IMG/VR virus record: IMGVR_UViG_2740892427_000001
Origin: a virus
Lineage: Duplodnaviria; Heunggongvirae; Uroviricota; Caudoviricetes
Strand: one strand, 5' to 3'
Length of the DNA stretch: 64,000 nucleotides
The notes under the pieces: model-generated
Told to the model about the DNA's origin: nothing
Seen by the model: the letters and a program-made list of their open reading frames with translations, nothing else
The model's database searches: none
Translations under genes and position numbers: made by a program
Part shown: positions 1 through 64,000 of the stretch, piece by piece
Position numbering within the stretch: the stretch's first letter is position 1
How the letters are laid out: every line of letters starts with the position of its first letter

Positions 1-118
1 CACGGCTGAACTCAACCAGTTTCTCCGGGGATATATCCTCCTCCGTAGCGAGCGTCTCTAGTCGTTCGAGTATGTTGAAGGCTTTTTCTTGGGTAATAGC
101 AGAGTGCGATGTGGTCAT
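1..118 (-). CDS. hypothetical protein, N-terminal 39 codons only (gene continues beyond window start)
   Basis: ATG at 118-116 overlapping stop of the neighbouring gene (ATGA); frame open to position 1. Confidence 0.35.
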   Translation of the reverse strand, partial: MTTSHSAITQEKAFNILERLETLATEEDISPEKLVEFSR

Positions 119-516
119 TTTCTTTCACCTTCAATGTTCGTGGCGCTGGCAAGATTGTCCTTGCGAAGAAGAGCGGCTATGCGCTTACTTCCATCCGAGA
201 TAACGCCCTCGTAATACTCACGCTGCTCGTTGAGTTTTGATTTTGCCAACTCCAGTTGTTTTGTTAGTTCCGCAATACGGCAAACATCGTTGATACGCGT
301 TTCCTCTAATGCGTTGATCTCATCCAGTAGTGCCAGCACGGTTTCTGGTCCGGCCAGAAATTTGAAGGCGTTGAGGGCATCAATATCAACACCGCTATCT
401 TTAAGTTCCTGTTCGCTTATCAGATCATCATCAACTGGCAACATTAACAGGCGTTCCATTGCCGGAATTGCACGCTCTGCCGCCTCACGCAGTGCCTGAT
501 AGTCAATCTTGCTCAC
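115..516 (-). CDS. hypothetical protein (133 aa), GTG start
   Basis: ORF with GGAG 8 nt upstream; GTGA overlap with upstream gene. Confidence 0.5.
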   Translation of the reverse strand: MSKIDYQALREAAERAIPAMERLLMLPVDDDLISEQELKDSGVDIDALNAFKFLAGPETVLALLDEINALEETRINDVCRIAELTKQLELAKSKLNEQREYYEGVISDGSKRIAALLRKDNLASATNIEGERK

Positions 517-1013
517 TGGATGACTCCTTTACGAAGCTGTTCAGCAATACTTACGCATATCTCTGCGCCTCTAATCAGCCCCGGAACGTTCTTGTTTGGC
601 CCAACTTCACCATCAACAAAATCAATCATCGCGTTACGAGCCATATCCACGCCCTGCGCACGTACTTCAGCCAGAAAAGCATCGGTGGCTGGAGTCTCCG
701 TTAATTCGCTAACCCAATTATCTCCGTGTTCCTCGGCACACATCGTATCGAATGCTCGCTCAGATTCTTTCAGGGCTGCATTCTCCGCCGCTAATGCGTC
801 TCTTTGCGCCCGCAACTTCTCAATTTCGGCAGCCATGTAGTAACCAACCATAGCGAAGACGGCAAAAGAGTTGTCTGCCTCATCAGGCGACACTGAGGCC
901 ATTAGCAGGCCATCGTAAAAATCGTGACTCCCATTGGTGATCGCCACCGCATAGGAGTCGTGGTTCTCGCGCTTGTGAATGAGAACTACGGGATTTTCGA
1001 TTTTGTTACTCAT
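513..1013 (-). CDS. hypothetical protein (166 aa)
   Basis: ORF preceded by the conserved AAAGGAAAAACAC-ATG-type initiation region. Confidence 0.6.
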   Translation of the reverse strand: MSNKIENPVVLIHKRENHDSYAVAITNGSHDFYDGLLMASVSPDEADNSFAVFAMVGYYMAAEIEKLRAQRDALAAENAALKESERAFDTMCAEEHGDNWVSELTETPATDAFLAEVRAQGVDMARNAMIDFVDGEVGPNKNVPGLIRGAEICVSIAEQLRKGVIQ

Positions 1014-1151
1014 GTGTTTTTCTCTTCTTTGCTGTTACATAAGCACTACCAAGTGCTGGTTTATTTTCACAAATAAGAAAAGGTAGAAAACAATTTATTT
1101 AAGGCCACAACTTATGGCCTTTATTTATTCATGCCGAAGGATTTGTAGCGT

Positions 1152-1532
1152 CTAATTGCCGGATAAAATGGGGTGAGGTGCTTGCCAGTAGGCTCCACCG
1201 GTCCATGTGAACCCCATGCGAATAAGAGTGTTTATTGCGGCTTTGGTAGACTCCGATTCGACACTGGCTTTTCGAAACTCTTGAACCTCTTTCGCCAACT
1301 TGTATGTAATTGTGCAGGGGACGATTGCAGCCCAGCCTTTCTCATGACTGTTAATGACCATCTGGATGTGACCATCCAGAATAGGTTGATTAGGCATGTT
1401 ATTGAAAATGTCTGCCTGTTTTTGAATGTGAAGAAAAAGCCTTGCCAGCTCCATTTGCTCACTACGAGACAAGGGATTATCAAGAGGGCTTTTTGCAAAA
1501 GCGGCTATACGCTGTGCGTCAATGCCAAACAT
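1152..1532 (-). CDS. hypothetical protein (126 aa)
   Basis: ORF, ATGA overlap with upstream gene. Confidence 0.5.
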   Translation of the reverse strand: MFGIDAQRIAAFAKSPLDNPLSRSEQMELARLFLHIQKQADIFNNMPNQPILDGHIQMVINSHEKGWAAIVPCTITYKLAKEVQEFRKASVESESTKAAINTLIRMGFTWTGGAYWQAPHPILSGN

Positions 1533-2236
1533 CAGCGCACCTCACCATCTTTATGGCTGGAGTTAACTTCCGCCATTAAATGTCTGACGTAATCGACAAG
1601 AGAGCCACCTGGTGGAATCTGGCATTCCTCAACTAACTGGAAGTAGATATCCGCTGCATTACGTGTATTGCTACCCGCACATATTCTTTCTTCCCGAAGT
1701 GCATGAAGCTCGTTGATCAAACGGTCACACTCTCCGTTACGCTGATCCACAACGGCCTCAAGCTCTGCGACGCGTTCACCTGGCGTCTTACCTTCTTTGC
1801 GTTGGATGGTAACGACGAAATCGCCAATTGCAGGGACGTTGTAATCCAGCTCAAGGTAGTTTTTGGCACCGCTGCGGACGAACTCACCCGCGAACATGGT
1901 GGCGAACATCGCAGAGGCCACTTCGTCGTTGAAAAGTGACTCCAGATCTAACGGAGTCCCGGCAGCAAGAGCCTCTTTTGCTGTATCCATTGCATCCATG
2001 AACCGATCAAACTCACTAGCGCGCTTTTCCAGGTCTTTCCATTGCTCGCTCCAACGTTTGGCAACGAAGTCTATGAATGTTTTCGCGGATTCATCAAAAT
2101 CCCCCTCAAACTTAACGATGCCTTTATCAATAATGATCTGGCCTACCGCATCCTCTGCATAACCTTTCAATGTAAACTTGAAAGGAAAATCAGAATGGCC
2201 TGTGACGTTAAAATGCTCTAACTGGAGGTTGTTCAT
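1532..2236 (-). CDS. hypothetical protein (234 aa)
   Basis: ORF with conserved initiation region GAGAAAAACAC-ATG. Confidence 0.6.
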   Translation of the reverse strand: MNNLQLEHFNVTGHSDFPFKFTLKGYAEDAVGQIIIDKGIVKFEGDFDESAKTFIDFVAKRWSEQWKDLEKRASEFDRFMDAMDTAKEALAAGTPLDLESLFNDEVASAMFATMFAGEFVRSGAKNYLELDYNVPAIGDFVVTIQRKEGKTPGERVAELEAVVDQRNGECDRLINELHALREERICAGSNTRNAADIYFQLVEECQIPPGGSLVDYVRHLMAEVNSSHKDGEVR

Positions 2237-2297
2237 GTGTTTTTCTCTTATCGTTTAGTTATTACATTCTTACACAAATTAAGTAAGTATTTACCTA

Positions 2298-3983
2298 TCA
2301 TTTAACGCGTTTGAAAACGTATACGCTGACTGTGATCCCTGTGTCTTCAAACTCGTTGGTAAACGACTTCCCTCTGGCATAAACGTAATTATCCATCGTC
2401 ATCCAGTCCAGTATTGGCGCAGTGCCCGGCAATACTGCTACAAGACGCCCGCCGACTTTCAGATGCCCCAGCGCAGCCAGCGTGTGCTCTCTATGACGAC
2501 CAAGCGAGTACGGCGGGTTCATAACGATTTTGTCGAACTGATAACCTACGTTGTCCTCAGACCACTTTATGAAGTCGCAGCAAATCGTGTTCGTATACCC
2601 TTTTCCGCGCAGGATATCAGCGAAGAGAGGTGCGATTTCTATGCAGGTAACATCTTCCAGATCGGCGTTAATATAGGCCAGAAGATCCCCACGTCCGGCT
2701 TGAGGCTCCAACAACTTCTCACCAGGCTTCAATTCAGTGGCTCTGGCAACGTACTCAGCAATCAAGCGTGGGGTAGGGTAGAACTGGTGTGATTTTGTAT
2801 CCGGTATTAAACCGGTAGCCACAATCGTATTTAGCGTATGGCCGATCTCATACGGGAACTGCCAGTGCTTTTTCTCCTGCACGCCGCCAATGAAGCTCAG
2901 TGTGCGCTCAAGCTCTTCCACCTGCGACTTCTGGAGAGCTGAATCAGAGAAGTACCATACGCCTTTGTCTTTGCTAAATCGCCCGTCACGAAGCGCAGTG
3001 CGAACCGGCACGGAGATCGTCTTCTGGATTAACCCGAACTGCTTTGGTGCCCGTGTTTTTGGCGCAGTTCGGCATGGCGCGGGAATTGCAGCAGGCATAC
3101 TGTAAGCCAGCACCTCATTCAACTTCCAGGCCACGTCAGGATGTATTTCAAAGTGAACGTTGCCGTTCTTGAACATCTTCACGCGCATCAGATTTCCATC
3201 GACGTTCATCCAGTCACCGGTCTGGCAGTCGTTTGCCCGATACGCAGCTGATAGCACCTCAGCAGTGCGGTTGATGGTAATAAATTCTTTGTGCGCGAAG
3301 AAATGAAGCAAGACACGCAGATCGTCGATATAGTCCTCTTTGCGATAGTTCACACTAACGCTGTCCCGCCAGAAATCAGAAATGCAGTCAGCGATTATCA
3401 GACGTTCGCTGAAACCGTTTGTCTTATTTGTCTTGTGCGCAGGACTCAGCGCCTTAAACAAGCCATACACGCGCTCAGAGAGATATTTGTGCCTGTCATT
3501 CAGCAAATTAAGCATCGTGGGTATGACCGTTTCTGCTTTGAACTCCGGTACACCAACGAACTCTTTAACCTTCATCTGGTAGCCGGTTCTGTCAGTTTTG
3601 ATGACTTCCTGTTTGCCCTCTATAAACTGCTCGCGCCACTCATCTCGACGGGAAGCTGGCATGATCAGCAAAACGTTAGTCATGTCCGTGACCTTCCTCC
3701 AGTACTCGGCCCAAATATTCTGTTTCACCCATTCCAGATCGACTTTATCCAACCAACCTCGATTTAAACGCGAGCGATCTTCATCTGGTCGATGGTTTAG
3801 TCTCAGCAGGCGATTAATCATGTTGTGGCGTTCGTCGCCATAAACGAAGTCGTGTACCTGATACATGAAGGCGATCTCTTTCTCGCACTCGGCCACAATT
3901 TCGTGGATGACGTTCATTTCCTGCCGATAGTCGATAGCAGTGTTTGAGTTGGCATCGTCGATGATGGAAAGGGCTGTATTCAT
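2298..3983 (-). CDS. two-domain protein: N-terminal domain of unknown function fused to C-terminal SAM-dependent DNA methyltransferase domain
   Basis: C-terminal third contains LEPQAGRGDLL (SAM-binding-like) and IVMNPPYSLG ((D/N)PPY catalytic motif of N6-adenine/N4-cytosine MTases). Confidence 0.65.
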   Translation of the reverse strand: MNTALSIIDDANSNTAIDYRQEMNVIHEIVAECEKEIAFMYQVHDFVYGDERHNMINRLLRLNHRPDEDRSRLNRGWLDKVDLEWVKQNIWAEYWRKVTDMTNVLLIMPASRRDEWREQFIEGKQEVIKTDRTGYQMKVKEFVGVPEFKAETVIPTMLNLLNDRHKYLSERVYGLFKALSPAHKTNKTNGFSERLIIADCISDFWRDSVSVNYRKEDYIDDLRVLLHFFAHKEFITINRTAEVLSAAYRANDCQTGDWMNVDGNLMRVKMFKNGNVHFEIHPDVAWKLNEVLAYSMPAAIPAPCRTAPKTRAPKQFGLIQKTISVPVRTALRDGRFSKDKGVWYFSDSALQKSQVEELERTLSFIGGVQEKKHWQFPYEIGHTLNTIVATGLIPDTKSHQFYPTPRLIAEYVARATELKPGEKLLEPQAGRGDLLAYINADLEDVTCIEIAPLFADILRGKGYTNTICCDFIKWSEDNVGYQFDKIVMNPPYSLGRHREHTLAALGHLKVGGRLVAVLPGTAPILDWMTMDNYVYARGKSFTNEFEDTGITVSVYVFKRVK

Positions 3984-4086
3984 AATTGCACCATTAAGAA
4001 GTGATTTGTTTAATGGTGCAATTATTTCAAAAATGAAAAGGTACTAAATAGAAATAAACAGGCAATCCTTCAAATAAAGGCATTGG

Positions 4087-4985
4087 CTAATCATACTTGG
4101 AGGTATTTATCACCAGAATTTTGTTTGTATAAATCTTCTTAATATCCCATGTGACATTACCGGAATACCATTGACCGTTATATACTTGGTTTCCAGTTGC
4201 ACCTGTCATTGTTACATAGACAGGTCTGTCGTAATCGGTTCGTCTATAGTTATATACCCCAACCATAGCAGGCATTACCGCACATGGATACCCCATATCT
4301 ATTGTAAATTGAGGGTCAGAAATAGTGATAAGTTTCGCATCAAGGGGCATCATCTCACCGTGATACACCATTGCGCCTGCGCTGTTATACATGGCAATGC
4401 CATAGCCAGAATGTGGTAACACCATATCAGAAAAAGCATAAACTATTATTGTTCCGGGGCTACCATTTACCTGATGCAATCTGAGAGCATTGTATCCGTT
4501 ACTATGCTCATGAATAAACATCATGTTCGCCTTATTACTGCTTTTTATGAAGAAAAAGCATGATTTGTTTGATGGGATTGATGTTTGAAAAACAGAACCT
4601 TTAGATGCAGACATTGTCCCTTTATTAATCAGATTTTGCGGAGTAAATTCTGGACTCATCCACAAACTTCCATCTGATTGAGTAATTGACATCCCGAACA
4701 TAATTATCCCCAGTATGTGTATATGTAAGAACCAAGCCCCGTATATAAATTTGACCAACTAACCGTATTTCCATTAATAGTAACATTTGGAACAGGTAAA
4801 TTGATGTAGTTGTCGTTGTTAAGAGGCATTAATGACCACACGGCATGTAGTGATTTACCCGGTGGCGGATTAGAGTACGTCTTAGAGCCTGATGACGCCG
4901 TAAATCGATCAAGAAAAAAAATAGGTGTAAGGAAGCCAGTAACGTTAATTCCTTTATTGTTGTAAATCCCTGTACCGTATGCCAT
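4087..4985 (-). CDS. Asn/Gly/Tyr-rich hypothetical protein in AT-rich DNA, split into two overlapping frames (4704..4985 and 4087..4758) by an apparent frameshift
   Basis: two same-strand ORFs overlap at 4704-4758; adding one base in the C4 run 4737-4740 joins ...SNLYTG to AWFLHIHILGIIMFGM...; downstream ORF only has a TTG start. Confidence 0.35.
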
Positions 4986-5039
4986 TTTTCACCCTTGTTT
5001 TTATCAACACAATATGGCCGATCATGCGGCCATATCAGA

Positions 5040-5609
5040 TCAATTAGAGCTTTGAAAGACTTTGTGTGGTTGTGTTGCGAGGTTATGTCGATGGCTTAAC
5101 TCACGCATCATGTCTTCAAGGCGACTCTTTGTGTCGTCGAGTTGGTCGGCCATTGCTCCCAAAAGCTGACGAACGGCCATCGGATCATCGCTGTTTAGTG
5201 ATGGCATTTTATAACCCGCCTGAGAAGACATAAGATTGAACGCAGACATCAACATCGTTAGAGAGGATTTAAGCCCAGCAATTTCACGATCTTTGCTGGC
5301 AATAATCGCCTCACTCTTGTTAGTGTCATCAGTTCGTTGAGTCTCGCTCACCATATCCAAAGTCGCCTGCAACTTATCAGCGCGCTCTTTTTCAGCAAGA
5401 TAATGAACACCGAAATGATGTGCTAAAGCTACAACCTGAGTTGGCTCTTCAAAGGTGGACTCAAAATTAAGTGCTGTAACCACTCTCTCAAATATGGAAA
5501 CGTCTTCTATTCCTCGAAGAATGGCTAACATTTTGACCAGTTCATTAGCATCCATTTCTTCGAATAAGGCGTTTTGTTCATCAGCTATCGCTTTGCATTT
5601 CTTGCACAT
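5040..5609 (-). CDS. hypothetical protein (189 aa)
   Basis: ORF with AGGAAAAACAC-ATG initiation region and AAACAAGTTGTTT palindrome upstream. Confidence 0.6.
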   Translation of the reverse strand: MCKKCKAIADEQNALFEEMDANELVKMLAILRGIEDVSIFERVVTALNFESTFEEPTQVVALAHHFGVHYLAEKERADKLQATLDMVSETQRTDDTNKSEAIIASKDREIAGLKSSLTMLMSAFNLMSSQAGYKMPSLNSDDPMAVRQLLGAMADQLDDTKSRLEDMMRELSHRHNLATQPHKVFQSSN

Positions 5610-5906
5610 GTGTTTTTCCTAATGCTTAAACAAGTTGTTTTCTTATTGGCTTTATTGTGATGTGGCATAAAAGGGGAGCAAGCTAAACGTAAAGGTGCAA
5701 ACTCTCTATTTCGGTCAACGAAACACAAGGGCCATTTGGCCCTTGTCATTAACACGTTGCTTTACGGACTAGCGGATAAGCGAAGTAGATCGCCAAACCA
5801 ATGAGGACGCCATCAGAAATGACAGACATCATCTTTCCCGTAAAATCCACCAACACCGCCATCACCAGAAGAGCAATGACGATCACAAGCCGGAATCTCT
5901 CAAGCA

Positions 5907-6332
5907 TTAGAGATAAGCATCCAGTGACAACTGAAGCGCCTGGGCGATCTTTTTCAGTGCCTGCTCTTCTTGTTCACCAATGCCATCCTGATCGGCAATA
6001 TCAAGGCACAGACACAGAACATCGACCGCCTCTGGAGTACCCGCAATATCAGAAAGCTCACGAATAGCCTGTGCATTAGCAGAACGAGGGGACGCTTCGT
6101 AACGAGCACGGATATTGGCGCTCATTTGGGCAATTTCACCAGCAAACGGAGAAAACGCAGGCAGAGCTGCAATTGTCTTCTCAAGAATGGCAATTTCTTT
6201 TGCGTCACATGTGCCGTCGGCATAGGAGATCATGTACGCGCCCCACACGGTGGCCTCAACCGCATCACGGTTCTCCATTTTTTTGACTTCGATAACTGCT
6301 TTACGAGTTTTCTTTTTGAAGAAACCTAACAT
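5907..6332 (-). CDS. TerB-like protein (tellurite-resistance TerB domain family)
   Basis: duplicated ...ADGxxDxxE... pattern (YADGTCDAKEIAILEK; IADQDGIGEQEEQALKKIAQALQL) typical of TerB. Confidence 0.5.
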   Translation of the reverse strand: MLGFFKKKTRKAVIEVKKMENRDAVEATVWGAYMISYADGTCDAKEIAILEKTIAALPAFSPFAGEIAQMSANIRARYEASPRSANAQAIRELSDIAGTPEAVDVLCLCLDIADQDGIGEQEEQALKKIAQALQLSLDAYL

Positions 6333-6425
6333 GTGTTTTCCTTTTGTTATTTGTCAAAACAAGTTGTTTTATAGTTTCATAAATTGCTTACGCAAAGATG
6401 GTCAATGCATATGCACTAACAGCCG

Positions 6426-6614
6426 TCAGAAATAACCAAGTACCGAACCGACTGGAAAAACAAAAATCCCAACTACACGAGCCAAGGTCATGCCAGCCTG
6501 AAACTGGAGATCGCCAGAGCAAACAAGTTTTATAATGTTCGATACCCAACCGGCGGCCATGAGGGCAAGAATTGCCAGCCAAATTTTTCCAAAGTGATTT
6601 GAAAACCAGTTCAT
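6426..6614 (-). CDS. small hydrophobic membrane protein (62 aa)
   Basis: two predicted TM segments; alternative overlapping frame 6388..6618 looks less protein-like. Confidence 0.4.
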   Translation of the reverse strand: MNWFSNHFGKIWLAILALMAAGWVSNIIKLVCSGDLQFQAGMTLARVVGIFVFPVGSVLGYF

Positions 6615-6623
6615 ACAACCGCC

Positions 6624-7118
6624 TTAGTCACAGCATGATCCTGAGTAACCGGATGAACTTGAGGTATCGCATCCACCGTCATCCCATCCAGAGTGACAGG
6701 ACGCTCTACTGGAGTGGTGGTAATTGTCGTCGACGGAGGTGTGGTGATGGATGAACCCGGCATCAAAAGGCTCTGGCCGGCTGGAACGGCTACCGTCGCC
6801 AGTGAAACTATAATGAGAACGTAGGCCATTGGTTTCAGCCTCTTTCTTTGAAAATTTTCCATTCGAACTGTCCTTGTTGTTTTTCTCCTTCACTAAAGGC
6901 CGTGTACTTTTCGCTTCGCGTGAAGAACCAGAGGCAACAATCGCCCCCACGTTCGCAACAACTGACGCTTGATTATCTAAACGTTCATTCAGCAACCGAA
7001 CGGTAGTCTCTAGTTCATCAAGACGTGACATAACACGACCGCTAAACAATTCGGCCAAAATTTGACGTAAAGAACGAGGACGTTTAGTTGCAGAAGTGAA
7101 ATAGGTTTGACGTGCCAT
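6624..7118 (-). CDS. hypothetical protein; C-terminal half overlaps another frame (6611..6862) that encodes a signal-peptide-bearing Thr/Pro-rich product
   Basis: N-terminal ~80 aa look protein-like, C-terminal part is low complexity; the true gene structure here is unresolved. Confidence 0.3.
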   Translation of the reverse strand: MARQTYFTSATKRPRSLRQILAELFSGRVMSRLDELETTVRLLNERLDNQASVVANVGAIVASGSSREAKSTRPLVKEKNNKDSSNGKFSKKEAETNGLRSHYSFTGDGSRSSRPEPFDAGFIHHHTSVDDNYHHSSRASCHSGWDDGGCDTSSSSGYSGSCCD

Positions 7119-7147
7119 GTGGACTCCATCCAGTGTCAGAAAGAGTT

Positions 7148-7169
7148 GCGGCTGGCGATTGCCAGCCGC
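7148..7169. other. stem-loop GCGGCTGGCgattGCCAGCCGC
   Basis: 9-bp perfect stem upstream of gene 6624..7118. Confidence 0.45.
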
Positions 7170-7263
7170 CTTTCTCGTTCCATCCTGGAACTGTGTCTTA
7201 CCGACACATTGTCATCCTGACGCTGATAAGATACATGATTTAAAATGATAGGTAAACACTTAC

Positions 7264-7857
7264 TTACTGCTTGTTATAAACAAAACCAATATCTTTCTTG
7301 TGAGGCATATCTGCTGCTGAAAAAGCTGCGATCTTCGCGAGTCGATCACATATTTCATTTTCACGATGCCCGGCGTGACCTTTAACCCACTTCCAGCGAA
7401 CATTATGTCGACTTGCGGCCTCATCCAGACGTTTCCACAGATCAACATTCTTTACCGGTTTTTTATCAGAAGTCATCCATCCATTACGTTTCCACCATTT
7501 CATCCACTGTGTCATGCCGTTTTTCAGATACTGGCTATCAGAGTACAAAATAACGTTGCATGGATATTTCAAACGCTCCAGCCCGATAAGTGCGCCCATC
7601 ATCTCCATGCGGTTATTGGTGGTGCTATGAAAACCATCTGAGAACTCGCGTTCCTCACCACGATACTGGAGAACGATACCGTAACCGCCCGGGCCACCCG
7701 GATTTTTAAGGCAAGAGCCATCACTAAAGATTTTCACGGTTTTGAGCTGGGGATTGAACTCTACGACAGGCGTTGTGGGATTGGTGCGGGGAGAATTTTT
7801 GTTTTTGGCTTTTTTGCGAGTTTTTGCTTGCGATCGGGCTGGTGTCTTCGTCGTCAT
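7264..7857 (-). CDS. rnhA: ribonuclease HI with Lys-rich N-terminal extension
   Basis: [16 protein letters not shown]...MEMMGAL...YSDSQYL...[18 protein letters not shown] match RNase H catalytic core; start moved to ATG 7857 with AGGAG 7 nt upstream. Confidence 0.85.
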
Positions 7858-8439
7858 ATAAACTCCTGAATCAAGCGCCGCGCCGATTTTTTCCTCGCGC
7901 GTGCGCACACGCGTGCGTGTTAATAATTATTAAAATAAACAAATTACTTCCCAGAACAGGTTTTTATAAACCTGAACTGAACGAACGAAGTGAGTGAAGT
8001 TCACCTCGAACGAAGTGAGAGGTTGTCTTTTCAGGTAATACTCTCCCAGGGAGGTGAGTATAAAATTCCTCACCAACCTGGTCGTTTCATAACCTGAAAA
8101 GCTATGGTCTAAGTCTACTGCCAGCTTAGACTTGGGAAGTTATGGATGACAGCACCCCAGAACCGAGATCTTCCCACACTTTATGAAGGGGAGTACTGGA
8201 TTCAACCTCTCGAAACACCCCAGACTCGACAATCATAAAGTGACCCTTGTCTCTGCTCACTTTGGTTCCCCCTTCCCCGACACCTATACGGCACCGGTTC
8301 TACGCTGGTAGTGAGCTTTTTTAAACCTGACGCCAGTGACGCTTACCCCCACCCATCAGGTCGAGCCTCCAGTCTACGACTGGAAACTATCATATCTTAG
8401 CACTTACAATTCACTTTATGAATAGTTTGTACTTATCTA

Positions 8440-8694
8440 TCATTGTGATTGATTATTTTCTCGACCATGTAGTTGAACATTCAAGGCAAACACCTCATTG
8501 ATCAACTCACCTAAAAGCTGTTCAACAAGTTCGCGATGCTCTCCAAGATGCAAGCACTTAATTGCCCACTCGTACAAGTTGAAAGCCTGCTCACGATCTT
8601 TCATCATTTCACGAGCCTGGGCCAGAAAATCGCTCTCTACGAGCGCAACGACATTAGTCGGGTATGACATGTTGGTTTCCTTAAAGTGGTTCAT
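8440..8694 (-). CDS. hypothetical protein (84 aa)
   Basis: ORF. Confidence 0.45.
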   Translation of the reverse strand: MNHFKETNMSYPTNVVALVESDFLAQAREMMKDREQAFNLYEWAIKCLHLGEHRELVEQLLGELINEVFALNVQLHGRENNQSQ

Positions 8695-8773
8695 AAAATC
8701 GATTTTAAAGCGTCTGGGAAGGGGTTCTAGTGGATTCTGTAGTGATGTTCAGGTCTGGAGTCTCTGATACAAA

Positions 8774-8834
8774 ACAGCCTGCTTCCGTATATTAATAATT
8801 AATATGTAGTTATTTATATATACAGAAGCAGGCT
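8774..8834 (-). terminator. long stem-loop AGCCTGCTTCCGTATAT-n23-ATATACAGAAGCAGGCT just downstream of the Dam gene
   Basis: 17-bp arms, AT-rich loop, U-rich tract follows on the minus strand. Confidence 0.5.
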
Positions 8835-8855
8835 AATTACAGACGCCAGAACAAA

Positions 8856-9449
8856 CTAAGCAGCCTTCTTTGATGGTCTTTTTTTCCTGATCACATTCGC
8901 AGGATCATACCCTCCCAGACTTTTCATGACGTCCAAAGGGATCTTGCTTATAGAGTGCCCAGCGTCCTGACAGAATCCTCGAAAAACAACGAGCATACTG
9001 CCACCGGGGTTGATGTTTACTTCTACCTGACCCAAATTGACGTCAGGCTCGACAAACGCTACGCGGCCACCAGACAGAATAATCGTCTCATTCGCATACT
9101 CTGTTGCACGCTCATACCACTTTGTATCGAGGGATTGAGGAATTAGCATCACTGTTGTAACTCCGCGAGCCTGCTCACGTATAGCAGCATCAATCCAGGG
9201 GGAGATTTTGGAGTAGGGTGGATTGAGGAAGGCAATTGTACCTGGCTGTCCCCATTCAGATTTCAAAGCATCACGCTCAATGCCTATGAAATTAGGCAGC
9301 TTTGCGTTGTCCTTGTTGCAGGCAACGTCAACATCAAATGTCACTCCAAGATAACGTTGAATGGCAGAAAACAGCCAATCAGGTGTTCTCCAGAGGTCAC
9401 GAAGAGAGTTGTCGCGCTTTCGCTGTTTGATTTTTTCGGCTGCAATCAT
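8856..9449 (-). CDS. phage-type DNA N6-adenine methyltransferase (Dam-like)
   Basis: LNPPYSKISPWIDAA motif and ~200-aa size typical of small phage Dam enzymes. Confidence 0.75.
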   Translation of the reverse strand: MIAAEKIKQRKRDNSLRDLWRTPDWLFSAIQRYLGVTFDVDVACNKDNAKLPNFIGIERDALKSEWGQPGTIAFLNPPYSKISPWIDAAIREQARGVTTVMLIPQSLDTKWYERATEYANETIILSGGRVAFVEPDVNLGQVEVNINPGGSMLVVFRGFCQDAGHSISKIPLDVMKSLGGYDPANVIRKKRPSKKAA

Positions 9450-9525
9450 CTTCTTTCTCGATAGGTAAGTGATTACCTATTTTTGCATTTGATTTTATGT
9501 CTGGCAATCAAATAAAACGCGCCAG

Positions 9526-9553
9526 AAATGCAAACGAGAAGCTCTCTGGCGCG
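9526..9553. terminator. bidirectional terminator CGCGCCAGA-loop-TCTGGCGCG flanked by A/T runs
   Basis: 9-bp GC stem, TTTTT on both strands. Confidence 0.6.
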
Positions 9554-9632
9554 TTTTTGTGGTGCTGGGTATGTGATTGGCTTACCCAGCACTATAAAGC
9601 TCTCTATGGGCTTTATTTTCAGTAGGGGAACG

Positions 9633-10442
9633 TCATCCAATAGTGTACTCCGCGACAAACTTCTTAACGATCGGTGATTCTTCGTTCAATGTTAGATTTC
9701 CACCGTCTCTAACGGCAATTCCTGTCGCTGGAAATACAGCCATCATTTGCCCAGCCTGAGTTGACGCAGTGTTAAGCGGATACGGTTTTTCTGGATTGCT
9801 CATTAAAGCAATCTTAATACTATTACTTGTAGCCTTCTTTTCTGTGAGAAGGTGTCTCATGGAAATTACCGTGTAAACACTAATATCTGGACCTCCGCTA
9901 AACCAATTAAGAAGGTTTAATATCTTATCCTTTGCTTTGACAGGCGCGTTATCGTAAGCGTCTAAGAAAATATCTTTTTCTAAGCCCGCTTTATTGAAAA
10001 ACGAATCATCTTTATCACTTAAAGTAAAACGAGGACCTCTTGCAGTACGAGCTTTTTTATTTGTATTGCTATCATTTGACTGTTGAACTTTTAATTCATC
10101 ATTAACCTCAACACACTCTTCAACCTCAATAAATCCCAATTGTTCTGGCTCGTTTTCGGCAGATTCAACACTTTCAGCGTTAATTACGTTTATAGGCTCA
10201 TGCGCTAACTCCAACTCATTTAAAGCAGAGCTGAAATCACCTGCTTTTTCTTCATTGAACAGTTCTTCGGCAACATCATCAGAACTCATGGCTACGCCAG
10301 CATCGAGGCCGAGCAGCAGATCGTCAATATCATCAGTATTTTCAACCTGTGCGGCTTTCTTTACTGGTTCATCAAGTGATTGCAACATGGCTGTCAGCTC
10401 GTCCAGATCATCATTTGTCATTACATTTTCAACCGAACTCAT
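9633..10442 (-). CDS. highly acidic hypothetical protein (269 aa)
   Basis: N-terminal ~130 aa strongly Asp/Glu-rich (DDLDEL..., NEPEQLGFIEVEECVEVNDE). Confidence 0.55.
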   Translation of the reverse strand: MSSVENVMTNDDLDELTAMLQSLDEPVKKAAQVENTDDIDDLLLGLDAGVAMSSDDVAEELFNEEKAGDFSSALNELELAHEPINVINAESVESAENEPEQLGFIEVEECVEVNDELKVQQSNDSNTNKKARTARGPRFTLSDKDDSFFNKAGLEKDIFLDAYDNAPVKAKDKILNLLNWFSGGPDISVYTVISMRHLLTEKKATSNSIKIALMSNPEKPYPLNTASTQAGQMMAVFPATGIAVRDGGNLTLNEESPIVKKFVAEYTIG

Positions 10443-10600
10443 GTAAGTCTCCTTCTGTTTGGTTACATTTGCGTTTCGATGGCTACATTTTGACTAAACC
10501 TATCAGGCGGAAAAGTATTAAATACAGGCAGGAAATGATTGAAAGGCGACTGTTCTTTAAAAGAAAGCCTACTTTAAACTTTTTAAAGTAGGCTTTTGTT

Positions 10601-11155
10601 TTACACAATTTCAGAGGGTAATTTAAAAAATCCGTACTTATTACGTGCCTTAAAGAAGCATTGCATCATTAAGTTTGTGTCATATAAGGCACTATGTGCT
10701 TTGGCATGATCGTATATAAAGCCAAGAGAGAAGGCCAACTCTTCAAGGCGGGGACGTTTACCGTCTTCTGTGGCCCACAGGGAAAATATAGTGTCAATCA
10801 ATGGGATGTCTGGAAGCGAAAAACCGTAACTTTTCAGCTCATGCCTAATAAACGGAATATCGAACGCTTCGCCGTTGTGGGCTATCCAAATATCGGAAGA
10901 AGAGAGATACGAAGCGACAGATGAAGCGTGATCGGCTAGTAACGGCTCGGCGGCTAAATCTTCAAGACTGATGCCGTGTACCGCTTGCGCTTTCGGATCG
11001 ATACTGCGACGCGGGTTGAACCGCATTACAAAACTATCAACCATTGTCTGTGTCTCCAGTTCATAGCGGGTAATTGCGATTTCAATAATTTTATGACCAG
11101 CAAGGAAATCCAGTCCCGTAGACTCGATATCGATGCCTGCAACAATCGTTGTCAT
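10601..11155 (-). CDS. DnaQ-like 3'-5' exonuclease (DEDDh, Pol III epsilon-like)
   Basis: Exo I GIDIESTG, Exo II HNGEAFDIPF, Exo III HSALYDT. Confidence 0.8.
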   Translation of the reverse strand: MTTIVAGIDIESTGLDFLAGHKIIEIAITRYELETQTMVDSFVMRFNPRRSIDPKAQAVHGISLEDLAAEPLLADHASSVASYLSSSDIWIAHNGEAFDIPFIRHELKSYGFSLPDIPLIDTIFSLWATEDGKRPRLEELAFSLGFIYDHAKAHSALYDTNLMMQCFFKARNKYGFFKLPSEIV

Positions 11156-11164
11156 CAGAACTCC

Positions 11165-11584
11165 TTACAACTTCTTAGCGCCCTTAAGTAGTGCGCTACG
11201 TACAAATTGAGCCGCTTTTTTCAAAGTTTCTTCACTGGTTTCACAGACAATCGGATCTTTCCACTTACCTGACACAGTGTTGAGAATATTGATTTGGTTG
11301 CTATCCAGACAAACAGAGATATAAAGCACCGTGCCACCAGCCAGCATCAAATGCATAGGAAACAGAGGCTTTTTACTGCCTTCACTGAACTGAGACATGG
11401 CGATGTTAATGGCTTCACCCACTTGTGTACCAACAAGCCCCTGCGCAGTTTCGAATATGGCACGAATAGCCAGACGAGCCTCTCGATCGCTCATAAGCGA
11501 CCGGGAATGTTCGTCCGCTACACGAATCAAAGCCTCTGTTGTTTTCCGATCCAGTTCATCTTCAAGCAACATTTCACTAAACAT
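11165..11584 (-). CDS. hypothetical protein (139 aa)
   Basis: ORF. Confidence 0.5.
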   Translation of the reverse strand: MFSEMLLEDELDRKTTEALIRVADEHSRSLMSDREARLAIRAIFETAQGLVGTQVGEAINIAMSQFSEGSKKPLFPMHLMLAGGTVLYISVCLDSNQINILNTVSGKWKDPIVCETSEETLKKAAQFVRSALLKGAKKL

Positions 11585-11645
11585 TTTTTATCCTTAACCC
11601 ATTTTGAGAGTTTTATTGTCGCAATGTCGAAGAGGCGAACAATTT

Positions 11646-12290
11646 CTAATGAACGGTCACTCGGCCACAGAACCGGTTTTCTATCTTTTCTACAGCGTTA
11701 TCTAGCATTCTCATCACTGATCTGGCTCTTGCTTCAACTGTGCGATACCGGTTGGAAACGACGAAGGTTTGCAGATCTCCCCTTTGCGGATGCAGGTGAA
11801 TTTTTGTCAGTTCCCCGCACATCAACGCATCAATACGAGCGACATACAGACGGTCTAATGATGCTCGTTGTGACCGCAAGTAATCTCGCTCTGAGAGAGC
11901 GACCCCCGGGCGTAGGCCAGCAATGGCGTTAAAGTTTGAAATAGCAGTTTTGTGGCAAAACTTTTCGATATCGAGGGCTAACTCAATACACCGATCTTCA
12001 TTTGTATGGCCGACCAAATCCAACGTGTAGGCCATAACATCAGCAGGTGTGCGATCGATAACAAAGCCTTCAACACCACGCGTAAGTAGCTCTATATGCT
12101 TTGCTATTTCCATTTGAATCTGAAGCCGCTCATATAGAGGCATAGAATCACCTACTCGAACACCGAGGCGGCTCATCAAACTTCCGACACCAGCATCCAC
12201 GTAAGGGATTCCGTAATGTTTGTCGATATATTTAGCCAGGGTTGTTTTCCCACTGCCCTGAGCACCAGTGATCCCAATCCGGTAATCCAT
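11646..12290 (-). CDS. P-loop nucleotide kinase (putative dNMP kinase)
   Basis: Walker A GITGAQGSGKTT at N-terminus; sits in the nucleotide-metabolism cluster. Confidence 0.55.
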   Translation of the reverse strand: MDYRIGITGAQGSGKTTLAKYIDKHYGIPYVDAGVGSLMSRLGVRVGDSMPLYERLQIQMEIAKHIELLTRGVEGFVIDRTPADVMAYTLDLVGHTNEDRCIELALDIEKFCHKTAISNFNAIAGLRPGVALSERDYLRSQRASLDRLYVARIDALMCGELTKIHLHPQRGDLQTFVVSNRYRTVEARARSVMRMLDNAVEKIENRFCGRVTVH

Positions 12291-12766
12291 TACGACCTTC
12301 TGTATACGATCTGCGAAAAGCCAGGCTCTTCCTCGCTGGCTCGTTGGGTATAAGCTGTTTCAACAGGCACAAAGCCTAAGTTACGCATCATGCTTGCCGG
12401 GAAGAAGGCATCGGCGTTTGGTACATCAACGCCGATGTGGGAGAGCCAAATCTCTTCAACATGCGGCATGAATAGCGAGTAAATTTGTTCCCCGCCAATC
12501 ACCCACACAGGCTCTGGTAATCGCAACACATCATCCACACCAGCAGGGTAGAATCCATTTGGTACAAAGCCATGAGAGCGCGTCAAAACGAGGTTATGAC
12601 GCTCTGGAAGAGGGCGTTTGAGACTTTCCATCGTTTTACGCCCCATAACGACAGTGGCGTTTTTGGTGAGTCTCTTAAATAGCTTCAGATCGGTAGAACA
12701 ACGCCAGGGCAGTTCGTTCGCTATGCCGATCTCATAGTTACGGCCAACAGCAGCGATCATCTTCAT
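12290..12766 (-). CDS. folA: dihydrofolate reductase
   Basis: MIAAVGRNYEIG...LPW...VVMGRKT...RPLPERHNLVLTRS...WVIGGEQIY match DHFR throughout. Confidence 0.85.
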   Translation of the reverse strand: MKMIAAVGRNYEIGIANELPWRCSTDLKLFKRLTKNATVVMGRKTMESLKRPLPERHNLVLTRSHGFVPNGFYPAGVDDVLRLPEPVWVIGGEQIYSLFMPHVEEIWLSHIGVDVPNADAFFPASMMRNLGFVPVETAYTQRASEEEPGFSQIVYRRS

Positions 12767-13176
12767 TTGCTCACCTCATAGATGACCGGTCGATGGTGAG
12801 AGTCGGCTAAAGCGGCACGGAGTCGAGGATCGTGCACCAGCGCAGCGATAAGCAGATCGCCTTTATGCTCCGCTAATGTGCGCTTAATATGCTTCTCATA
12901 ACTGGTGCCATTCGGTACGAGATGAAGCCAGTCATAATCAACGCCAAAATCTTTCAGCCATCGTTTAGTTGGCGCTTCAAGAGTTTCAGAGCGGCTACTG
13001 ATAAGCACCACTTCAGCCCCTGAGCGAGCAAAACCACGCAACATACGGCTGGTGGGGAAAATGAGTTCATCACCGGCAATGAGCTGGCCTGCATCCGCGT
13101 CAGATACTGATTTACGATGGCTGGCATTTGCCAGCACACCTTCAATTTCGCATAAGACATACATACCTCTTGCCAT
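12763..13176 (-). CDS. hypothetical protein
   Basis: start moved to ATG 13176 (ATGGCAAGAGG) to remove a 47-nt overlap with thyA; no confident motif. Confidence 0.4.
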   Translation of the reverse strand: MARGMYVLCEIEGVLANASHRKSVSDADAGQLIAGDELIFPTSRMLRGFARSGAEVVLISSRSETLEAPTKRWLKDFGVDYDWLHLVPNGTSYEKHIKRTLAEHKGDLLIAALVHDPRLRAALADSHHRPVIYEVSK

Positions 13177-13177
13177 A

Positions 13178-14281
13178 TCACACCGCCACTGGAACCTTGA
13201 TCCACGGTAGAGGGTCATAGCCAAGAATTAAAACCTCGTCCCATTTGAAATCATCCAACTCTGACCATTCATGAGGGAAAATAACGACCGGATCTGAATG
13301 CTCTGGAGCCTGTCGTTTCATTAGCTCACACACACCTTCCATGTGGTTGTTGTACAAATGCACGTCAAAGCCAAAATGCACAAATGCACCGGCCATGTGA
13401 CCCGTAATCTTCGCGAGAAAATGAGTGAGAATGCCATAGCCAGCAATATTGAATGGCATACCAACAAAAGTGTCTACGCTACGCTGTACGAGGCAGGAGT
13501 TGAGGATGCGTTTGGGGATTCCAAGTTCATCCAGTTCAGCTTCAGTAACACTGCCGTCCATCTCCAGATCGTATAGCATCTTGGTGTAGATAGACTCGTA
13601 ACCGAGGCGACTGTGTTGAAGACCAATGTCAGTTGCCATCGTTAAACGGGTTTCAAAATCCAGCTCACGACTCCACAAAGAGAAGACAAAGTGGCAAGGT
13701 GGCAGTTTCATATCCTCAAGCTCGCCTACGTTCCATGCGTTAAGCATGATGCGACGATCGGTAGGGTTCGTGCGCAGTGTATCGACAATACGCTGTAGCT
13801 GATCGATTTCACGGGACAGCACTACGCGATCTTCACTGATACCCAGGTATCCCTCGACTTTGTACCCGCGTTCACGGAAAGTAGCGATCTTGCTCAGATA
13901 TTCACTATGGCTCACGATGCGGGTATCTTCCCATCGACGCCACTGCTTACCGTAAACCGGCCCCAAATCGCCATTCTCATCGGCCCATGCATCCCAAATC
14001 TTAACGCCGTTATCCTTGAGAAATTGGATGTTGCCCGTGCCTTTCAGATACCACTCAAGTTCGACAAGTAGTGGCTTAAGATTTACCGCCTTTCCAGAAA
14101 TAAGCGGCACAGTCCCACCAGTAAGCATGTAGTAAGAGGGAACGTAGCAGGTGCTTAAAGTGCCAGTGCCTGTGCGATCATCAGCCTGCACGCCGCTTTT
14201 AAGCACCGTCTCAATAACTTTTGCATACGATGCGTTTGTTACCTGACCGTTCGTATGCTCTCGATTCAAAAGGAGTGACAC
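13178..14281 (-). CDS. thyA: thymidylate synthase (ThyA family, extended 367-aa form)
   Basis: DRTGTGT, DLGPVYGKQWR, catalytic LPPCH, PFNIAGYGILTH, GYDP; roughly 100 aa longer than E. coli ThyA. Confidence 0.85.
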   Translation of the reverse strand: MSLLLNREHTNGQVTNASYAKVIETVLKSGVQADDRTGTGTLSTCYVPSYYMLTGGTVPLISGKAVNLKPLLVELEWYLKGTGNIQFLKDNGVKIWDAWADENGDLGPVYGKQWRRWEDTRIVSHSEYLSKIATFRERGYKVEGYLGISEDRVVLSREIDQLQRIVDTLRTNPTDRRIMLNAWNVGELEDMKLPPCHFVFSLWSRELDFETRLTMATDIGLQHSRLGYESIYTKMLYDLEMDGSVTEAELDELGIPKRILNSCLVQRSVDTFVGMPFNIAGYGILTHFLAKITGHMAGAFVHFGFDVHLYNNHMEGVCELMKRQAPEHSDPVVIFPHEWSELDDFKWDEVLILGYDPLPWIKVPVAV

Positions 14282-14365
14282 AAAAACCTCACAAAGATAA
14301 GTAATTACTTATTCATCGTGTGAGTTTACATTCATTGAGAGAACAAGACCAGACAGATAAAAAAA

Positions 14366-14384
14366 TGGTGGCCATAGGCCACCA
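14366..14384. terminator. stem-loop TGGTGGCCataGGCCACCA after an A7 run
   Basis: 8-bp stem. Confidence 0.5.
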
Positions 14385-14451
14385 AAACGAATAGTCATTC
14401 CAGAGTTTTATTACGCATGTTAAATATACACAGATAGATAACTACCTACAA

Positions 14452-15321
14452 TTATTTTTTGATCATTCCGTACATTGCTGAGGCTTTAGCTTGCTCAACA
14501 AAGGAGGATAAATCGACATCACTATAGGTTGGAGACTTCAGAATCTTTCCATCGGAAATTCGAAAACCGATCATCTTATCGGTGCCATCAGCATGGCGGA
14601 ATCCCAGATCTGAAGAGTCGTATTTGCAGTTGGCCACAGCCTGGCGACGTTCCTCAACATCAGCAGGCCATAATTTTGTCATGTTAGACCGATGAATTTC
14701 GCCAACCAGCTCGACGACATTGATACCGAGGAAATCAGCCAGTCGATAAGTCATCATGCACGCCACATAGATTTTGTTCATTACACGGCGCAGTTCCTGA
14801 ATCAGCTCAGAATCCTTAACAGTCTTCTTCTCAAGTTTATCTGCCAGCTCTTCGAGCATACATGACGCCTCACGAGCTTCCTGAAATGGCATTGCCATAT
14901 CATCGAAAACAGTGTTACCGGGCACAAAAATTGTCTGCATAAAGCGATCAATGCTCTGTTCCTGCGTGTAATAGGTCATGCCGGTAGAAATACCACCTTT
15001 GATGGAGACCATCGTACCAACACCAACGTATAAAAAGTCGGCCATTGCATCCAGCAGTTGCTCAATATCCCCATTCATTGCGGCTGGAATACCTTCCACT
15101 ACAGCTTCTTCATGAATCAGGCTTGCACGGAGACGAAGCAGCTCTGGTGTCGGCATAACGCGTCTCGGATGCTGGAAGAGTTCATGAAACTGATCGACCA
15201 TCTTGTAAATACTTTCAGTGGCTACACCATGGCCTTCATGCAACTCATATGGTTCTGGCTTAAATCCAATGAGTCGATCGGTGGCAAGTTTCAGGTGGTC
15301 AGTCAGTTTGGTAAAGTTCAT
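14452..15321 (-). CDS. putative all-alpha NTP pyrophosphohydrolase (MazG/HisE-like)
   Basis: start moved from 15519 to ATG 15321 (RBS AAGGAA) to clear nrdB; EEAVVEG...DIEQLLDAMADFLYV acidic helix pattern; weak assignment. Confidence 0.35.
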   Translation of the reverse strand: MNFTKLTDHLKLATDRLIGFKPEPYELHEGHGVATESIYKMVDQFHELFQHPRRVMPTPELLRLRASLIHEEAVVEGIPAAMNGDIEQLLDAMADFLYVGVGTMVSIKGGISTGMTYYTQEQSIDRFMQTIFVPGNTVFDDMAMPFQEAREASCMLEELADKLEKKTVKDSELIQELRRVMNKIYVACMMTYRLADFLGINVVELVGEIHRSNMTKLWPADVEERRQAVANCKYDSSDLGFRHADGTDKMIGFRISDGKILKSPTYSDVDLSSFVEQAKASAMYGMIKK

Positions 15322-15398
15322 GCTAGTTTTGTTCCTTCTTAATTCTTGTGATCCATTGTGGCCCAGCGTTGCCAGGCCACATAATGCTTTGTATCGGT

Positions 15399-16541
15399 TT
15401 ACAGGTCTGCAAACTGGCTTAGAGAAGCCTTGTCCACGGTAGAATCGATCTGACCTACCAGATATGTGCTTTGCTCTGCCTCTTGTGGTGCAATTTGCAG
15501 TGTGTCGGTTAACAACCACTTGTTCATCCAGACCAGCGGATCAGTGGTAACTTCTGGAAATAAAGCCTTCAGGCCAAGACGATTCATAGCCAGATTGGTT
15601 CGGTATTTTACATAGGTCTTCAGAATATCCGCGTTTAAACCAATCATCGAACCGTCTTTGAAGAGATAGTCTGCCCAGTTCATTTCTTGTTCGGCGACTG
15701 ATTTCATGGTGTCGTAAATGACGTTTTCTTCATCAGCAGCAATCTCTTTCCACAATAAACCTTCGCGACCGGTACGCATGAAGCGGATCATGCGTTCAGT
15801 TCCTTCGCAATGCAGAGCTTCATCACGGGCAATAAAGCGCATAATTTTGGTGTTACCCTCAAGCAACTTCCGTTCGCCAAAGGCAAACGTACATGCAAAA
15901 CTTACATAGAAACGGATCGCCTCAAGCGCATTAATGGACACTAACGTGCGGAAAAGCTGACGGTGCAAAGGGTATGGCTCCCAGCCATATTCATTTACGT
16001 ACAGACGTTCAAACTCTTTCTCACCTAACGACTGGCGCTCGCAGGTCATCCCATAAAGCCTGTCATATTCAGCAGAGATACTGATCGCTCGGTTGATGAT
16101 TTCTTCATCCGTAACAATACCGTCAAAAACAATGCTCGGATCGTCCACCATGCCACGAATAATGTGGGTGTAGCTGCGGCTATGGATAGTCTCAGAGAAA
16201 GACCATGTTTCAACCCACGTTTCCAGTTCAGGAATAGAGATAAGCGGCAGCAGCGTTGCATTTGGGCTACGTCCCTGAACTGAATCGAGCAACGTTTGAT
16301 AACGGAGATTACTCAGGAAAATGTGGCGTTCGTGGTCCCGCAGCTTCGTATTGAAGTCGATGCGATCGCTCGAAATATCAACTTCTTCCGGCCGCCAGAA
16401 GAAAGACAATTGACGTTCAATCAACTTTTCAAAATCACGGTATTTTTGTTGATCGTAACGAGCCACGTTGACAGATTGTCCGAGGAACATAGGCTCTTTG
16501 GTTGCATCATTAGCACCCAAACGGAACGTTGAATATGACAT
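15399..16541 (-). CDS. nrdB: ribonucleotide reductase class Ia beta subunit
   Basis: 380 aa, close to enterobacterial NrdB in length and motifs ([13 protein letters not shown]-terminal tail). Confidence 0.9.
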
Positions 16542-16647
16542 GTGTTTTTCCTTTTTCTTTTTTGGTGCGTTTAAACAAGTTGTTATCTTATGTGTTTAAA
16601 CAAGGCTTACAAATCAAAGAGAAGGTGGGGATATCCCCCACCATATG

Positions 16648-18963
16648 TCAGATTTTGCAGGCTCCGTCGCACTCATCTTCTGGCTCGACGGCTACAGCTT
16701 GCGTCAGTGGATTCTGCGGTTCGTCGTCATCACGCTTTCCTGCCCCATCTCTGGTGTTGTGGTAGTAAAGCGTTTTAACTCCCATCTTGTAGGCGAGAAG
16801 CAAATCTGACAGTAGCGTCATCATTGGGACTTTATCGCCTTCAAAGCGAGAAGGGTCATAGTTGGTATTGGCTGAAATAGCCTGGTCAAAGAACTTCTGG
16901 ATGATCGCCACCTTTGTCAGATAGCCGCGGTTGTCCGGCATATCCCACAGGTATTCATACTGTTCCTTCAGTTTTTCAAACTCAGGCACGACCATCTTAA
17001 CGATGCCGTCCTTAGAAGATTTCACCGACACCGGGCCACGAGGCGGTTCGATGCCGTTGGTGGAATTAGTGATCTGGCTGGAAGTCTCGCATGGCATTTG
17101 TGCCGTCAGTGTGGAGTTGCGAAGGCCGTATTTTGCAATACGTTCACGCAGTTCTTCCCACGGCATCTTTAACTCAAAGTTGGTTTCGCCACTTTCGTCT
17201 AATGAAGAACGGTAATGGTCGATCGGCAACTGACCAATTGCGTACTTGGTCTGCTCAAACCAGTCACACTCACCTTTTGCTTCAGCAAGTCGGCAGCTGG
17301 CGTCAAGAAGGTAATACTGGATAGCTTCGAACGTTTCATGCACCAGTTTATTGCCAGCGGTATCAGAATAACGAACGCCATTCTTTGCCAGGTAATAAGC
17401 AAAGTTGGTTACACCAATTCCCAGGCTACGACGAGCTTTGGCAGGCACTTCGGCTGCCTCCATCGGATAGTCTTGATAATCCAGTAACGAATCCAGTGCA
17501 GCAACGGCATAGAACGCCACCTCTTTAAGAGACTCCAGTGAACGGATGGCTCCGAGGTTAAAAGCGGATAAAGTGCATAGCGCGATCTCACCGTTCGGGT
17601 CGTCGGTAAATGCCAGTGGACGGGTGGGTAGAGTGATCTCCATGCACAGGTTTGACTGGCGAACAGGTGCAAGAGCAGGAATGAAAGCGCCATGCTCGTT
17701 AATATGATCGACGTTCGCAATATAAATTCGGCCCGTGGACGCTCGTTCCTGCATCAGAGATGAGAACAGCTCAATGGCAGGTACTGACTTCTTGCGAATT
17801 GAATCATCGGCTTCGTATTTATGGTACAGCTTTTCAAACAGATCCTGGTCTGTGAAGAAGGCTTCGTACATATCAGGCACATCATGCGGGCTGAACAGAG
17901 TGATGTTCTCGCTTCTGACGAGTCGACGGTACATTAGACGGTTACTCATGACGCCGTAATCAAGATGGCGAACGCGGTTTTCATCAATACCACGGTTATT
18001 TTTCACCACCAGCAGACTTTCAACCTCAAGATGCCAAATCGGGTAAAACGCTGTTGCTGCGCCACCACGAACACCACCTTGCGAACAAGATTTAACAGCC
18101 GTCTGGAAATGCTTCAGGAATGGAATAACTCCGGTATGGGTGGCTTCACCATTGCGGATCTCGCTGCCCAGCGCACGGATACGGCCAAAACCAATACCAA
18201 TTCCAGCACGACGTGAAACGTAGTCGATAATTGCGGCTGAAGCTGCACTAATCCCTTTCAGACTATCGCCAGACTCAATCAGCACACAACTGGAGAACTG
18301 ACGGGTTGGAGTACGGACGCCGGCCATGATTGGTGTGGGCAGAGACAGTTTGAACGTACTTGTAACGTCATAGAAACCTTTGACCATCTCCATACGTGTT
18401 TTGCCAGCGCAGTCGTCTTCCCAATTCTGGAACAGACACATGCCTACCAGCATATAGATATGTTGCGGCCCCTCATGAATCTCACCAGTAACACGGTTTT
18501 GAACGAGGTATTTGCTTTGCAACTGCACCGTAGCTGCATAGCCAAAAAGATCGTCACGTTTAGGCTTAATGTAATTGCCGAGTTCTTCGATCTCTTCAAA
18601 TGAATAATGTGTCAGCAAATCCTTGTCATAAACGCCCTTGTTAACGTTCTTGACAATGTGTTGGTGGAAGTTCGGATAGTCGTAACGACCGAAGGCATCT
18701 TTGCGGATTTTAAAAATGTTCAGGCGGGCAGCCACCTGCGAGTAATTTGGTGCATCTGGTGAGATCAAATCAGCGGCAGATTTAACCAAAGCCTCATGCA
18801 ACTGGCTGGTGGTAATCCCATCAAAAATGCTGGCCGCAGCTCCCATTGCTACAGCGGATGCGCTTACACCACGAATGCCTTCTACGCCATACATTACGAC
18901 GCGGTTGTATTTTTCTTCGGATAACGGCTCTGTTTGGCCGTTACGTTTTACGATGCTTATCAT
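16648..18963 (-). CDS. nrdA: ribonucleotide reductase class Ia alpha subunit
   Basis: 771 aa; LVQNRVTGEI, PTRQFSSCVLIE, SNLCMEI, C-terminal ...CDGACKI. Confidence 0.95.
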   Translation of the reverse strand: MISIVKRNGQTEPLSEEKYNRVVMYGVEGIRGVSASAVAMGAAASIFDGITTSQLHEALVKSAADLISPDAPNYSQVAARLNIFKIRKDAFGRYDYPNFHQHIVKNVNKGVYDKDLLTHYSFEEIEELGNYIKPKRDDLFGYAATVQLQSKYLVQNRVTGEIHEGPQHIYMLVGMCLFQNWEDDCAGKTRMEMVKGFYDVTSTFKLSLPTPIMAGVRTPTRQFSSCVLIESGDSLKGISAASAAIIDYVSRRAGIGIGFGRIRALGSEIRNGEATHTGVIPFLKHFQTAVKSCSQGGVRGGAATAFYPIWHLEVESLLVVKNNRGIDENRVRHLDYGVMSNRLMYRRLVRSENITLFSPHDVPDMYEAFFTDQDLFEKLYHKYEADDSIRKKSVPAIELFSSLMQERASTGRIYIANVDHINEHGAFIPALAPVRQSNLCMEITLPTRPLAFTDDPNGEIALCTLSAFNLGAIRSLESLKEVAFYAVAALDSLLDYQDYPMEAAEVPAKARRSLGIGVTNFAYYLAKNGVRYSDTAGNKLVHETFEAIQYYLLDASCRLAEAKGECDWFEQTKYAIGQLPIDHYRSSLDESGETNFELKMPWEELRERIAKYGLRNSTLTAQMPCETSSQITNSTNGIEPPRGPVSVKSSKDGIVKMVVPEFEKLKEQYEYLWDMPDNRGYLTKVAIIQKFFDQAISANTNYDPSRFEGDKVPMMTLLSDLLLAYKMGVKTLYYHNTRDGAGKRDDDEPQNPLTQAVAVEPEDECDGACKI

Positions 18964-18980
18964 GTATCACCAAATAAAGA

Positions 18981-19002
18981 GGGCCACTATATTTAGTGGC
19001 CC
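18981..19002. other. stem-loop GGGCCACTatatttAGTGGCCC in the nrdA 5' region
   Basis: 8-bp perfect stem. Confidence 0.45.
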
Positions 19003-19036
19003 ATGTTAATAGATAAGCACTTACCTATCAATGAAA

Positions 19037-19606
19037 TCAAATGAGAGACTTAAGAACATCGCGCACCTGGCGGAACTGATCCGTTTGCATACCGGTATGG
19101 ATGGCAGCCACCGCATCAGCCAAATGTTCGTTTTTGTTCACGAGAACATCCTGTCCAGATTGCTTACGACGCAGCCACGGTGCTTTAGGGTGTTTTTTCG
19201 TAGCCCACTGGATAATCTCTTCTTTCGATGTAGTAAGTTTATTGCCAACAAAATGCTTGATTTCGTTTGGAGTGACCTGGATCAATGGCTTATCCACACA
19301 CGCAAGTACACCGATACAAATACCGTAAGACGTCTGCGAACGAGAGTTTTGGCTCCCAACCGGTAGTTCACAAAAAACCATATTCGCCTTATCAATGATT
19401 GGCTTCGCAACACGCCATATTTCACTGGCACGGCGCAGATCGTCACTGTTCACACGAACAGTCTTTTTGTTACTCCCCGCTTTAGTCTCAACAAGAGTAA
19501 GGCCGTGAATCTCAAGTTCGTCCGTTTCAAGGTCTAAAGTGCCCACAGCAAGCCCAAAGTTGCTCATAGAGGGATCAACACCAACTACGCTGATTTTTTT
19601 ACTCAT
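19037..19606 (-). CDS. RuvC-like Holliday junction resolvase (putative)
   Basis: N-terminal VVGVDPSMSNFGLAV resembles RuvC IxGIDPG motif; ~190 aa. Confidence 0.5.
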   Translation of the reverse strand: MSKKISVVGVDPSMSNFGLAVGTLDLETDELEIHGLTLVETKAGSNKKTVRVNSDDLRRASEIWRVAKPIIDKANMVFCELPVGSQNSRSQTSYGICIGVLACVDKPLIQVTPNEIKHFVGNKLTTSKEEIIQWATKKHPKAPWLRRKQSGQDVLVNKNEHLADAVAAIHTGMQTDQFRQVRDVLKSLI

Positions 19607-19615
19607 ATAGTCTCC

Positions 19616-29398: not shown

Positions 29399-30229
29399 TT
29401 ATTTCACTGTAATGAAAGGAGTGTTAGCCCCTTGAGTCATGTACTGCGGTAACTGGCCATTCCATTTATTGATGGCTTCCAGTTCCATAACGTTCGGGTT
29501 TTGACGCAGAGCTTCACCGCGCAGACGAATGGCGTCTGCTTCTGCTTGCGCACGAGCACGGATAGCATCAGCTTCACCATTAGCCTGTTCACGTAGCATA
29601 TTCGCCTCAGCTTTACGCTGTTCGACTTCCTGCTGACGTTGCAGAGTACGCTGGTTAGCCGTTACTTTGGCGTTAATAGATTCAATGACGGTTTTTGGGT
29701 AATCAGGCTTTCCAACCCATGACAGGCTCAGTACCTCAATACCAACCGGAGACATCTCTTTCTGAATATCTTTCAGTGCGTTGTCCAGCAATTGTGCCTT
29801 ACCACCGTCGATAAATGAGTCAGTGGTCATACGGCTGGCCAAACGGTTTAGAGAGTCGGCAATTTTCTGACGCAGATCTGATTCGGTGATATCGTCTACG
29901 CCTTTGCGATAGGTCTGGAACACCGTCGTTACCTTGTCACGATTAACCAGATACGCAACGCCAATTTTGTGACCAATAGCAGTACCGTCACTCATCTGGA
30001 ATGTGAACGGTTCGTCGTAGGTCTTCATTTGTTTGAAGGTCGGGAATACGTAAAGTTCGGTGTTAAGACCTGTCCATTGGCGACCAACGCCAACCACTTC
30101 ACCAATCCCTTTGTCTTCACCTAATTTGTTTACTTTGATGCCAACGTATCCAGGCTCCACGCGATCACAGCCAGTAAGACCCATTGTGCAAATAGCCGCC
30201 AGAGCAACTGCAAGTAAACCTTTCTTCAT
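29399..30229 (-). CDS. SPFH/band-7 (stomatin/HflK-like) domain lipoprotein
   Basis: lipobox GLTGC; SPFH-like core followed by Ala/Glu-rich coiled coil (EANGEADAIRARAQAEADAIRLRGEAL). Confidence 0.7.
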   Translation of the reverse strand: MKKGLLAVALAAICTMGLTGCDRVEPGYVGIKVNKLGEDKGIGEVVGVGRQWTGLNTELYVFPTFKQMKTYDEPFTFQMSDGTAIGHKIGVAYLVNRDKVTTVFQTYRKGVDDITESDLRQKIADSLNRLASRMTTDSFIDGGKAQLLDNALKDIQKEMSPVGIEVLSLSWVGKPDYPKTVIESINAKVTANQRTLQRQQEVEQRKAEANMLREQANGEADAIRARAQAEADAIRLRGEALRQNPNVMELEAINKWNGQLPQYMTQGANTPFITVK

Positions 30230-30232
30230 TAC

Positions 30233-30433
30233 TTATTTCCCCTTTGCTTTGATTAATGAGTTGATAAACTTACGACCAGCAATAAGACCGATTACAGGAG
30301 CACCAAAACCAACGATAACTCCAAACATGACGGCTAAATCACTCTTGGTAGAAATCAGCGACGGAACCAGTAAACCGTAGATGAGAGCCACTGAAAGGCC
30401 TGTGGTTACTGCCAATAGATAGATTTTGATCAT
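30233..30433 (-). CDS. small two-TM membrane protein (66 aa)
   Basis: hydrophobic ORF immediately upstream of and co-oriented with the SPFH gene. Confidence 0.5.
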   Translation of the reverse strand: MIKIYLLAVTTGLSVALIYGLLVPSLISTKSDLAVMFGVIVGFGAPVIGLIAGRKFINSLIKAKGK

Positions 30434-30501
30434 GTGTTTTCCTATGTGGTTGTTATGCGAAAATAATAAGTAAGTACTTATATATTTTCAAGAGATAAAA
30501 A

Positions 30502-30520
30502 AGGCGTCCTGTGGACGCCT
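30502..30520. terminator. stem-loop AGGCGTCCtgtGGACGCCT, near-identical to the one at 29363-29382
   Basis: 8-bp GC stem, aaaaa upstream and ttgtgttt downstream. Confidence 0.6.
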
Positions 30521-30525
30521 TGTGT

Positions 30526-32865
30526 TTACTCTTCTACTGACTCGGTGGGGTTGTCTTTTGCTCTTCGGTCGTCGATTGCCTGCAAAGCCGCAATGATTTC
30601 AGCCAGTGGCTTCTCCCGATACATCTCGACGATCTGCGATTTGGTGTATTTCTTGTCACCAATTTCAACTCGCCCGCTGGCGTTCTTTGGCAGGTATCCT
30701 TCTTCCAGCATGTACTCGACGAGCGATTCGATAACGTCGAGGCCACGAGTAGGATCGAAGTAGAATTTCCAGGTGCATTTGCCATACGGTGGTGCAACTT
30801 TGTTTTTGATGCATTCTGCGCCTACGTCCTGGCCGATCTTCTCTTTACCATCCTTCATCACCGATGCACCAAGACGGATACGTACAGAAGCGTAGAACTT
30901 CGGTGAATCGCCGCCTGGTGACGTAGTAGGGTCGCCAAACATTACACCGATTTTTGTGCGAACCTGATTCAAGAAGATGATGCAGGCGTTGTATTTGCGT
31001 GCCCACAAAGCCAGAGTAGGGAAGTTCGCACTCGTCGCACGAGCCAGTGCCGTATTGTCGTTCATGTTTAGCTGATCTTTGTCTTTGGCAGTGCCTTCAG
31101 CCATCTTTTCGAACTTCTCGGCTTTGGAGTTCGGAACCATAGACGCAAGAGAGTCAGCCACGATACAGATAGGTGCTGATTCGGGGATAAGCTCTTCATC
31201 ACGAACCAATTTAAGTATTGTGCCGATCAACTCTACAGAGTCTTCGAAGGTATCTGGCTGCTTGTATACCCACTGACCGTCATCCTCATCTGCGTTCAGG
31301 CCATTGGCTACAGCCAGGCCAACGTCAAAACTGTTTTCATGATCGAGGAATACCGCCAGACCATCTTGTTTTTGAGCGGAGATCATCGCTGCTGTTGCAA
31401 GGAATGTGTTGTGGCTGATAATCCCGTTAGACCAGAAAGAGTGTGTTTCCGGCATCGCTACGTCGAACGTTGGTGCTTCACCTTCCTCAATAGCCACGAC
31501 TTCGTCGTAGAACAAGTTAGAGCCAATTACCGCTGCCAGTTGTGCAAACAGATGCTCGTTAAAACGATTCTTTCTGCCAATGAAGGAGACATAGATTTCT
31601 CGCAGTTTGTCTATTCCGACACGATCGCCGCGGCCAATAACGTGGTCTACCAGAGCGTAGTCTTCACGGGTGGTCTTGGTGAGCGACTCGTAGAGTGATT
31701 TCACTAAGCCGCTGATGTGCGGAACATAGCCTGAGTAAGTGCGGTCAAAACCAATGTCCCGTTTGGTTGCCACTGATAAACGTGCCGGAGATTCGAAACC
31801 AATCGTTGACAGAAAAAGGTCGTAATTAGAGCCACTGAATGACAGCCGGTAATATGTATTTTCATAACCCGCGACGTGTTTTTCAGAGATAGTTGACGTA
31901 ATCCCCAGATTCAGGAGCATGAGGCGAATTTGCTGTAGCAGCAGCCCACTCGCGCTCACAACCTCAATGCAGCGACCATCATTGACGTGGCATTCCAGCT
32001 CAAAGTAGCCGCGAAGGAATGCAATTTGAGCCTCGCTATTGGCGCGACGCACACTCAACGGAACCTGCTTGCCAGCATCTTTCTCATACTCCAGACCATA
32101 TTCTTTAAAAAGCAGCGAACGCACCTCTTTGCTAAACAGCACATGGTCTTCCGAGCCGTTATGTTTTCTCGTAACTGGCATCTTGTCTGATACCAGCGAA
32201 ATGAGGCGGTAGTACTCATCCTTGATGAAAGGATCTGTGTTAGAAAAATTCACTGAATTTTCAGAGGCCACGTATCCGTCAGCAATTAAATAGCCCATCA
32301 GTTTTGCGATATTGGCATCCAGGTGCTGATCGCCGAATTGATGTGTGCCAACCATTGAAGGAATCGTGTCGCCTACACTGATTTTTTCAGCATGTCGCCA
32401 GACGACATTACCTAAGTCGTCAACCACACGGATTGGGTGACGGAACGTAGCCTCGATATAACCGCCTGATGCCAGCTTAATACGCTTGAATTTGCGACGG
32501 TTGTTCCATGTCAGGTGTGAGGTCTTCTCTATCACGCCATTTTCATTGATGAGTCCAACGTTATGCTCTACATCGCGAGTAGTGCATGTCGCTTTGTACC
32601 CTTCAATCTCAAACAACTCTTTCACTGTTACCATTCCACGCTCCGTCAGCAGCATGGTGTCTGCGGTAACACATTTCCCCGCGCTTGGTGGCCCGAATAC
32701 TTCGACGATACGACCACATGGGAAGCCGCCATCGTAACGACCAGAAATAGCTTTGTTTAACGGTGGAAAGCCTGTATCAATCCAATGAGTTACTTTCTGA
32801 ATTTCGTCGTTGCTACCGATTTTCTTTTTCAGAGCAAGTGCCAGTGCGGATTTTCCTTTTGCCAT
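30526..32865 (-). CDS. recA: RecA/UvsX-like recombinase precursor containing an intein
   Basis: exteins GRIVEVFGPPSAGK / TFLATAAMISAQ...IIFLNQVRTKIGVMFGDP...KFYASVRIRLG match the RecA core; 422-aa insert in the P-loop. Confidence 0.9.
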   Translation of the reverse strand: MAKGKSALALALKKKIGSNDEIQKVTHWIDTGFPPLNKAISGRYDGGFPCGRIVEVFGPPSAGKCVTADTMLLTERGMVTVKELFEIEGYKATCTTRDVEHNVGLINENGVIEKTSHLTWNNRRKFKRIKLASGGYIEATFRHPIRVVDDLGNVVWRHAEKISVGDTIPSMVGTHQFGDQHLDANIAKLMGYLIADGYVASENSVNFSNTDPFIKDEYYRLISLVSDKMPVTRKHNGSEDHVLFSKEVRSLLFKEYGLEYEKDAGKQVPLSVRRANSEAQIAFLRGYFELECHVNDGRCIEVVSASGLLLQQIRLMLLNLGITSTISEKHVAGYENTYYRLSFSGSNYDLFLSTIGFESPARLSVATKRDIGFDRTYSGYVPHISGLVKSLYESLTKTTREDYALVDHVIGRGDRVGIDKLREIYVSFIGRKNRFNEHLFAQLAAVIGSNLFYDEVVAIEEGEAPTFDVAMPETHSFWSNGIISHNTFLATAAMISAQKQDGLAVFLDHENSFDVGLAVANGLNADEDDGQWVYKQPDTFEDSVELIGTILKLVRDEELIPESAPICIVADSLASMVPNSKAEKFEKMAEGTAKDKDQLNMNDNTALARATSANFPTLALWARKYNACIIFLNQVRTKIGVMFGDPTTSPGGDSPKFYASVRIRLGASVMKDGKEKIGQDVGAECIKNKVAPPYGKCTWKFYFDPTRGLDVIESLVEYMLEEGYLPKNASGRVEIGDKKYTKSQIVEMYREKPLAEIIAALQAIDDRRAKDNPTESVEE
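31408..32673 (-). mobile_element. intein with LAGLIDADG homing-endonuclease domain, inserted in the recA Walker A motif
   Basis: starts Cys (CVTADTMLL), TxxH block ATFRHP, LMGYLIADGYV and FLRGYFELECHV, ends ...NGIISHN followed by Thr+1. Confidence 0.8.
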
Positions 32866-32867
32866 GA

Positions 32868-33140
32868 TCAGGCTCCTTTTGTTTCGTTGATTCGTTTTAA
32901 AGCGGCGGATTCGTCGAATACAATCGCATCGTGGTTAAGGAGTCTGGATACACGAGCGAGGATTTTTACGACCTGCTCGCTGACTAATCCAAACTCGCGA
33001 TCTGTCGCTTTCATTCCGGCAGCGCCCAGAATTGACGGCAGTGCGATGACAGCGTACTCACCGTGATAAAAGACAATCTCTTTTGCCAGTTGGGTAGGGG
33101 TGGTTGTAGCGCCATTAATAATCGATTTAAGCATTAGCAA
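32868..33140 (-). CDS. hypothetical protein (90 aa)
   Basis: ORF between the FEN and recA genes. Confidence 0.45.
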   Translation of the reverse strand: MLMLKSIINGATTTPTQLAKEIVFYHGEYAVIALPSILGAAGMKATDREFGLVSEQVVKILARVSRLLNHDAIVFDESAALKRINETKGA

Positions 33141-34129
33141 TACCTTTCGAATGGAAGAACAAACACTTCAAGGTCTTCAAGGAACGAACGGAAATTCAGC
33201 TCGTAGCACAGTTGCTCGAATGCTTTCACGTCACGATTGCCTTTGATTGTTTCGATTTCGGTAGGCGGAAACTTCGTCTCAATCAGGTTCATTAGCGTGA
33301 TGTTTCTCTTGAACGCTTCGAGCATTCGACAGCCTGTTTTCTCGTTGAAGGCATTCTTCGCTAGTTTGTTGAAGGCGGTCTTATGGCGTCCTTTGTCAAC
33401 CACGATTGAGCCGTCGTTGATGCCGCGTACCATCGTTGCGACACTTCCCCATTCATGCAGCAGCTCTTTCGCACCGCCAGCACCAATGCCACCAACACCG
33501 CTAATGTTGTCCGATTTATCGCCTTGTAATGCTTTTGCTTCCAAAAATGCGCGAGGCGTGGCGAATCCTGTCAGCTCCGCAAATTGCTCAAAATTAACCT
33601 GCTTGTTTTTGGCGTCTTCACGCAGGCTTACCCAGCTTACGTTTTCACGAACTAACTGAAGCCAGTCGCTATCGCCTGTTAACAGATAGATGTGTTCAAC
33701 GGTTGGCTGCGGTGCCATGCGGGATACCAGCAGCCCGGCCAGATCATCCGCTTCTGCATCTTTTGCAATGAGTTGGGTAACTCCAAGCGCGGTCATCATT
33801 TTGAGGATGTATGGCTTCTGGATAGCAAAGCCTTCCTTCATCTTTTTCATATCAGGATCGTCGTCGCGATTTGCTTTGTAGTCCGGGTAAAAGTCGCGAC
33901 GCTTGTCACTAAATCCATCCCAAAGAATCATAGGTCGGGCATGGAGGATGGAGGCATAACGACGGACGTTCTTAACAAAGCCGAAAGCAGCCTGTACTTC
34001 CATTTCGCCGTTGTGCAATTTGTCAGATTGTTGGTGGTAATAACCCAGGCTATTGCCATCTACGAAGAGATAATTCACCGGTACATTCCTTCCAAAAAGT
34101 AAGGCGTCCGTAGAGGCCTTACTGGTCAC
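33134..34129 (-). CDS. 5'-3' exonuclease / flap endonuclease (T4 RNase H / T5 D15-like)
   Basis: N-terminal LFVDGNSLGYYHQ and downstream acidic motifs (LTGDSDWLQLV) typical of the FEN/53EXO family. Confidence 0.8.
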   Translation of the reverse strand: MTSKASTDALLFGRNVPVNYLFVDGNSLGYYHQQSDKLHNGEMEVQAAFGFVKNVRRYASILHARPMILWDGFSDKRRDFYPDYKANRDDDPDMKKMKEGFAIQKPYILKMMTALGVTQLIAKDAEADDLAGLLVSRMAPQPTVEHIYLLTGDSDWLQLVRENVSWVSLREDAKNKQVNFEQFAELTGFATPRAFLEAKALQGDKSDNISGVGGIGAGGAKELLHEWGSVATMVRGINDGSIVVDKGRHKTAFNKLAKNAFNEKTGCRMLEAFKRNITLMNLIETKFPPTEIETIKGNRDVKAFEQLCYELNFRSFLEDLEVFVLPFERYC

Positions 34130-34138
34130 GTAATGGGA

Positions 34139-35167
34139 TTACAGAGAGTCCAGCTCTCTCAGTAGGTCATCCAGACCTTCATCTTCCGTCGCAGATGCGG
34201 TTGCTACAGATGTCGCTGCGACTGCTTCAGACTCTTTGACTGATACGGCAACGGCAGCGGAACTTGCCTCTGGTTTAAATTCAGTTTCAACGGCACGGAG
34301 GATTTCTTCATCAACCAGACTGGTTGGTTCAGAAGCCGGTGTGTGCGCGGTTGCTACAGCCGTCGCTCCTTCTGTATGACCAGTGACAGAGCCAAATCCA
34401 GGTAGTGCCGCAGCCGATGTTTTCGCGGTTGAGGAAATTGCTGGTGCAGATGCTGCGGCAGTTGGTGCAGCGATGCCAATCAGACGACCCATAGTGCGAA
34501 CTGTCGACAGAAGACGAGTTTCATCAGCCTGATTTGCGTATGCGATCAGATCATGCTGGGTGTTCCAGAATTTATCTTCGATATCGCCTTTGTAGACTTT
34601 ACGCTTAGGCGAGACGTCATATTTGGTATCGCGACCAGAGCCAGTACGTTTAATCAGGAATGCGTAGCCTTCCTCTTTGCTCAGTGGATTGCCGATATCA
34701 TCAGCGATGTCTTCGGTGATTGCTTTGCAGATATCATCGAATACAGTAGACGGCAGCTCGATTAACTGGCATTTCTCAGCATCTGCGAAATCCTCACGAG
34801 CAGAAAGAATGCCGTTGACCAGGTAGCGAGGAGTGGCACGCATTTGACCGATGCGTTCTTCCATTGCTTTGTTACCCTTGTGACGAGCGCGACCTTCCAT
34901 CACCATTTCGCATAGCTGACAAGCGCGACCGTGAGTATGTTGCTCACAAATATAAGCGTTGGTTGCTTCTTTACCTTCCTCGTTCTGATACTTAACGTAG
35001 TGCATACCGAAAGTCTGGAAGAACTTACCGTTTGGGTCGTCTTTATTCGGGAAGATGCGGATATAGTTGACGCCGTCTTTTAAGCGAGTCAGATCAACGT
35101 TGTTGCCACGTTTGGCGGCAATGTCTTCACGAGTTTTGTTAAGCAAATCAAGTAATGTCTTAGACAT
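34139..35167 (-). CDS. single-stranded DNA-binding protein, T4 gp32-like
   Basis: Zn-ligand-like C..H..C..C cluster (ICEQHTHGRACQLC), Ala-rich linker, acidic C-terminal tail EDEGLDDLLRELDSL. Confidence 0.6.
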   Translation of the reverse strand: MSKTLLDLLNKTREDIAAKRGNNVDLTRLKDGVNYIRIFPNKDDPNGKFFQTFGMHYVKYQNEEGKEATNAYICEQHTHGRACQLCEMVMEGRARHKGNKAMEERIGQMRATPRYLVNGILSAREDFADAEKCQLIELPSTVFDDICKAITEDIADDIGNPLSKEEGYAFLIKRTGSGRDTKYDVSPKRKVYKGDIEDKFWNTQHDLIAYANQADETRLLSTVRTMGRLIGIAAPTAAASAPAISSTAKTSAAALPGFGSVTGHTEGATAVATAHTPASEPTSLVDEEILRAVETEFKPEASSAAVAVSVKESEAVAATSVATASATEDEGLDDLLRELDSL

Positions 35168-35284
35168 GTGTTTCTCCTTGTTGTGATTTGGCCGATGGCG
35201 CTATGCGCGTTGGGCTTTCGTTCATTCGTGGCTCTTTCGAGCTGTTAAATGATAGATCAGTACTTACTTATTATCTATCAAAAA

Positions 35285-35716
35285 TCAACGGGGAGTAATA
35301 AAGCGTTCAGAGCCTAATCGCTCTAATTCAACGATGGCCATCTTTGACGCCTGAACGATCATGTCTCGGCGATGCGAAAAGGCGGCGACAGCATGTTTGT
35401 ATATGTCTGCGATGTGCCGTGCTTCATCCAACTTCTGCCGTTTAGACAGATACTGTGGGTTTGTTTTAACCTTAGCGTCCAGTACAGACTCGTTGAACTT
35501 AATGCCGTTCATACTCAAGTTCTTACGCTCTGTGTCGTATAGCTTTGCTTCAACAGCTTCAAGGTTAAGTTTTGCCTCTGCGACATCTCGATCTGCCTGC
35601 GCTAGTTTTGACCCATACTCCATTAAAAGCCGTGGCTGTTTACGCCATACTTCCTCAAGGTTGTCGCGGTCGAACTCCAGATCGGCCATGATTTTAGAAA
35701 AAATATCAGTGTTCAC
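35285..35716 (-). CDS. hypothetical protein (143 aa); possible recombination mediator by position next to SSB/RecA
   Basis: ORF; coiled-coil-like; context only. Confidence 0.45.
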   Translation of the reverse strand: MNTDIFSKIMADLEFDRDNLEEVWRKQPRLLMEYGSKLAQADRDVAEAKLNLEAVEAKLYDTERKNLSMNGIKFNESVLDAKVKTNPQYLSKRQKLDEARHIADIYKHAVAAFSHRRDMIVQASKMAIVELERLGSERFITPR

Positions 35717-35924
35717 TCTAATAGGTTCCTACTTATAAAATCTGTATCAATTATATCAAACAGAGAACGGGTTTATGGCGTCATGTCAACTTTGTTCAGG
35801 GGAAAATATTGAGATCACCGAAGATAATTAGTTGTCTTATTTTGGTAAGCTGTGCTGACCATCTTTAGGTCACATACATGAGATGGATGGGGGTGTGGCA
35901 TGAACGGATGAAATTCAGTCGCCG

Positions 35925-35953
35925 TTGACAGATGTCAACACTGTGAATAGAAT
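35925..35953 (+). promoter_or_regulatory. sigma70-consensus promoter TTGACA-17 bp-TAGAAT with the -35 inside the palindrome GTTGACAgaTGTCAAC
   Basis: -35 at 35925-35930, -10 at 35948-35953, GGAGG RBS at 35963-35967, ATG 35971. Confidence 0.6.
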
Positions 35954-35970
35954 ACTATTATCGGAGGCGA

Positions 35971-36195
35971 ATGAAGCAACATCCGAATAAGCATATTCAA
36001 GCAGCCATTGACTATGCATTAAGTAAAGGCTGGATCTGGGTAGCAGCTGGTGGTGCTGCACATTGTTTTTGCAGACTGCGATGCGGTAATCCAGAAGGTG
36101 AACACAAAACTCACCAAATGAGCGTATGGTCGACTCCGGGTAATCCCGAAAACCATGCCAAACAGATCAAACGAATGGTTGATCGTTGTAAATGA
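35971..36195 (+). CDS. small basic Cys/His-containing protein (74 aa); HicA-like resemblance is weak
   Basis: ORF with strong promoter and RBS; followed by terminator hairpin 36200-36221. Confidence 0.5.
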   Translation: MKQHPNKHIQAAIDYALSKGWIWVAAGGAAHCFCRLRCGNPEGEHKTHQMSVWSTPGNPENHAKQIKRMVDRCK

Positions 36196-36199
36196 TTTC

Positions 36200-36221
36200 A
36201 AGGCGGCATTAGCCGCCTTTT
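36200..36221 (+). terminator. rho-independent terminator AAGGCGGCattaGCCGCCTTTT
   Basis: GC stem plus T-run. Confidence 0.65.
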
Positions 36222-36255
36222 GCAGAAACTGTCCAACTATCTTCAAAGGAAAACT

Positions 36256-36819
36256 ATGGCGCTTTATAACTTCACTCTGACGCTCTCAGGCGTATCGTAT
36301 GAGACGGAAGGACTGGAAGACGCGCTGTACCAAAACGGCTGTGACGATGCGCTAATTTGCGCATATGGAAACTCCGTCTATGTAGAATTTGACCGCGAAG
36401 CACAATCACTTGATGCAGCTATCGCATCTGCGGTCGACAATATTGAATCAGCCGGTATCGGTGCAATTGTTGAATCCGTCGACTCGGCTCTTGTGGGCTT
36501 AAGCGATATCGCGGAACTGACAGACCTGTCTCGCCAGGCAGTGGCGTTGCTCAAAGACGGTAAGCGCGGAAGCGGCGACTTCCCTTGCCCTGTACAACGC
36601 ATAAAAGGCCAGTCTCCTCTCTGGGATTGGGCTGATGTGGCTGAATGGCTCATGAATAACGGACGACTTAAAGAGGGCGATCAAATTGTCCAAAATGCCC
36701 GAACTTTGAGTAAATGGAATCTGGCGCTTCGAAACAGCGTCTCGAAAGATTTCAACGAAATAGAGCAAATTGCGGAGAAACTGATTAAACGCCGCAAAGA
36801 TATTGCGAAATGCGCATAA
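36256..36819 (+). CDS. hypothetical protein with internal HTH-like segment (188 aa)
   Basis: start set to ATG 36256 (AAGGAAAACT-ATG); LTDLSRQAVALLKDGKRG helix-turn-helix-like. Confidence 0.5.
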   Translation: MALYNFTLTLSGVSYETEGLEDALYQNGCDDALICAYGNSVYVEFDREAQSLDAAIASAVDNIESAGIGAIVESVDSALVGLSDIAELTDLSRQAVALLKDGKRGSGDFPCPVQRIKGQSPLWDWADVAEWLMNNGRLKEGDQIVQNARTLSKWNLALRNSVSKDFNEIEQIAEKLIKRRKDIAKCA

Positions 36820-36820
36820 T

Positions 36821-36844
36821 GATGCCCGCCAATTGGCGGGCATC
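36821..36844 (+). terminator. stem-loop GATGCCCGCCaattGGCGGGCATC
   Basis: 10-bp perfect stem immediately after the stop codon. Confidence 0.55.
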
Positions 36845-36935
36845 TGTTCTCTGTAAAGGTGTCTGGCATCGTCTGGTTCGTTAACGTTTACTAAACCAAT
36901 GGTGACAAAAATTAGTTATCTTTGAAAAATAAAGG

Positions 36936-36964
36936 TTGCATGAAAAGAAGGGGTATGCGTTAAT
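36936..36964 (+). promoter_or_regulatory. cspA-like promoter (TTGCAT-17 bp-GTTAAT) with AT-rich upstream element, giving a ~180-nt 5' UTR
   Basis: hexamers at 36936-36941 and 36959-36964; resembles the host cspA promoter arrangement from memory. Confidence 0.4.
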
Positions 36965-37148
36965 AGCATCGTTGGTTTGCAAGACAGACCTTATGTAAGC
37001 AGTTTTAGTAAAGCAGTCTCAGTTCAGTGTTATCTTCTGATTTCCCTTCTTCGTGAGTCTCCTCCTTAAGTGCCTAAGTAAGTCCCAATCTATACAGATC
37101 AAATTCTCGCCGCACTATGTGGCTCACAAAATTAAGAAGGTAATATCT

Positions 37149-37364
37149 ATGTCTAATAAAATGACTGGTTTAGTAAAATGGTTTAACTCTGATAAAGGCT
37201 TTGGCTTTATTTCTCCTGCTGATGGCAGTAAAGATGTTTTTGTACATTTTTCGGCAATTCAGAGTAATAATTTCCGCACTTTGGAAGAAGGCCAGCAGGT
37301 CGAATTCTCTATCGAGAATGGTGCTAAAGGCCCAGCAGCAGCAAATGTCGTTGCTCTAAGCTGA
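37149..37364 (+). CDS. cspA: cold-shock protein, CspA family
   Basis: [23 protein letters not shown]...[10 protein letters not shown]...[20 protein letters not shown]: RNP1/RNP2 cold-shock-domain motifs; start set to internal ATG 37149. Confidence 0.9.
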
Positions 37365-37639
37365 TTCAACGCTGATGATCCTCATTTCTACAATAACGAA
37401 GACGGTGTAAGCCTGAGTGGATAGATTTGTAGGATTGTACAAGTTGAATAAATTAGCATGGTAAGGCCATGCTAATTAAATCGACACAACGGCCAGTTTA
37501 TTCCATAAAAGTGAATTGCCCATTGTGGCGAAATGCGGGGTTGCCGCATGAATAGTCAAAGGCAGAAGCTAACTGCCGGCATGGCAAAACAAAGTGCGTA
37601 AGAGGAGTGACTTCCTCAACAAGCGCCATAATTCTTTAT

Positions 37640-37661
37640 AAACCCGCCAACAGGCGGGTTT
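37640..37661. terminator. bidirectional terminator AAACCCGCCaacaGGCGGGTTT + TCTTTATT
   Basis: perfect 9-bp stem between convergent csp and dnaE. Confidence 0.7.
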
Positions 37662-37667
37662 TCTTTA

Positions 37668-40600
37668 TTACTTATTTATTGTCTCCGCGATATCAGCCAG
37701 AATGGCCTCCAGTCGCTCTCCTTCTTCCGGTCGGAAGTACAGGATATTCGGGTTAAATCCGTAGAAGACGGTTGCATCAAGCTCTGGGAAGTACTCCTTA
37801 CGACCAATCAGATCTGATGGTTTACTCTTATTGTTAAATAGTGCGGTTGAACGACTACCACACGTCAAAATGTAGGTTGGTCGTACAAGATTAATTTCTT
37901 CCCGCATAAAGTCTGTGAACTGGCCTATCTCGTCTTTGGTATAGTCTTTCTCTTTGTCCTTAACCTTCTTACAAACACCCGTGACATAAAGATCGCCCAT
38001 GCGCAGATCTCCAACTGTCAGTAGTTTTGCCTTAAAGTCGTCGTATCCGTTCTCCATGAAGTAGCCGGTACGAGCGTCATTGCCGTTCGCATTGTCCAGA
38101 ATGATCATGATTTTGGGTTTAATACCAATAGTCGGGCGTATCAACTCCTCACCCAAGCCCATTTCAGCCGCCATACGTGTCATGAGTACGTTGATTTCGG
38201 CAGAACGCTTAGGATTCATTTCGAACGGACGTGATGCTTTAACAGCGTCAATGATGAGATTGCCCATCAGCTCAGCCTGGTCGCGCAGTCGTTCAGGATC
38301 AGTTGCTGGCAGACTGCCTGGCTCAATTGACGCAAAAGCCCCTACTTTATGAAGCGACTCGCGTACACGACTGTTACATGCACGCTTCTCGACCGCTTCA
38401 TCGAATTGTGCCACTGACTCGAATTTGCCACCAACTTTCTCACGCGCACGCATAATTGCCTGACAACCATTTTCAGAACAGCCTTTCACAGCAGAGAATG
38501 GCGCATACAGTGCCTGACTGCCGTCTTCGAGTGTGCGGATCTCAATTCGGTTAGATGACACATTAACGTCTGGTGGCAATACGCGAATGCCATAGGTCAG
38601 CGCATCCTTCACCAGCCCCTGATGCTTATCCTCGCCCAGAATGGTGAGCGCAGCTGCGAAGAACTCAGCAGGGTAGTGCGTCTTTAGCCACATAGACTGA
38701 TAACTGATTAAAGAATAAGCAACACTGTGTGATTTGTTGAAGGCATATCCACCGAACTTCTCAAAGGCGTCCCATATTTCTTGGGCTTTTTCCTTACTGA
38801 GACCTTCTTGTTCAGAGACGATCTCCACGTAGTCTATGCCGTCACTAATAGCCTCGCTGTAGCTTCTACGCTTACCGTCTGAGCAATCCAGTTTTGCGTG
38901 TTTGTGAACCTCTACAGTACCTCCATTTTTGAGTGACAGTGTCACCCAGCCTGCTTGTGCTCGTTCTACAAAATCGCTGCCGATCGCTTTCATCTTATCC
39001 ATGTTCTTTTTACCGATAGCGGAACGCAGAGCGTCTGCTTCGGCCATAGAGAACCCGGCAAGTACTCGGGAACTTTGCATGATTTGTTCCTGATAGAGCA
39101 AAACACCATTAGTCTCCCGGGTGACTTCCTCAAGACGCGGATGAATTGAATGTGGAGCCATGAAGCCTTTGGCCACGGAGACATAGTCGTCCAACATGCC
39201 GGATTGGATCGGGCCTGGTCGGAAGAGTGCGGTCGTGGCGACAACGGTCTTGAAGCTCATTGGCTCGATGCCACCGCCCAGATCTTTAAGCAACTTACGC
39301 ATGGGGCCGGACTCCAGCTGGAATACGCCCTGCGTGTACCCTGCAGCGAACCCATCCAGAACCTTGCGATCGTCCAGTGGGATAGCGTCGAGATTGATGT
39401 CTTCCCCGGTACTCTCTTTGATGTAGCGTTTCGCGCTATCCAGAAGATCGAGCGTTGCCAGGCCAAGCACGTCCAGCTTAATTAGGCCCATAGCCTCGCA
39501 GTAACGCTTGTCAAATGCGATACAACGCGCGTCACCACGGCGCTCAACCGGTGTACGTTCTGTCAGAGGAACACCTGCTACGATCATCCCTGCCGCATGT
39601 CTACCAAAGCCACGCATAAGGCTTTGTAACTTGCAGGCTGCATTGAATGCATCAGGATATTTTGTTGCGTATTTGTCGAGACTTGCCAGTTGTTCGCGCA
39701 GCTCTTCCAATGGAAGGCTATCATCCTCGACGTTCTTCAGTTCTTTTGATACCGCCATATCTGCGGACTCCACACCATAAATACGAGCGGTGTCACGTAG
39801 TGCAGATGCCGCGCCCAGATAGGTGAAGTTCGGAATGCCTGCAACGTAATCTTCGCCGTAGCGTTCATTCAGATACTCGATCACCTCATGGCGACGTGCC
39901 TGGCTGAAGTCCAAGTCCGCATCCGGCAAGTCGAGACGCTCAGGGTTGATGAAACGCTCAAACAGAAGACCGTGACGGATTGGGTCGACGTTGGTTATGC
40001 CTATGCACCACGCCACCAGAGAACCGGCAGAGGAACCACGACCAGGCCCGACAGGAATGCCAGTTTCACGGCTGTGATTCATCAGATCGCGTACCATCAG
40101 GAAGTAACCACAGAATCCCAGGCGAGTCAGCGTGTCCATTTCGTACTTTAGCCGCTCAACATAAACCCTGTTCTCAGAAGCAGGTGGTGTGTATCCAAAC
40201 TCTTTTGTGGTAAGACGTTTACGCAGCCCTGCAACAGCCAGTTTCATCAGCGTTGCAGGTTCGTCGTCTGCCATCTTGGGCAGTGCTGGTGGCAATTCAT
40301 GCCAGCGCCATGTGCAGGCATCGATAATGGAGTCCTGCGTTGTTGAGGCCATTGCAGCTGTTACCGGCACATCCATGCGAACGGAGAAGGCTTTAAGCGC
40401 CTCAAGGAGATGGCGACGACCATTGATGGCGTTATCTCGCTGGTGGGGGATACGCAGACGATGCGGCTGGTCGATTTTTATGTTGTTCGTAACCATGTGC
40501 GCAATGTCTTTAATGTCTGCATCGTCGATCGATTCGTAATAAGCGGGATAGAACGCCACTGGCTCTATTTTCAATGCGCTGGCTACTTTCATCGCTCGGA

Positions 40601-41174
40601 CGTTAATCTGGTCGTAGAATGGGGTAGGGTGCGGATAAACCACGCTATAGAAGTTGTCTTTCCCGCCCGCTGTAATCAGTGAGCTTATGATTTTTGCAAA
40701 ATCGTTGCGTTGGAACACGCTACCGATGTCGGAAGTGAGCAGGATGATGTTGCCTTTGGCATATGTAGAAACCAACTGTTCGAGCGAGAGACGCGGTACA
40801 AAGTAGAACTGTTCTCGTGTGTTGGCCACCGTCATTAGTTCGCAGATGTCGCGATATCCTTTCTCATTTTTAATTAGAGCGGTAAACGAGTAGTTACGTC
40901 CTCGCTCCAATGATTCCATACATCCCTTAGACTCTTTAGCAAGTTTAGCCCGGTGCTCGTATGTGGGATCATCAACGATGTTTAGTTTCACACCACAAAT
41001 AACCGCCATGTCGTCACCAGCGGCACGTTGTAGTGGAATAACGCTCGCAATATTCATGCTATCTGCTGAAATTACAGCGGTGTAGCCAGCTTCTCTGGCA
41101 ATCTTCACCGCGTTTTCTGCTTTTAGAGCCGACTCCCCAAGTGAGAAGTCAGTTCGAACCATCAGTGCTTTCAT
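37668..41174 (-). CDS. dnaE: DNA polymerase III alpha-type catalytic subunit (DnaE family)
   Basis: 1168 aa; N-terminal PHP-domain-like region, central GPGRGSSAGSLVAWCIGIT and PDxD motifs; length close to bacterial DnaE. Confidence 0.9.
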   Translation of the reverse strand: MKALMVRTDFSLGESALKAENAVKIAREAGYTAVISADSMNIASVIPLQRAAGDDMAVICGVKLNIVDDPTYEHRAKLAKESKGCMESLERGRNYSFTALIKNEKGYRDICELMTVANTREQFYFVPRLSLEQLVSTYAKGNIILLTSDIGSVFQRNDFAKIISSLITAGGKDNFYSVVYPHPTPFYDQINVRAMKVASALKIEPVAFYPAYYESIDDADIKDIAHMVTNNIKIDQPHRLRIPHQRDNAINGRRHLLEALKAFSVRMDVPVTAAMASTTQDSIIDACTWRWHELPPALPKMADDEPATLMKLAVAGLRKRLTTKEFGYTPPASENRVYVERLKYEMDTLTRLGFCGYFLMVRDLMNHSRETGIPVGPGRGSSAGSLVAWCIGITNVDPIRHGLLFERFINPERLDLPDADLDFSQARRHEVIEYLNERYGEDYVAGIPNFTYLGAASALRDTARIYGVESADMAVSKELKNVEDDSLPLEELREQLASLDKYATKYPDAFNAACKLQSLMRGFGRHAAGMIVAGVPLTERTPVERRGDARCIAFDKRYCEAMGLIKLDVLGLATLDLLDSAKRYIKESTGEDINLDAIPLDDRKVLDGFAAGYTQGVFQLESGPMRKLLKDLGGGIEPMSFKTVVATTALFRPGPIQSGMLDDYVSVAKGFMAPHSIHPRLEEVTRETNGVLLYQEQIMQSSRVLAGFSMAEADALRSAIGKKNMDKMKAIGSDFVERAQAGWVTLSLKNGGTVEVHKHAKLDCSDGKRRSYSEAISDGIDYVEIVSEQEGLSKEKAQEIWDAFEKFGGYAFNKSHSVAYSLISYQSMWLKTHYPAEFFAAALTILGEDKHQGLVKDALTYGIRVLPPDVNVSSNRIEIRTLEDGSQALYAPFSAVKGCSENGCQAIMRAREKVGGKFESVAQFDEAVEKRACNSRVRESLHKVGAFASIEPGSLPATDPERLRDQAELMGNLIIDAVKASRPFEMNPKRSAEINVLMTRMAAEMGLGEELIRPTIGIKPKIMIILDNANGNDARTGYFMENGYDDFKAKLLTVGDLRMGDLYVTGVCKKVKDKEKDYTKDEIGQFTDFMREEINLVRPTYILTCGSRSTALFNNKSKPSDLIGRKEYFPELDATVFYGFNPNILYFRPEEGERLEAILADIAETINK

Positions 41175-41358
41175 GTGTTTTTACCTTTATGGTTTTTTTG
41201 ATTTTGTCATTGGGGAAGCCTACGAACTTCCCATACATCGAAATCGCAACTTCTTTTGCTGATTGGTGACAATCGGTCTTGTCTGGACATACCAGACAAG
41301 CCTTACCAGTTTCAGAAGCAGCGATAAGAGAGCCGAAACATCCTTTACGCACGATCAA
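41149..41358 (-). CDS. small Cys-containing hypothetical protein (69 aa), TTG start
   Basis: ORF overlapping the dnaE start; weak. Confidence 0.2.
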   Translation of the reverse strand: MIVRKGCFGSLIAASETGKACLVCPDKTDCHQSAKEVAISMYGKFVGFPNDKIKKTIKVKTHESTDGSN

Positions 41359-42590
41359 CCAAATATTTTTTGAACAACTTCACGAGCCGCTTGTGCAGAA
41401 GCTGAAGGGAGTTTGTTAATGAAAGAACGCTCAATACCTGTCACAAAGTCGCCTCGCATCATTCCAATCTTGGCCGACAACAAAAGTTCACGAGGGCCAA
41501 TTGGCTGACTGATAAGGTGTTCTTCGTATCCATCGCGAACGATACCGGCAAACTTAACCATCTTTTCTGCGTATTCATCCACGATACCGGCATTTATCAA
41601 CATGTTGATCTCTGCCTCTTTGCTCATGTATTTCACATTCGAAACGATGCCAAAACGCGAAAAGTTCGCGGCGTTCTGGATGTTTGTACCCTGGTACAAG
41701 CCGGTTTCATCACCAGATCCGTTCGTGTTGCCAGTGCCAATGAAAGCAAACCGTTCATGCGGAGTAATGCGACGCCATTCTGGAGTCGCCTCTTTGATGA
41801 CCAACGCTTCACCTTCCAGCACTGGCTGATACACGCCAAGAATCTGTGGAAACGCAAAGTCGTATTCATCCGCGAGGTAAACCCAGCCATGCTTCATTGC
41901 GAGCGCAAGCAAGCCAGGCTCGAAATACGTAGAGCCATCACGCGCCAGAATTTGCCCCGTAACATGTGCCTCTTCCATTGATGCTGTATGTTGGGCACGG
42001 ATCAACGGACGATTGAGCAAAGCACATAGTTGTGTAGGCAATGACGATTTGCCTGTTCCTGCATGACCCCACAAATAGCCAGGTATGCCAAGTTCAAGCA
42101 TCATGAAAATGTCTTTGATCAGTTCGAAGTCGCCATATACGTAGCCCTTCTTCACTTCTGGAACGAACTCTGGAAACGGCGTATTGACGTTGACGCTAAC
42201 CATGAGCGGCGTCCCACGTTTTGTTCCGAGTTCTTTCACCGTTACATTTAGCAGTTCGTGAGCTGCGACCAGATCTGTCTTGTACTCAACTGTGCCTGTG
42301 TAGCCTGGGCTACTGGTCACGCCAGATGATTTGGCCATTTCGCTTTTTTGCTCGGCACGTTTAGCTTGAATTGCATCAAGTGCCTTTTTCGATAGCGTTG
42401 GCTCATCTGGAAACTGTGTTGTGTACATTTTCAGTACGGTGTCAGGATCGGCATCTTTTACTGACTCAGGAATGCCCTCGCAATTACCATTGGCTACATG
42501 GGACTTAAAATAGTGAAATGATTTTCCGCACCACTTGCAAACAAGGTAATCAGAAGGATTTTTTTCATTTTGCAGTGCAGTAGTAGTCAT
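41355..42590 (-). CDS. AAA+ ATPase, MoxR/CobS-like
   Basis: Walker A GHAGTGKSS, Walker B VYLADEYDF; N-terminal Cys/His cluster. Confidence 0.7.
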   Translation of the reverse strand: MTTTALQNEKNPSDYLVCKWCGKSFHYFKSHVANGNCEGIPESVKDADPDTVLKMYTTQFPDEPTLSKKALDAIQAKRAEQKSEMAKSSGVTSSPGYTGTVEYKTDLVAAHELLNVTVKELGTKRGTPLMVSVNVNTPFPEFVPEVKKGYVYGDFELIKDIFMMLELGIPGYLWGHAGTGKSSLPTQLCALLNRPLIRAQHTASMEEAHVTGQILARDGSTYFEPGLLALAMKHGWVYLADEYDFAFPQILGVYQPVLEGEALVIKEATPEWRRITPHERFAFIGTGNTNGSGDETGLYQGTNIQNAANFSRFGIVSNVKYMSKEAEINMLINAGIVDEYAEKMVKFAGIVRDGYEEHLISQPIGPRELLLSAKIGMMRGDFVTGIERSFINKLPSASAQAAREVVQKIFG

Positions 42591-42685
42591 GCGTTTTTCC
42601 TTTGTTTTCTAATGAGCGTTCAACTTCTTATATAAATATATCATTATCTATCGTAAGTGGTTACTTATCGTTAAGGCTGTTTTGT

Positions 42686-44794
42686 TCACTTTAAAATGAT
42701 ACGAGATAGTTCAGTAACTACAGATGAACCAAGACTATCAACGCTCGTTACCAGGGCATGATTTGAGTAAAATCTCTCCGGTGCGTCAGTCATGATGCCA
42801 ATTGCCATCAAATCAATGTCAGTCTGCGTTTCAATTTGCTTCGCAACCGAACGCAAATGAGCGTCAAAACCTCTCCCAACAGCCCACGGCTCGCCATCGC
42901 TCAGAACAAGCATGATCTTCCTGTCCTCCATGCGACCGGAAAATAACGATGCAAGGCTGGCTATGCTTTCACCATCCACGTTATTAAGAAGTGGGAATGT
43001 GTAGCCTACGCACCCCATACGTGAGCGAACTTCGCGAGAATTTACCTTTTCATTCCAATTTTTGATGATAGGTAGCATTAAAGATTCAAAGCGAGAGAAC
43101 TCATACTTGACAGCCTTAAGTTCTCCTGCCGCCATATGACTACCAAATGTAGTGAAGCCGGTGATAATGTTGGGAACATTTATTCGATCAAGGGCATCGG
43201 CGATGGTATATGCACTTGCAAGAGCCAATTGTATCGTTATACCCCTCATTGAACCTGATAAATCAATCACTTGTTGAACACAGGCGTTAACGGCTTTAGA
43301 TTCTTCTTTTTTACGAAACACGCGATCATCATTCATTGCTAATCTGTAGATACTAGAACCATGAATGCGCCCCCGACGCTGGCCCGGTATAAACTGAACT
43401 CTGTTTCTGCTTGCTATTGCTCGCTCCAGGTCTTTTGCCAGCGTCGACGAAACACCTGACGAAAGATGCTTTTCAATATATTTGTCGAAGAGCTGGTTGC
43501 CTTCAGGAACGATGCGATAGCGGCTGATTGGACATCCTCCTAAATCAATATCGGAGAATGTTTTAATAAGCCGTTTGATATGGGCTTCTGCCTGATCAAT
43601 CGAGCCGATGAAGTCGTATGAGCGATTGTATGGCCTGTATTCGCTTTTCGAGCTTTCTGTTAACTCGCTTTTAATCGTTTCGGATAGAGCATCTTCTGTC
43701 ATGCCTCCGACTTCATCTTCTATGCTATCCAGCTCCTCTAAAGCCTCTTCCAGACTCATTTTTGACGGAGTTGGGATATCTGAAGAGCCGTCTTCTGTCG
43801 TTTTTCTTTTTTCGTGGTCAGCGGTTAATGATTCTGACGCCGCGTTATCAGAAGCATCAGAATCTGATACCTCTTTATCATTTTCTGTATCATCGAATAT
43901 TGTTTCTGATGATTCAGAATTATCTGAATCATCACTGTTGTTATTATCATGTTTGTGCTTACTATGTGATTCTGATTTGATAGATTTGTGATTATCTAAC
44001 AATGAAGGTGTCTCATGATCTTCGTTGTCTTCATTGTTTTCTCCAGAGGCATCCGTCTGGTCAGCGTCAGAAGGATCGGAAGTTTTTCCCGGAGCTGACT
44101 CCTTACCTTTGCTTTCACTTTCAGTGTCTTTGAGGATCTTAGCTATGGTCGCAGCCACCTTTACACAATCCTCGGTGCAAGACATGTTACGCACGGCCAC
44201 ATCGATACCATGTTCTTTTAATAATGAAATTGGTTTCTCAATGACAGGCCAGTATTCATCCATGAAATCTACGAACGGTGCTTGGCCATCCCAGGCTCTT
44301 ACAACCGGACAGAGAAAGAAGTTTAGAAAAAGCGCGCGCTGATCTTTGCCACAATAAGCAATAGCCTCTGAAGCCTTTGGTTTAAAGACTTTTTCGATTA
44401 TAAGGCGCTGAGTTGCCATCAGATTACGTCTTGTTCCGTTAAAGACCTGACCCATTTTTCGCTCGATGAACACGTCTTCTAAGGCATTCCATAGCGACCA
44501 GGAAGGAACGCGTCCTTTTTCTCTCATTTTGTTGGACACACGAATATCGGTAAACAAAATGTGAGCAACCTCATGATCGAGAAATCCGCGCACAGCATTC
44601 ATCAATGCCGGTGTTGCGTTATCCGGGATTGATGGGATGTTTACGAGAATTGGCTCTCCATCATCGTTATAGCGTACATAAGCGTCGTCCCCTCGTTCTG
44701 CAACAGGGATGTTTTTACCTGAAAGGAGAGCGACTACTCGTTTTACACTGTCACGGAAGTCCTGAACCTCTTTGATGGAACGTTTTTTAGACAT
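42686..44794 (-). CDS. vWA-domain protein (CobT-like partner) with long acidic Ser/Asp-rich insert
   Basis: C-terminal MIDAS motif VIDLSGSM; ~170-aa low-complexity acidic region in the middle. Confidence 0.65.
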   Translation of the reverse strand: MSKKRSIKEVQDFRDSVKRVVALLSGKNIPVAERGDDAYVRYNDDGEPILVNIPSIPDNATPALMNAVRGFLDHEVAHILFTDIRVSNKMREKGRVPSWSLWNALEDVFIERKMGQVFNGTRRNLMATQRLIIEKVFKPKASEAIAYCGKDQRALFLNFFLCPVVRAWDGQAPFVDFMDEYWPVIEKPISLLKEHGIDVAVRNMSCTEDCVKVAATIAKILKDTESESKGKESAPGKTSDPSDADQTDASGENNEDNEDHETPSLLDNHKSIKSESHSKHKHDNNNSDDSDNSESSETIFDDTENDKEVSDSDASDNAASESLTADHEKRKTTEDGSSDIPTPSKMSLEEALEELDSIEDEVGGMTEDALSETIKSELTESSKSEYRPYNRSYDFIGSIDQAEAHIKRLIKTFSDIDLGGCPISRYRIVPEGNQLFDKYIEKHLSSGVSSTLAKDLERAIASRNRVQFIPGQRRGRIHGSSIYRLAMNDDRVFRKKEESKAVNACVQQVIDLSGSMRGITIQLALASAYTIADALDRINVPNIITGFTTFGSHMAAGELKAVKYEFSRFESLMLPIIKNWNEKVNSREVRSRMGCVGYTFPLLNNVDGESIASLASLFSGRMEDRKIMLVLSDGEPWAVGRGFDAHLRSVAKQIETQTDIDLMAIGIMTDAPERFYSNHALVTSVDSLGSSVVTELSRIILK

Positions 44795-44892
44795 GGCTAA
44801 TCCTTTGTTATGAAAACAAATTATTTACTAGTGTGTTTAATGTAGCACTGCGCGAACAGGGAACTAAGCCATTCGCGCAGGGAGAAGAGGGG

Positions 44893-45105
44893 TTAACAGA
44901 TTCTGACGGCTAAAGACCCGGAGCCGGTATTGAGAAGCGTGAAGCGTTTGTTGTTAAGTTCGAATATAAATCCAGTTGTGTCATTCACACCAACCTGAAT
45001 CTGCTCATTCGGTAGATCGGTGAGGATGTCAGCTACACACTCATCAACTAATTTCTGTACGTGTCCGATCTCAAGAGCGATTAGGCTGGAAATAGTGGTG
45101 TTCAT
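44893..45105 (-). CDS. hypothetical protein (70 aa)
   Basis: ORF divergent from the HTH regulator gene. Confidence 0.35.
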   Translation of the reverse strand: MNTTISSLIALEIGHVQKLVDECVADILTDLPNEQIQVGVNDTTGFIFELNNKRFTLLNTGSGSLAVRIC

Positions 45106-45282
45106 TCAATCAGTCCATTCTAACTTATACTATGGTAAGGAATACTACTAAAATTTGTATCAATACTGAATACATTCATATCATATGCAAGTTGATTTTC
45201 TTACCTATTTTTGGCTAATTTTTCTCCGTGCAATGGCCTTTAACCGGTCTTTTAAGTGCCTATCGAAAAAAATGATAATAGC

Positions 45283-45328
45283 TTTACAACCCTAACCTTT
45301 GATGTAATATCGGTAAGCACTTACCAGA
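45283..45328 (+). promoter_or_regulatory. sigma70-like promoter TTTACA-16 bp-TAATAT overlapped by the palindrome ATCGGTAAGCACTTACCAGA
   Basis: -35 at 45283-45288, -10 at 45305-45310, palindrome at 45309-45328, ATG 45357. Confidence 0.5.
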
Positions 45329-45356
45329 GAGAATTGAACGCGCAAAGGTTGTAACC

Positions 45357-45743
45357 ATGTCTGATAACAAGATTGAATTTATAGAAAGTCGCTACGCTGC
45401 TTTTATCGCAGGGTTGATTGAATCCTCACCTATGAGCCAGGCCCAGATAGCCAAAACAATTGGGTATAAAAACGCCAACAACCTTTCTTTAATTAAAAGC
45501 GGCAAAATTCCTTTGCCTATCGATAAGGTTCGTCCGCTGGCGCTGGCACTGGGTATTGAGCCAAGTCGTCTTATGATGATGGTGCTGGAAGAACGCCAAC
45601 CCGAACTCGCAGCATTTTTATACAAAGAAGGCACTGCTCCTCTTAACGAGGACGAAAAACAGGTTCTTGCTGCATATAACGAGCGATTCGGTAAAGAGAA
45701 AGGCGCATCACAAAAGGTTGTTGAGGCCATAAAGTCTCTATGA
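45357..45743 (+). CDS. HTH-domain transcriptional regulator (XRE/Cro-cI-like)
   Basis: SQAQIAKTIGYKNANNLSLIKSGK helix-turn-helix. Confidence 0.6.
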   Translation: MSDNKIEFIESRYAAFIAGLIESSPMSQAQIAKTIGYKNANNLSLIKSGKIPLPIDKVRPLALALGIEPSRLMMMVLEERQPELAAFLYKEGTAPLNEDEKQVLAAYNERFGKEKGASQKVVEAIKSL

Positions 45744-46841
45744 AAAATTTACACGAATAAGCTCTGTTGATAGACGATCTCCCTTAAATTTGTGGTCAAT
45801 TTCGTCTAAATCCGGTTGCTCTACGATTGATGCGATGTACGTCGAGAAACTTTCTAAGGCGTCTCGCATCTCGTCCATATAATCGTGCCGGTCGTAGACC
45901 CGATCTATCCCCTCAAGACTGTGGTTCATGATTTTACGTGATACCTCCTGGCTTATGCCTAATGCTGGGAAGTAACTACGCGCAGTACGGCGCAAATCTC
46001 GGGGTGTAAATGGCTCAAGCTCCATCAGTTCTGGTCGTTCCAGAATACGACGTAATGCCTGGGCTATTGCCACTTTAGACATAGGAAGGTCTTTCCCGAT
46101 TTTTTTATTCGAAGGCACGAGCCACTGGCTGTCTTTACCATATTCGAACAACTCTTCAATACAAGTGCGCATTAATGAGCTTAAAGGCAGAGAATGCTCA
46201 CGGGCAGATTTGTTCCTCTTGCCTTGATTCCAAACCCCACGCTTAAGATTGAACTCACTTTTTTTAGCCCGCAGTACTTCGTCAGGTCGTCTTGCGGATA
46301 CAAGACATAGCCTGGCCGCCCATTTTGTACCAGCACACACATTGAAGTAGTCCCATATATTCCAGAACACCCATACCTCTGCGTCGGTCAGCTTCCGCTC
46401 GCGAGGTGTGGGCTTTGCGCCACCGGCAACTTTGTTAAGTGACATATCGTTTAACGGTGACACGTCTATCATCCCCTGGAAGGCGCACCAGCTAAGGAAC
46501 TGCTTCATCAGAGAGAAAACGCGGCGACCCATAACAATTTTGCCATCCAGTATTAGTGGGTTGACCAGTTGGTTCACCATGAACCTATTAATGTCACTTA
46601 CTTTTACATCGGCAATGTGCGGCAAAACATGTATCAAAATACAATGAACAGCGATCTCTGGCCGACGTCTGGTTATCAGCAGAGATAAGCGAGTGAATAA
46701 CATGAATGCGTCCGAGAATCTCATGTCATTGCTGACCTGGGAGATCGTAACGGCCTGCATTTGAGATGCTCTTTCGAGATACTCTATCGCCTCTTTTGAG
46801 GTGTTCTCCGCAGCGCGTGCTCTGTCAAAGCTATTTTTCAT
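45738..46841 (-). CDS. tyrosine recombinase / integrase family protein
   Basis: C-terminal catalytic region TPRDLRRTARS...NHSLEGIDRVYDRHDY (R...HxxR...Y pattern). Confidence 0.75.
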   Translation of the reverse strand: MKNSFDRARAAENTSKEAIEYLERASQMQAVTISQVSNDMRFSDAFMLFTRLSLLITRRRPEIAVHCILIHVLPHIADVKVSDINRFMVNQLVNPLILDGKIVMGRRVFSLMKQFLSWCAFQGMIDVSPLNDMSLNKVAGGAKPTPRERKLTDAEVWVFWNIWDYFNVCAGTKWAARLCLVSARRPDEVLRAKKSEFNLKRGVWNQGKRNKSAREHSLPLSSLMRTCIEELFEYGKDSQWLVPSNKKIGKDLPMSKVAIAQALRRILERPELMELEPFTPRDLRRTARSYFPALGISQEVSRKIMNHSLEGIDRVYDRHDYMDEMRDALESFSTYIASIVEQPDLDEIDHKFKGDRLSTELIRVNFS

Positions 46842-46937
46842 ATGACAATCACCGAGTTACGCCGATGTACTGTATAAGTAAACAGTATATTAGGCATAGA
46901 TTCTTATAGGATCAAGAGTAAAAGTAACTCATTTTTA

Positions 46938-46976
46938 CTAATGATTCCATACATAGTAGGTATGGAATCATTTTGA
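46938..46976. promoter_or_regulatory. 12-bp inverted repeat AATGATTCCATA-(n13)-TATGGAATCATT upstream of the recombinase gene
   Basis: perfect arms; the arm sequence recurs at 48711-48725 and 49737-49751. Confidence 0.45.
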
Positions 46977-47051
46977 CGTTGTTTTTTGAATTTTAAGGGA
47001 AACGGGAGTGAGTTTGGTGGGAATAAAAACGGCTCCTGTGAGCCGTTAAAA

Positions 47052-47297
47052 TCAGAGGGTGCTGACGTATGCAGCCAGTTCTGTGTATCCGCCAATCGGT
47101 TGGCCATCGATCAGCACTTGGGGGATAGTCTCTACCGGTTTACCAACAATTTCACTTAGTTTTTCCTTGTCGATACCGGCAGTGGTGATGTCGATGTACT
47201 CATAATCACCGTAGCCATGTCCCTTTAGTTGCTTCGCCAGCTCGACCGCACGTTTGCAGTATGAGCAGTTATCTCGTCCGTAGATAGTGATCGTCAT
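47052..47297 (-). CDS. glutaredoxin-like protein (NrdH/NrdC-like redoxin)
   Basis: IYGRDNCSYCKRA CxxC motif in an 81-aa thioredoxin-fold-sized protein. Confidence 0.75.
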   Translation of the reverse strand: MTITIYGRDNCSYCKRAVELAKQLKGHGYGDYEYIDITTAGIDKEKLSEIVGKPVETIPQVLIDGQPIGGYTELAAYVSTL

Positions 47298-47644
47298 TGC
47301 TTTGCCTCATGCCACTTTTGCTTCAGGAGATAGCCTTCCAGGGGCCAGATTTGATCGATAGCATCTTTTCGAGCGTACTCGCGACCAACATCAAAGTTGA
47401 AGATTTCTGGTCTTACGCACGCAGATTTTCCCGTTACGGTATATCCATTTTTGAGAACCATAACGCAGAACGTTAAGAGTTTTAACGACTCATGACCTTT
47501 GTCGATATCTGTTTTTGAATTGTAAACAGAGATGAAGTTATCCCCGTGGCTGGCATCATATGCAGTGAAATAATGTTCACTTTGAATGAGTTGTTCAATG
47601 TGTTCAGGGGTGACTTTTAGTGGTGTGTTATCTTTGCTGGTCAT
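47294..47644 (-). CDS. hypothetical protein (116 aa)
   Basis: ORF, ATGA coupling. Confidence 0.5.
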   Translation of the reverse strand: MTSKDNTPLKVTPEHIEQLIQSEHYFTAYDASHGDNFISVYNSKTDIDKGHESLKLLTFCVMVLKNGYTVTGKSACVRPEIFNFDVGREYARKDAIDQIWPLEGYLLKQKWHEAKQ

Positions 47645-47690
47645 TATTTCTTCCTACAAAGTTCGTAGACTTGACTCTTTCAGTTGCAAA

Positions 47691-47710
47691 AAAGGGGCCG
47701 AAGCCCCTTT
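47691..47710. terminator. bidirectional terminator AAAGGGGCcgaaGCCCCTTT
   Basis: perfect 8-bp stem, A-run upstream, T-run downstream. Confidence 0.7.
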
Positions 47711-47784
47711 GAATTTTGCGCTGAAAAAAAGTGTTGCTAGGATGTTAGCAAGCTATGGTTAAGAACGTCTGCCGTAATTGTCTA

Positions 47785-47864
47785 TCACAGCGTTGAGCGG
47801 TCTGGTTTATGTTAGCGGAGTCTTAATCTGGGTGATTAAAAGGCCAAACCGCTCAACGCTGTGT
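47785..47864 (-). other. long stem-loop (~20-bp stem, 38-nt loop) immediately 3' of tRNA-Ser
   Basis: arms atcacagcgttgagcggtctgg / ccaaaccgctcaacgctgtg; the single mismatch is G-U-compatible only in the minus-strand transcript. Confidence 0.5.
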
Positions 47865-47865
47865 T

Positions 47866-47952
47866 TGGCGGAGAGTAATGGAATCGAACCATCATCGCTT
47901 GCGCAATGGGACGGTTTTCAAGACCGCTTGAGCACCATGCTCCCTACTCTCC
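47866..47952 (-). tRNA. tRNA-Ser (anticodon UGA), class II with long variable arm, encoded CCA
   Basis: manual fold: acceptor GGAGAGT/ACTCTCC, anticodon loop CUUGAAA, T-loop GGTTCGATTCC. Confidence 0.7.
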
Positions 47953-48050
47953 AGCTATTGTGATGGTCGGTGCTGAACTCCGACACAGGGTTGTAGCAAG
48001 CCCCGCAAAGCGCGCACTACTGTAGTTGCGGCACATCAGCCTGTGCATTC

Positions 48051-48133
48051 ATCACAACGGTAAGATCACTACCTTTCGACCAGTCATTGTGCACATGAAC
48101 GACGATTAACCGTAATGATCTTATCGTTGTGTT
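48051..48133 (-). other. imperfect long stem-loop in tRNA spacer
   Basis: arms atcacaacggtaagatcact / aatgatcttatcgttgtg. Confidence 0.35.
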
Positions 48134-48180
48134 GTGAAGCCAGATGCTTATCTTCTGGTTGCTTCAAAGAGCTGCACTTC

Positions 48181-48271
48181 CTCACAACGGTAAGAGCACT
48201 GGTCTGACTCTATCGATTTACGGGCTTGTGGGTCAGTATCGCCGATTCGCCCAATGCTCTTACCTGTTGTG
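48181..48271 (-). other. imperfect long stem-loop immediately 3' of tRNA-Thr
   Basis: arms ctcacaacggtaagagcactgg / ccaatgctcttacctgttgtg. Confidence 0.4.
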
Positions 48272-48272
48272 T

Positions 48273-48348
48273 TGGTGCCGGTTAACGGGATCGAACCGCT
48301 GACATCCTGCTTACAAGGCAGACGCTCTACCAACTGAGCTAAACCGGC
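48273..48348 (-). tRNA. tRNA-Thr (anticodon UGU), encoded CCA
   Basis: GCCGGTTTAGCTCAGTTGGTAGAGC...CUUGUAA...GGTTCGATCCCGTTAACCGGCACCA. Confidence 0.8.
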
Positions 48349-48352
48349 AATT

Positions 48353-48439
48353 TGGTGGGGAGTGATGGAGTCGAACCACCCGAGTCGCAATGACAGTAGA
48401 TTTACAGTCTACCCCGCTGCCCCTACGGACTAACTCCCC
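48353..48439 (-). tRNA. tRNA-Tyr (anticodon GUA), long variable arm, encoded CCA
   Basis: anticodon arm GTAGACTGTAAATCTAC, T-loop GGTTCGACTCC, acceptor GGGGAGT/ACTCCCC. Confidence 0.8.
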
Positions 48440-48444
48440 TAAAT

Positions 48445-48519
48445 TGGCGATGGTGGGTGGATTCGAACCACCGACCAGTTGGTTAACAGCCAACTGCTCT
48501 ACCGCTGAGCTACACCATC
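48445..48519 (-). tRNA. tRNA-Asn (anticodon GUU), encoded CCA
   Basis: GATGGTGTAGCTCAGCGGTAGAGC...GTTGGCTGTTAACCAAC...GGTTCGAATCCACC. Confidence 0.8.
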
Positions 48520-48782
48520 AATTCAGCACTGCCAGTATTTATTACTCAACAGTGCCAATCGCGACGGTTTAGTTTCTGCCAGGAAACGCACCGCTACTTG
48601 CACTTTTCGTTAGTGCCAGACGCTTTCGACTTCGCTCAATAGTAGAAGGCAAAATCTTTAAGTAGATGATGTTTCTGAGGACAGCACCTACTTTGTAATT
48701 TATACAATGTGATGTATGGAATCATTTGTTGTGAAAACAGGCACCAATGGCAACAGTGGTTAAACCTACACAACAATCCTGT

Positions 48783-48909
48783 CTTCACAACGTTGAGGCC
48801 ACTACTCCGATTGAATGTTTGCCCAACATGTTACATATCAACGCTCGCCGGTATCTCTGTGAATAGAACCTTAGAATTGATAAAAATGTAATGGCCTCAA
48901 CGTTGTGTG
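48783..48909 (-). other. long stem-loop (18-bp stem, ~86-nt loop) upstream of the tRNA cluster
   Basis: arms cttcacaacgttgaggccact / aatggcctcaacgttgtgtg; mismatch G-U-compatible on the minus strand. Confidence 0.45.
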
Positions 48910-49069
48910 CTGGCTAACCATACCAGCCGGGCTACGTCGCCGCTTTTTAACCCAGTATAAACGACATAATTGAACAAAATGACGTAACAGGATGGGCGGT
49001 CAGTGGCTAAGAATCCGGGAGTCATATGGAGTTGAAAATATACCAACCGCCCATTCTGTTACTTCATCG

Positions 49070-49107
49070 GATAGGGCATAGTGGTTTGGCTGTCTATGCC
49101 CTATCCT
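49070..49107. other. perfect 13-bp stem-loop GGATAGGGCATAG-n12-CTATGCCCTATCC
   Basis: read directly. Confidence 0.5.
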
Positions 49108-49311
49108 GCGTTCTGCAATCACACTCGCTCAGTGTGTCCCATTTCGGTAACGAGGCTGGAAACTGACCTCGCTGGTGTTTGGCTTATTAGGCTACTGCCA
49201 GATAGACTTCTTCGTTTGCACTTGTATTTAAGTTCAAACAGTCGCGTCTCAACGAAAACAAAGTCATCTTATACATAAAAGATAAGTAAGTAAATACTTA
49301 TCATGATGTTT

Positions 49312-49602
49312 CTATTCGGTTGTGACTTTTTTGATCAAGGCCACTCTACGACTAGGTGTTCTTGTGATGGTGGCAGTGAATCGTTTCGCCTGGATAGTAA
49401 TGGTTTCGTTCTCCTTAAGTTGCCCGTAGCGAGTTTCCACCAGGGTGCCAAGACGCCACAGACCATCATCGATACGTTTATGACTAGCAAATTTAATCAG
49501 CAACAGTTTTACGACTAACTGACCTACGTAAAAGGCGAATGCGACTCCGGTCGCTAAGAAATAGGTGGCCAACCACCATTCCCAAGAAGTTAAATTGCTC
49601 AT
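49312..49602 (-). CDS. membrane-anchored hypothetical protein (96 aa)
   Basis: N-terminal TM segment. Confidence 0.4.
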   Translation of the reverse strand: MSNLTSWEWWLATYFLATGVAFAFYVGQLVVKLLLIKFASHKRIDDGLWRLGTLVETRYGQLKENETITIQAKRFTATITRTPSRRVALIKKVTTE

Positions 49603-49751
49603 TTTTTCACCTTTGTTTCATGAACTACCCGATACACACGCTTTCCGATGCACAGTGTTTTGGTTTTAAGTTCCTGCTTAATTAAATCACGACAGATGCC
49701 GAAGCCGATAAGGAAGCCACCCATAAAAGCTAATGAGATGTATGGAATCAT
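49599..49751 (-). CDS. small membrane peptide (50 aa), paralog of 49947..50126
   Basis: MIPYISLAFMGGFLIGFGICRDL...GKRVYRVVHET; ATG lies inside the repeated ATGATTCCATACATC motif. Confidence 0.3.
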   Translation of the reverse strand: MIPYISLAFMGGFLIGFGICRDLIKQELKTKTLCIGKRVYRVVHETKVKK

Positions 49752-49963
49752 TTTAACACTCCTGATTCTACTAATTGCTGTAGCAATACTTTCCCTTTAT
49801 CAGTTAACTGGTAGTTGGCCGAACACCACGTTTCAGAAACGTTTGCAACCAACCCTAAACGCTCTAACTTAGCTCGCGTTTTAGGCTTCCAGTACTCAGG
49901 GAACTCCGGCCACTTACTGATTTCATGAAGCGTTTCCTTCTCCCGTTTACTTAATACGATCAT
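49748..49963 (-). CDS. hypothetical protein (71 aa)
   Basis: ORF with AAGGAG RBS. Confidence 0.45.
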   Translation of the reverse strand: MIVLSKREKETLHEISKWPEFPEYWKPKTRAKLERLGLVANVSETWCSANYQLTDKGKVLLQQLVESGVLK

Positions 49964-50126
49964 CCTTAATCTCCTTCAGGGTGTTGGTTATTTCTACAAT
50001 GCGATAAATACGACCGCGTCTTTCTATAACACCGCTTTTAATGTAGTCATTGATGCAACTGGACATCACCACAATACCTATGAAAAAACCAACTGCTAAA
50101 AATGCAATCATCCAGCCGAGCATCAT
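49947..50126 (-). CDS. small membrane peptide (59 aa)
   Basis: MMLGWMIAFLAVGFFIGIVVM...RGRIYRIVEIT; ATGA coupling to the ligase stop. Confidence 0.3.
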   Translation of the reverse strand: MMLGWMIAFLAVGFFIGIVVMSSCINDYIKSGVIERRGRIYRIVEITNTLKEIKDDRIK

Positions 50127-51445
50127 TCTTTATCTCCGATTCGATCTTCTGTATCGCGTAAGCAACGCGGCCATTTCAGTCGGGGGTGGCGTAAGCTGCC
50201 ATCCGGTGTTTTCTCGTGACAATGAACCTCAACAATACGACCACGGTACTTCTCTTTGTTGTTCCAGATCTCGTCCAGATATTTATGCTTAATACCGCTC
50301 GCACGAACGATGACGCCGTTTTCAAGACGAATAACAATTTTTCCAAGCGTGTTGGCAAAACCAGAGTCCGGATCGCCCGGCTCAAAATCGATAATTTCAC
50401 CATCTTCTGAATCTTCGTCTTTTAACTTCCACCAGCTGCGGGTACGTTTAAACTCGTAAACAGAGTTCGGATCTTTGCCCATCTCCCCTTCTTCGTTATC
50501 GTCCAGGCGTTTCATGAAGCGTTCGATGAAGTCTTCGTGGCTATGGATGATATAGAACGGATGTAGGTGAATGTCTTGCGCGTAGTCTTCACTGCGATCG
50601 TTTTTGAACAACGCCACGAGAATAGCCAGGCGCTCTTTCAGCTTCATACCTGTCTTTGCATACTCTTTGGATTTAGCCTGTGCCCGCCATTCCGGTAGGA
50701 AAAAGTCGAAAACATGATAAATAGCGCCAATTGCCTGCACGTTCTTTTTGCGCAATGCAGATACGGACTGGTTAAATGAACCGGCTGTTCCTTCACCATC
50801 GAAGAAGATGTGTTTGTGGCCTGAAAGTTTGCCTAATTCGAGCATTGCTGGCTTTAGGTGATCGAGAGACGTGATTGGATTACCAGTACGAGAAAGGAAG
50901 TTAACCTCTTCCTCGTCAACAATAACCTCGCAAATTACTCGCAAACCATCGAGCTTAAGACTGCCAATCATCGGCCATTTTGCTTTAGGATTTGGCTTGA
51001 AGGGGTATTTGTCGCCTTTTTCTTTATACGGTGACGCCAGCTGCACCTCGAATTTCGGAATGGGATTTTCAAAAACCTTGTTGCATAGGCTAATCCCAAC
51101 ACCTGCTTTCGGGTCTTTTAAGAGGAAACGACGGAACACGTCCTGCCCATCGGCGCACATTGACGCCACGATAGACTCAACAGCTGCTATTGCTGCGTTC
51201 CCCGTCAGCTCGCGAGAGGCCAGCTTATTCAGTACATCAATGGCTTTTTCGTCACTTGGGACGGACTCACTAAGCGGCTCTGCCACTTTGTATTTCTTTA
51301 CCCCAAAACGGATGAAAGGGTTGAGCATCAATGAAACCATGCTTTGTTCAAAGTCATCCATGTTGGCCAATGCCTCTTTTTTTGCATTGGTTCCCATAGC
51401 TTTCATTTCGTCCAGCTTATGCTTAAGTGCGATCAACTTTTTCAT
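50123..51445 (-). CDS. ATP-dependent DNA ligase
   Basis: adenylation motif I MIGSLKLDGLRVI (KxDG) and downstream nucleotidyltransferase motifs. Confidence 0.85.
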   Translation of the reverse strand: MKKLIALKHKLDEMKAMGTNAKKEALANMDDFEQSMVSLMLNPFIRFGVKKYKVAEPLSESVPSDEKAIDVLNKLASRELTGNAAIAAVESIVASMCADGQDVFRRFLLKDPKAGVGISLCNKVFENPIPKFEVQLASPYKEKGDKYPFKPNPKAKWPMIGSLKLDGLRVICEVIVDEEEVNFLSRTGNPITSLDHLKPAMLELGKLSGHKHIFFDGEGTAGSFNQSVSALRKKNVQAIGAIYHVFDFFLPEWRAQAKSKEYAKTGMKLKERLAILVALFKNDRSEDYAQDIHLHPFYIIHSHEDFIERFMKRLDDNEEGEMGKDPNSVYEFKRTRSWWKLKDEDSEDGEIIDFEPGDPDSGFANTLGKIVIRLENGVIVRASGIKHKYLDEIWNNKEKYRGRIVEVHCHEKTPDGSLRHPRLKWPRCLRDTEDRIGDKE

Positions 51446-51924
51446 TGTTGTTTTGCCTCCATATGTTGATCGATTTGCTCATGTGTTTCTTTTGTTGTTT
51501 CTTCAAGCAACGCCGCATACACGTCAGTGATCGCTGTTTGTGATGTGGCGCTCTTCTTAACCATGCTATTAATCGTTACACTGTCACGTTTTCGTTTTAT
51601 AGTTCTGGCTTGTTTATTCCGTTCTTCAACCTCCTTAATGAGTGCGGTCATATCTTCGAAATACAGAGATTCTCCTTTACGAATCTCTTCAACCATCATT
51701 TTTAACGCCTTGCATTTGCCTGCTTTGATAGCGGTTGCGCACGACTGGAATGAAGTTCGAGGAAGACGGTTTTCTTTGAAGGCAAGAATGGTGTGCTGGC
51801 AAACGGAGTAGCTGCAATATGCCGACTCACCGTTTATCTTTACTTCCTCACAACGAAGTGAATAACCATTATTTCCTGAAATAGAGGGGATTTTTGACAA
51901 ATCAGCTTTCACAACCACCGCCAC
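51442..51924 (-). CDS. hypothetical protein (160 aa), Cys-rich N-terminal part
   Basis: ORF. Confidence 0.5.
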   Translation of the reverse strand: MAVVVKADLSKIPSISGNNGYSLRCEEVKINGESAYCSYSVCQHTILAFKENRLPRTSFQSCATAIKAGKCKALKMMVEEIRKGESLYFEDMTALIKEVEERNKQARTIKRKRDSVTINSMVKKSATSQTAITDVYAALLEETTKETHEQIDQHMEAKQQ

Positions 51925-51979
51925 AAATAATCTTGTACTTACCTATCATTCTTTGCGTAAAAAACGACACACTGAGAGA

Positions 51980-52762
51980 TTACCAACTTCCCCAGCTAAT
52001 CATCTTGCGCTGATTGCTTTCTAAGCGATAGGGGGCAAGAAGCTCTGTGACATGATTGGTGGCGTATGATTTAGCCTCTTGCTCTATCATCGGTAATTCG
52101 TTAGCAATCCTGACCACCTTCCCAGCAAATTCCGCCATTACGCCATCACATGCCTTCCCAGCATCAATAACGATATGCACCAGATCCAACTGGCTTTTGC
52201 ACATGTCCCAAAGAGTCGAATATTCGCTCTCCCTGATTACATTTACGGCATCATTAGCCCCTTTATTAAGCAAGACTTCCAACAGGTTTGTCGGGGTAAC
52301 GAAATCGGCTTTAAGTGACAATGTTCTCTCACCTTTTATCGACCGTAAGTACTCTTCGTAGTTTTGCTTGTCTTCCAGCAAAACTAAGCTATGCATAGTT
52401 AGAAGTGATTCCTGAATAGCCTCTTCAATAATACTGTCGTTTGGCGCACAAAAAACGGTATTTGTGTAGATCACTTTGCCATCCATCCATGCCCCAACCT
52501 GCACTTTAAGACTGATCGGGTTTTCTTTGCTAATAAAAACAACTAATGCAGAACGCCGTGCACAAGAAGGTTCACCCCATACGTGTAACTTAACCTTCAG
52601 ATAAGGTAGCCCCGGTAGCGGGATCTCGACCAAACGAGTGGCGATATGATCCATTGCTGTTTTTACGGCTTTTTCAATGATGTCTAGCCGATTGCTCTCG
52701 CTGATTTCTAAACCAGTTTTATCAATGATGTCGCAGGCTAATTTCTGAATTTCGTCTTTCAT
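51980..52762 (-). CDS. hypothetical protein (260 aa)
   Basis: ORF. Confidence 0.5.
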   Translation of the reverse strand: MKDEIQKLACDIIDKTGLEISESNRLDIIEKAVKTAMDHIATRLVEIPLPGLPYLKVKLHVWGEPSCARRSALVVFISKENPISLKVQVGAWMDGKVIYTNTVFCAPNDSIIEEAIQESLLTMHSLVLLEDKQNYEEYLRSIKGERTLSLKADFVTPTNLLEVLLNKGANDAVNVIRESEYSTLWDMCKSQLDLVHIVIDAGKACDGVMAEFAGKVVRIANELPMIEQEAKSYATNHVTELLAPYRLESNQRKMISWGSW

Positions 52763-52837
52763 ACAAACTCCTAGCTAACAGATGAAAGTATTCTTACAGA
52801 AAGATAAGTAATCATCTACTTATTTTATCGGCACTTG

Positions 52838-54019
52838 TTACGATAGCGCCTTAATGCCTAAAACCTTGCTTTGCAACTCCAACTGTCTGGTATACGGTTT
52901 TGCCCGATAATAGGCTTTGATAATTTGTTCTGGCGTTGCATCGCCTGGGTCGAGTCCTTCCTCGCCCAAACACGCTACTTTGACATTAAGACCAATACTG
53001 GTCAGTCGCCTGGCTGCGGCCATAGTGTTGCGTATAGCTTGCTTTTCACTATCCCACATCATGATCACATTACGTAATCCACGCGCCTTGAGCGTCAGGA
53101 ACGCGCCCAACTGATCTTCTGCATCCTGAGTGGTGTTGCCAGATAGATGCATCCCGAACGTTCCTATTGGTTCCACGTAATCACGTAATGTTTCTTCATC
53201 AAAAATAGCTCGTTTAACTCCCATAACATCGAACGCCCCCTCACAGACAACTACAGTCTGTTTGCCAACTGCATTATGGCCGTTGTAGAGAAACTTACCT
53301 GAAGCTGGAAGCTGCATAGGAAAGAGGTAGCGGCGTTCTGCTGTACCGGTAATGTCTCGTCCCTGAAATGTCTTCATTACCCCATCCAGATCGTAAACCG
53401 GTATCAGTATTCGCATATCGAATATCTGTCCTTTAACCTGATCTGTATACGGATCTACATAGGCGTGCTTGCCTTCGACGCAGTATCGTAGGTCAAAATA
53501 TTTTGCCATTTCAGGTGATATGTTTCGTTCAACCAGATAGTCTGGAAGACGGCCATCTATAGGAAGCTCGTAATGACGAGGGAGTGCAACTGGCCCCTCT
53601 AACTCGACTGTGCTTGCAAGCACTAGCTCTTCTTTCTTTGGTGCCCACCCCTGGGAAAGAAGAGCGTTCTGCACATATTCCTCGAACTGTCGTCGTGATT
53701 TACCGCTGTAGTGCTTGAGGAAGACCAGCTTATTGAACTGAATCTCTTCGGGATGATCACCAGCGAAGCATTTGCCGACGCCACTGGTCAGATTGAAATA
53801 TACCTTCCAGTTGGAGCTGCCGCATACCGGACACTCCTTGATATTCACTTCACGACCGCGAGTACTCACGCCTCCACGTCGATAAACGATACCTTCAGTA
53901 TCCAACCATTGTTCAAAATCTAATTCGGTAATTAGCTCTTTCAGCTCGCTCACGATAATTCCACTTTTAACAGGCAATATTGTGACCAACCTAAATGTTG
54001 ATATAACATAAAGGCTCAT
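52838..54019 (-). CDS. DNA primase (zinc-ribbon + TOPRIM)
   Basis: CPVCGSSNW...GKCFAGDHP zinc ribbon; TOPRIM VVCEGAFDVMGV and MMWDSEKQ; start set to ATG 54019 (CCACAAAAGAAAAACAC upstream). Confidence 0.8.
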   Translation of the reverse strand: MSLYVISTFRLVTILPVKSGIIVSELKELITELDFEQWLDTEGIVYRRGGVSTRGREVNIKECPVCGSSNWKVYFNLTSGVGKCFAGDHPEEIQFNKLVFLKHYSGKSRRQFEEYVQNALLSQGWAPKKEELVLASTVELEGPVALPRHYELPIDGRLPDYLVERNISPEMAKYFDLRYCVEGKHAYVDPYTDQVKGQIFDMRILIPVYDLDGVMKTFQGRDITGTAERRYLFPMQLPASGKFLYNGHNAVGKQTVVVCEGAFDVMGVKRAIFDEETLRDYVEPIGTFGMHLSGNTTQDAEDQLGAFLTLKARGLRNVIMMWDSEKQAIRNTMAAARRLTSIGLNVKVACLGEEGLDPGDATPEQIIKAYYRAKPYTRQLELQSKVLGIKALS

Positions 54020-54100
54020 GTGTTTTTCTTTTGTGGTTTGGCAAAAGAAAAGTTGTTTCACCAATGAATCAAGCGTGGAGGTGTTCTCCACGCTTATTTT

Positions 54101-55441
54101 TTAGGTAACGTCTAAGATTCGCTCAATGAAGCGCATTTGTTCGAGGTTTTGTTTAACGCGAATGCTGATCCCTCCCTGCTGGTTACGTGAACCAGCAAAG
54201 TAGAGACGAGCCTCTCCTTTCGCTTCTTCTTCTTCGGTTTTGTTGATCGTTATTACCAGGTCAGCAATACGTACTTTTTCGATGTTGTCGGCAGCGTGCA
54301 TCATTGTGGCAACTTCTGACGCGCCACCTTCACGGTTTGTCTGCGATGCCGTGATCCCAGCAACGTTATGCTTGTCATAAAGAGCACGTAAATCGGTGTA
54401 GATACTACGAATGTTGGCGCGATCATCACGAAGGTCATAACTGGCACGCATCAAATCTGCGTAGTCGACAACAACCATGTCAGGTACCATGCCGTTGGCT
54501 TTCATGCTGTTAAGCATACGGTCCAGATCTGCCGGTGACATACTTCCTGACGGACGCTCAACCACCCACAAACTACCAATCCCCTTCGTGGCTCCCAACT
54601 CTGCCAACTTACGATGAACCTCATCGCGCCGTTCCACCAGCTTGGACATTTCTGTCTCCGACAATCTTGCATCAAAACGGTCGGATAAAATGGTGGTGTG
54701 AACCTCCAGCGAGAGATACAGAACATTGTAGCCAGCAAGCGTTGCGTTTATGGAAAACTCACCCATTGCGGTCGATTTACCGGATTTAGCGAACCCCATG
54801 AAGAGCACCATTTCGCGCTTTGCCCAGCCTTTTTGGTACAGCAACCTATCGAGCAGAGGGAGTCCAGTTGTAATGCTGTTTGGCACATACTCCTCTGAAG
54901 CCTCATATTCACGCGCTTTCAATCGCTCACTTGCGGAGGTGTAGTAGTCATAGATTCCGGTCGCTTCGTTCGATCCAATCTGCTGAACCTTGGCCATGAT
55001 TGCCATCGCCCCCTGAAAGTCGCCTTTCTCTTTCAGTTCAGCAGCCTTAATCAGAGCATCATCAAACGCTACACTTTTTGCGAAGGTTGATACCTGGTCA
55101 ACCATGTACGAGGTATCGGACAATTTTTCTGCAAGAATGCGCTTAAACGCAGCAACAACATCGGCGAATAGTTCCTCACGGATAGTCTTATCGCGTTTCG
55201 CACGCTTAAGCATATCCAGAATTGCAGATGAAGAGGGCGCGCTCTTGTACATACGGTAATAGCCCGAAACCATATTAACCAATATGGCATTGGCCGCATT
55301 GGCAAATTGGCTAGGCACAACCAGATCTCCCGCACGAGTAAGAAACTCGTGATCACGACAAAAATATGCCGTCAGTCTGTTCTGGAAATCTTCATCAAAC
55401 TCTTCGGACAGCCCGCGTCCTGTATGGCAAAGTTCGGTCAT
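54101..55441 (-). CDS. replicative DNA helicase, DnaB-like
   Basis: RecA-fold Walker A GFAKSGKST, Walker B VVVDYADL, N-terminal helical domain. Confidence 0.85.
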   Translation of the reverse strand: MTELCHTGRGLSEEFDEDFQNRLTAYFCRDHEFLTRAGDLVVPSQFANAANAILVNMVSGYYRMYKSAPSSSAILDMLKRAKRDKTIREELFADVVAAFKRILAEKLSDTSYMVDQVSTFAKSVAFDDALIKAAELKEKGDFQGAMAIMAKVQQIGSNEATGIYDYYTSASERLKAREYEASEEYVPNSITTGLPLLDRLLYQKGWAKREMVLFMGFAKSGKSTAMGEFSINATLAGYNVLYLSLEVHTTILSDRFDARLSETEMSKLVERRDEVHRKLAELGATKGIGSLWVVERPSGSMSPADLDRMLNSMKANGMVPDMVVVDYADLMRASYDLRDDRANIRSIYTDLRALYDKHNVAGITASQTNREGGASEVATMMHAADNIEKVRIADLVITINKTEEEEAKGEARLYFAGSRNQQGGISIRVKQNLEQMRFIERILDVT

Positions 55442-55484
55442 GTGCTTTCCTTTGTTTTTTAAACAAATTGTTTTCTAGTATTAG

Positions 55485-56234
55485 TTAATTAGATAGGGGA
55501 TCAATAAACCGCCGTGCTTCTTCCAGTTCTTCTGGAAAGTGGGCGGAAATAAGGCGCTCTGGAACGATTTCCATTAGCCAGATAGCGGAGAAAATTGCGC
55601 GTATGCGCTTGCTGCGAGGGATGGTGCGCAAACGCTCCAGAATCCACTCAAAATAGCTTTCCTGAATCGGGTTGAACTGCATGTCTCCCATATGCTTAAA
55701 GCTAACCAGAGAGTCATCCAGACGGGTTGTTGCGCGTATGGCTAATTTCTCTTCAAATATCTCAATCAGTTCTGGCTGCCACAAATGCTGTGGGCGAGGC
55801 AGCTTGTCCCACAGACGTCGTGCAGCTGCGGAAAGAACAGTGGAGATAAAGTAGTCGTATGAGCAGCAATAGCGATCCGCAAACTGGCGTGCTTTCCATA
55901 GCGACGTTTTATTGGCAGTCGACAACTCCTGATAAGGCAGGCGTTTTAACCCGGTGGTGAACGGAGCTGTTTCAAAGTGTTCGCGACCGTGCGTCAGCAT
56001 GATATTTGAGTACTGACGTTTGTATGCCTCCGTAAAAAGACAGGTGGCCATGAGAGGATGCATGTCGCGGTAATCAAACCACTTCGTCTCGAAGAGTTCA
56101 GCCTCGTCTTTACAGCGCGACAAACCAATGTTTTCAGCGACCCACTTGTCCATAACAGCGGTATTCCACTCTGTCATGAAGTCGTACTGGTCGTTGTCGA
56201 TGGTATCGAAAAAGATTTGGCTCATGTGGCTCAC
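55485..56234 (-). CDS. hypothetical protein (249 aa)
   Basis: ORF upstream of the helicase gene. Confidence 0.5.
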   Translation of the reverse strand: MSHMSQIFFDTIDNDQYDFMTEWNTAVMDKWVAENIGLSRCKDEAELFETKWFDYRDMHPLMATCLFTEAYKRQYSNIMLTHGREHFETAPFTTGLKRLPYQELSTANKTSLWKARQFADRYCCSYDYFISTVLSAAARRLWDKLPRPQHLWQPELIEIFEEKLAIRATTRLDDSLVSFKHMGDMQFNPIQESYFEWILERLRTIPRSKRIRAIFSAIWLMEIVPERLISAHFPEELEEARRFIDPLSN

Positions 56235-56341
56235 CTGGTAGGTAGTTACTTACTTATCACAATGAGCGGATGATAGCGACTGGTGGCAGTTTTTGGAAGT
56301 GGAAACGGAAGGGAATGTATCTGGGAAGTCAGCAGAGAAAA

Positions 56342-56399
56342 GACCTGCTTCCGTATAAATAATAATAAGTAACTTAGTATTTATATACAGAAGCAGGTC
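56342..56399 (-). other. long stem-loop GACCTGCTTCCGTATA-n26-TATACAGAAGCAGGTC, paralog of 8774-8834
   Basis: shared 14-bp arms with the same G-U-compatible mismatch in both copies. Confidence 0.5.
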
Positions 56400-56597
56400 A
56401 AAAACCAACCCAACCTAGTTTTTAGTCTCATGGTATGCAACCTTAAGATCTACTTCAAAACAGCTGCACGCCAGACGGTTGTAACATTGTTAAGTGTAAC
56501 AAATTATTGTAGATTACTCAGGCACAGAATAGCATCTACAACTTAAGAAACGTCCAGAAATAAACAATGTACCAATCACGTAGAAAGGGAATTAAGA

Positions 56598-64000: not shown

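Follow-up and report, generated by a model that had tools for sequence, protein, structure and literature searches.

The question raised by this locus was whether a short group of plus-strand genes, lying among minus-strand neighbors (a uvsY-like gene, a gp32-type SSB gene, and dnaE), forms one functional island and what such cargo might do in the carrier state. The window analyzed, a 64,000-nt stretch, corresponds to Escherichia phage Cyrano (pLF82) from E. coli LF82, an SSU5-like phage-plasmid. The features of the original prediction were all found, at coordinates that were exact or off by 1–2 nt. Its single three-gene island was replaced by two modules with differing evolutionary histories, the gene pair being widespread and the csp cassette restricted to the Cyrano lineage. 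Module 1 (35924–36844) comprises a sigma70 promoter with its palindrome, gene A (74 aa), and gene B (187 aa); module 2 (36936–37661) is a cspB-type cold-shock cassette. We consider it somewhat better than an even bet that the region carries two unrelated cargo modules, a PDC-M06-type autoregulated pair working like a type II toxin-antitoxin (TA) system and a complete cspB-type unit. Both kinds of module are already known, and the finding is real and largely ordinary.

Gene A (35971–36195, plus strand) encodes a Cys/His-rich putative toxin of the PDC-M06A family, and the pI of 9.5 of its 74-aa product bears out the small basic protein of the original prediction. Its secondary-structure elements follow the order α-β-β-β-α, with an invariant H31 at the start of β2. 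The conserved Cys/His pattern is suggestive of a structural Zn site, and a basic surface carries invariant His, Lys, and Thr residues that suggest catalysis or RNA binding more than a purely structural role. Gene B (36256–36819, plus strand) encodes a putative antitoxin/autorepressor of the PDC-M06B family; the expected HTH is present, in a protein of 187 aa and not 188. B consists of a ferredoxin-like acidic N-domain (residues 1–75; pI 4.05, compared with 9.5 for A), an AlpA/excisionase-type winged HTH (about residues 80–135), and a C-terminal helical hairpin. A HicB fold was considered for B and rejected, the N-domain being ferredoxin-like.

The deposited labels of gene A (CYRAN_51, 'HicA toxin') and gene B (CYRAN_50, 'putative antitoxin HicB') suggest a genuine, highly diverged HicA/HicB pair, with A as an mRNA interferase and B as a HicB antitoxin. 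Besides this naming, used by both the ENA record and Misson et al., 2023 ('HicA toxin protein' / 'putative antitoxin HicB'; PMC9928086), the α-β-β-β-α order of A speaks for this identity, as do three features known from class 3 hicAB: the toxin-first arrangement, a DNA-binding domain in the partner, and a palindromic operator. However, PGAP calls A 'hypothetical' and B 'HTH regulator', and the HicA/HicB profile search proposed earlier gave no Pfam, NCBIfam, or PDB sequence match. None of the 53 A-family members matched PF07927 even at E ≤ 10, neither NCBIfam HicA nor PDB HicA matched A in profile searches, and at this level (Pfam for the 53 members, NCBIfam, and PDB profiles) A showed no link to a known toxin. 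HHalign of A against HicA returned 75% probability over 20 columns only, out of order along the proteins, with only the N terminus of A aligned, to the PRHP-helix motif at the C-terminal end of HicA, and a Foldseek search yielded no HicA. The pair resembles a toxin-antitoxin system, yet it is no demonstrable HicAB, and we regard true HicAB identity as quite improbable.

In the regulatory region of the pair, an exact inverted repeat, GTTGAC-N4-GTCAAC (35924–35939; GTTGACAGATGTCAAC), occurs once in the 64-kb window and overlaps the −35 hexamer, so that TTGACA falls within the palindrome as predicted. The sigma70-type promoter of the A-B operon (35925–35953, plus strand; TTGACA, 17-nt spacer, TAGAAT) matches the consensus at 11 of 12 positions and ranked top of four promoter-like sites in 35300–38000, where such sites were no commoner than chance (4 found, 4.5 expected). 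Of 82 homologous loci, 74 have the strict palindrome pattern upstream of B. The pattern did not occur in ~985 kb of the flanks of these loci, and its central 4 nt and the surrounding sequence varied among loci. The promoter was likewise conserved, with a TAnnnT −10 element 17 nt downstream of TTGACA whose T, A, and T were kept at the same spacing. Host RNA polymerase would begin at this promoter and read A and then B. A dimer of B may place its AlpA-type winged HTH on GTTGAC-N4-GTCAAC, and because this binding site covers the −35 hexamer, B would repress its own operon.

Each gene of the region had been expected to end in its own hairpin. The hairpins at 36821–36844 and 37640–37661 passed the terminator pattern; the one between A and B (36200–36219, plus strand), which reads AAGGCGGC-ATTA-GCCGCCTT followed by TTTTG, failed it, with only four Ts downstream. 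A strong hairpin of differing sequence directly follows the A stop codon in most loci with an A-B spacer of at least 48 nt, and this element is better described as a conserved intergenic stem-loop than as a terminator. The intrinsic terminator of the operon (36821–36844, plus strand) has a 10-bp stem with eight GC pairs and a T-rich tail, and relatives carry a homologous hairpin after B. RNA-seq of LF82 lysogens by Misson et al., 2023 placed CYRAN_51 (A) at 30× and CYRAN_50 (B) at 14× the local prophage background (PMC9928086), in line with the idea of carrier-state cargo read from host-type promoters. The excess of A-mRNA over B-mRNA in the lysogen, with a hairpin between the genes, is the reverse of the usual antitoxin excess and counts against the TA reading.

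Comparison across loci revealed a strict gene pair. Of 80 genome loci identified through B, ~66 have A immediately before B in the same orientation, and each of the 60 viral loci identified through A has B directly after it (damaged in one); the pairing held at identities down to 41–44% for A and 29–44% for B. B without an intact A was observed in 13 of the 80 loci, from 11 different genera, with A frameshifted (L021, L033, L081, and L083), truncated (L041, L068, and L071), or absent (L013, L017, L018, L034, L040, and L046). In these loci the tblastn match to B, a measure of match extent rather than of an uninterrupted reading frame, spanned 164–187 of 187 residues, except in L018 and L034, where it was shortened at the N terminus and began at residues 12 and 20, respectively. 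That A appears to be lost while B is retained, and never stands alone, fits a toxin with its antitoxin/repressor, and the 'toxin-like protein' suggested originally is compatible with the strict pairing, the conserved operator, and this pattern of loss. Viral contig L113, with an intact A and a B lacking its first ~16 codons, counts against the TA reading.

The pair is a conserved component of SSU5-like phage-plasmids, placed between the uvsY-like gene and dnaE, and was found in 299 plasmid records, among those listed mostly non-mobilizable, about 95–120 kb in size, and including Y. pestis plasmids. It also occurs on chromosomes and, next to a Phd/YoeB pair, in P2-like prophages. Housekeeping genes (ABC transporters, epimerases, GNAT, FolB, and GST) predominated among the neighbors in 30 diverse chromosomal loci, with few defense genes nearby, and some genera shared a gene neighborhood; such a context is less typical of selfish or defense modules.

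These observations bear on a non-toxic alternative, in which B would be a ligand- or partner-sensing transcription factor (ACT/HMA-like domain plus HTH) controlling element or host genes together with A, and A a small Zn-binding co-regulator or anti-repressor, useless without B. An A never found without B and a B sometimes alone would be just as likely if A were an accessory factor of B, and the chromosomal positions, conserved among housekeeping genes across genera with little defense context, point the same way, as do the Zn site suggested by the Cys/His pattern and the excess of A-mRNA. In addition, the ferredoxin-like domain of B is similar to the ACT/RAM domains that serve regulation in AsnC/Lrp-type proteins. 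However, there was no sign of a regulon, since the operator was found nowhere else in the 64-kb window or in the 985 kb of flanks, and the pair behaves as a self-contained two-gene unit moving among phage-plasmids, P2-like prophages, and chromosomes. It was also picked up embedded in defense systems, and the apparently catalytic or RNA-binding residues of A speak against a purely structural role. We consider a regulatory role unlikely, but worth weighing. In the preferred TA-like reading, the acidic ferredoxin-like N-domain of B would bind and neutralize the small basic A. The effector role would fall to A, most likely as a metal-independent, HicA-like RNase using its invariant His residues on an α-β-β-β-α scaffold braced by the Cys/His site. 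Cells losing the phage-plasmid would be killed or arrested by the pair (addiction), which might also abort infection by other phages.

The second module was recognizable throughout as a cold-shock unit. An AT-rich UP-like tract (36903–36933) precedes a cspA/cspB-type promoter (36936–36964, plus strand; −35 TTGCAT, 17-nt spacer, extended −10 TGcGTTAAT), in which TATGCGTTAAT is identical in the E. coli K-12-type cspB promoter region (alignment A3); the −35 and −10 are presumed functional hexamers from the known cspA promoter layout. The predicted leader of 178 nt (36971–37148, plus strand) contains a cold-box hairpin, an upstream-box hairpin, and an SD. The cspA-like promoter and ~180-nt leader predicted earlier proved to share homology with the regulatory region of cspA/cspB in E. 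coli, and Rfam RF01766 (cspA) matched 36971–37389 with 187.6 bits (gathering score 78) and the leader alone (36971–37152) with 29.8 bits (E 2.9e-6). Equilibrium folding of the leader revealed no temperature switch, a point against the cold-responsive role proposed for it. The csp gene (37149–37364, plus strand; 71 aa, CspA family, cspB/cspG-like) is confirmed as a CspA homolog by Pfam CSD (E 1.4e-33) and scores 146.6 bits against NCBIfam CspG (cut-off 144). It is without annotation in OV696614.1 and missing from the Cyrano feature table; in identical plasmids PGAP calls it cspG. The terminator hairpin (37640–37661), possibly bidirectional, abuts the dnaE stop codon (37668–37670) and has a conserved counterpart in the 3′ flank of E. 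coli cspB; together with the dnaE end it also matches the cassette-free relative H86.

Within the 3′ UTR, a conserved and previously unannotated structured RNA element was noted (37522–37632, plus strand), with an outer stem and three or four hairpins. It shares ~80% identity with the 3′ flank of E. coli cspB, compared with 50–56% in the leader, the promoter, and the proximal 3′ UTR. Of 39 base pairs, 9 showed compensatory changes among three variants (0–2 in slid controls), 98% of cells were paired, and the fold z-score was −2.8. The element contained no conserved ORF and matched no Rfam family.

If the three genes were one functional island, Csp could, for example, modulate the A RNase as an RNA chaperone or complete a three-component system. 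Cyrano and about 90 near-identical E. coli plasmids carry the three genes side by side in one orientation, and the CSD-containing defense models of PADLOC include CSD_V (E 9.4e-16) as well as the retron Se72 effector. Nevertheless, csp follows the pair in the Cyrano lineage only: ~140 other loci have the pair without it, three other csp-bearing loci have it kilobases off and unrelated to the pair, and in relatives a DUF7740 gene or other cargo occupies the slot after B. The csp gene has a separate promoter, the A-B operon its own terminator, and the cassette plus both flanks is homologous to the lambdoid-prophage cspB locus. The one-island explanation is largely refuted by this distribution and is hardly credible. 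In the two-module reading, the cassette (UP-like tract, extended −10 promoter, 178-nt leader, CSD protein, structured 3′ UTR, and terminator) probably came from a lambdoid prophage or from the host pool, replacing the DUF7740 gene of relatives, and may give the lysogen an extra cold-inducible RNA chaperone.

Among the known systems close to the pair is the PADLOC phage-defense candidate PDC-M06: both proteins match its models (A, E 1.2e-19; B, E 1.3e-32), adjacent, co-oriented, and in the order A then B. PDC-M06 corresponds to cassette CAS_00046 of Payne et al. and was derived from cassettes embedded in BREX, DISARM, or type I RM systems, 497 of which were counted (bioRxiv 10.1101/2024.01.29.577857). 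It is itself a bioinformatic candidate only, and a literature search for PDC-M06 found no paper mentioning the candidate. The Cyrano pair differs in residing on a phage-plasmid backbone outside any BREX, DISARM, or RM system, and most sampled chromosomal copies have housekeeping neighbors. Class 3 hicAB is toxin-first, with an antitoxin that joins a neutralizing N-domain to a DNA-binding domain (PMC10865869); the Cyrano pair similarly encodes the small basic protein first, joins an N-terminal globular domain to a DNA-binding domain in B, and has a palindromic operator within the promoter. A differs from HicA by an 11-residue insertion that contains a short helix and by its conserved Cys/His residues; in contrast to HicB, B has a ferredoxin-like N-domain instead of a partial RNase H fold, and an AlpA/MerR-type winged HTH with a helical hairpin instead of Xre-HTH or RHH.

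The phd/doc pair of P1 is a plasmid-prophage addiction module. It resembles the Cyrano pair, which is expressed in the lysogen, as a two-gene autoregulated operon (predicted for Cyrano) on a phage kept as a low-copy plasmid, but the two pairs belong to unrelated protein families and have opposite gene orders, the Cyrano pair being toxin-first. Cyrano is present at about 5.5 copies per cell and carries other annotated TA pairs of KacT and RelE/ParE type (PMC9928086). The csp product is 85% identical to E. coli CspB (tblastn) and lies above the NCBIfam CspG cut-off. The Cyrano −10 region is identical to that of cspB, and the cold-box and upstream-box hairpins, coding start, and 3′ flank are homologous to cspB/cspA, whereas the leader is just about 56% identical to that of cspB and a 300-nt 3′ UTR replaces the terminator found right after the stop codon in cspA. 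Like cspB and cspI, the Cyrano csp is phage-borne cargo, but its setting is an SSU5-like phage-plasmid and not the interval from Q to the lysis genes of a lambdoid prophage.

The region from 35700 to 37700 was 99.8% identical, in reverse orientation, to Escherichia phage Cyrano (OV696614.1; 108,379 bp), which is the plasmid pLF82 of the adherent-invasive E. coli LF82, an SSU5-like phage-plasmid present at about 5.5 copies per cell (PMC9928086). Three plus-strand ORFs were located in it: one for a 74-aa protein, here called A (35971-36195), one for a 187-aa protein, B (36256-36819), whose homologues begin MALYNF, and one for a 71-aa CspA-family protein, csp (37149-37364). A and B lie on one strand with a spacing of 60 nt. 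The ENA record labels them 'HicA toxin protein' (CYRAN_51) and 'putative antitoxin HicB' (CYRAN_50), and on identical E. coli plasmids RefSeq/PGAP names A 'hypothetical protein', B 'helix-turn-helix transcriptional regulator', and csp 'cspG'. What the original prediction described in this region is confirmed, and its interpretation is partly supported. The csp gene has no feature in OV696614.1 and is hence also absent from the published list of Cyrano cargo genes. On the minus strand of the window, a 780-aa RecA gene (~30527-32866; 2827-5166 in the fetched locus L001) has close relatives that match intein and LAGLIDADG Pfam families, and dnaE, here a single 1168-aa ORF, is split in some relatives by an HNH/NUMOD4 homing-endonuclease gene; in L084 the corresponding coordinates are 2548-4890 and 10053-14305.

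PADLOC matched A to PDC-M06A (PDLC04383, E = 1.2e-19) and B to PDC-M06B (PDLC04388, E = 1.3e-32), from adjacent genes on one strand. The pair is thus a catalogued candidate two-gene family, PDC-M06, and its genomic behavior is toxin-antitoxin (TA)-like. PDC-M06 is one of 145 phage defence candidates, and cassettes of this type were proposed because they occur inside BREX, DISARM, or type I RM systems (bioRxiv 10.1101/2024.01.29.577857); no paper mentioning PDC-M06 was found in the literature. The 150 neighbour proteins examined at 30 diverse chromosomal loci were mostly encoded by housekeeping genes, with little defence context, and several genera have the same gene neighbourhood around the pair. 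PADLOC matches among these neighbours were largely generic ABC ATPase cross-matches (11 proteins with ABC_tran versus 9-12 with mad8, mad3, or AriA). Given these mostly housekeeping neighbours, a defence-island setting of the chromosomal copies was rejected.

As originally predicted, the pair is preceded by a sigma70-type promoter, TTGACA-17-TAGAAT (35925-35953, plus strand), recovered by pattern scan with 11 of 12 consensus positions, and the palindrome GTTGACAGATGTCAAC over its -35 is exact (35924-35939) and occurs only once in the window. When the 450 nt upstream of B were searched, the strict form GTTGAC-N4-GTCAAC was present in 74 of 82 loci, and it was found nowhere else in ~985 kb of fetched flanks. 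Among loci, the four bases at its centre and the sequence around it are free to vary, and 17 nt past TTGACA there is a conserved -10, TAnnnT. The palindrome looks like a dimeric repressor site, and, judging from sequence, B would be the obvious binder of this predicted operator. A search of the 64-kb window returned no second operator copy, and there is therefore no evidence of a wider regulon. The pair accordingly has a generic hallmark of type II TA systems, namely a small bicistronic operon with a conserved, predicted autoregulatory operator.

Each of the three genes had been predicted to end in its own hairpin. Those behind B (36821-36844) and csp (37640-37661) were recovered as terminators by pattern scan; the hairpin behind A (36200-36219) is real but falls outside the terminator pattern because only four Ts follow the stem. 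Where the A-B spacer measures at least 48 nt, most loci have a strong stem-loop right after the A stop whose structure is kept and whose sequence is not (36200-36219 in the window, and loci L004-L153), with a T-run behind the stem in some. Attenuation or stabilisation of the transcript is a conceivable role for this stem-loop, which may also be the reason why A transcripts (30x) exceed B transcripts (14x) in the Cyrano lysogen (PMC9928086). Several plasmid and chromosomal A-B loci (L004, L005, L008, L009, L012, L014, L016, and L020) carry CTGGCCGTAGACAG ~40-60 nt upstream of the operator (locus coordinates ~5590-5640), a hairpin with a constant loop, GCCGTAGA, and a variable but complementary stem; Cyrano lacks it and has TGACC-N7-GGTCA at 35855-35871 instead. 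Module copies of the Y. pestis type have a degenerate right half-site, GTTGACACGCGCTCAC, and apparently intact A and B genes (~5630-5650 in L007, a contig of Yersinia pestis NCTC5923; also L125-L130 and L132), and this lineage may have a looser or modified autoregulation.

Homologous loci were fetched through each protein, giving 80 genome loci via B and 60 viral contigs via A, and A is the gene immediately upstream of B in almost every one. Thirteen of the 80 loci found through B had no intact A (four with a frameshift, three with a truncation, and six without the gene); they belong to 11 different genera, and in each the tblastn match to B covers most of the protein. B lies downstream of A in 60/60 of the loci found through A, down to ~29% identity, with a matching B in 59/60, many of these loci being near-identical and the independent lineages fewer. 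The exception, the metagenomic viral contig L113 (4218-4790), has an intact A, but its B is missing ~16 codons at the 5' end and has no evident start codon; it is either a counter-example to A never occurring without functional B or an element that is dead or misassembled. As expected of a TA system, decay and loss fall on the putative toxin gene and the putative antitoxin gene is retained, rather than the other way round. The two proteins are also complementary in charge: A, described originally as a small basic protein, has a pI of 9.5, and the N-domain of B is acidic (pI 4.05).

The same loss of A with retention of B is explained equally well if the pair acts as an accessory regulator rather than as a TA system. 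Against a defence role we counted the housekeeping surroundings of the 30 chromosomal loci, common to several genera, and also the excess of A over B transcripts in the lysogen. In view of these neighbours and transcripts, and of the equally good regulator model, we lean only modestly towards a TA-like mechanism, the toxicity being putative. The A gene was found on 299 plasmid records, among them Y. pestis plasmids and ~80 Escherichia plasmids, and the A-bearing plasmids listed were mostly non-mobilizable and ~95-120 kb in size. The module was also found in SSU5 itself, in chromosomes, and in a P2/HP1-like prophage of Histophilus somni, where it lies beside a Phd/YoeB pair. With plasmid, phage, prophage, and chromosome copies, the A-B module is mobile.

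The proposal that all three genes form one island was rejected on distribution, since across the 80 + 60 loci csp directly follows the pair only in Cyrano-type sequences. SSU5-like relatives have the pair in the same backbone position, between a uvsY-like gene and dnaE; the interval between B and the dnaE end takes one of several lengths, of about 476, 855 (Cyrano), 1207, or 1424 nt. The 476-nt class carries a minus-strand 147-aa DUF7740 gene, which the csp cassette replaces in Cyrano; because the contents between B and dnaE vary, this slot is a cargo hotspot and csp a lineage-specific replacement. The hairpins flanking the csp cassette (36821-36844 and 37640-37661) resemble each other, sharing a CCCGCC...GGCGGG core, and resemble as well the single terminator after B in csp-less relatives (~6565-6595 in L004) and the E. 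coli cspB terminator; the cassette may have entered by recombination at short terminator homology.

The csp protein matched PF00313 (CSD) with E = 1.4e-33 (115 bits against a cut-off of 27), the NCBIfam CspG equivalog (146.6 versus 144), and the CspA subfamily (140.2 versus 130). The cspA-like leader and promoter anticipated for this gene were both borne out. RF01766 (cspA thermoregulator) aligned to 36971-37389 over model positions 1-428 with 187.6 bits (gathering threshold 78), and the leader alone scored 29.8 bits (E = 2.9e-6, model positions 1-164). The gene has the -35 hexamer TTGCAT, preceded by an AT-rich tract, and a -10 region, TATGCGTTAAT, identical to that of cspB. Over its full length (36954-37670), the cassette can be aligned at ~72% with the cspB locus found in Qin-type lambdoid prophages of E. 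coli, where that locus sits between the Q antiterminator and holin genes. Conservation extends to both leader hairpins (cold-box and upstream-box) and to the first 60 nt of coding sequence. The cold-inducible paralogues cspA, cspB, cspG, and cspI are defined by such a promoter, such leader hairpins, and such a coding start; since csp has these features, it is likely, by analogy, an extra cold-inducible RNA chaperone for the lysogen. Partition-function folding from 10 to 42 °C gave no change in SD/AUG accessibility for Cyrano csp or E. coli cspB; the cspA switch is co-transcriptional and would not be expected to show in equilibrium folding. Phage-borne cspB and cspI are known cargo, highly expressed in the LF82 prophage Tritos (PMC9928086), and the csp cassette is ordinary phage cargo.

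The 3' end of the cassette diverged less than its other noncoding parts. Compared with E. coli cspB, the Cyrano cassette is 80% identical in the distal 3' flank (~37510-37639) and 81% in the coding sequence, but only 50-56% in the promoter, leader, and proximal 3' UTR. No conserved ORF was found in this element, and a protein-coding basis was rejected, as 1-nt indels break both candidate frames. The segment instead folds into a conserved structure (37522-37661, plus strand; also ~3050-3200 in locus L002 and ~900-1010 in L157) in which an outer stem encloses three or four hairpins and is followed by the terminator (-54.4 kcal/mol, z = -2.8). In the K-12-type sequence (L002, ~3050-3202) this copy starts ~150 nt past the cspB stop codon and extends to ~310 nt. 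Among the Cyrano, K-12-type, and phage PHB10 variants, compensatory changes affect 9 of the 39 predicted pairs, and pairing holds in 98% of cells; in controls with the partner slid by 1-3 columns, 0-2 compensatory pairs were obtained. The G-U pairs favour the csp sense strand. The element matched no Rfam family, is without annotation, and occurs in 1,717 of 5,426 complete E. coli genomes (about a third); a literature search for a cspB 3'-UTR sRNA returned nothing relevant. Comparison of the three variants suggests a candidate 3'-UTR-derived regulatory RNA, a lead that may be new, in contrast to csp itself.

No Pfam or NCBIfam family was assigned to A, which belongs to phrog_5923, a family without an attributed function. 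With 740 representatives at 50% identity, the A family is large. Two of its residues, H4 and P56, never vary; K7, W21, H31, C38, a Cys or His at position 48, T55, and C73 are nearly invariant, and most members have a further His two residues past C73. This Cys/His set might form a structural Zn site. The original prediction had raised HicA/HicB profiles as a comparison for the pair. HicA_toxin (PF07927) matched neither A nor any of 53 family members at E <= 10, the NCBIfam HicA models did not match A, and a profile search of the PDB returned no HicA; A as a HicA by sequence was rejected on these grounds. With HHalign, the A family (68 sequences) matched a set of 43 E. coli-type HicA sequences at 75% probability across just 20 columns, which were out of order along the proteins; this is a weak comparison because the HicA profile was narrow (at least 62% identity to its first sequence). 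The only recurrent weak Pfam match in the family was RuBisCO_small (39 of 53 members, all sub-threshold, best E = 1.2e-4); this relation was treated as spurious. One Shewanella homologue (P0039) carries the NCBI name 'ribulose bisphosphate carboxylase small subunit', probably a propagated mis-annotation.

A more far-reaching reading, which we regard as doubtful, is that A-B founds a new type II TA/abortive-infection family and that the cspB-type 3' element is an undescribed prophage-borne regulatory RNA. The putative toxin A would then be a Zn-braced, HicA-like mini-RNase, and the putative antitoxin B would neutralise it through a ferredoxin-like domain and not through the RNase-H-like domain of HicB. 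The module is a backbone fixture of SSU5-like phage-plasmids, including the Y. pestis pMT1-type, and in them it would serve addiction and the exclusion of competing phages. SSU5-like phage-plasmids are common in clinical Enterobacteriaceae, and what holds such elements in cells and what their hosts gain bears on plasmid persistence and phage therapy. The TA-like genomic hallmarks of PDC-M06, together with its sharply defined operator, make the pair directly testable as a new family.

HicA has an alpha-beta-beta-beta-alpha dsRBD-like fold (PMC10865869). In the AF2 model of A (pLDDT 87.9) the order of elements is alpha-beta-beta-(short helix)-beta-alpha, and Foldseek against the PDB gave no significant match (best E = 0.69, with HicA absent). 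The catalytic histidine of HicA is at the beta1-beta2 junction; H31 of A, present in 66 of 68 family members, lies where beta2 begins. The defining feature of HicB is a partial RNase H fold at its N-terminus (PMC10865869). B was instead modelled (pLDDT 89.3) with a beta-alpha-beta-beta-alpha-beta N-domain, which does not correspond to a partial RNase H fold, followed by a winged HTH and two long C-terminal helices. B does resemble HicB in having a DNA-binding domain of the C-terminal HTH/RHH kind, and the promoter of its operon contains a palindromic, predicted operator. The operon layout is like that of class 3 hicAB, but B fails the HicB fold test, and A-B is therefore not assignable as hicAB. 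The published HicAB label thus has no detectable sequence basis for A, and for B it is contradicted by the modelled fold, which indicates that the partner is not HicB.

Follow-up and report, generated by a model that had tools for sequence, protein, structure and literature searches.

The best described relatives of the element studied here are the phage-plasmids of the SSU5 supergroup. Salmonella phage SSU5 and pHCM2 are, like the present element, non-mobilizable plasmid prophages of Enterobacterales of ~100–120 kb (Pfeifer et al. 2021). Escherichia phage Cyrano (OV696614/NC_011917), the plasmid pLF82 of AIEC LF82, is a siphovirus inducible by ciprofloxacin and present at ~5.5 plasmid copies per cell; it shares 81% identity with SSU5 at 65% coverage (PMC9928086). 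Its annotation includes DnaE, epsilon, a gp32-like SSB, UvsY, RecA, SbcCD, RuvC, ligase, helicase, primase, RepA, ParA and KacT. Elements of the SSU5/Cyrano type are thus well known, and their replication genes, including a DnaE with a UDG-like tail, have been described before. The polymerase architecture was reported by Timinskas et al. (2014, PMC3919608) as the PHP–Pol3–(HhH)2–UDG variant "DnaEX", in which an archaeal-type UDG stands for OB and CTD; the single sentence devoted to it assigns it, as an additional polymerase, to certain strains of Y. pestis and S. enterica (plasmids pMT1 and pHCM2). UDG-fold modules are likewise physically joined to replicative polymerases in other clamp-less genomes, those of SPO1 and T5 (family-A polymerases) and of vaccinia (D4 (UDG)–A20–E9); vaccinia D4 is known to confer processivity, and the same was proposed for the module of SPO1/T5 PolA (PMC3201878). 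Those polymerases are of family A or B, with a UDG that is N-terminal or forms its own subunit, whereas in the present element it lies C-terminally on a family-C polymerase, at the OB/CTD position.

The window, i.e., the whole stretch of 64,000 nucleotides that was analyzed, is ~64 kb of an SSU5-supergroup phage-plasmid of the E. coli Cyrano/pLF82-like lineage. About 57 kb of it align with Cyrano at 98–99% nucleotide identity, with equal gene order and content; gaps or replacements lie at 23618–24867, 46990–47080, 47967–48443, 56403–57321 and beyond 61754 (tail fibre). The two also differ by an internal mosaic patch of ~300 nt in the epsilon gene (83.8% amino acid identity) and by one additional predicted tRNA (Tyr). 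The dnaE gene is 99.3% identical in nucleotides to that of Cyrano (pLF82) and 85.5% to that of SSU5, the window representing the E. coli lineage and not SSU5 itself; the C-terminal domain of its product shares 91% protein identity with the SSU5/pHCM2 group. The dnaE of E. coli plasmid pEC7518-111k is 99.9% identical, and matching genes are carried by 781 enterobacterial plasmids, mostly non-mobilizable, Yersinia and Salmonella plasmids among them. The kinship with SSU5/pHCM2-like phage-plasmids that the initial annotation had suggested is borne out by these identities, and the identity of the element is further supported by PMC9928086 and PMC7969092.

The ORF at 37668..41174 (minus strand, 1168 aa), hereafter DnaE-UDG, had been read as a bacterial-type DnaE. 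Profile searches confirm the C-family assignment at exactly these coordinates: the protein scores 653.6 bits with the DnaE superfamily model TIGR00594 (cut-off 434), and stays below the cut-off of the DnaE1 equivalog PRK05673 (699.6 vs 1002). Pfam recognizes PHP (aa 6–175, E 7e-13), DNA_pol3_alpha (aa 309–571, E 1e-73), DNA_pol3_finger (aa 574–740, E 3e-46) and HHH_6 (aa 862–951, E 3e-16). In an alignment of 46 family sequences, the window protein included, the catalytic aspartates D418 and D420 are invariant and D555 is kept in 43, and the Pol III-alpha catalytic core and the (HhH)2 domain are predicted to be intact. The qualifier "bacterial-type" needs correction, as identity to E. coli DnaE amounts to only 31% (over aa 4–952), the PHP domain is without His-x-His and a UDG-like domain stands in for the OB and tau-binding domains; by its sequence, DnaE-UDG belongs to a phage-specific lineage rather than to typical bacterial DnaE. 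A 47-aa insertion between fingers and HhH (aa ~743–789; 38808..38948, minus strand) occurs in the window protein and one other member (P0008) and is missing from the 44 remaining family members and E. coli DnaE, which marks it as apparently specific to the enteric SSU5 group. With the E. coli Pol III core (alpha–epsilon–theta) the element has in common a C-family core with the same Asp triad, fingers and (HhH)2 domain, as well as a proofreader of the DEDDh type on its own polypeptide, but DnaE-UDG lacks the OB and tau-binding domains and a recognizable QADMF at the canonical spot, and genes for theta, beta, tau, gamma, delta and delta' are absent from the element.

The PHP domain (40650..41159, minus strand) is degenerate: its Pfam match is weak, and the DnaE-UDG N-terminus reads MKALMVRTDFSLGES at the position of HLRVHSDYS in E. 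coli. Only two of the 46 aligned sequences (P0132 and P0142) show H-x-H. Since this metal site is lost, DnaE-UDG probably has no proofreading activity of its own. A separate epsilon-like DEDDh 3'–5' exonuclease of 184 aa is encoded at 10601..11155, as the initial annotation had proposed while giving no strand; the coding strand is minus, the plus strand containing seven stops. The protein matches Pfam RNase_T (E 4e-22) and PHROG 192, "DNA polymerase exonuclease subunit" (E 6e-51), finds E. coli epsilon as its top PDB match (3e-11; 31% identity to DnaQ residues 11–176), and has the complete exonuclease motifs D9/E11, D99 and H154/D159. E. coli epsilon is tethered to the alpha PHP domain by its C-terminal tail; the window protein lacks both this alpha-binding tail and the QTSMAF clamp motif. 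The short epsilon-like exonuclease always co-occurs with DnaE-UDG, the two genes being found in the same 31 phage genomes.

The C-terminal region of DnaE-UDG (aa ~990–1168; 37671..38207, minus strand) is a family-4 UDG-like domain replacing the OB and tau-binding domains, and corresponds exactly to the DnaEX architecture. It matches TIGR00758 (E 4.9e-7), and a profile built from the polymerase family finds 4ZBX (4e-22), TM0511 (1e-18) and Tth UDGA (5e-17) in the PDB. The AF2 model of the domain (pLDDT 90.8) has 4ZBX as its top Foldseek match (E 6e-11, TM 0.81 across 192 columns). Only ~35 aa separate the HhH and UDG domains, so that an OB fold cannot fit between them. The sequence is DNANG at motif A and FNPN at motif B, and the region holds only two cysteines; the domain is devoid of the canonical catalytic His, of GEAPG and of the Fe–S cysteines. 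With Asn at the catalytic His position of motif B, the domain may still have glycosylase activity on sequence grounds. The phage distribution of DnaE-UDG spans 140 clusters at 50% identity, and some family proteins of ~390 aa resemble split C-terminal halves.

The other replication genes expected by the initial annotation are present as well. On the minus strand, Pfam identifies a T4 gp32-like SSB with an acidic C-terminal tail (34139..35167, gp32 E 1.7e-66), a 5'–3' exonuclease/flap endonuclease (33134..34129, 5_3_exonuc_N E 2e-24, 5_3_exonuc E 5e-12), an ATP-dependent DNA ligase (50123..51445, DNA_ligase_A_M E 4e-13) and a nuclease pair at 20348..23675, composed of SbcC-like (20348..22264) and SbcD-like (22494..23675) genes with AAA_23, SMC_N, SbcC_Walker_B and Metallophos matches. 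The gp46/47 likeness claimed for this pair was recovered in tblastn for T4 gp46 with the SbcC-like gene (E 2e-15), and T4 gp47 gave no match to the SbcD-like gene. The same strand encodes type 1 RNase H (7264..7908, RNase_H E 1e-45), RecA with an intein carrying a LAGLIDADG endonuclease (30526..32865; RecA E 3e-36 in two stretches, LAGLIDADG_3 E 2e-17, Intein_splicing E 2e-11) and a weakly assigned UvsY-like recombination mediator (35285..35716; PHROG 231 at E 1.9e-4 only, and the Cyrano annotation). It further carries a DnaB-like replicative helicase (54101..55441; DnaB_C E 4e-13, NCBIfam phage_DnaB E 5e-14 but below cut-off) and a DnaG-like Toprim primase (52838..54091; weak Pfam DNAG_N and Toprim_2, NCBIfam dnaG domain E 3e-9), whose counterparts in Cyrano and pEC7518 are annotated as DNA primase. 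Directly upstream of the helicase, a conserved all-alpha protein (55485..56234, minus strand) could act as helicase loader or as initiator; it was also considered as a clamp and rejected on account of its all-alpha structure. T4 shares with the element the gp32-family SSB, the (weak) UvsY-like mediator, the gp46-like SbcC, the RNase H/FEN-type flap endonuclease and a UvsW-like helicase that lies outside the window (Cyrano CYRAN_118). Unlike T4, the element has no PolB (gp43), gp45 clamp or gp44/62 loader, and its recombinase is a bacterial-type RecA with intein instead of UvsX.

The plasmid functions were also correctly anticipated. The replicon (25694..27780, plus strand) consists of a Rep_3 RepA (26244..27299; Rep3_N, Rep3_C) and flanking iterons of ~21 bp with the core (A/T)TCCACTATAGAGAG, repeat families D1–D7 lying on both sides of repA; pEC7518 is typed IncFIB. 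A ParA partition ATPase (57673..58341, minus strand; AAA_31, MipZ, CbiA) and a pair of TacA antitoxin and GNAT toxin (58621..59458, plus strand; TacA1 E 9e-26, GNAT acetyltransferase) follow.

DnaE-UDG and the short epsilon co-occur in siphophages of ~105–120 kb infecting Pseudomonas, Rhizobium, Stenotrophomonas and Xanthomonas, and the replication module is syntenic in the Pseudomonas, Rhizobium and Stenotrophomonas phages. The components of the replisome, described initially as a hybrid of bacterial and T4-like parts, are confirmed, but not as an ad hoc mix: they form a common syntenic module, and its helicase and primase are DnaB/DnaG-like, not specifically T4-like. The DnaE-UDG/epsilon replication module is old. 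Directly upstream of dnaE, 41355..44794 (minus strand) encodes a CobS-like AAA+ (MoxR-type) ATPase and a CobT/VWA protein (AAA_5, CobT_C, CobT); the order cobT–cobS–(0–3 genes)–dnaE is kept in phages nickie, RHEph10 and BUCTxx99. CobS-like genes are found in 494 phage records, mostly of T4-like cyanophages.

DnaE-UDG most likely forms the core of a lytic replisome that the element itself encodes, and two other accounts of the gene were weighed against this reading. The idea that the window comes from a chromosomal island, or from some unrelated group of phages with a captured host dnaE, is vanishingly improbable: no support for it was found, the best matches are to Cyrano, to SSU5 and to ~110-kb plasmids by the hundreds, and DnaE-UDG shows only the 31% identity to host DnaE given above, with PDB scores of 430 bits for Thermus and 402 for Mycobacterium DnaE, neither of them below the 392 bits of E. 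coli. The gene could instead encode an auxiliary repair/translesion or plasmid-maintenance polymerase comparable to plasmid-borne DnaE2, a reading suggested by the words "additional polymerase" in Timinskas et al. (PMC3919608), by their remark that most plasmid-borne C-family polymerases are DnaE2 and by the SOS-inducibility of the element (ciprofloxacin). We regard it as very improbable, given that the DnaE1 model far outscores DnaE2 (699.6 vs 415 bits), that dnaE sits within a conserved helicase–primase–SSB–ligase–nuclease module with a dedicated co-occurring proofreader, and that it is the sole annotated polymerase in ~105–120 kb relatives such as nickie and RHEph10. A lytic rather than a maintenance role is further suggested because plasmid NZ_AP027904.1, in which IS100 is inserted in dnaE, is still maintained, because the list of Cyrano genes expressed in lysogeny (PMC9928086) does not include dnaE, and because RepA and its iterons are present.

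The lytic replisome, as reconstructed, has no clamp of its own, in agreement with the initial annotation, which had seen none in the window. Neither a sliding clamp nor a clamp loader was found there by Pfam, PHROG and NCBIfam scans of the larger ORFs or by tblastn, nor in the complete Cyrano and pEC7518 genomes by annotation, profile scans of larger ORFs and tblastn. With E. coli DnaN and DnaX and T4 gp45, gp44 and gp62 as tblastn queries, no match in the window or in the full Cyrano and pEC7518 sequences had an E value under 0.9; the gp46 control matched at 2e-15. A divergent phage processivity factor could hide among ORFs without a family match, since highly divergent viral clamps are detected only by sensitive methods (Kazlauskas and Venclovas, PMC3201878). 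Three proteins of 220–270 aa in or adjoining the module (51980..52762, 9633..10442, 19616..20358) match no Pfam or NCBIfam family and fall in PHROGs of unknown function; the negative search, that on the 260-, 269- and 247-aa proteins included, used sequence profiles. Such a clamp is nevertheless improbable: among three unknown replication-module proteins checked, only one spans most of the wider phage family, and it is all-alpha; the 260-aa protein is confined to the enteric group, and the 269-aa protein is conserved in its C-terminal part only and in Pseudomonas phages only. Known clamps and loaders gave no tblastn match, and clamps are generally missing from viral genomes with C-family polymerases (PMC3201878). 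Less remote, though still doubtful, is that DnaE-UDG relies on E. coli beta, put on DNA by the clamp loader of the host, and docks through its HhH beta-binding domain and a linker motif, R-x-[KR]-D-Q-x-E-L-[LM]-P-G-[LIV] (aa 962–973; 38256..38291, minus strand; RLRDQAELMGNL in the window), with D-Q-x-E-L-[LM] (window QAELM) as the contact. The clamp-binding consensus is QL[SD]LF, and the motif of E. coli alpha is QADMF. The linker motif resembles this consensus, lies ~20 aa past the HhH domain, near the QADMF position, and is among the best-conserved stretches beyond the catalytic core in phages of different proteobacterial hosts (R962 in 42, Q966 in 41 and L969 in 37 of 46 sequences); the HHH_6 domain is kept in an element without its own clamp. 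However, in the AF2 model the motif is part of a helix predicted with confidence (residues 176–189, pLDDT ~90) and not of a flexible peptide, and MAFFT aligns it with HRAALMNSL of E. coli alpha, AELMGNL pairing with AALMNSL (~residues 898–904) upstream of QADMF, so that it could be no more than a helix conserved in DnaE. No Q-motif was found farther downstream in DnaE-UDG, which also lacks the tau-binding domain, and we know of no phage-encoded polymerase that uses host beta. The motif is either clamp-binding-like or a structural helix following the HhH domain.

Taken together, we consider it probable that this SSU5-type element combines RepA for the plasmid state with its own clamp-less lytic replisome, built around DnaE-UDG, an epsilon acting in trans and a non-catalytic UDG-like module. 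In the plasmid (lysogenic) state, the iteron-flanked Rep_3 RepA would recruit the host replisome, and ParA and toxin–antitoxin pairs would confer stability. In lytic replication, DnaE-UDG would act at the core of the element's replisome, with proofreading supplied in trans by the short DEDDh exonuclease and the fork served by the DnaB-like helicase, the all-alpha candidate loader, the DnaG-like primase and the gp32-like SSB. Okazaki fragment maturation would fall to the flap endonuclease, RNase H and the ATP-dependent ligase, and RecA, the UvsY-like protein, SbcCD and RuvC may aid recombination-dependent replication. As for the UDG-like domain, our best guess is that it binds DNA without catalysis and, in the place of OB, would help to keep the polymerase on DNA; the host beta clamp might help via the retained HhH "beta-binding" domain. 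To the earlier description of the UDG-bearing DnaE variant (PMC3919608), these results add the loss of its catalytic, metal and Fe–S residues, a wider distribution among phages and a strict pairing with a tail-less epsilon.

Searches with dnaE and comparison of the window with reference genomes gave Cyrano, SSU5 and related plasmids as the best matches, rather than an unrelated phage or a chromosomal island. The dnaE gene and ~57 kb of the window match Cyrano and the SSU5 relatives, bearing out the resemblance to SSU5/pHCM2-like phage-plasmids that the initial annotation had proposed. Across these ~57 kb, nucleotide identity to Cyrano is 98–99%, with a few replaced segments. In megablast, dnaE was 99.3% identical to its counterpart in Escherichia phage Cyrano and 85.5% identical to that of Salmonella phage SSU5; among plasmids, the values were 99.9% for E. 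coli pEC7518-111k and 99.3% for pLF82. The dnaE gene matched 781 plasmid records altogether, 753 of which are non-mobilizable; their hosts are Klebsiella, Escherichia, Enterobacter, Yersinia and Salmonella. The plasmid functions named at the outset are all present in the window: a Rep_3 family RepA (26244..27299) with ~21-bp iterons on both sides, ParA, and a TacA/GNAT toxin–antitoxin pair. The nearest plasmid, pEC7518, is typed IncFIB. Virion and lysis functions within the window comprise a tail fibre (61112..63847) and lysis genes only, and the remaining virion module was read in the Cyrano reference.

A phage-plasmid group termed the ‘SSU5 supergroup’ comprises SSU5/pHCM2, pKpn, pSLy3 and pMT1 (PMC7969092). 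Cyrano, an SSU5-like siphovirus, is the same element as pLF82 from adherent-invasive strain LF82. It is maintained as a plasmid, with ~5.5 copies in each cell, and ciprofloxacin induces it; both plasmid maintenance and virion production have been shown for it (copy number, qPCR, TEM; PMC9928086), and the window is known from its sequence alone. In the Cyrano record, genes are already annotated for the polymerase, the epsilon-like exonuclease, gp32-like SSB, UvsY, RecA, SbcCD, RuvC, ligase, helicase, primase, RepA, ParA and KacT. Together with the matches, this annotation establishes that the SSU5-type assignment was correct and that the gene content is on record.

The two complete reference genomes measure 108,379 bp (Cyrano) and 111,696 bp (pEC7518-111k). 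Insertion sequences were observed in this family: an IS100 element lies within dnaE of the related E. coli plasmid NZ_AP027904.1, and several IS1203 copies are found in structural and metabolic genes of pEC7518-111k. In view of these insertions, many SSU5-family members are probably defective as phages yet kept as plasmids. The segment 56403..57321 aligned to neither Cyrano nor pEC7518 and includes a plus-strand ORF (56598..57275) whose 225-aa product has a signal peptide resembling that of lipoproteins (…LLLAGCAQ…) and matches nothing in Pfam. At the corresponding position pEC7518 encodes a P-loop NTPase, and this site beside ParA seems to take up variable cargo. ARAGORN predicted a cluster of four tRNA genes on the minus strand (47866..48519; Ser-tga, Thr-tgt, Tyr-gta, Asn-gtt); only three (Asn, Thr, Ser) are annotated in Cyrano, from which the window diverges at 47967–48443. 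The minus-strand thymidylate synthase (13178..14281) belongs to the ThyA family (Pfam Thymidylat_synt, E 2e-78, in two stretches), and the ‘ThyX’ label on its Cyrano counterpart is probably a mis-annotation.

The polymerase, hereafter DnaE-UDG, is encoded on the minus strand at 37668..41174 (1168 aa). Its assignment to the DnaE family was confirmed by profile, as it passed the NCBIfam superfamily model TIGR00594 (653.6 against a cut-off of 434.35). It is not a typical bacterial DnaE, sharing 31% identity with E. coli DnaE over aa 4–952 and failing all DnaE1, DnaE2 and DnaE3 equivalog cut-offs (PRK05673: 699.6 against 1002). DnaE-UDG is thus a member of the DnaE superfamily and not an equivalog. 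Since it scores no higher against the E. coli enzyme than against those of Thermus or Mycobacterium, it is no recent capture from the host. Pfam domains comprise a weakly matched PHP (aa 6–175, E 7e-13), DNA_pol3_alpha (aa 309–571, E 1e-73), DNA_pol3_finger (aa 574–740, E 3e-46) and HHH_6, the (HhH)2 or beta-binding domain (aa 862–951, E 3e-16); a profile built from the family matched the HhH region of Pol III alpha at 1e-50. PHROG 405 (‘DNA polymerase’) covered the protein end to end, and the solved Pol III alpha structures 2HPI of Thermus (1.6e-127) and 5FKU of E. coli (6e-116) were matched as well. The three catalytic aspartates (D418, D420, D555) are conserved in the family. The PHP metal site, by contrast with E. 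coli alpha, appears to be lost, judging from its motif: E. coli HLRVHSDYS corresponds to MVRTDFS, with H-x-H replaced by M-V-R-T, and the His-x-His was present in just two of the 46 aligned family members.

The enteric SSU5 group alone has a 47-aa insertion that separates the fingers from the HhH domain (aa ~743–789; 38808..38948, minus strand; GWVTLSLKNGGTVEVHKHAKLDCSDGKRRSYSEAISDGIDYVEIVSEQ). Its site lies close to the starting point of a set of ~390-aa relatives, apparently split C-terminal halves.

Alignments of bacterial alpha subunits from PDB and NCBIfam end at aa ~950 of DnaE-UDG, and the final ~180 residues form a family-4 UDG-like domain (NCBIfam TIGR00758, E 4.9e-7). The family profile matched the uracil-DNA glycosylases of S. 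tokodaii (4ZBX, 4e-22), T. maritima (TM0511, 1e-18) and T. thermophilus (UDGA, 5e-17). An AF2 model of aa 785–1168 (pLDDT 90.8) gave 4ZBX as its top Foldseek match (E 6e-11, TM 0.81 across the whole 192-residue target). The spacing between HhH and UDG is only ~35 residues, which leaves the protein with neither an OB fold nor a tau-binding domain. The catalytic signatures of family 4 are absent from the domain: motif A, GE(A/G)PG, reads DNANG in the window (family consensus D-x-P-N), and motif B, HP(S/A), reads FNPN, the catalytic His being found in none of the 46 sequences and N, S or T occupying its position in 45. Instead of the four ligands of the [4Fe-4S] cluster, the domain holds two Cys, neither at an aligned ligand position. 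Many distant relatives (metagenomic P0020, P0025, P0029, P0037 and others) retain the N-terminal C-x2-C of the cluster, and many of them also the Cys at the last ligand position; the SSU5 group is without any ligand Cys. The domain thus seems, from these alignments, to be at differing stages of degeneration across lineages.

The PHP–Pol3–HhH–UDG architecture was already noted in 2014 (PMC3919608), the gene described there being the dnaE of pMT1/pHCM2, and the GenBank note for the Rhizobium phage RHEph10 mentions a UDG-like region. Literature searches on DnaE with UDG in phages, and on pHCM2, pMT1 and cobT, yielded little or nothing; the pertinent statements stand in PMC3919608 and PMC3201878.

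The separate DEDDh exonuclease proposed at 10601..11155 was confirmed as a 184-aa minus-strand ORF, the plus strand of this interval containing seven stops. It matches Pfam RNase_T (E 4e-22), and among solved structures E. coli epsilon comes closest to it (3e-11); against the NCBIfam equivalog cut-off it scored 72, compared with the required 196. All DEDDh residues are present, namely D9 and E11 (Exo I), D99 (Exo II), and H154 and D159 (Exo III-epsilon). E. coli epsilon has 243 aa, whereas the phage protein stops at residue 184, a few residues past the exonuclease domain, and its sequence lacks both the C-terminal segment that binds the PHP domain of alpha and the clamp-binding motif (QTSMAF). 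In E. coli, this C-terminal tail tethers epsilon to alpha. The epsilon gene was found in the same 31 phage genomes as DnaE-UDG, plus a few weak outliers, at a distance of ~25–27 kb from dnaE in each genome and about 26 kb in the window. Within the gene, a ~300-nt patch (~10750..11050) is ~60% identical to Cyrano, its flanks being 96–100% identical. The patch lowers the amino acid identity of epsilon to Cyrano to 83.8% and is nearer to Klebsiella phage GArcari (87.8%); the comparison suggests a small mosaic produced by recombination within a conserved gene.

The accessory replication genes of the initial annotation were all recovered: a gp32 family SSB (34139..35167; Pfam E 1.7e-66), a 5′–3′ exonuclease/flap endonuclease (33134..34129), an ATP-dependent ligase (50123..51445) and the SbcD-like (22494..23675) and SbcC-like (20348..22264) nuclease subunits. 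The SbcC-like protein was matched by T4 gp46 in tblastn (2e-15). T4 gp47 gave no tblastn match to the SbcD-like protein, so that ‘gp47-type’ refers here only to a Metallophos domain and to the pairing with a gp46-like SbcC. DnaB-like helicase, DnaG-like primase, RNase H and RecA complete the module. With the T4 replisome the element has the gp32 SSB in common; the family-B polymerase gp43, however, has no counterpart, the only polymerase found in the window and in the Cyrano annotation being the C-family enzyme.

RecA (30526..32865, minus strand, 779 aa) contains an intein that bears a LAGLIDADG homing endonuclease, the Pfam RecA match falling into two stretches accompanied by LAGLIDADG_3 (E 2e-17) and Intein_splicing (E 2e-11); in pEC7518, the PGAP label for the entire ORF is ‘LAGLIDADG family homing endonuclease’. 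The RecA genes of the Pseudomonas phage nickie and of RHEph10 encode ~370 aa and are therefore without an intein. Between SbcC and RuvC, where Cyrano has a single 744-nt CDS (CYRAN_67), the window has two overlapping minus-strand ORFs (19855..20358 and 19616..20026). The 743 nt that they span together point to either a frameshift or a sequencing error at 19616..20358. An IS1203 insertion lies near the equivalent site in pEC7518. The replication module also contains morons directly downstream of dnaE on the opposite strand (36220..37364, plus strand): a cold-shock gene, named cspG in pEC7518, and a toxin–antitoxin pair of HicA/HicB type (Cyrano annotation).

An exhaustive representative search with the C-terminal domain among 1.8 billion proteins recovered 140 representative clusters at 50% identity, where a word-indexed search had returned only 6 fragments. 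The domain is located at the C-terminus of 1080–1140-aa proteins or in ~390-aa proteins resembling split C-terminal halves. Among deposited phage records it was found in 32: 12 SSU5-like enteric, 10 Rhizobium (RHEph10 group), 6 Pseudomonas (nickie group), 2 Stenotrophomonas, 1 Xanthomonas and 1 fragment. Complete genomes among these measure ~105–120 kb, with one exception of 84 kb. Xanthomonas phage JGB6 was left out of the alignments, as its dnaE and neighbouring genes are broken into many short CDSs, apparently by assembly frameshifts. The gene order cobT–cobS–(0–3 small genes)–dnaE–…–5′–3′ exonuclease–RecA–…–SbcD–SbcC is kept in nickie, RHEph10 and the Stenotrophomonas phage BUCTxx99. The replisome had been described as a hybrid, and bacterial-type and T4-like parts do coexist in it; it is, however, no recent mixture, since order and pairing conserved across phages identify it as a long-established, coherent module belonging to a lineage of siphophages. 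Directly upstream of dnaE lie a CobS-like AAA+ (MoxR-type) ATPase and a CobT/VWA protein (41355..44794, minus strand). Among phage records, 494 contain CobS-like genes, and most of these are T4-like cyanophages; the ‘cobalamin/porphyrin biosynthesis’ labels on phage CobS and CobT are doubtful. A role for this pair as a replication accessory or loader analogue was considered and dropped, as the cyanophage carriers have their own clamp system and no specific link was found.

The absence of a clamp or clamp-loader gene from the window was borne out by Pfam, PHROG and NCBIfam profiles on the larger ORFs and by tblastn, and the same result was obtained when the search was carried to the rest of the genome using complete Cyrano and pEC7518-111k. 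The annotations of both list no clamp or loader, and the profile searches identified none of these families among the larger ORFs inside or outside the window. With E. coli DnaN and DnaX-gamma and T4 gp45, gp44 and gp62 as tblastn queries against the window and both complete genomes, the best E value was 0.9; for T4 gp45 and gp44/62 alone nothing fell below 2.8. The positive control, T4 gp46, matched at 2e-15. The survey by Kazlauskas and Venclovas gave a consistent picture, with clamp homologues in a single phage among those that have a C-family polymerase (PMC3201878).

By gene content, then, the element encodes a polymerase with an intact catalytic core, a complete DEDDh exonuclease always co-inherited with it, a full set of genes for the fork and for Okazaki-fragment maturation, and a separate RepA–iteron replicon. 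We infer that RepA, the iterons and the host replisome would maintain the plasmid state, and that the element’s own replisome would serve lytic growth. Such a division is suggested by the persistence of NZ_AP027904.1 with its IS100-interrupted dnaE, by the presence of the same module in related phages, and by the Cyrano genes expressed in lysogeny, which do not include dnaE (PMC9928086). With the PHP metal site apparently lost, proofreading would be supplied in trans by epsilon.

The element, its gene content and the DnaE-UDG architecture are all already in the literature or in database annotation; the family of SSU5, pHCM2, pMT1 and Cyrano is well catalogued, and as a genome-scan finding the element is ordinary. 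What it raises is a mechanistic question: how a ~110-kb genome is replicated by a C-family polymerase lacking the OB and tau-binding domains, without an element-encoded clamp or loader. A C-family polymerase without beta is normally almost non-processive. Tentatively, and with low confidence, we hypothesize that DnaE-UDG and the tail-less epsilon could constitute a self-sufficient, clamp-independent replicase, in which a catalytically dead UDG-4 fold replaces the OB and tau-binding domains as a processivity or DNA-binding module or as a template-uracil sensor. Taken by itself, the reading of the UDG-like domain as an intrinsic DNA-binding or processivity module is possible, if on the unlikely side; such a role is known for vaccinia D4 and has been proposed for SPO1 and T5 PolA, each with a UDG-like domain (PMC3201878).

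Alternatively, DnaE-UDG may use the host beta clamp, which we regard as doubtful. The conserved motif R-x-[KR]-D-Q-x-E-L-[LM]-P-G, which follows the HhH domain and has QAELM in the window, resembles the clamp-binding QADMF and QL[SD]LF; however, it lies in a confident AF2 helix and aligns with AALMNSL of E. coli alpha, upstream of the true QADMF. These two observations make the motif ambiguous, and its interpretation as a clamp-binding site was accordingly downgraded to a rival explanation. A phage-encoded processivity factor that escaped recognition in the profile and tblastn searches is improbable.

SSU5-type phage-plasmids, which can bear resistance genes (PMC9600943), are frequent in clinical E. 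coli, Klebsiella, Salmonella and Yersinia. For this reason, the dependence of their lytic replication on host beta would be useful to know, though it would be no surprise finding. If the clamp-independent replicase proves true, a phage polymerase would no longer be tied to the clamp loader and tau network of its host. To our knowledge, there is no known case of a C-family replicase without a sliding clamp; this one would be carried by hundreds of clinical enterobacterial plasmids.

Follow-up and report, generated by a model that had tools for sequence, protein, structure and literature searches.

Viral cobS and cobT genes have been listed for about two decades as B12 'auxiliary metabolic genes', including as a cyanophage core gene and in Vibrio phage ICP2 and haloarchaeal viruses (PMC8651126; PMC3037004), and T4-like cyanophages also belong to the viral cobST cluster (PMC8651126). 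A second strand of the literature concerns T4-like (group 2.2) jumbo phages, in which a MoxR ATPase adjoins a vWA protein with an N-terminal metallopeptidase domain, a pair predicted to be a chaperone and co-chaperone with proteolytic processing (Iyer et al. 2021, PMC7824862). For the cellular enzyme, a preprint on the CobST structure describes the crystal CobT N-domain as M48C-like, the CobT linker as disordered and about 90 aa long, and the CobT 'shaft' (Q373-R413) as entering the pore of the CobS ring (bioRxiv 10.64898/2026.07.21.739949). The searched literature contained no experiments on the viral cobST family.

The 64,000-nucleotide stretch of viral DNA analysed here (the window) is an SSU5-like phage-plasmid of E. 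coli, 99.6% identical to Escherichia phage Cyrano at the locus that carries its cobT/cobS pair. The same allele occurred on plasmids of 219 of the 5,426 complete E. coli genomes, and within that set it was seen on plasmids only. The window proteins were 99-100% identical to clusters with thousands of E. coli sequences.

Family and locus of the pair

Profile searches placed both proteins with E-values far beyond chance. The CobT-like protein matched Pfam CobT_C (E 4e-82) and CobT (E 9e-27), PHROG 1576 (E 5.6e-301 over aa 5-702) and, by family profile, the solved CobT 9uka_G (E 2.3e-62). The CobS-like protein matched Pfam AAA_5 (E 2e-15), solved CobS (E 1.8e-25) and PHROG 249 (E 2e-106 over aa 11-410). 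The original prediction had named a MoxR/CobS-like AAA+ ATPase with Walker A GHAGTGKSS and a 702-aa vWA protein with the MIDAS motif DLSGSM, and the AAA+/vWA similarity was borne out for both proteins in Pfam, PHROG and PDB. With full-length profile matches and adjacent genes in a tailed-phage genome, the pair belongs to the already described and very common viral cobST family (PHROG 1576, and PHROG 249, which is named 'porphyrin biosynthesis'). In addition, the AAA_5-type ATPase was structurally closest to the MoxR family, with CbbQ and NorQ as its closest relatives, and the adjoining vWA protein has a complete MIDAS, as in a MoxR-class AAA+/vWA co-chaperone pair. The original reading as a CobS/CobT-like pair of this class was sound; it overlooked the zincin N-domain, the zinc knuckle of the ATPase and the described viral family.

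The resemblance to cobaltochelatase is to its motor. The CobS-like protein scored 84.8 bits against TIGR01650 (cut-off 558.55) and the CobT-like protein 67 bits against TIGR01651 (cut-off 759.05), so that the NCBIfam equivalog cut-offs were missed approximately 7- to 11-fold. These scores indicate that the pair is probably a relative of the cobaltochelatase motor and not a cobaltochelatase. The Mg-chelatase BchI/BchD (ChlI/ChlD) was also considered and rejected, as there was no Mg-chelatase Pfam match and the N-domain of the CobT-like protein has a zincin, not an AAA+, fold. In RefSeq the products are named 'AAA family ATPase' and 'cobaltochelatase CobT-related protein'. The names 'dimethylbenzimidazole phosphoribosyltransferase' and 'cobalamin synthetase' in the Cyrano record reflect gene-name collisions and should not be carried over into other annotations.

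The positions of the genes and motifs are collected in Table 1. Both ORFs and their coordinates had been predicted correctly, but the order given, ATPase and then the 702-aa protein, was wrong by direction of transcription, both genes being on the minus strand with the CobT-like gene upstream, the CobS-like gene downstream and 95 bp between them.

Table 1. Features of the cobT/cobS locus, in window positions.
Feature	Position	Strand	Basis or remark
DnaE-type Pol III alpha, conserved downstream neighbour	37668..41174	-	Pfam PHP, DNA_pol3_alpha, finger, HHH_6
69-aa Cys-rich ORF between cobS-like gene and dnaE	41149..41358	-	PHROG 6337, E 2e-44
CobS-like MoxR-class AAA+ ATPase gene, 411 aa	41355..42590	-	
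Walker B, D241-E242	41865-41870	-	
Walker A GHAGTGKSS, aa 175-183	42042..42068	-	
Phage-specific N-terminal extension of CobS-like protein, aa 1-100	42291-42590	-	
C18-x2-C21-x4-H26-x4-H31 knuckle	42498..42539	-	inside the N-terminal extension
CobT-like adaptor gene, 702 aa	42686..44794	-	zincin-like N-domain, acidic linker, shaft + vWA/MIDAS C-domain
MIDAS D511-x-S513-x-S515, completed by N605 and D633	43250..43264	-	DLSGSM at aa 511-516
'Shaft' equivalent, aa 462-503	43286..43411	-	aligned to 9uka_G residues 373-413
Acidic Ser/Thr-rich disordered linker, ~aa 222-385	43640..44131	-	composition; length and sequence variability
N-terminal domain, aa 1-221, zincin (M48-like) fold	44132..44794	-	
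E106 D107 ... E111, candidate third metal ligand	44462..44479	-	next helix (99-117 of model)
HEVAH (H74 E75 H78), candidate zinc-binding/catalytic motif	44561..44575	-	in helix 62-81 of model
70-aa ORF directly upstream of cobT-like gene; first gene past the divergent repressor	44893..45105	-	PHROG 2627, E 2e-40
Divergent HTH repressor	45357..45743	+	Pfam HTH_19; Cyrano annotation 'putative repressor'
Integrase	45738..46841	-	Pfam Phage_integrase

The repressor and integrase mark a lysogeny switch just upstream of the cobT/cobS operon, an arrangement also found in metagenomic lineages L165, L167 and L163. From this switch the operon has the pair at its head and leads into dnaE, gp32 and recombination genes. 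The order small ORF, cobT, cobS, one to three ORFs and dnaE was kept down to 27-32% identity, in Pseudomonas phage nickie, Rhizobium phage RHph_X66 and three metagenomic lineages. All distant relatives examined had an ORF of 60-75 aa at the position of the 70-aa ORF, with weak sequence similarity, and the 69-aa ORF resembled the N-terminus of the same-position gene in nickie (25% identity, with a common GCFG...C..C motif). A divergent HTH gene lay a short way upstream in four of the five distant loci, together with an integrase in two of the five; in nickie the pair had no annotated adjacent repressor. In Roseobacter podophage CRP-810 the pair had no adjacent dnaE and the opposite order (cobS then cobT). 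CobT_C relatives were also present in ICP2-type Vibrio phages and Gordonia phages. DnaE is a neighbour of the pair, and we make no claim that it belongs to the same machine. The Cyrano genes for which lysogen expression was reported do not include CYRAN_46-48 (PMC9928086), and this absence from a published table, which is not a time course, suggests that the pair is not expressed during lysogeny.

Motifs and predicted folds of the two proteins

The model of the CobT-like N-domain had a zincin fold with HExxH on the active-site helix, and its best fold matches were M48 peptidases, not ImmA/IrrE. The residues H74, E75, H78, E106, D107 and E111 were invariant among 70 homologs of 28-61% identity. 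With clustering at 50% identity, 149 of the 150 representatives had HExxH, as did CRP-810. In the chromosomal CobT proteins, SMALR or SIALK replaced HExxH in all 12 sequences listed of the 79 extracted, a narrow comparison set of alphaproteobacterial proteins whose C-domains share at least 85% identity with that of the PDB protein. These proteins read DSMALR...VEQARVE at the columns of the phage HExxH...E, with E-Q...E at those of E106, D107 and E111. Based on this comparison, an intact HExxH appears to separate the phage type from the true cobaltochelatase CobT. The conserved motif could also bind metal for a non-proteolytic purpose.

The shaft and MIDAS motifs of the C-domain were conserved. 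In the shaft region G471 and G475 were invariant, and L482 and F493 nearly so, in the homolog alignment. The MIDAS residues D511, S513 and S515 were invariant in homologs, and D511/S513/S515/N605/D633 aligned to D422/S424/S426/N518/D546 of CobT. The ATPase likewise had its complete set of AAA+ motor motifs (Walker A and B, sensor and arginine residues): G175, G178, G180, K181, D241, E242, N288, R312 and R367 were invariant, chromosomal CobS included. Its Cys2His2 knuckle was modelled confidently as two short strands and a helix, with C18, C21, H26 and H31 at least 90% conserved among 98 homologs, and was absent from chromosomal CobS by sequence comparison.

Between the two domains of the CobT-like protein lies a 164-aa acidic, low-complexity stretch, which had been predicted as an insert of ~170 aa, near-pure in Ser, Asp, Glu and Asn. 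The stretch is real, but its purity was overstated: these four residues account for 91 of the 164 (55%), and the remainder includes 14 K, 13 T, 9 A, 8 L and 6 H. Nor is it an insert, because the whole CobT family, including the solved CobT, has it; it is the native inter-domain linker. It contains 30% D+E and 27% S+T, with a net charge of -35, and no DNA tandem repeats were found in the region. In 13 SSU5-like relatives the flanks were near-invariant and the linker between them hypervariable, in sequence as well as in length. In the window protein its length of 119-164 aa is near the median of the phage-type family (129, range 15-263), and the window linker is shorter than that of most SSU5-like relatives, whose median is 160.

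Candidate roles of the pair

We consider it probable that this phage-type CobT/CobS-like pair belongs to the early lytic/replication module and works as a MoxR-type machine that remodels and processes a client. By analogy with the solved CobS-CobT complex, the CobS-like protein would form a MoxR-class AAA+ hexamer, and the CobT-like protein would be its adaptor, with the C-domain putting the conserved basic shaft into the ring pore and presenting the MIDAS to a client protein. The N-domain would dock on the small subdomain of the ATPase, and the polyacidic disordered linker would tether both domains, with the client held between them. Most likely, ATP-driven remodelling of the MIDAS-bound client would be coupled to its cleavage or processing, because the phage N-domain has an intact zincin HExxH...E, unlike chromosomal CobT. 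As the pair heads an operon that extends from the lysogeny switch to dnaE and gp32, it would act at an early stage of lytic growth, and its target would be some protein of the phage or the host that is not CobN. From homology, motif conservation, predicted fold, synteny and a window without CobN, we infer how the pair assembles, that it may act as a protease, when it would be expressed and what kind of client it would take.

A bolder version of this proposal is possible, if doubtful. The pair may be an ATP-powered, MIDAS-targeted zinc protease that catches one specific client, a replication-module protein of the phage or a host factor, between its two tethered domains and cleaves it early after induction. 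Cellular CobT would in that case be a catalytically dead descendant recruited to hold CobN, and the linker a tether of tunable length, or possibly a mimic of nucleic acid, by which client fit is set.

Two other roles seem unlikely to us. In the first, the pair would serve the replication module by maturing or loading its proteins, and would activate or process the phage DnaE, with its metal-binding PHP domain, the sigma-like factor or some further protein of replication. It would resemble NorQ/NorD and CoxD/CoxE, by which metal centres are matured. CbbQ and NorQ, the closest relatives of the ATPase, remodel enzyme clients via a vWA partner; in addition, the linkage to dnaE is kept in enterobacterial, Pseudomonas, Rhizobium and metagenomic relatives. 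However, this synteny may simply reflect common descent of one phage lineage and not a functional link, any interaction with these proteins is putative, and both the CRP-810 pair and the CobT_C relatives in ICP2-type and Gordonia phages speak against it. The second role, which we also hold to be unlikely, is that of a virion-assembly chaperone and protease, in which the MoxR-vWA pair aids head or tail assembly and the zincin processes structural proteins. This role fits the domain set of the window pair and was proposed for the jumbo-phage pair by analogy with the MoxR-vWA system on which Acidianus two-tailed virus depends to develop its tails (PMC7824862). The window pair, however, is outside the structural module and starts the dnaE/gp32/recombination operon after the repressor, a position held also at 27-32% identity, and no structural genes adjoined the pair at any locus examined.

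A host-takeover or counter-defence protease, by which a host protein would be captured via the MIDAS and inactivated early in infection, is in our view quite unlikely. The position in the early operon would suit such a role, as would the hypervariable linker between invariant domains, and the pair's wide occurrence, in phage types and hosts that are unrelated, would point to a generic function aimed at the host. Against it, strong conservation and not diversification marks the catalytic and binding domains, there is no known candidate target, and the only PADLOC hit to a known defence or anti-defence model was a weak one to DrmE (aa 340-469, E 0.0026) that lies partly over the low-complexity linker.

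According to the hypothesis published for the viral cobST cluster, CobS and CobT of the virus stand in for the motor subunits of the host or add to them, take over its CobN and raise cobalamin synthesis, e.g., for B12-dependent ribonucleotide reduction (PMC8651126; PMC3037004). The ATPase, shaft and vWA regions are truly homologous to those of CobS and CobT, and many records annotate the pair as 'porphyrin/cobalamin biosynthesis'. Nevertheless, we regard this role as very improbable here, and the pair almost certainly does not make B12. None of the window's seven ORFs of at least 500 aa was CobN-like, and the Cyrano stretches read held no CobN (or ChlH/BchH-class) annotation. The host, E. coli, needed heterologous cobN, cobS and cobT for CBAD, the cobalt chelatase product (PMC6249242), the literature being our source for the host-side lack of CobN. 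The phage itself encodes a class I ribonucleotide reductase, which has an ATP cone, and the thymidylate synthase ThyX; B12 is used by neither enzyme. The equivalog scores, the peptidase motif lost in the true enzyme and the genes' absence from those reported as lysogen-expressed (PMC9928086) point the same way.

Lastly, an ImmA/IrrE-like anti-repressor that cleaves the neighbouring HTH repressor to bring about induction is scarcely credible: the zincin gene lies ~560 bp from that repressor, but in an operon that it would be expected to repress and not co-transcribed with it, the fold matches are M48, the nickie pair has no such annotated neighbour, and CobT_C relatives occur in ICP2-type Vibrio phages, described as lytic (PMC3037004).

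We therefore argue that the B12 label is wrong for the SSU5-like lineage, because the pair is common in E. coli, a host that by the evidence above would have no use for a cobaltochelatase motor, its metalloprotease motif, lost from the true enzyme, is intact and it sits firmly in an early/replication operon. The remodelling and processing reading also reconciles the two strands of the literature, one in which the 'peptidase' annotation of cyanophage cobT was called a mistake, the other in which a metallopeptidase-vWA and MoxR pair was described in jumbo phages with CobT unmentioned. As the pair is carried by a plasmid-borne, inducible E. coli phage (Cyrano/pLF82, SSU5), its function is directly testable by standard genetics, and the new CobSTN structures offer a template for the design of mutants.

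Comparison with known systems

The MoxR-vWA enzyme activases CbbQ/CbbO and NorQ/NorD have vWA partners without a zincin domain, unlike the phage CobT-like protein, and their clients (Rubisco and nitric oxide reductase) are absent from the window context. The best structural matches of the N-domain, the M48 zinc metallopeptidases (Ste24/ZMPSTE24, BepA, HtpX-like), have HExxH on one helix and a conserved Glu/Asp on the next, as does the phage domain. The jumbo-phage pair has the same architecture by description, from which we infer that it is of the same family as the window pair; it was placed in virion assembly (PMC7824862), whereas the window pair sits in the early/replication module.

The aerobic cobaltochelatase CobS/CobT (EC 6.6.1.2; PDB 9uka, 9ujv, 21vt) has a homologous AAA+ core with all ATPase motifs, and true CobT, like the phage type, has an M48C-like N-domain, a disordered acidic linker, and a shaft and vWA with MIDAS. 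The phage type differs in that HExxH and D107 are intact where chromosomal CobT has S-M-x-x-R and Q, and its linker is approximately 1.3-1.8 times the length of that of the solved CobT. Compared to chromosomal CobS, the phage ATPase has an extra N-extension of ~100 aa with the Cys2His2 knuckle, a shorter H2-insert hairpin and a longer pre-sensor-1 insert. The phage gene order is reversed relative to the cobaltochelatase genes, and the CobN partner is missing.

Of the viral cobST cluster (SSU5, pHCM2-like phage-plasmids, Vibrio phage ICP2 and haloarchaeal tailed viruses) the window pair is a direct member, having in common with it the adjacent genes, HExxH, acidic linker and MIDAS, with no substantive difference. 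The order cobT then cobS is that of the ~105-120 kb siphophage lineage.

Family and distribution of the CobS-like and CobT-like genes

The profile searches proposed as a check in the original prediction gave matches for both proteins. The CobS-like protein matched Pfam AAA_5, PHROG 249 (E 2e-106) and the solved cobaltochelatase CobS (E 1.8e-25). The CobT-like protein matched Pfam CobT (aa 9-293) and CobT_C (aa 492-701, E 4e-82), PHROG 1576 (E 5.6e-301) and the solved CobT as well. Apart from a VWA match below threshold, Pfam identified nothing else on the pair. These matches bore out the predicted AAA+ ATPase with its Walker A motif and the predicted 702-aa protein with DLSGSM. The predicted order, the ATPase and then the vWA protein, was reversed, as both genes are on the (-) strand and the vWA protein is transcribed first, with the CobS-like ORF downstream across a gap of 95 bp. 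Overall, the observation was essentially correct and its family assignment right, and the pair is a member of an already-known, very common viral family. A clamp-loader role for the CobS-like ATPase was rejected because this ATPase belongs to the MoxR class and not to the clamp-loader class.

Coordinates of the pair and of other features in the window and in related loci
Feature	Coordinates	Strand	Details
CobT-like ORF	42686..44794	(-)	702 aa; DLSGSM at aa 511-516
CobS-like ORF	41355..42590	(-)	411 aa; Walker A GHAGTGKSS at aa 175-183
Integrase	45738..46841	(-)	
Divergent HTH repressor	45357..45743	(+)	
Cys-rich ORF	41149-41358	(-)	69 aa
DnaE	37668-41174	(-)	
HicA/HicB toxin-antitoxin pair	~35970-36820	opposite strand	CYRAN_50, CYRAN_51 in Cyrano
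'RecA'	30526-32865	(-)	779 aa
RNR alpha, class I	16648-18963	(-)	with ATP cone
Four tRNA genes	47866-48519	(-)	Ser-tga, Thr-tgt, Tyr-gta, Asn-gtt
Sigma70_r2-like gene, distant relatives	L165:10412-11158; L167:10360-11037; L163:10734-11378		~215-250 aa

Over a stretch of 3,957 bases around the pair, identity to Escherichia phage Cyrano was 99.6%; in E. coli LF82, this phage is the SSU5-like phage-plasmid pLF82 (PMC9928086). SSU5 and Klebsiella relatives showed a 72-77% match over the stretch around the pair. Of 5,426 complete E. coli genomes, 219 carry the window's allele (at least 95% nucleotide identity), with 228 copies in all, every one on a plasmid of roughly 100-156 kb. Clusters 99-100% identical to the window's two proteins contain thousands of member sequences, and the pair thus already has a great many database entries. 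The E. coli plasmid copies are named 'cobaltochelatase CobT-related protein' and 'AAA family ATPase' in RefSeq. In the Cyrano record (OV696614.1), the counterparts CYRAN_47 and CYRAN_48 are labelled 'dimethylbenzimidazole phosphoribosyltransferase' and 'cobalamin synthetase'. These are the CobT and CobS of Salmonella nomenclature, enzymes unrelated to the window's pair, and the product names are a gene-name collision.

The stretch of the Cyrano record matching the window's tRNA genes has only Ser, Thr and Asn tRNAs annotated, and the tRNA positions in the window are offset from a colinear mapping onto Cyrano. The extra tRNA and the offset indicated that the window is a close relative of Cyrano and not an identical sequence.

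Operon position and expression

The (-) strand order in the window is integrase, divergent repressor, 70-aa ORF, cobT-like, cobS-like, 69-aa Cys-rich ORF and dnaE, followed by HicAB, UvsY, gp32, exonuclease and RecA. The order small ORF-cobT-cobS-(1-3 ORFs)-dnaE was also found in Pseudomonas phage nickie, Rhizobium phage RHph_X66 and three metagenomic lineages whose CobT-like proteins have 27-32% identity to that of the window. These distant contexts came from annotated phages and contig look-ups; a profile scan of viral contigs gave mostly close SSU5-like relatives. A divergent HTH gene was located shortly upstream in four of the five distant loci, two of which had an integrase there too. The conserved order and the upstream HTH and integrase genes place the pair at the head of an early, replication-facing operon, and the conservation of this position is a useful addition to what was known of the family.

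The link to dnaE may reflect inheritance and not a functional tie. In Roseobacter podophage CRP-810, cobS precedes cobT and dnaE is not close by, yet HEAGH, NALED and DLSGSM are kept; relatives of CobT_C also occur in ICP2-type Vibrio phages and Gordonia phages. The small flanking ORFs were rejected as components of the machine, their position being conserved and their sequence barely so (12-25% identity in distant relatives).

Several further features of these loci were observed. Three of the five distant relatives have a sigma70_r2-like gene in the interval from the cobS-like gene to dnaE; in this slot the window has only the Cys-rich ORF, which resembles the N-terminus of nickie's 180-aa gene in the equivalent position. 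The DnaE proteins of three relatives (loci L165, L167 and L169) have a UDG-like C-terminal domain (Pfam PF03167). The C-terminus of the window's DnaE (aa ~1012-1168) matches PHROG families only, and no UDG domain was matched by the whole protein or by aa ~959-1168 alone. The window's HicA/HicB pair is between dnaE and the UvsY/gp32 genes. The 'RecA' is a RecA split by an intein that carries a LAGLIDADG homing-endonuclease domain; Pfam places RecA at aa 484-703, Intein_splicing at aa 73-486 and LAGLIDADG_3 at aa 279-356. In L167, an ENA contig of 255,940 bp, the integrase-repressor-cobT-cobS-dnaE module adjoins genes for RsmJ, a cation-efflux protein, UvrC and a CDP-alcohol phosphatidyltransferase; being directly beside host genes, it appears to be an integrated prophage. 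The lineage seems to alternate between integrated and plasmid lysogeny, with the integrase retained.

In the transcriptome of the LF82 lysogen, the Cyrano repressor and several toxin-antitoxin genes were expressed, HicA/HicB among them, and CYRAN_46-48 were unlisted (PMC9928086). A role for the pair as lysogeny-expressed genes was rejected because of its absence from this published list. No transcription signals were assigned over positions 41000-45800, where sites were no more frequent than in shuffled sequence (5 promoter-like sites versus 8.2 expected and 5 terminator-like sites versus 4.5).

The cobaltochelatase question

The hijacking of host CobN by viral CobST is a published idea (PMC8651126). 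The NCBIfam equivalog scores of the pair were far below the cut-offs, at 85 against 559 for the CobS-like protein and at 67 against 759 for the CobT-like protein. The seven ORFs in the window that reach 500 aa (tail fibre, intein-containing RecA, class I RNR alpha, SbcC, DUF4942 protein, DnaE and CobT-like) include none that is CobN-like. E. coli made the chelatase product only with heterologous cobN, cobS and cobT (PMC6249242), and none of the phage's nucleotide enzymes (class I RNR with ATP cone, NrdB and ThyX) uses B12. Based on these four points, the hijacking idea does not fit an E. coli host. The pair is almost certainly not a cobaltochelatase, and we consider this case against a B12 role in an E. 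coli host to be a useful addition. Near the RNR alpha gene, the Cyrano annotations list NrdB, a MazG-like protein, ThyX, DHFR and polynucleotide kinase; this region is a full, B12-independent nucleotide-supply module.

PADLOC identified no defence-system match, and no experimental function for phage CobS/CobT was found in the literature searched.

Domains of the pair and comparison with the solved CobS-CobT complex

The CobT-like protein has a predicted N-terminal zincin domain that the original prediction had overlooked. Its residues 1-221 contain HEVAH at aa 74-78, followed ~30 residues on by NALEDVFIE. A full search of 1.84 billion representatives, with aa 1-225 as the query, identified 1,125 clusters at E <=1e-3, nearly all of them proteins of 600-860 aa. 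HExxH was at the equivalent place in 149 of the best 150 of these clusters, and the full-length ones had DxSGS. Invariant columns of this N-domain included H74, E75, H78, E106, D107 and E111 (70 homologs, 28-61% identity). An AlphaFold model of aa 1-225 using 120 diverse sequences (mean pLDDT 91.3) had a topology of helix, three-stranded sheet and helices, with HExxH within helix 62-81 and E106/D107/E111 within helix 99-117.

For comparison, 79 chromosomal cobT genes, which follow an adjoining cobS, were extracted from alphaproteobacterial genomes. In the 12 of these 79 that were displayed, the equivalent columns read DSMALR or DSIALK and VEQARVE, and both histidines, the catalytic glutamate and D107 were missing. 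The intact zincin motif thus sets the phage type apart from the true chelatase adaptor, which we regard as another useful addition. The preprint on the solved CobT (bioRxiv 10.64898/2026.07.21.739949) mentions zinc and phages nowhere in its text, and Liu et al. 2021 (PMC8651126) considered it mistaken to annotate cyanophage cobT as a 'peptidase'. Iyer et al. (PMC7824862) reported a metallopeptidase-vWA plus MoxR pair in T4-like jumbo phages. In our reading, Iyer et al. and Liu et al. describe one and the same protein type. Judging from sequence, we read phage-type CobT as a putative version of the CobT adaptor with the zincin active-site residues retained, which would make it a candidate protease, and the cellular chelatase adaptor as its degenerate form.

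The two CobT-like domains are separated by a low-complexity stretch (~aa 222-385; D+E 30%, S+T 27%, net charge -35). The acidic, Ser/Asp-rich stretch of the original prediction was therefore real, and its description as near-pure Ser/Asp/Glu/Asn was overstated, these making up only 55% of residues. Nor is it an insert, since the acidic region is the family's normal linker, common to solved and chromosomal CobT; the feature is ordinary for its family. Under a uniform definition, the window's linker was 119 aa and the median 160 aa in 120 SSU5-like proteins; among 125 full-length cluster representatives, the median was 129 aa (range 15-263) and the window ranked 57th. The linker of solved CobT (~90 residues) is disordered and invisible in every structure (bioRxiv 10.64898/2026.07.21.739949), and the chromosomal CobT extracted here likewise carries an acidic run. 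The chromosomal length was taken from the preprint's value and a reading of that extracted sequence (L002), the fixed-offset estimate (24 aa) being unsuitable there. In an alignment of 13 SSU5-like relatives (684-790 aa in total), the flanking domains were near-invariant and the acidic segment was free in sequence and length. The retention of an acidic, disordered composition while the sequence varies is consistent with a tether. Tandem Repeats Finder identified only one 9-nt array (2.6 copies, score 32) in the linker coding region, and slippage on DNA repeats thus does not account for the length polymorphism.

Compared to chromosomal CobS, the phage-type ATPase has a ~100-aa extra N-terminal extension, in which C18, C21, H26 and H31 (C-x2-C-x4-H-x4-H) were at least 90% conserved across 98 homologs. 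The extension was modelled confidently as a knuckle of two strands and a helix, then two helices, and this predicted zinc knuckle is likewise a useful addition of the present analysis. The pre-sensor-1 insert is longer than in chromosomal CobS, and the H2-insert hairpin, which in the solved complex grips the CobT shaft, is shorter. That shaft enters the CobS pore upon nucleotide binding (bioRxiv 10.64898/2026.07.21.739949). Window residues 462-503 aligned to the shaft (Q373-R413), with G471 and G475 invariant, and D511/S513/S515/N605/D633 aligned to the CobT MIDAS residues D422/S424/S426/N518/D546. By homology, the phage CobS-like and CobT-like proteins would assemble in the manner of the solved complex, with a different client.

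Follow-up and report, generated by a model that had tools for sequence, protein, structure and literature searches.

A palindrome beside a plasmid-borne tyrosine recombinase gene as a candidate Cre/lox-like multimer-resolution site in SSU5-type phage-plasmids

The window analyzed here, 64,000 nucleotides in length, comes from an SSU5-type phage-plasmid with 98% identity to E. coli phage Cyrano. At the locus under study, a tyrosine recombinase gene (int) converges on a gene for a helix-turn-helix (HTH) regulator, as the initial annotation had described, and the 3′ ends of the two overlap by 6 nt. A conserved 70-aa ORF accompanies this pair even in a 34-kb Photorhabdus plasmid. The positions of these genes and of the associated motifs are collected in Table 1. 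In published transcriptomes, the HTH regulator is expressed in the lysogen at 10 times the prophage background, and int rises about 20-fold in macrophages, an environment that the authors describe as SOS-inducing (PMC9928086). The 70-aa ORF rises together with int in the macrophage RNA-seq data of Cyrano.

Table 1. Genes, regulatory elements and motif copies of the int locus and its surroundings, in window positions
Feature	Position	Strand	Remarks
Solitary 15-mer S1, ATGATTCCATACATC	40910-40924	+	antisense in dnaE, codons 85-89, variable loop
Conserved 70-aa ORF (phrog_2627)	44893-45105	-	divergent from HTH gene
HTH-gene promoter, TTTACA-16-TAATAT	45283-45310	+	sigma70-like
Operator-like palindrome GGTAAGCACTTACC	45312-45325		directly after HTH promoter
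HTH (Xre-like) regulator, 128 aa	45357-45743	+	annotated as "putative repressor" in phage Cyrano
int, 367-aa tyrosine recombinase	45738-46841	-	Pfam PF00589, E = 3e-10
Degenerate copy TTGATTCCAAAC	46224-46235	+	inside int, codons VWNQ
LexA (SOS) box TACTGTATAAGTAAACAGTA	46868-46887	.	between putative int promoter and int start codon
Putative int promoter	46887-46915	-	-35 TTGATC (46915-46910), 17-nt spacer, -10 TAATAT (46892-46887)
Core palindrome, 13-7-13	46940-46972	.	proposed lox-like recombination site of Int
Left arm AATGATTCCATAC	46940-46952		13 bp
Spacer ATAGTAG	46953-46959		7 bp
Right arm GTATGGAATCATT	46960-46972		13 bp
24-nt extension, semi-conserved	46973-46996	+	far side from int; consensus ..GG....TTTTTT.AAATCTGA
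Intrinsic terminator of glutaredoxin operon	47028-47047	-	far edge of cargo slot
Solitary 15-mer S2	48711-48725	-	non-coding stretch upstream of tRNA cluster
Solitary 15-mer S3	49737-49751	-	first five codons (MIPYI) of 50-aa gene 49599-49751

Upstream of int lies a perfect inverted repeat. The initial annotation had recognized it but drew it too wide, at 46938-46976 with a 13-nt spacer; the spacer is 7 nt between 13-nt arms, or 9 nt if the arms are counted as 12 nt, and the repeat can also be parsed as 16/1/16 with one mismatch. The 13-7-13 layout falls within the geometry expected of a simple recombinase site, which is a pair of inverted arms of 11-14 bp around a spacer of 6-8 bp. The arm 12-mer occurs five times in the window against 0.17 expected, a count reached by none of 100 shuffles. 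As a DNA hairpin, the palindrome has a folding energy of -11.1 kcal/mol (z = -6.7), but it ranks only seventh of the window's 19 short-range inverted repeats and is unexceptional on this measure alone. The conserved flank on the side away from int ends with the 24-nt extension, as the information content per position, computed over 38 dissimilar right flanks, drops to about zero after +24. No IHF consensus was present beside the palindrome, and no host XerCD site was found even at generous mismatch limits; a complete 110-kb relative likewise carries no XerCD cer/dif-like site and no other annotated site-specific recombinase. A ter/dif-like fork trap was considered and rejected, as the cumulative GC skew keeps falling along the whole plasmid and does not turn at the site.

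Both the palindrome and int are confined to plasmids. Among 5426 complete E. coli genomes, 252 carry the palindrome, with one site per replicon, and 248 carry int, so that the recombinase and its site are present in about 1 in 20. None of the 249 int places is chromosomal, nor is any of the 504 palindrome matches, in which each site is counted twice because it matches on both strands. Beyond E. coli, int was found in 1082 PLSDB plasmids, and int together with the site occurs on about 1000 sequenced plasmids whose hosts include Klebsiella, Salmonella, Yersinia pestis, Enterobacter, and others, making the pair common in enterobacteria. A literature search returned no paper on the palindrome site, and full-text matches to the arm sequence were unrelated primers only; the system appears to be unstudied.

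The palindrome is also tightly linked to int. An int homologue adjoins it in 111 of the 114 sequences found by the motif, a sample skewed toward intact arms, and the remaining three lie at locus edges. A complementary set of seven distant homologues (44-59% identity) was selected by protein similarity alone: one from K. pneumoniae (59%), two from Pantoea, and one each from Rahnella, Xenorhabdus, Providencia, and Photorhabdus, some without a nearby HTH gene. Upstream of int, at a distance of 20-110 bp, all seven have an inverted repeat of 12-13 bp around a 7-bp spacer. Here the arms have changed from ATGATTCCATAC to TGACTCCAGAC in both halves at once, and the Photorhabdus arms are a mixed intermediate between the two. 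The palindrome thus stays beside recombinases that are 44-100% identical, with the 13-7-13 geometry kept in all lineages examined. The spacer, with the consensus TTAnTAG, has at least 12 variants and has been flipped in situ between near-identical plasmids; a variable, flipping spacer is expected if the site recombines only with a copy of itself.

The same comparison bears on whether the palindrome is an operator of the neighboring HTH repressor, as the initial annotation had allowed. The two are close together, and the module of int, the HTH gene, and the 70-aa ORF is conserved. However, Pantoea and Rahnella megaplasmids keep the palindrome with no HTH gene nearby. As initially proposed, the HTH gene has its own sigma70-like promoter. 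The palindrome GGTAAGCACTTACC comes directly behind it; this region forms a conservation island in a relative with 74% overall identity, and related palindromes recur upstream of early operons. This palindrome differs from the one upstream of int, whose motif is absent from the HTH promoter. We regard an HTH operator as barely credible.

The encoded protein has the catalytic residues of a tyrosine recombinase, namely R185, K211, R281, R284, H307, and Y316. Five of these (R185, K211, R284, H307, and Y316) show full invariance or at least 90% conservation in homologues down to 24% identity; at the His-II position the whole family has Arg, which is Arg281 here. The AlphaFold model of Int (pLDDT 86, pTM 0.78) adopts the two-domain fold, with a Foldseek probability of 1.0 against lambda Int, XerA, XerH, Tn1549 Int, IntI, and Cre. 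Among solved structures it best matches lambda Int (residues 75-356) bound to COC′ core DNA (E = 1e-7, compared with about 0.02 for Cre), and phmmer against all PDB sequences gave no match at E ≤ 1. Int may therefore be Cre-like in how it works, but by sequence it is no Cre homologue at the family level. Its nearest sequence relatives outside the family are P4-type integrases, at 34% identity or less. Unlike these outgroup integrases, it lacks the PF13356 arm-binding domain; arm-type sites are also missing, and the solitary copies described below repeat the core-arm sequence itself.

Descent from P4-type integrases and the annotation of the gene as "integrase" would suit an attP-type site through which the phage-plasmid integrates into the chromosome or another replicon. 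Lambda and P4-type integrases share with Int the closest fold, made up of core-binding and catalytic domains, and the lambda core site COC′ has a 7-bp overlap, equal in length to the spacer here. The distribution described above speaks strongly against integration: the integrated copies that the initial annotation proposed to seek did not appear on any chromosome of the 5426 genomes, for site or int, and no attB was found. A variable, flipping spacer is moreover incompatible with a fixed attB overlap, Int has no arm-binding domain, and two large cointegrate plasmids proved to be joined elsewhere than at the palindrome, so that fusion at this site was rejected as well. We consider an integration site very improbable.

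Between the palindrome and int, the sequence suggests an SOS-responsive promoter. The LexA box is the only zero-mismatch match in the window. In 95 of 111 loci its CTGT-N8-ACAG pattern is kept at a distance of about 70 nt from the palindrome, with the inner 8 nt variable, and the box of int is one of two strong boxes in one 110-kb relative and the sole one in another. A predicted box at a promoter, conserved in relatives, is what would be expected of a member of the LexA regulon. The position of the promoter itself is putative, as it matches the consensus at 8 of 12 positions where the scanner's threshold is 9; its -10 element abuts the LexA box, and a GATCAA element is conserved in the left flanks. 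If LexA represses this promoter, then the supply of recombinase should rise in the SOS response; the rise of int in macrophages fits such control. The initial annotation had called the region a switch, a label to which the conserved LexA box, absent from that annotation, lends indirect support.

We propose, with a probability of about 0.6, that the adjacent Int recombines at the 33-bp palindrome, its core site, in Cre/lox-like multimer resolution. One Int monomer would bind each 13-bp arm. In a plasmid dimer, two directly repeated sites would synapse as an Int tetramer, Tyr316 would cleave at the edges of the 7-bp spacer, which would serve as the crossover region, and strand exchange via a Holliday junction would restore the monomers. 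The LexA-repressed promoter just downstream of the site would read int. The role of the system would be multimer resolution and hence stable inheritance of the ~110-kb plasmid prophage, with chromosomal integration excluded from it. The initial annotation had offered multimer resolution and integration side by side; the int linkage, the symmetric covariation of the arms, and the 13-7-13 geometry favor the former, and the lack of chromosomal copies in the 5426 E. coli genomes and the single site per plasmid do not fit the latter.

The closest analogy is Cre/loxP of the phage-plasmid P1, in which one tyrosine recombinase, working without arm-type sites, acts on a short asymmetric spacer flanked by two inverted arms of 13 bp, near the recombinase gene on a plasmid prophage, presumably for dimer resolution. 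The differences are a spacer of 8 bp in loxP and 7 bp here, a predicted LexA-controlled promoter and additional solitary half-sites here, and the absence of detectable sequence similarity between Cre and Int. XerCD at dif/cer and ResD/rfsF of F also resolve multimers by tyrosine recombination at a single short site, as proposed here. The present system would differ in using a single plasmid-encoded recombinase and symmetric arms, and no cer-like accessory region was found. If correct, the lox-like reading would account for how low-copy 110-kb phage-plasmids with their own RecA-like recombinase remain monomeric, and it would couple recombinase supply to the SOS response. It would also provide two natural, distinct 13-7-13 specificities, with ATGATTCCATAC and TGACTCCAGAC arms, as potential Cre-independent tools for genome engineering.

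The arm also recurs away from the core. The copies of ATGATTCCATACATC on the minus strand at S2 and S3 had been noted initially; S1, on the plus strand in dnaE, is a third. All three are oriented toward the palindrome, at distances of 0.7-6 kb, and have no conserved spacer beyond ATC. S2 is a conserved island amid unalignable flanks. In lineages with an Int at 82-87% identity to that of the window, the degenerate copy inside int matches at 11/12 positions and has ATC after it. A second, degenerate arm at the solitary sites was rejected, as the consensus from +8 to +20 is unlike the arm. In the clade with TGACTCCAGAC arms, two 21-kb loci and eight viral loci contained no solitary copies; both the half-sites and the LexA box are thus derived traits, particular to the SSU5/pKpn/pMT1-type clade. 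Most simply, the three or four solitary 15-mers are putative extra binding sites for Int monomers. There are partial precedents: in the Rci/sfx shufflon, functional sites have only one conserved arm beside a 7-bp spacer, and in TnpI/IRS, extra copies of the arm motif serve as accessory binding sites. Here, however, the copies lie 0.7-6 kb from the core. When 18 kb of the window was compared by blastn with the 114 loci, no strand-discordant segments appeared, so that inversion or deletion between motif copies was rejected, including inversion of the shufflon/Rci type.

The initial annotation had also suggested that these repeats are the starts of a family of duplicated small genes, and the recurrence could in principle also reflect a family of leader peptides (MIPYI...), or a hairpin or terminator in the RNA, with no DNA-binding site at all. 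For one copy the claim stands: S3, which overlaps the stop codon of the upstream gene, begins a real 50-aa gene with a full-length match to phrog_6302. All solitary copies retain ATG or GTG and encode MIPYI, many as mini-ORFs of 6-7 codons, and the hairpin is stable. The S2 copy instead provides an internal ATG, in an ORF that lacks conservation among relatives, and two conserved copies, S1 and the one within int, are antisense to the genes that contain them. In the other clade both arms have stayed symmetric although the peptide differs, and the T-run lies 9 nt past the stem and not directly next to it. An explanation at the level of peptide or RNA is thus highly unlikely.

A more serious rival is that the palindrome is an operator of Int itself, with Int or a catalytically idle descendant binding the palindrome and the 15-mers as a transcription factor, in autoregulation or regional control, and never recombining them. 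A dimeric operator would give the same pattern of conserved arms and free spacer. In every case the site is found 20-110 bp upstream of int; the Pantoea site is only about 20 nt from the start codon, which makes autoregulation plausible there. Solitary copies fit a DNA-binding regulator better than a recombinase; Cre/lox-type systems have no such half-sites, and our model leaves them unaccounted for. The replacement of His-II by Arg across the family also counts against the lox-like reading. On the other side, the near-invariance of Tyr316, both arginines, Lys211, and His307 down to 24% identity is hard to explain without catalysis, the palindrome in the window sits 24 nt upstream of the putative -35 element and leaves the promoter uncovered, and the 13-7-13 geometry is that of a recombinase core site. 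An operator role for Int is possible, but operator function with no recombination seems unlikely to us.

On the side of the palindrome away from int, past the 24-nt extension, relatives share no sequence and a variable cargo slot begins, with 29 right-flank clusters compared with 4 left-flank clusters; in this window the slot is empty. The extension and this cargo hotspot hint at more than a minimal site. An outward promoter into the slot was not apparent, as a -35-like TTGAAA is semi-conserved and the -10 position is unconserved. One cargo gene, CYRAN_43, is expressed at 723 times background (PMC9928086).

A hypervariable, expressed cargo slot beside a recombinase gene under predicted LexA control resembles integron IntI/attI, and SOS-induced Int might insert cargo at the palindrome, with the half-sites as hybrid-site boundaries of past insertions. 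If a circle with a half-site were inserted into a full site, the half-sites left behind would point toward the palindrome, as observed. Nevertheless, no pair of sites encloses the cargo: its far edge never carries another site, whether full or half, each replicon has one palindrome, and there are no attC-like sites and no cassette array. The gene around S1 is essential and continuous, S3 is at the start of a gene, the spacers of the half-sites differ from those of the palindromes, and the idea that the solitary sites mark mosaic or cassette boundaries was rejected because homology continues through S2 and S3 in most lineages. Cargo capture is therefore a very unlikely function.

Returning to multimer resolution, the conserved, oriented half-sites raise the question of what role a simple recombinase has outside its core site. 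On a speculative extension, which we think improbable, the palindrome and half-sites belong to a single SOS-gated system with functions beyond dimer resolution. Release of LexA could fire the int promoter, and an antisense transcript through the repressor gene into the 70-aa gene could help to flip the lysis-lysogeny switch. Int monomers on the core-pointing half-sites could act as polar accessory or barrier elements; alternatively, the half-sites could be partners in rare exchange by Int, which would supply the neighboring cargo slot.

In an Rfam scan of 44000-51000, only the four tRNAs passed, with a tmRNA-like match far below threshold. Conserved islands of grx, gp49, and tRNA genes divide the variable DNA of the region into several slots.

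The region around the recombinase gene (int) shares 98% identity with Escherichia phage Cyrano, an SSU5-type phage-plasmid of E. coli LF82, and 74% with Klebsiella phage-plasmids. An identical recombinase (Int) is encoded by CP057560, an E. coli plasmid of 109.9 kb, and the full genome context was taken from this complete plasmid. The observation set out in the initial annotation is real: int and the gene for an HTH protein, a putative repressor, lie where it had placed them, their 3' ends overlapping by 6 nt, and the sigma70-like promoter claimed for the HTH gene is present. The inverted repeat described upstream of int is indeed perfect, but its arms are separated by 7 bp rather than 13. The window holds five copies of the 12-mer ATGATTCCATAC within these arms (0.17 expected), two in the palindrome and three solitary, at 40910 (+), 48714 (-), and 49740 (-). 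Considered only as a hairpin, the palindrome does not stand out, ranking 7th of 19 among the window's short-range inverted repeats; it is special through its recurrence and the comparative data. Features are collected in the table.

Features of the recombinase region, with other elements of the window and occupied slots in relatives
Feature	Coordinates	Strand	Details
int	45738-46841	-	ORF
HTH gene	45357-45743	+	ORF
HTH promoter	45283-45310		TTTACA-16-TAATAT
Operator-like palindrome	45312-45325; also 2282-2295, 9464-9477, 19012-19025		(ATA)GGTAAGnnCTTACC(TAT)
int palindrome	46940-46972		AATGATTCCATAC-ATAGTAG-GTATGGAATCATT; arms 13, spacer 7
LexA box	46868-46887		TACTGTATAAGTAAACAGTA; perfect, sole one in window; between palindrome and int start codon
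Putative int promoter	-35 46915-46910; -10 46892-46887	-	TTGATC, TAATAT; LexA box abuts
Cargo slot	46973-47071		palindrome to glutaredoxin terminator; hotspot, empty in window
Occupied slots in relatives	L001 8174-9071; L126 7416-8444; L125 6884-9666
Solitary copy S1	40910-40924	+	15-mer with arm motif
Solitary copy S2	48711-48725	-	15-mer with arm motif
Solitary copy S3	49737-49751	-	15-mer with arm motif
tRNA genes	47866-48519		Ser, Thr, Tyr, Asn
Inverted repeat near tRNAs	49069-49106		perfect, 13 bp
Small membrane-protein genes	49599-50126		50 aa, 59 aa
Terminator-like hairpin	45501-45517	-	within HTH gene
Longest perfect short-range palindrome	3982-4025		ATAATTGCACCATTAA ... TTAATGGTGCAATTAT; 16 bp, 12-nt spacer

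The best-supported explanation, to which we assign a probability of about 0.6 from sequence comparisons, is that the palindrome would be the lox-like multimer-resolution site of a plasmid-restricted, SOS-controlled tyrosine recombinase. Systems of this kind are already known; the literature searched held no description of this Int family, its two target specificities, LexA control, or oriented solitary half-sites.

The link between palindrome and recombinase is close. A scan for both arms with any 7-bp spacer yielded 7 genome contigs and 101 viral contigs, and an int homologue adjoins the palindrome in 111 of 114 sequences, the remaining three being at locus edges. As this sample is biased by the search pattern, distant homologues were also chosen by protein alone, and each of the seven carries, 20-110 bp upstream of int, an inverted repeat of 12-13 bp around a 7-bp spacer. 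These sites include TGTGATTCCATAC-CTATAGA-GTATGGAATCACA in K. pneumoniae CP055187 (Int 59% identical), TGTGACTCCAGAC-N7-GTCTGGAGTCACA in Pantoea vagans and P. ananatis megaplasmids (49%), TGACTCCAGAC arms in Rahnella, Xenorhabdus, and Providencia, and a mixed site with one arm of each type in Photorhabdus. Scanning for the second arm type gave eight further loci, seven with an int homologue. Thus, the arms changed jointly in both halves while the geometry stayed fixed.

The palindrome is also retained in Pantoea and Rahnella megaplasmids without a nearby HTH gene, which links it to Int rather than the HTH protein; direct tests disfavor its reading as an HTH operator. The main rival is an operator role in which Int itself would use the palindrome, and this may coexist with recombination. 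The HTH protein probably has an operator set of its own, the (ATA)GGTAAGnnCTTACC(TAT) sites. GGTAAGCACTTACC directly follows the HTH gene's promoter, and related palindromes of the form ATAGGTAAGnnCTTACCTAT precede three early operons in CP057560 (those of nrdA and the adenine methylase, and one lying downstream of the DUF4942 gene), equivalent to window positions 2282, 9464, and 19012. The dispersed palindrome noted earlier at the HTH promoter is therefore present and likely the putative repressor's operator, but is unrelated to the int palindrome.

By Pfam, Int has a catalytic domain and a weak central domain, with no arm-binding domain. Outside the family, its closest relatives are P4-type integrases (at most 34% identity), which carry PF13356. 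Across an alignment of 45 sequences, R185, R284, and Y316 never vary, K211 and H307 are conserved in at least 90%, and the family consensus has Arg281 at the His-II position. No solved structure matched Int by sequence. Its AlphaFold model (pLDDT 86) is closest to lambda Int residues 75-356 on the COC' core site, followed by XerA, Tn1549 Int, XerH, and IntI, with Cre far weaker. Together, the domains, kinship, and model matches make Int a lambda/P4-lineage enzyme reduced to two core-site-reading domains; it would work like Cre, yet it is no Cre homologue.

Among 5,426 complete E. coli genomes, int was present in 248 and the palindrome in 252, with one site per replicon and neither on a chromosome. 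PLSDB held 1,082 plasmids with an int homologue (990 non-mobilizable), chiefly from Klebsiella, Escherichia, Enterobacter, Pantoea, Yersinia, and Salmonella. Two large cointegrate plasmids were not joined at the palindrome. CP057560 has no other annotated site-specific recombinase, no XerCD cer/dif-like site was found in it, and it encodes a RecA-like recombinase, so dimers should form.

The spacer bears on integration, which direct tests disfavor. Oriented to int, it reads ATAGTAG (39), TTAATAG (28), CTACCAA (19), CTTACAA (9), or one of eight rarer forms; read in a single polarity, the variants share TTAnTAG, pointing away from int in ~68 loci and toward it in ~36. Near-identical plasmids L055 (ATAGTAG) and L002 (CTACTAT) share both flanks and differ solely by an inverted spacer, and L010 and L011 likewise differ by inversion in situ with flanks unchanged. 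These flips suggest small inversions across the 13-bp arms. A drifting, flipping spacer fits a site that recombines only with its own copy, as in dimer resolution, and is at odds with an attP matching a fixed attB.

The putative int promoter matches at 8 of 12 positions, under the scanner's cut-off. In 95 of 111 loci, CTGT-N8-ACAG with variable inner bases is retained ~70 nt away from the palindrome. CP057560 contains this LexA box and one further strong box; in a 111-kb K. pneumoniae plasmid it is the sole strong one, and it is absent from the clade with TGACTCCAGAC arms. In LF82 RNA-seq, Cyrano int rose from log2 5.6 in LB to 10.3 in macrophages at 6 h (PMC9928086 S1 Table), an environment its authors describe as SOS-inducing (PMC9928086). 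This rise between LB and macrophages agrees with the predicted LexA control. The HTH gene and the adjacent 70-aa gene reach levels similar to int, while CobT, the AAA ATPase, and dnaE remain low (PMC9928086 S1 Table). Together, the three genes (44893-46841; CYRAN_44 to CYRAN_46) stand at log2 ~10-10.8 in macrophages at 6 h, with downstream replication genes low (PMC9928086). A single SOS-driven transcript may run antisense through the repressor gene, no statement of strandedness having been found for the RNA-seq. The HTH gene also contains a terminator-like hairpin on the minus strand.

Beyond the right arm, homology to relatives stops within ~24 nt, which hold a degenerate T-run and AAATCTGA pattern; further out, information is zero. 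Among 109 loci, the right flank forms 29 clusters and the int side 4. Among the cargo found in relatives are toxin-antitoxin pairs, an AraC-like regulator, a colicin-type DNase together with its immunity gene, and an unannotated gene that in Cyrano is expressed 723-fold above background (PMC9928086). The occupied slots hold this very highly expressed gene, a YafO toxin module, or ParE/Phd with the DNase and immunity gene. The cargo is not bordered by any repeated site, which leaves an integron-like mechanism unsupported; exchange of the cargo is sufficiently explained by homologous recombination in the conserved flanks. Elsewhere in L125, a Xenorhabdus phage-plasmid, a LAGLIDADG_3 domain in the CobS-like AAA ATPase gene (14481-16802) suggests an intein or homing-endonuclease insertion, which the E. 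coli relatives lack.

Outside the palindrome, two complete genomes carry the motif only as two or three solitary copies; in the E. coli plasmid, every occurrence falls within 9.5 kb of int. S1 is antisense within a variable DnaE loop, which reads GCMESLERGR here and ETQLPVNR in Providencia; constraint on the protein therefore does not account for it. The DNA around S2, non-coding and upstream of the tRNAs, is unalignable apart from the 15-nt island that S2 forms. The arm had been proposed to start small ORFs, which holds for S3, the start of a real 50-aa gene, but not for S2. Lineages with Int 82-87% identical to the window's have a fourth copy, antisense inside int (codons VWNQ). Extra bases ATC, outside the search pattern, are kept at 0.96-0.97 in S1-S3 and 0.85 in the int-internal copy, against 0.55-0.85 in the flanks. 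The ATAC-ATC end faces the palindrome in every copy and lineage, with a chance probability of ~2-6% given four to six independent positions. In the K. pneumoniae plasmid, GTG replaces ATG at the start of the palindrome arms and a solitary copy alike, weak covariation favoring a shared reader. We found no second arm at solitary copies, no rearrangement between motif copies, no coincidence with homology breaks, no GC-skew turn at the site, and no solitary copies in the other arm clade. On the simplest reading of these sequence patterns, the solitary copies would be auxiliary binding sites for Int monomers.

The tRNA set nearby varies among close relatives, Cyrano lacking Tyr and one Klebsiella relative having Asn only. 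Upstream, ~790 nt of non-coding DNA contain tRNA-like remnants and the perfect 13-bp inverted repeat. The 50-aa gene, which opens with the recombinase-arm motif, and its 59-aa neighbor look like paralogues, each encoding a G(K/R)xxYR(V/I)V-type motif preceded by a transmembrane segment.

Follow-up and report, generated by a model that had tools for sequence, protein, structure and literature searches.

A conserved family of RNA hairpins beside phage tRNA genes resembles the host pre-23S RNase III site and may serve in RNA processing

Hairpins that punctuate polycistronic phage transcripts include the RNase III sites of T7 early RNA (R0.3 to R1.3 and others) and the site in the lambda N leader. 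Mobile regulatory cassettes consisting of an early promoter and a stem-loop, the PeSL elements, were reportedly described in T4-type phages by Arbiol et al. in 2010. The intervening sequences (IVSs) of 23S rRNA combine a conserved stem with a variable tip and have a sporadic distribution. In Salmonella, Yersinia, and Proteus, these are ~100-nt hairpin insertions excised by RNase III, which also cuts pre-23S rRNA at +7 from each mature end (PMC8708148).

A covariance model (R1) of a family of hairpins in a phage tRNA region was run on the 64-kb stretch of phage-plasmid DNA under study, referred to here as the window, and on related loci. Like the T7 and lambda sites, the family consists of phage-encoded, punctuating hairpins with related copies within one genome. 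The T7 sites, however, contain an internal loop and serve to separate mRNAs, whereas the family hairpins have near-perfect stems and follow tRNAs. R1 detected no sequence or structure similarity in either the T7 sites or the lambda N leader, and hence the family is not a generic RNase III signature. The resemblance to PeSL lies in short, conserved noncoding repeats that flank variable modules and are shuffled by recombination; PeSL elements, in contrast, are promoter-plus-terminator units acting at the level of DNA and transcription in lytic T4-type phages and have no sequence relation to the family. Unlike PeSL, the family hairpins lack a promoter, none being detected by a pattern scan of 47200-49800, although the same scan overlooked two evident terminators. 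IVSs resemble the family in being hairpins of ~100 nt with a conserved stem, a variable tip, and a sporadic distribution; they sit inside chromosomal rrl genes, unlike the family hairpins, and a strict arm pattern had no chromosomal rrl match in any species genome.

The region carries four tRNA genes on the minus strand. ARAGORN and Rfam both detected tRNA-Ser (UGA) at 47866-47952, tRNA-Thr (UGU) at 48273-48348, tRNA-Tyr (GUA) at 48353-48439, and tRNA-Asn (GUU) at 48445-48519 (75.5 bits with the Rfam tRNA model), in agreement with a preliminary description of this DNA. That description had also called the stretch ORF poor, and indeed 47645-49311 contains only ORFs of ≤80 amino acids, which overlap tRNAs or hairpins. 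The tRNA/hairpin region is without annotation in RefSeq. The three longest inverted repeats of the whole window lie inside this 1.3-kb stretch, and a tyrosine recombinase gene (45738-46841) is located ~1 kb from the hairpins. Direct reading of the sequence identified two terminator-like sites on the minus strand, UUGCUA-ACAUCC-UAGCAA followed by U7 at 47723-47751 and GGGGC-UUCG-GCCCC followed by U6 at 47691-47710, which close the tRNA unit downstream of the hairpins (47691-47751).

All five hairpins of the preliminary description were recovered by inverted-repeat and folding analyses, with folding z-scores of -4.9 to -10 and an equally good fold in 0 of 200 shuffles. Four of these hairpins (H1 to H4, all on the minus strand) belong to one family with a common 20-bp stem, 5'-CACAAC(A)GGUAAGAGCAUUGG...CCAGUGCUCUUACCGUUGUG-3', and loops of 38 to 82 nt that are unrelated to each other. 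H1, a CACAGCG variant at 47786-47863, has a 20-bp stem and a 38-nt loop. H2 (48053-48131) has 19 pairs, one A.C mismatch at pair 8, and a 39-nt loop, while H3 (48183-48271) consists of 6 bp, a bulged A (48265), and a further 14 bp with a 48-nt loop. H4 (48786-48907) has a 20-bp stem and an 82-nt loop; in the transcript, it precedes tRNA-Asn by 266 nt. The 51-nt spacer between H3 and H2 (48132-48182, minus strand; AGGAAGUGCAGCUCUUUGAAGCAACCAGAAGAUAAGCAUCUGGCUUCA) is conserved, being 94.6 to 97.3% identical over query positions 81-154 in P1-size E. coli plasmids, and includes a boxA-like word as well as a small hairpin. Another small hairpin, GCACA-GGCUGA-UGUGC (48031-48046, minus strand), starts 6 nt after H2 and is part of a recurrent 3' flank, RUGAAUGCGCAGGCUGAUGCGC. 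At P1-like, lambdoid, DS8, and SopranoGao loci, family members are likewise followed by this element, and compensatory G-C/A-U changes are seen between loci.

Two further hairpins on the minus strand fell outside the family by R1 (E>10), and both are conserved in relatives with compensatory changes. The fifth hairpin of the preliminary description, a perfect 13-bp hairpin without a U run (49069-49106), was found by folding and by the inverted-repeat search; it has compensatory variants GGAGAGGGCAUG/CAUGCCCUCUCC among relatives, and its Klebsiella version resembles the upper stem of the family. A sixth long hairpin with GUAACAG ends (48979-49067), absent from that description, forms 25 pairs when read from the minus strand, compared to 21 for the plus strand, and is kept in SSU5-like relatives. 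This hairpin probably diverged from the family, and an intermediate form, CAUAACAGGUAAGGGCGCUGG, was matched by R1 in locus L028.

A distinct strand preference was detected. R1 found only H1 to H4 in the 64 kb, and each scored 7 to 15 bits higher on the tRNA strand. Scores on the minus and plus strands were 47.4 and 37.9 bits for H1, 53.0 and 40.4 bits for H2, 45.9 and 38.5 bits for H3, and 50.2 and 35.5 bits for H4. Each of these hairpins forms 19 to 20 pairs on the minus strand versus 16 on the plus strand, with pair 8 of H2 being the one position that favors the plus strand. A stem mismatch that is C-A on the plus strand but G-U on the minus strand had been reported for two hairpins; the asymmetry is real and maps to stem pair 17, but it is present in all four CACAACG hairpins. 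Among 45 distinct stems, pair 17 was U.G in 23, C-G in 11, and U-A in 7. Across 35 distinct stems, oriented solely by the strand of the neighboring tRNA, the ratio of G-U to A-C on the tRNA strand was 56:18.

Strong covariation was also observed across related genomes, and the stems are conserved. Within the 45 distinct stems, 94.4% of cells were paired, compared to 77.3% in shuffles, and changes to both partners were seen at 16 of the 20 stem pairs (139 cells). The observed values were not reached in any of 500 shuffles and slid controls gave 33 to 55%, for an alignment that had been fitted to the structure of the R1 model. Overall, the strand scores, the G-U excess, and the covariation support the earlier suggestion of RNA-level structure in the minus-strand tRNA transcript.

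The hairpins did not correspond to known RNA classes. At the gathering threshold, Rfam release 15 detected only tRNAs and cspA in the window; relaxing the threshold to an E value of up to 10 yielded only chance microRNA-like matches to the hairpins, and no family matched the hairpins in 17 related loci, P1, or N4. Y RNA (YrlA, RF02553), which combines a long stem with a tRNA-like domain, gave weak matches of 18 to 26 bits against a threshold of 69, none of them on family hairpins; these overlapped either genuine tRNAs or a long-stem hairpin of N4 that is separate from the family and has a T-arm-like loop. A T-arm-like GGUUCGAAUCC loop does occur in a few family members, such as the P1 copy at L002 2828-2914. 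The DicF model had no match anywhere in the Rfam searches (window, related loci, P1, and N4). The P1 annotation contains a 'dicF-like region' upstream of its tRNAs. An integron attC-like site was rejected, as the stems have no extrahelical bases, no unpaired spacer, and no duplication and their strand bias follows transcription. Furthermore, a Rho-independent terminator has a GC-rich stem with a U run immediately after it, and as the 3' flanks of the hairpins (AUAG, AUGA, AGGA, and AAGA) lack such a run, a terminator role for the family hairpins is not supported. The arm sequences were not found in the literature searched, and a preprint on the P1vir transcriptome made no statement on the hairpin region.

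The family is widespread among phages and phage-plasmids. R1 identified 85 sites in 35 sources. Members are known from P1 and D6, from SSU5-like phage-plasmids of both E. coli and Klebsiella, from the early-left leaders of lambdoid phages, and from Shigella phage DS8 and Klebsiella phage SopranoGao. P1-like and SSU5-like phage-plasmids were present in 691 of 5,426 complete E. coli genomes. Outside phages and phage-plasmids, the strict arm pattern gave 21 matches, mostly by chance, in 185,579 species genomes. At least 23 unrelated loop types are carried on the one stem. Genomes have several copies, hairpin presence differs among close relatives, and loops have been freely exchanged and deleted between near-identical genomes. 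In close relatives, homology ends at the arm/loop junction (48251-48253 in the window). A BLAST search of the 5,426 E. coli genomes with the H2 and H3 loops detected only homologous copies in phage-plasmids or prophages. In DS8, two hairpins lie in an ORF-free unit of ~750 nt with a promoter-like site (TTGACA-17-TAGATT) and a terminator-like hairpin; the unit has no tRNA and no downstream gene on the hairpin strand, and it ends at the terminator, on which the tail genes converge. In P1, the antisense ORFs upl and plp cover the hairpin region; these are probably not genes.

Family hairpins usually begin 1 to 2 nt past the CCA of a tRNA. As had been noted, tRNA-Ser and tRNA-Thr each have a hairpin immediately after them; the CCA end of the former (47866) is followed by AA and then H1, and that of the latter (48273) by a single A and then H3, such that the hairpins start 2 nt and 1 nt past the CCA, respectively. 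Of 279 cluster tRNAs from all loci, 146 had a hairpin of ≥17 bp within 3 nt, 116 had the next tRNA within 10 nt, and 17 had neither; as many of the loci are closely related, these counts of adjacency and orientation do not represent independent events. The tRNAs preceding a family hairpin were of three kinds, Thr, Asn, and Ser. In other phages, what immediately precedes the hairpin is a small RNA ending in a terminator or a conserved module of 55 nt. Copies away from any processed end were H2, H4, and the P1 copy at L002 2592-2691.

The lower part of the family stem matches, in circularly permuted form, the E. coli pre-23S RNase III site, ACAAC-bulged purine-NNNAAG / CUUNNN-GUUGUG-A. In rrnB, the sequence of the leader is ...UCUUCGG-GUUGUG-A|23S and that of the trailer is 23S|ACAAC-G-CCGAAG; the phage stem has CACAAC-(A)-GGUAAG / UCUUACC-GUUGUG-A. 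Shared features are the ACAAC/GUUGU(G) core, a bulged purine at the same place on the ACAAC strand, the NNNAAG/CUUNNN segment, the trailing A after GUUGUG, and a stable RNA 3' end located 0 to 2 nt from the ACAAC strand. In 14 stems, the 3' arm was identical to the 23S site at 10 of 13 positions; the three pairs that differ (pairs 7 to 9) are compensated and are the same pairs that vary within the family. Within the 5.6-kb rrnB locus, the sequence CTTNNNGTTGTGA is confined to a single site, the 23S leader; the window has two copies, one each in H2 and H3. The two structures differ in topology, with the outer end of the phage stem being closed by the variable loop and the 23S side being open; the 23S stem is built from two strands 2.9 kb apart, whereas the phage stem is one local hairpin of 68 to 122 nt.

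An RNase III substrate contains a proximal and a distal box, with ~11 bp to one side of the cleavage point and ideally ~22 bp overall (PMC3867540). Family stems form 19 to 24 pairs on the transcribed strand, irrespective of the loop, which is in keeping with the length of an E. coli substrate. The +7 cut position of pre-23S rRNA falls exactly 5' of GUUGUGA and just beyond the bulge. With a cut after pair 7, there would be 12 to 13 pairs above the predicted cut and the near-invariant pairs 17 and 18 would lie at the expected place of the distal box. The match in the 3' arm, the compensated pairs, and the shared bulge thus liken the family stem to a proven RNase III site.

The preliminary description had proposed processing sites, terminators, or small stable RNAs. 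Since the stem copies the pre-23S site and adjoins tRNA 3' ends, processing is the best of these options; the terminator option is not supported, and stable small RNAs, in the form of excised upper hairpins, are a possible by-product. On balance, we favor the view that the hairpins are cassettes for processing by RNase III, through which stable RNAs are released, and that their arms are also recombination joints. As the stem copies a host RNase III site beside 23S rRNA, the hairpins most likely mark points of tRNA excision from a long transcript. The CACAACG hairpins would be cotranscribed with the tRNAs from the minus strand, form RNA stems of 20 bp, and be cut by host RNase III. Because the stem is circularly permuted, the upstream stable RNA, which would be a tRNA in this region and other small RNAs in other phages, takes the position of the 23S 3' end and the downstream RNA that of the 5' end. 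A cut ~7 bp from the stem base would leave the tRNA with a single-stranded trailer of ~8 to 10 nt, which exonucleases may trim to the CCA, as for 23S rRNA; the same cut would part the tRNA from the downstream RNA and free the upper hairpin. The predicted cuts are at 48264/48263 and 48189/48188 in H3 and at 47857/47856 and 47792/47791 in H1. These predictions of cleavage and of later trimming derive from the shape of the stems and their likeness to one host site. Little duplex would remain below a cut made 7 bp from the base, and RNase III might cut nearer the middle or not at all; strong conservation of the stem sequence could also stem from another factor or from gene conversion between copies. 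Conservation of the arms does not extend to the loops and flanks, which suggested that the arms are joints for homologous recombination, shuffling tRNA and small-RNA modules between phages.

Other readings of these structures account for parts of the data. Uncut hairpins could be passive stability elements, in which a 5'-terminal stem, lying 0 to 2 nt from the end made by tRNA release, shields downstream RNA from 5'-end-dependent RNase E and may block 3' exonucleases. Such a protective stem needs to start close to an RNA end, as the family does 1 to 2 nt from the tRNA, and strand-specific RNA structure and apparently irrelevant loops are in keeping with this role. We regard it as unlikely, however, as it leaves the conserved stem sequence, the fixed length of ~20 bp, and the 23S site match unexplained; a stem directly against the CCA would impede both the normal RNase E cleavage and exonuclease trimming of the tRNA 3' end, and H2, H4, and the P1 copy noted above are not beside a processed end. 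The diversity of loops on one stem could instead indicate that the hairpins, or upper hairpins excised from them, are functional small RNAs, with the stem serving as a scaffold and the loop carrying the activity, such as that of an antisense regulator or decoy. Some loop motifs recur in distant phages (CGCGCCUGGUUAGC before the 3' arm in L046 and L141), and the stand-alone DS8 unit, with its promoter-like site and terminator-like hairpin but without tRNAs or downstream genes, suggested that these hairpin RNAs may themselves be the product. This role appears improbable for the family, as the BLAST search with the H2 and H3 loops revealed no target and the free swapping and deletion of loops between near-identical genomes suggests weak constraint; it is, moreover, compatible with RNase III processing.

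A DNA-level origin, either as miniature inverted-repeat mobile elements or as recombination sites bounded by 20-bp terminal inverted repeats, would agree with the multiple copies per genome, the variable presence in close relatives, the spread over unrelated phage types, the break points at the arms, and the nearby tyrosine recombinase gene. The G-U versus A-C asymmetry, however, is always toward the transcribed strand, and the interiors are unrelated, unlike copies of a single mobile element. With no target-site duplication in the flanks, P1 and lambdoid loci that lack a nearby recombinase, and near absence of the strict pattern outside phages and phage-plasmids, this explanation is very unlikely. 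The lowest probability was assigned to antitermination signals of the nut or put type, which would permit polymerase to read through the untranslated tRNA region and terminators. The lambdoid members occupy the nutL/putL place in the early-left leader, directly after a terminator, and these leaders contain no N-like ORF of ≥80 amino acids. A boxA-like UGCUCUUAC occurs in the 3' arm of some members with a small hairpin 13 to 14 nt later, and GCUCUUUGAA is present in the H3-H2 spacer. A lambdoid nut site, however, has a single-stranded boxA (GCUCUUUA-like) together with a boxB hairpin and a gene for the N protein, whereas the boxA-like word is buried in perfect duplex where found and is lacking in most members, for example, H1 (CCGCUCAAC), H4 (UGGCCUCAAC), and P1 (UACCCUUAC). 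The put RNA is a ~70-nt fold of two bulged stems with a minor-groove triplex (PMC9378689), not a 20-bp perfect stem, and HK022 itself has no family member, there being no motif in its immunity region and no R1 match in L149 or L150. Read-through is also at odds with the DS8 unit, which terminates facing convergent tail genes.

Processing by RNase III remains the favored role, and a broader proposal can be put forward tentatively, although we consider it doubtful in full: the family would be a portable RNA punctuation cassette of enterobacterial phages made from a permuted host 23S processing site, its arms would drive gene exchange, and the excised upper hairpins, with their hypervariable loops, would represent a novel group of phage small RNAs that act in their own right. 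The family is widespread and unannotated and is suited to a clean new RNA-family model. If the cassette is real, it would provide a simple example in which a phage has copied a host signal for rRNA processing. Any stable RNA gene, whether for a tRNA or a small RNA, could be inserted into an operon and still be released, and this would explain how tRNAs of phage mRNA operons acquire a mature 3' end without a second tRNA after them. The arms would permit exchange of RNA genes among the unrelated phages P1, D6, SSU5-like, lambdoid, and DS8, and the cassette would explain the modular gain and loss of tRNAs in P1-like and SSU5-like phage-plasmids.

Four tRNAs (tRNA-Ser, tRNA-Thr, tRNA-Tyr and tRNA-Asn) were located on the minus strand by ARAGORN, with which Rfam concurred, in a stretch (47785-49110) that a preliminary description had reported to be packed with long hairpins. 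All of the hairpins named there were present, and an additional one, which had been overlooked, was detected at 48979-49067. The three longest inverted repeats in the 64-kb window all fall in this stretch, and the hairpin folding energies were 4.9 to 10 standard deviations below those of shuffled sequence. The claim that a stem mismatch is G-U on the minus strand only, and C-A on the plus strand, was true of all four hairpins carrying CACAACG, each of which had 19 to 20 stem pairs on the minus strand versus 16 on the plus strand.

These four hairpins, H1 (47786-47863), H2 (48053-48131), H3 (48183-48271) and H4 (48786-48907), have a common stem, 5'-CACAAC(A)G-KU-R-AG-NNC-AYU.. paired with ..AGU-GNN-CU-Y-AM-CGUUGUG-3', and loops of 38 to 82 nt that are unrelated to one another. 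A covariance model of the 20-bp stem (R1) matched exactly H1 to H4 in the window, with 45.9 to 53.0 bits on the minus strand versus 35.5 to 40.4 bits on the plus strand. It had no match in the window to the hairpins at 48979-49067 and 49069-49106; both are kept in SSU5-like relatives with compensatory changes, and their sequences suggest that they are diverged or truncated family relatives.

Among 45 distinct stems, many from closely related loci and aligned, with loops removed, by a model fit that is biased toward the model's structure, standard pairs occupied 94.4% of cells compared to 77.3% in shuffles, and changes on both sides were observed at 16 of the 20 stem pairs (139 cells). The observed pairing and covariation values were reached by 0 of 500 shuffles, and sliding the partner strand gave only 33 to 55% pairing. 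Numbering pairs from the open base, the basal CACAAC/GUUGUG, pair 11 (an invariant A-U), pair 12 and pair 18 were nearly fixed, and free covariation was detected at pairs 8 to 10, 13 to 16 and 19; pair 17 was most often U.G (23 stems), followed by C-G (11) and U-A (7). With orientation taken from the neighboring tRNA gene only, and subject to the same relatedness and alignment bias, G-U pairs outnumbered A-C mismatches by 56 to 18, and the longer stem was on the tRNA strand in nearly all of ~110 tRNA-bearing loci. These results indicated selection on the stem structure that acts in the RNA, in line with the RNA-level structure initially proposed.

The best matches to the region were SSU5-like phage-plasmids of Escherichia coli (Escherichia phage CMS-2020a, 96.5%; phage Cyrano, 96.4%). 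The corresponding stretch of Cyrano is embedded in a leftward replication-gene block (helicase, primase, ligase and small ORFs), in the order small ORFs, tRNAs, and then a hypothetical protein and glutaredoxin. Because of this leftward block, and because a promoter scan of the window detected no sigma-70-like promoter between 47200 and 49800, the window tRNAs are probably part of a longer minus-strand transcript. Direct reading of the sequence placed terminator-like sites for the end of the tRNA transcript at 47723-47751 and 47691-47710, both on the minus strand. A separate hairpin present in two copies (8776-8834 and 56342-56399; GCCTGCTTCCGTATA ... TATACAGAAGCAGGC, with AT-rich loops) may also represent terminators, since a T-rich run follows each copy on the minus strand. 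Elsewhere in the window, 36971-37389 (plus strand) matched the cspA thermoregulator 5' UTR over its full length (RF01766, 187.6 bits versus a threshold of 78), a cold-shock-type leader on a phage-plasmid, and a dense cluster of palindromes and repeated words (TATCCACTGTAGTGAG, TATCCACTATAGTGAG, AACCACTGTAGG, ATCCACTGTGGCGAG) at 27290-27630 resembles iterons or a partition site.

The theme common to the loci was a stable RNA whose 3' end adjoins the hairpin. Family hairpins start 1 to 2 nt past the CCA of tRNA-Thr, tRNA-Ser or tRNA-Asn, and in Klebsiella the hairpin overlaps the CCA by 2 to 3 nt. Across all loci, 146 of 279 cluster tRNAs had a hairpin of 17 bp or more starting no farther than 3 nt downstream, 116 had the next tRNA within 10 nt, and 17 had neither close downstream. 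In lambdoid loci, a terminator-ended RNA of ~100 nt comes just after the early-left operators, and the hairpin directly follows its U run; in three of these prophages (L133, 6560-6700; L137; L051) this RNA ends in a strong terminator (GGCGGUUGCUCCGG...CCGGAGUAACCGCUCCUUUUU), and no N-like ORF was found in their ~800-nt leader. In Shigella phage DS8, SopranoGao and Pantoea, the hairpin directly follows a conserved 55-nt module.

A conserved module of ~55 to 65 nt, CCAGACGAUAUCUGAGUGACUUAAAAAACAGAUGGGAGCCGGUGGAAUCCCGGCA (2500-2567 in the N4 relative AlfredRasser, L151; also L133, L152 and L153), ends with a T-arm-like hairpin plus A and may be a tRNA-derived small RNA; it lies inside the tRNA cluster in N4 and directly upstream of family hairpins in the lambdoid, DS8 and SopranoGao loci. 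The N4 cluster also contains, at L151 2590-2760, an unannotated tRNA-like sequence (UCCGGUG...UCUGGUUCGAGUCCAGACGCCGGAACCA) and a long-stem hairpin with a T-arm (UUAGGUUCGAAUCCUAA) in its loop.

The stem resembles the E. coli pre-23S processing site, and with its position beside tRNA 3' ends the original suggestion of processing sites held. The rrnB leader directly before the 23S 5' end (...UCUUCGG-GUUGUG-A) pairs with the trailer directly after the 3' end (ACAAC-G-CCGAAG), and the phage stem has CACAAC-(A)-GGUAAG paired with UCUUACC-GUUGUG-A. The 6-bp block, AAG/CUU and trailing A are the same, and the bulged purine on the ACAAC strand occurs in the commonest phage variants. Three pairs differ, with compensation, and these same pairs vary within the family. 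The phage topology is permuted relative to rRNA, which puts the upstream tRNA at the position corresponding to the 23S 3' end. The word CTTNNNGTTGTGA was found once in the 5.6-kb rrnB locus (23S leader) and twice in the window (H2 and H3), compared to chance expectations of about 0.01 and 0.1. In pre-23S RNA, RNase III cuts at +7 from either mature end (PMC8708148), positions that fall exactly 5' of GUUGUGA and just past the bulge, and RNase III recognition has been described as involving a 4-bp proximal box beside the cut, with a 2-bp distal box ~11 bp off (PMC3867540). Were the phage stem cut after pair 7, conserved pairs 17 and 18 would be at the distal-box position and 12 to 13 bp would be left above the cut.

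By analogy, we infer the cut, its position and the subsequent trimming, and RNase III cleavage with tRNA trimming is the most likely mechanism, one that we hold to be reasonably probable. RNase III would cut the stem ~7 bp from its base, setting the upper hairpin free and leaving the tRNA with a trailer of ~8 to 10 nt, out of stable duplex, that 3' exonucleases would trim to CCA; the downstream RNA would be released with a short GUUGUGA extension. The model for trailer trimming is 23S maturation by RNase T, as reportedly described by Li et al. in 1999, a study cited in PMC8708148.

Alternatively, the stem could be passively protective, or the hairpins could be functional small RNAs with variable loops. 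The latter reading, which is compatible with RNase III processing, was strengthened by DS8, in which two family hairpins lie in an ORF-free, ~750-nt unit without a tRNA (L153 2096-2890, plus strand). This unit has its own promoter-like site (TTGACA-17-TAGATT) and terminator-like hairpin, is oriented opposite to the tail genes on either side, and looks like a stand-alone noncoding RNA gene. A nut- or put-like antitermination signal was suggested by the position in lambdoid loci and by a boxA-like word in some members, but this word is missing from most members and buried in duplex, HK022 has no family copy, and put RNA folds differently. A DNA-level mobile element was rejected because the stems are strand-biased, their interiors are unrelated and no target duplications were seen.

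The strict arm pattern matched at least 120 viral contigs but only 21 stretches among 185,579 species (one genome each), most of them not forming the family hairpin. Family members were found in P1, D6, phage Ro157c2YLVW, DS8, Klebsiella phage SopranoGao, SSU5-like phage-plasmids of E. coli and Klebsiella, and lambdoid prophages of Pantoea, Mixta and E. coli. The H3-H2 region was present in 691 of 5,426 complete E. coli genomes, with 696 of 724 places on plasmids; annotation underlying the match was limited to tRNA-Thr, one hypothetical protein or nothing. No Rfam family matched the hairpins in the window, related loci, P1 or N4, and the arm sequences were not found in the literature searched. 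Two ORFs annotated in P1, upl and plp (L002, 2376-2945), are probably not genes, because three or more family hairpins (2330-2416, 2592-2691 and 2828-2914) lie on the strand opposite to them, plp overlaps tRNA-Thr, and many P1-like contigs have a 196-nt indel inside plp (spacer of 136 versus 332 nt). A subthreshold match (33.4 bits versus a threshold of 47) to STnc100, a small RNA of Salmonella, lies between the P1 hairpins and tciA (2218-2337, minus strand). One viral contig (L110) with a family hairpin carries four tandem RtT RNA repeats (13011-13632, plus strand; RF00391, 49 to 56 bits).

Whole modules differ between close relatives: Cyrano is without H2, H3 and tRNA-Tyr, and in others the same arms carry different loops. 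Since, in addition, homology with the window ends where the arm of H3 meets its loop (48251-48253), and deletions have their ends in the 5' arms of H3 and H2, which are similar, the conserved arms appear to provide short homologies for modular exchange. The H3-H2 spacer (48132-48182, minus strand), which contains a boxA-like GCUCUUUGAAGCAA and a hairpin (CCAGA-AGAUAAGCA-UCUGG), has 94.6 to 97.3% identity in P1-size plasmids, though the adjoining loops differ. Overall, although undescribed, H1 to H4 belong to an ordinary kind of element, predicted RNase III-type processing stems. The family is notable as a permuted copy of a host 23S site, for its spread across unrelated enterobacterial phages, and as an apparent joint for the shuffling of tRNA modules.
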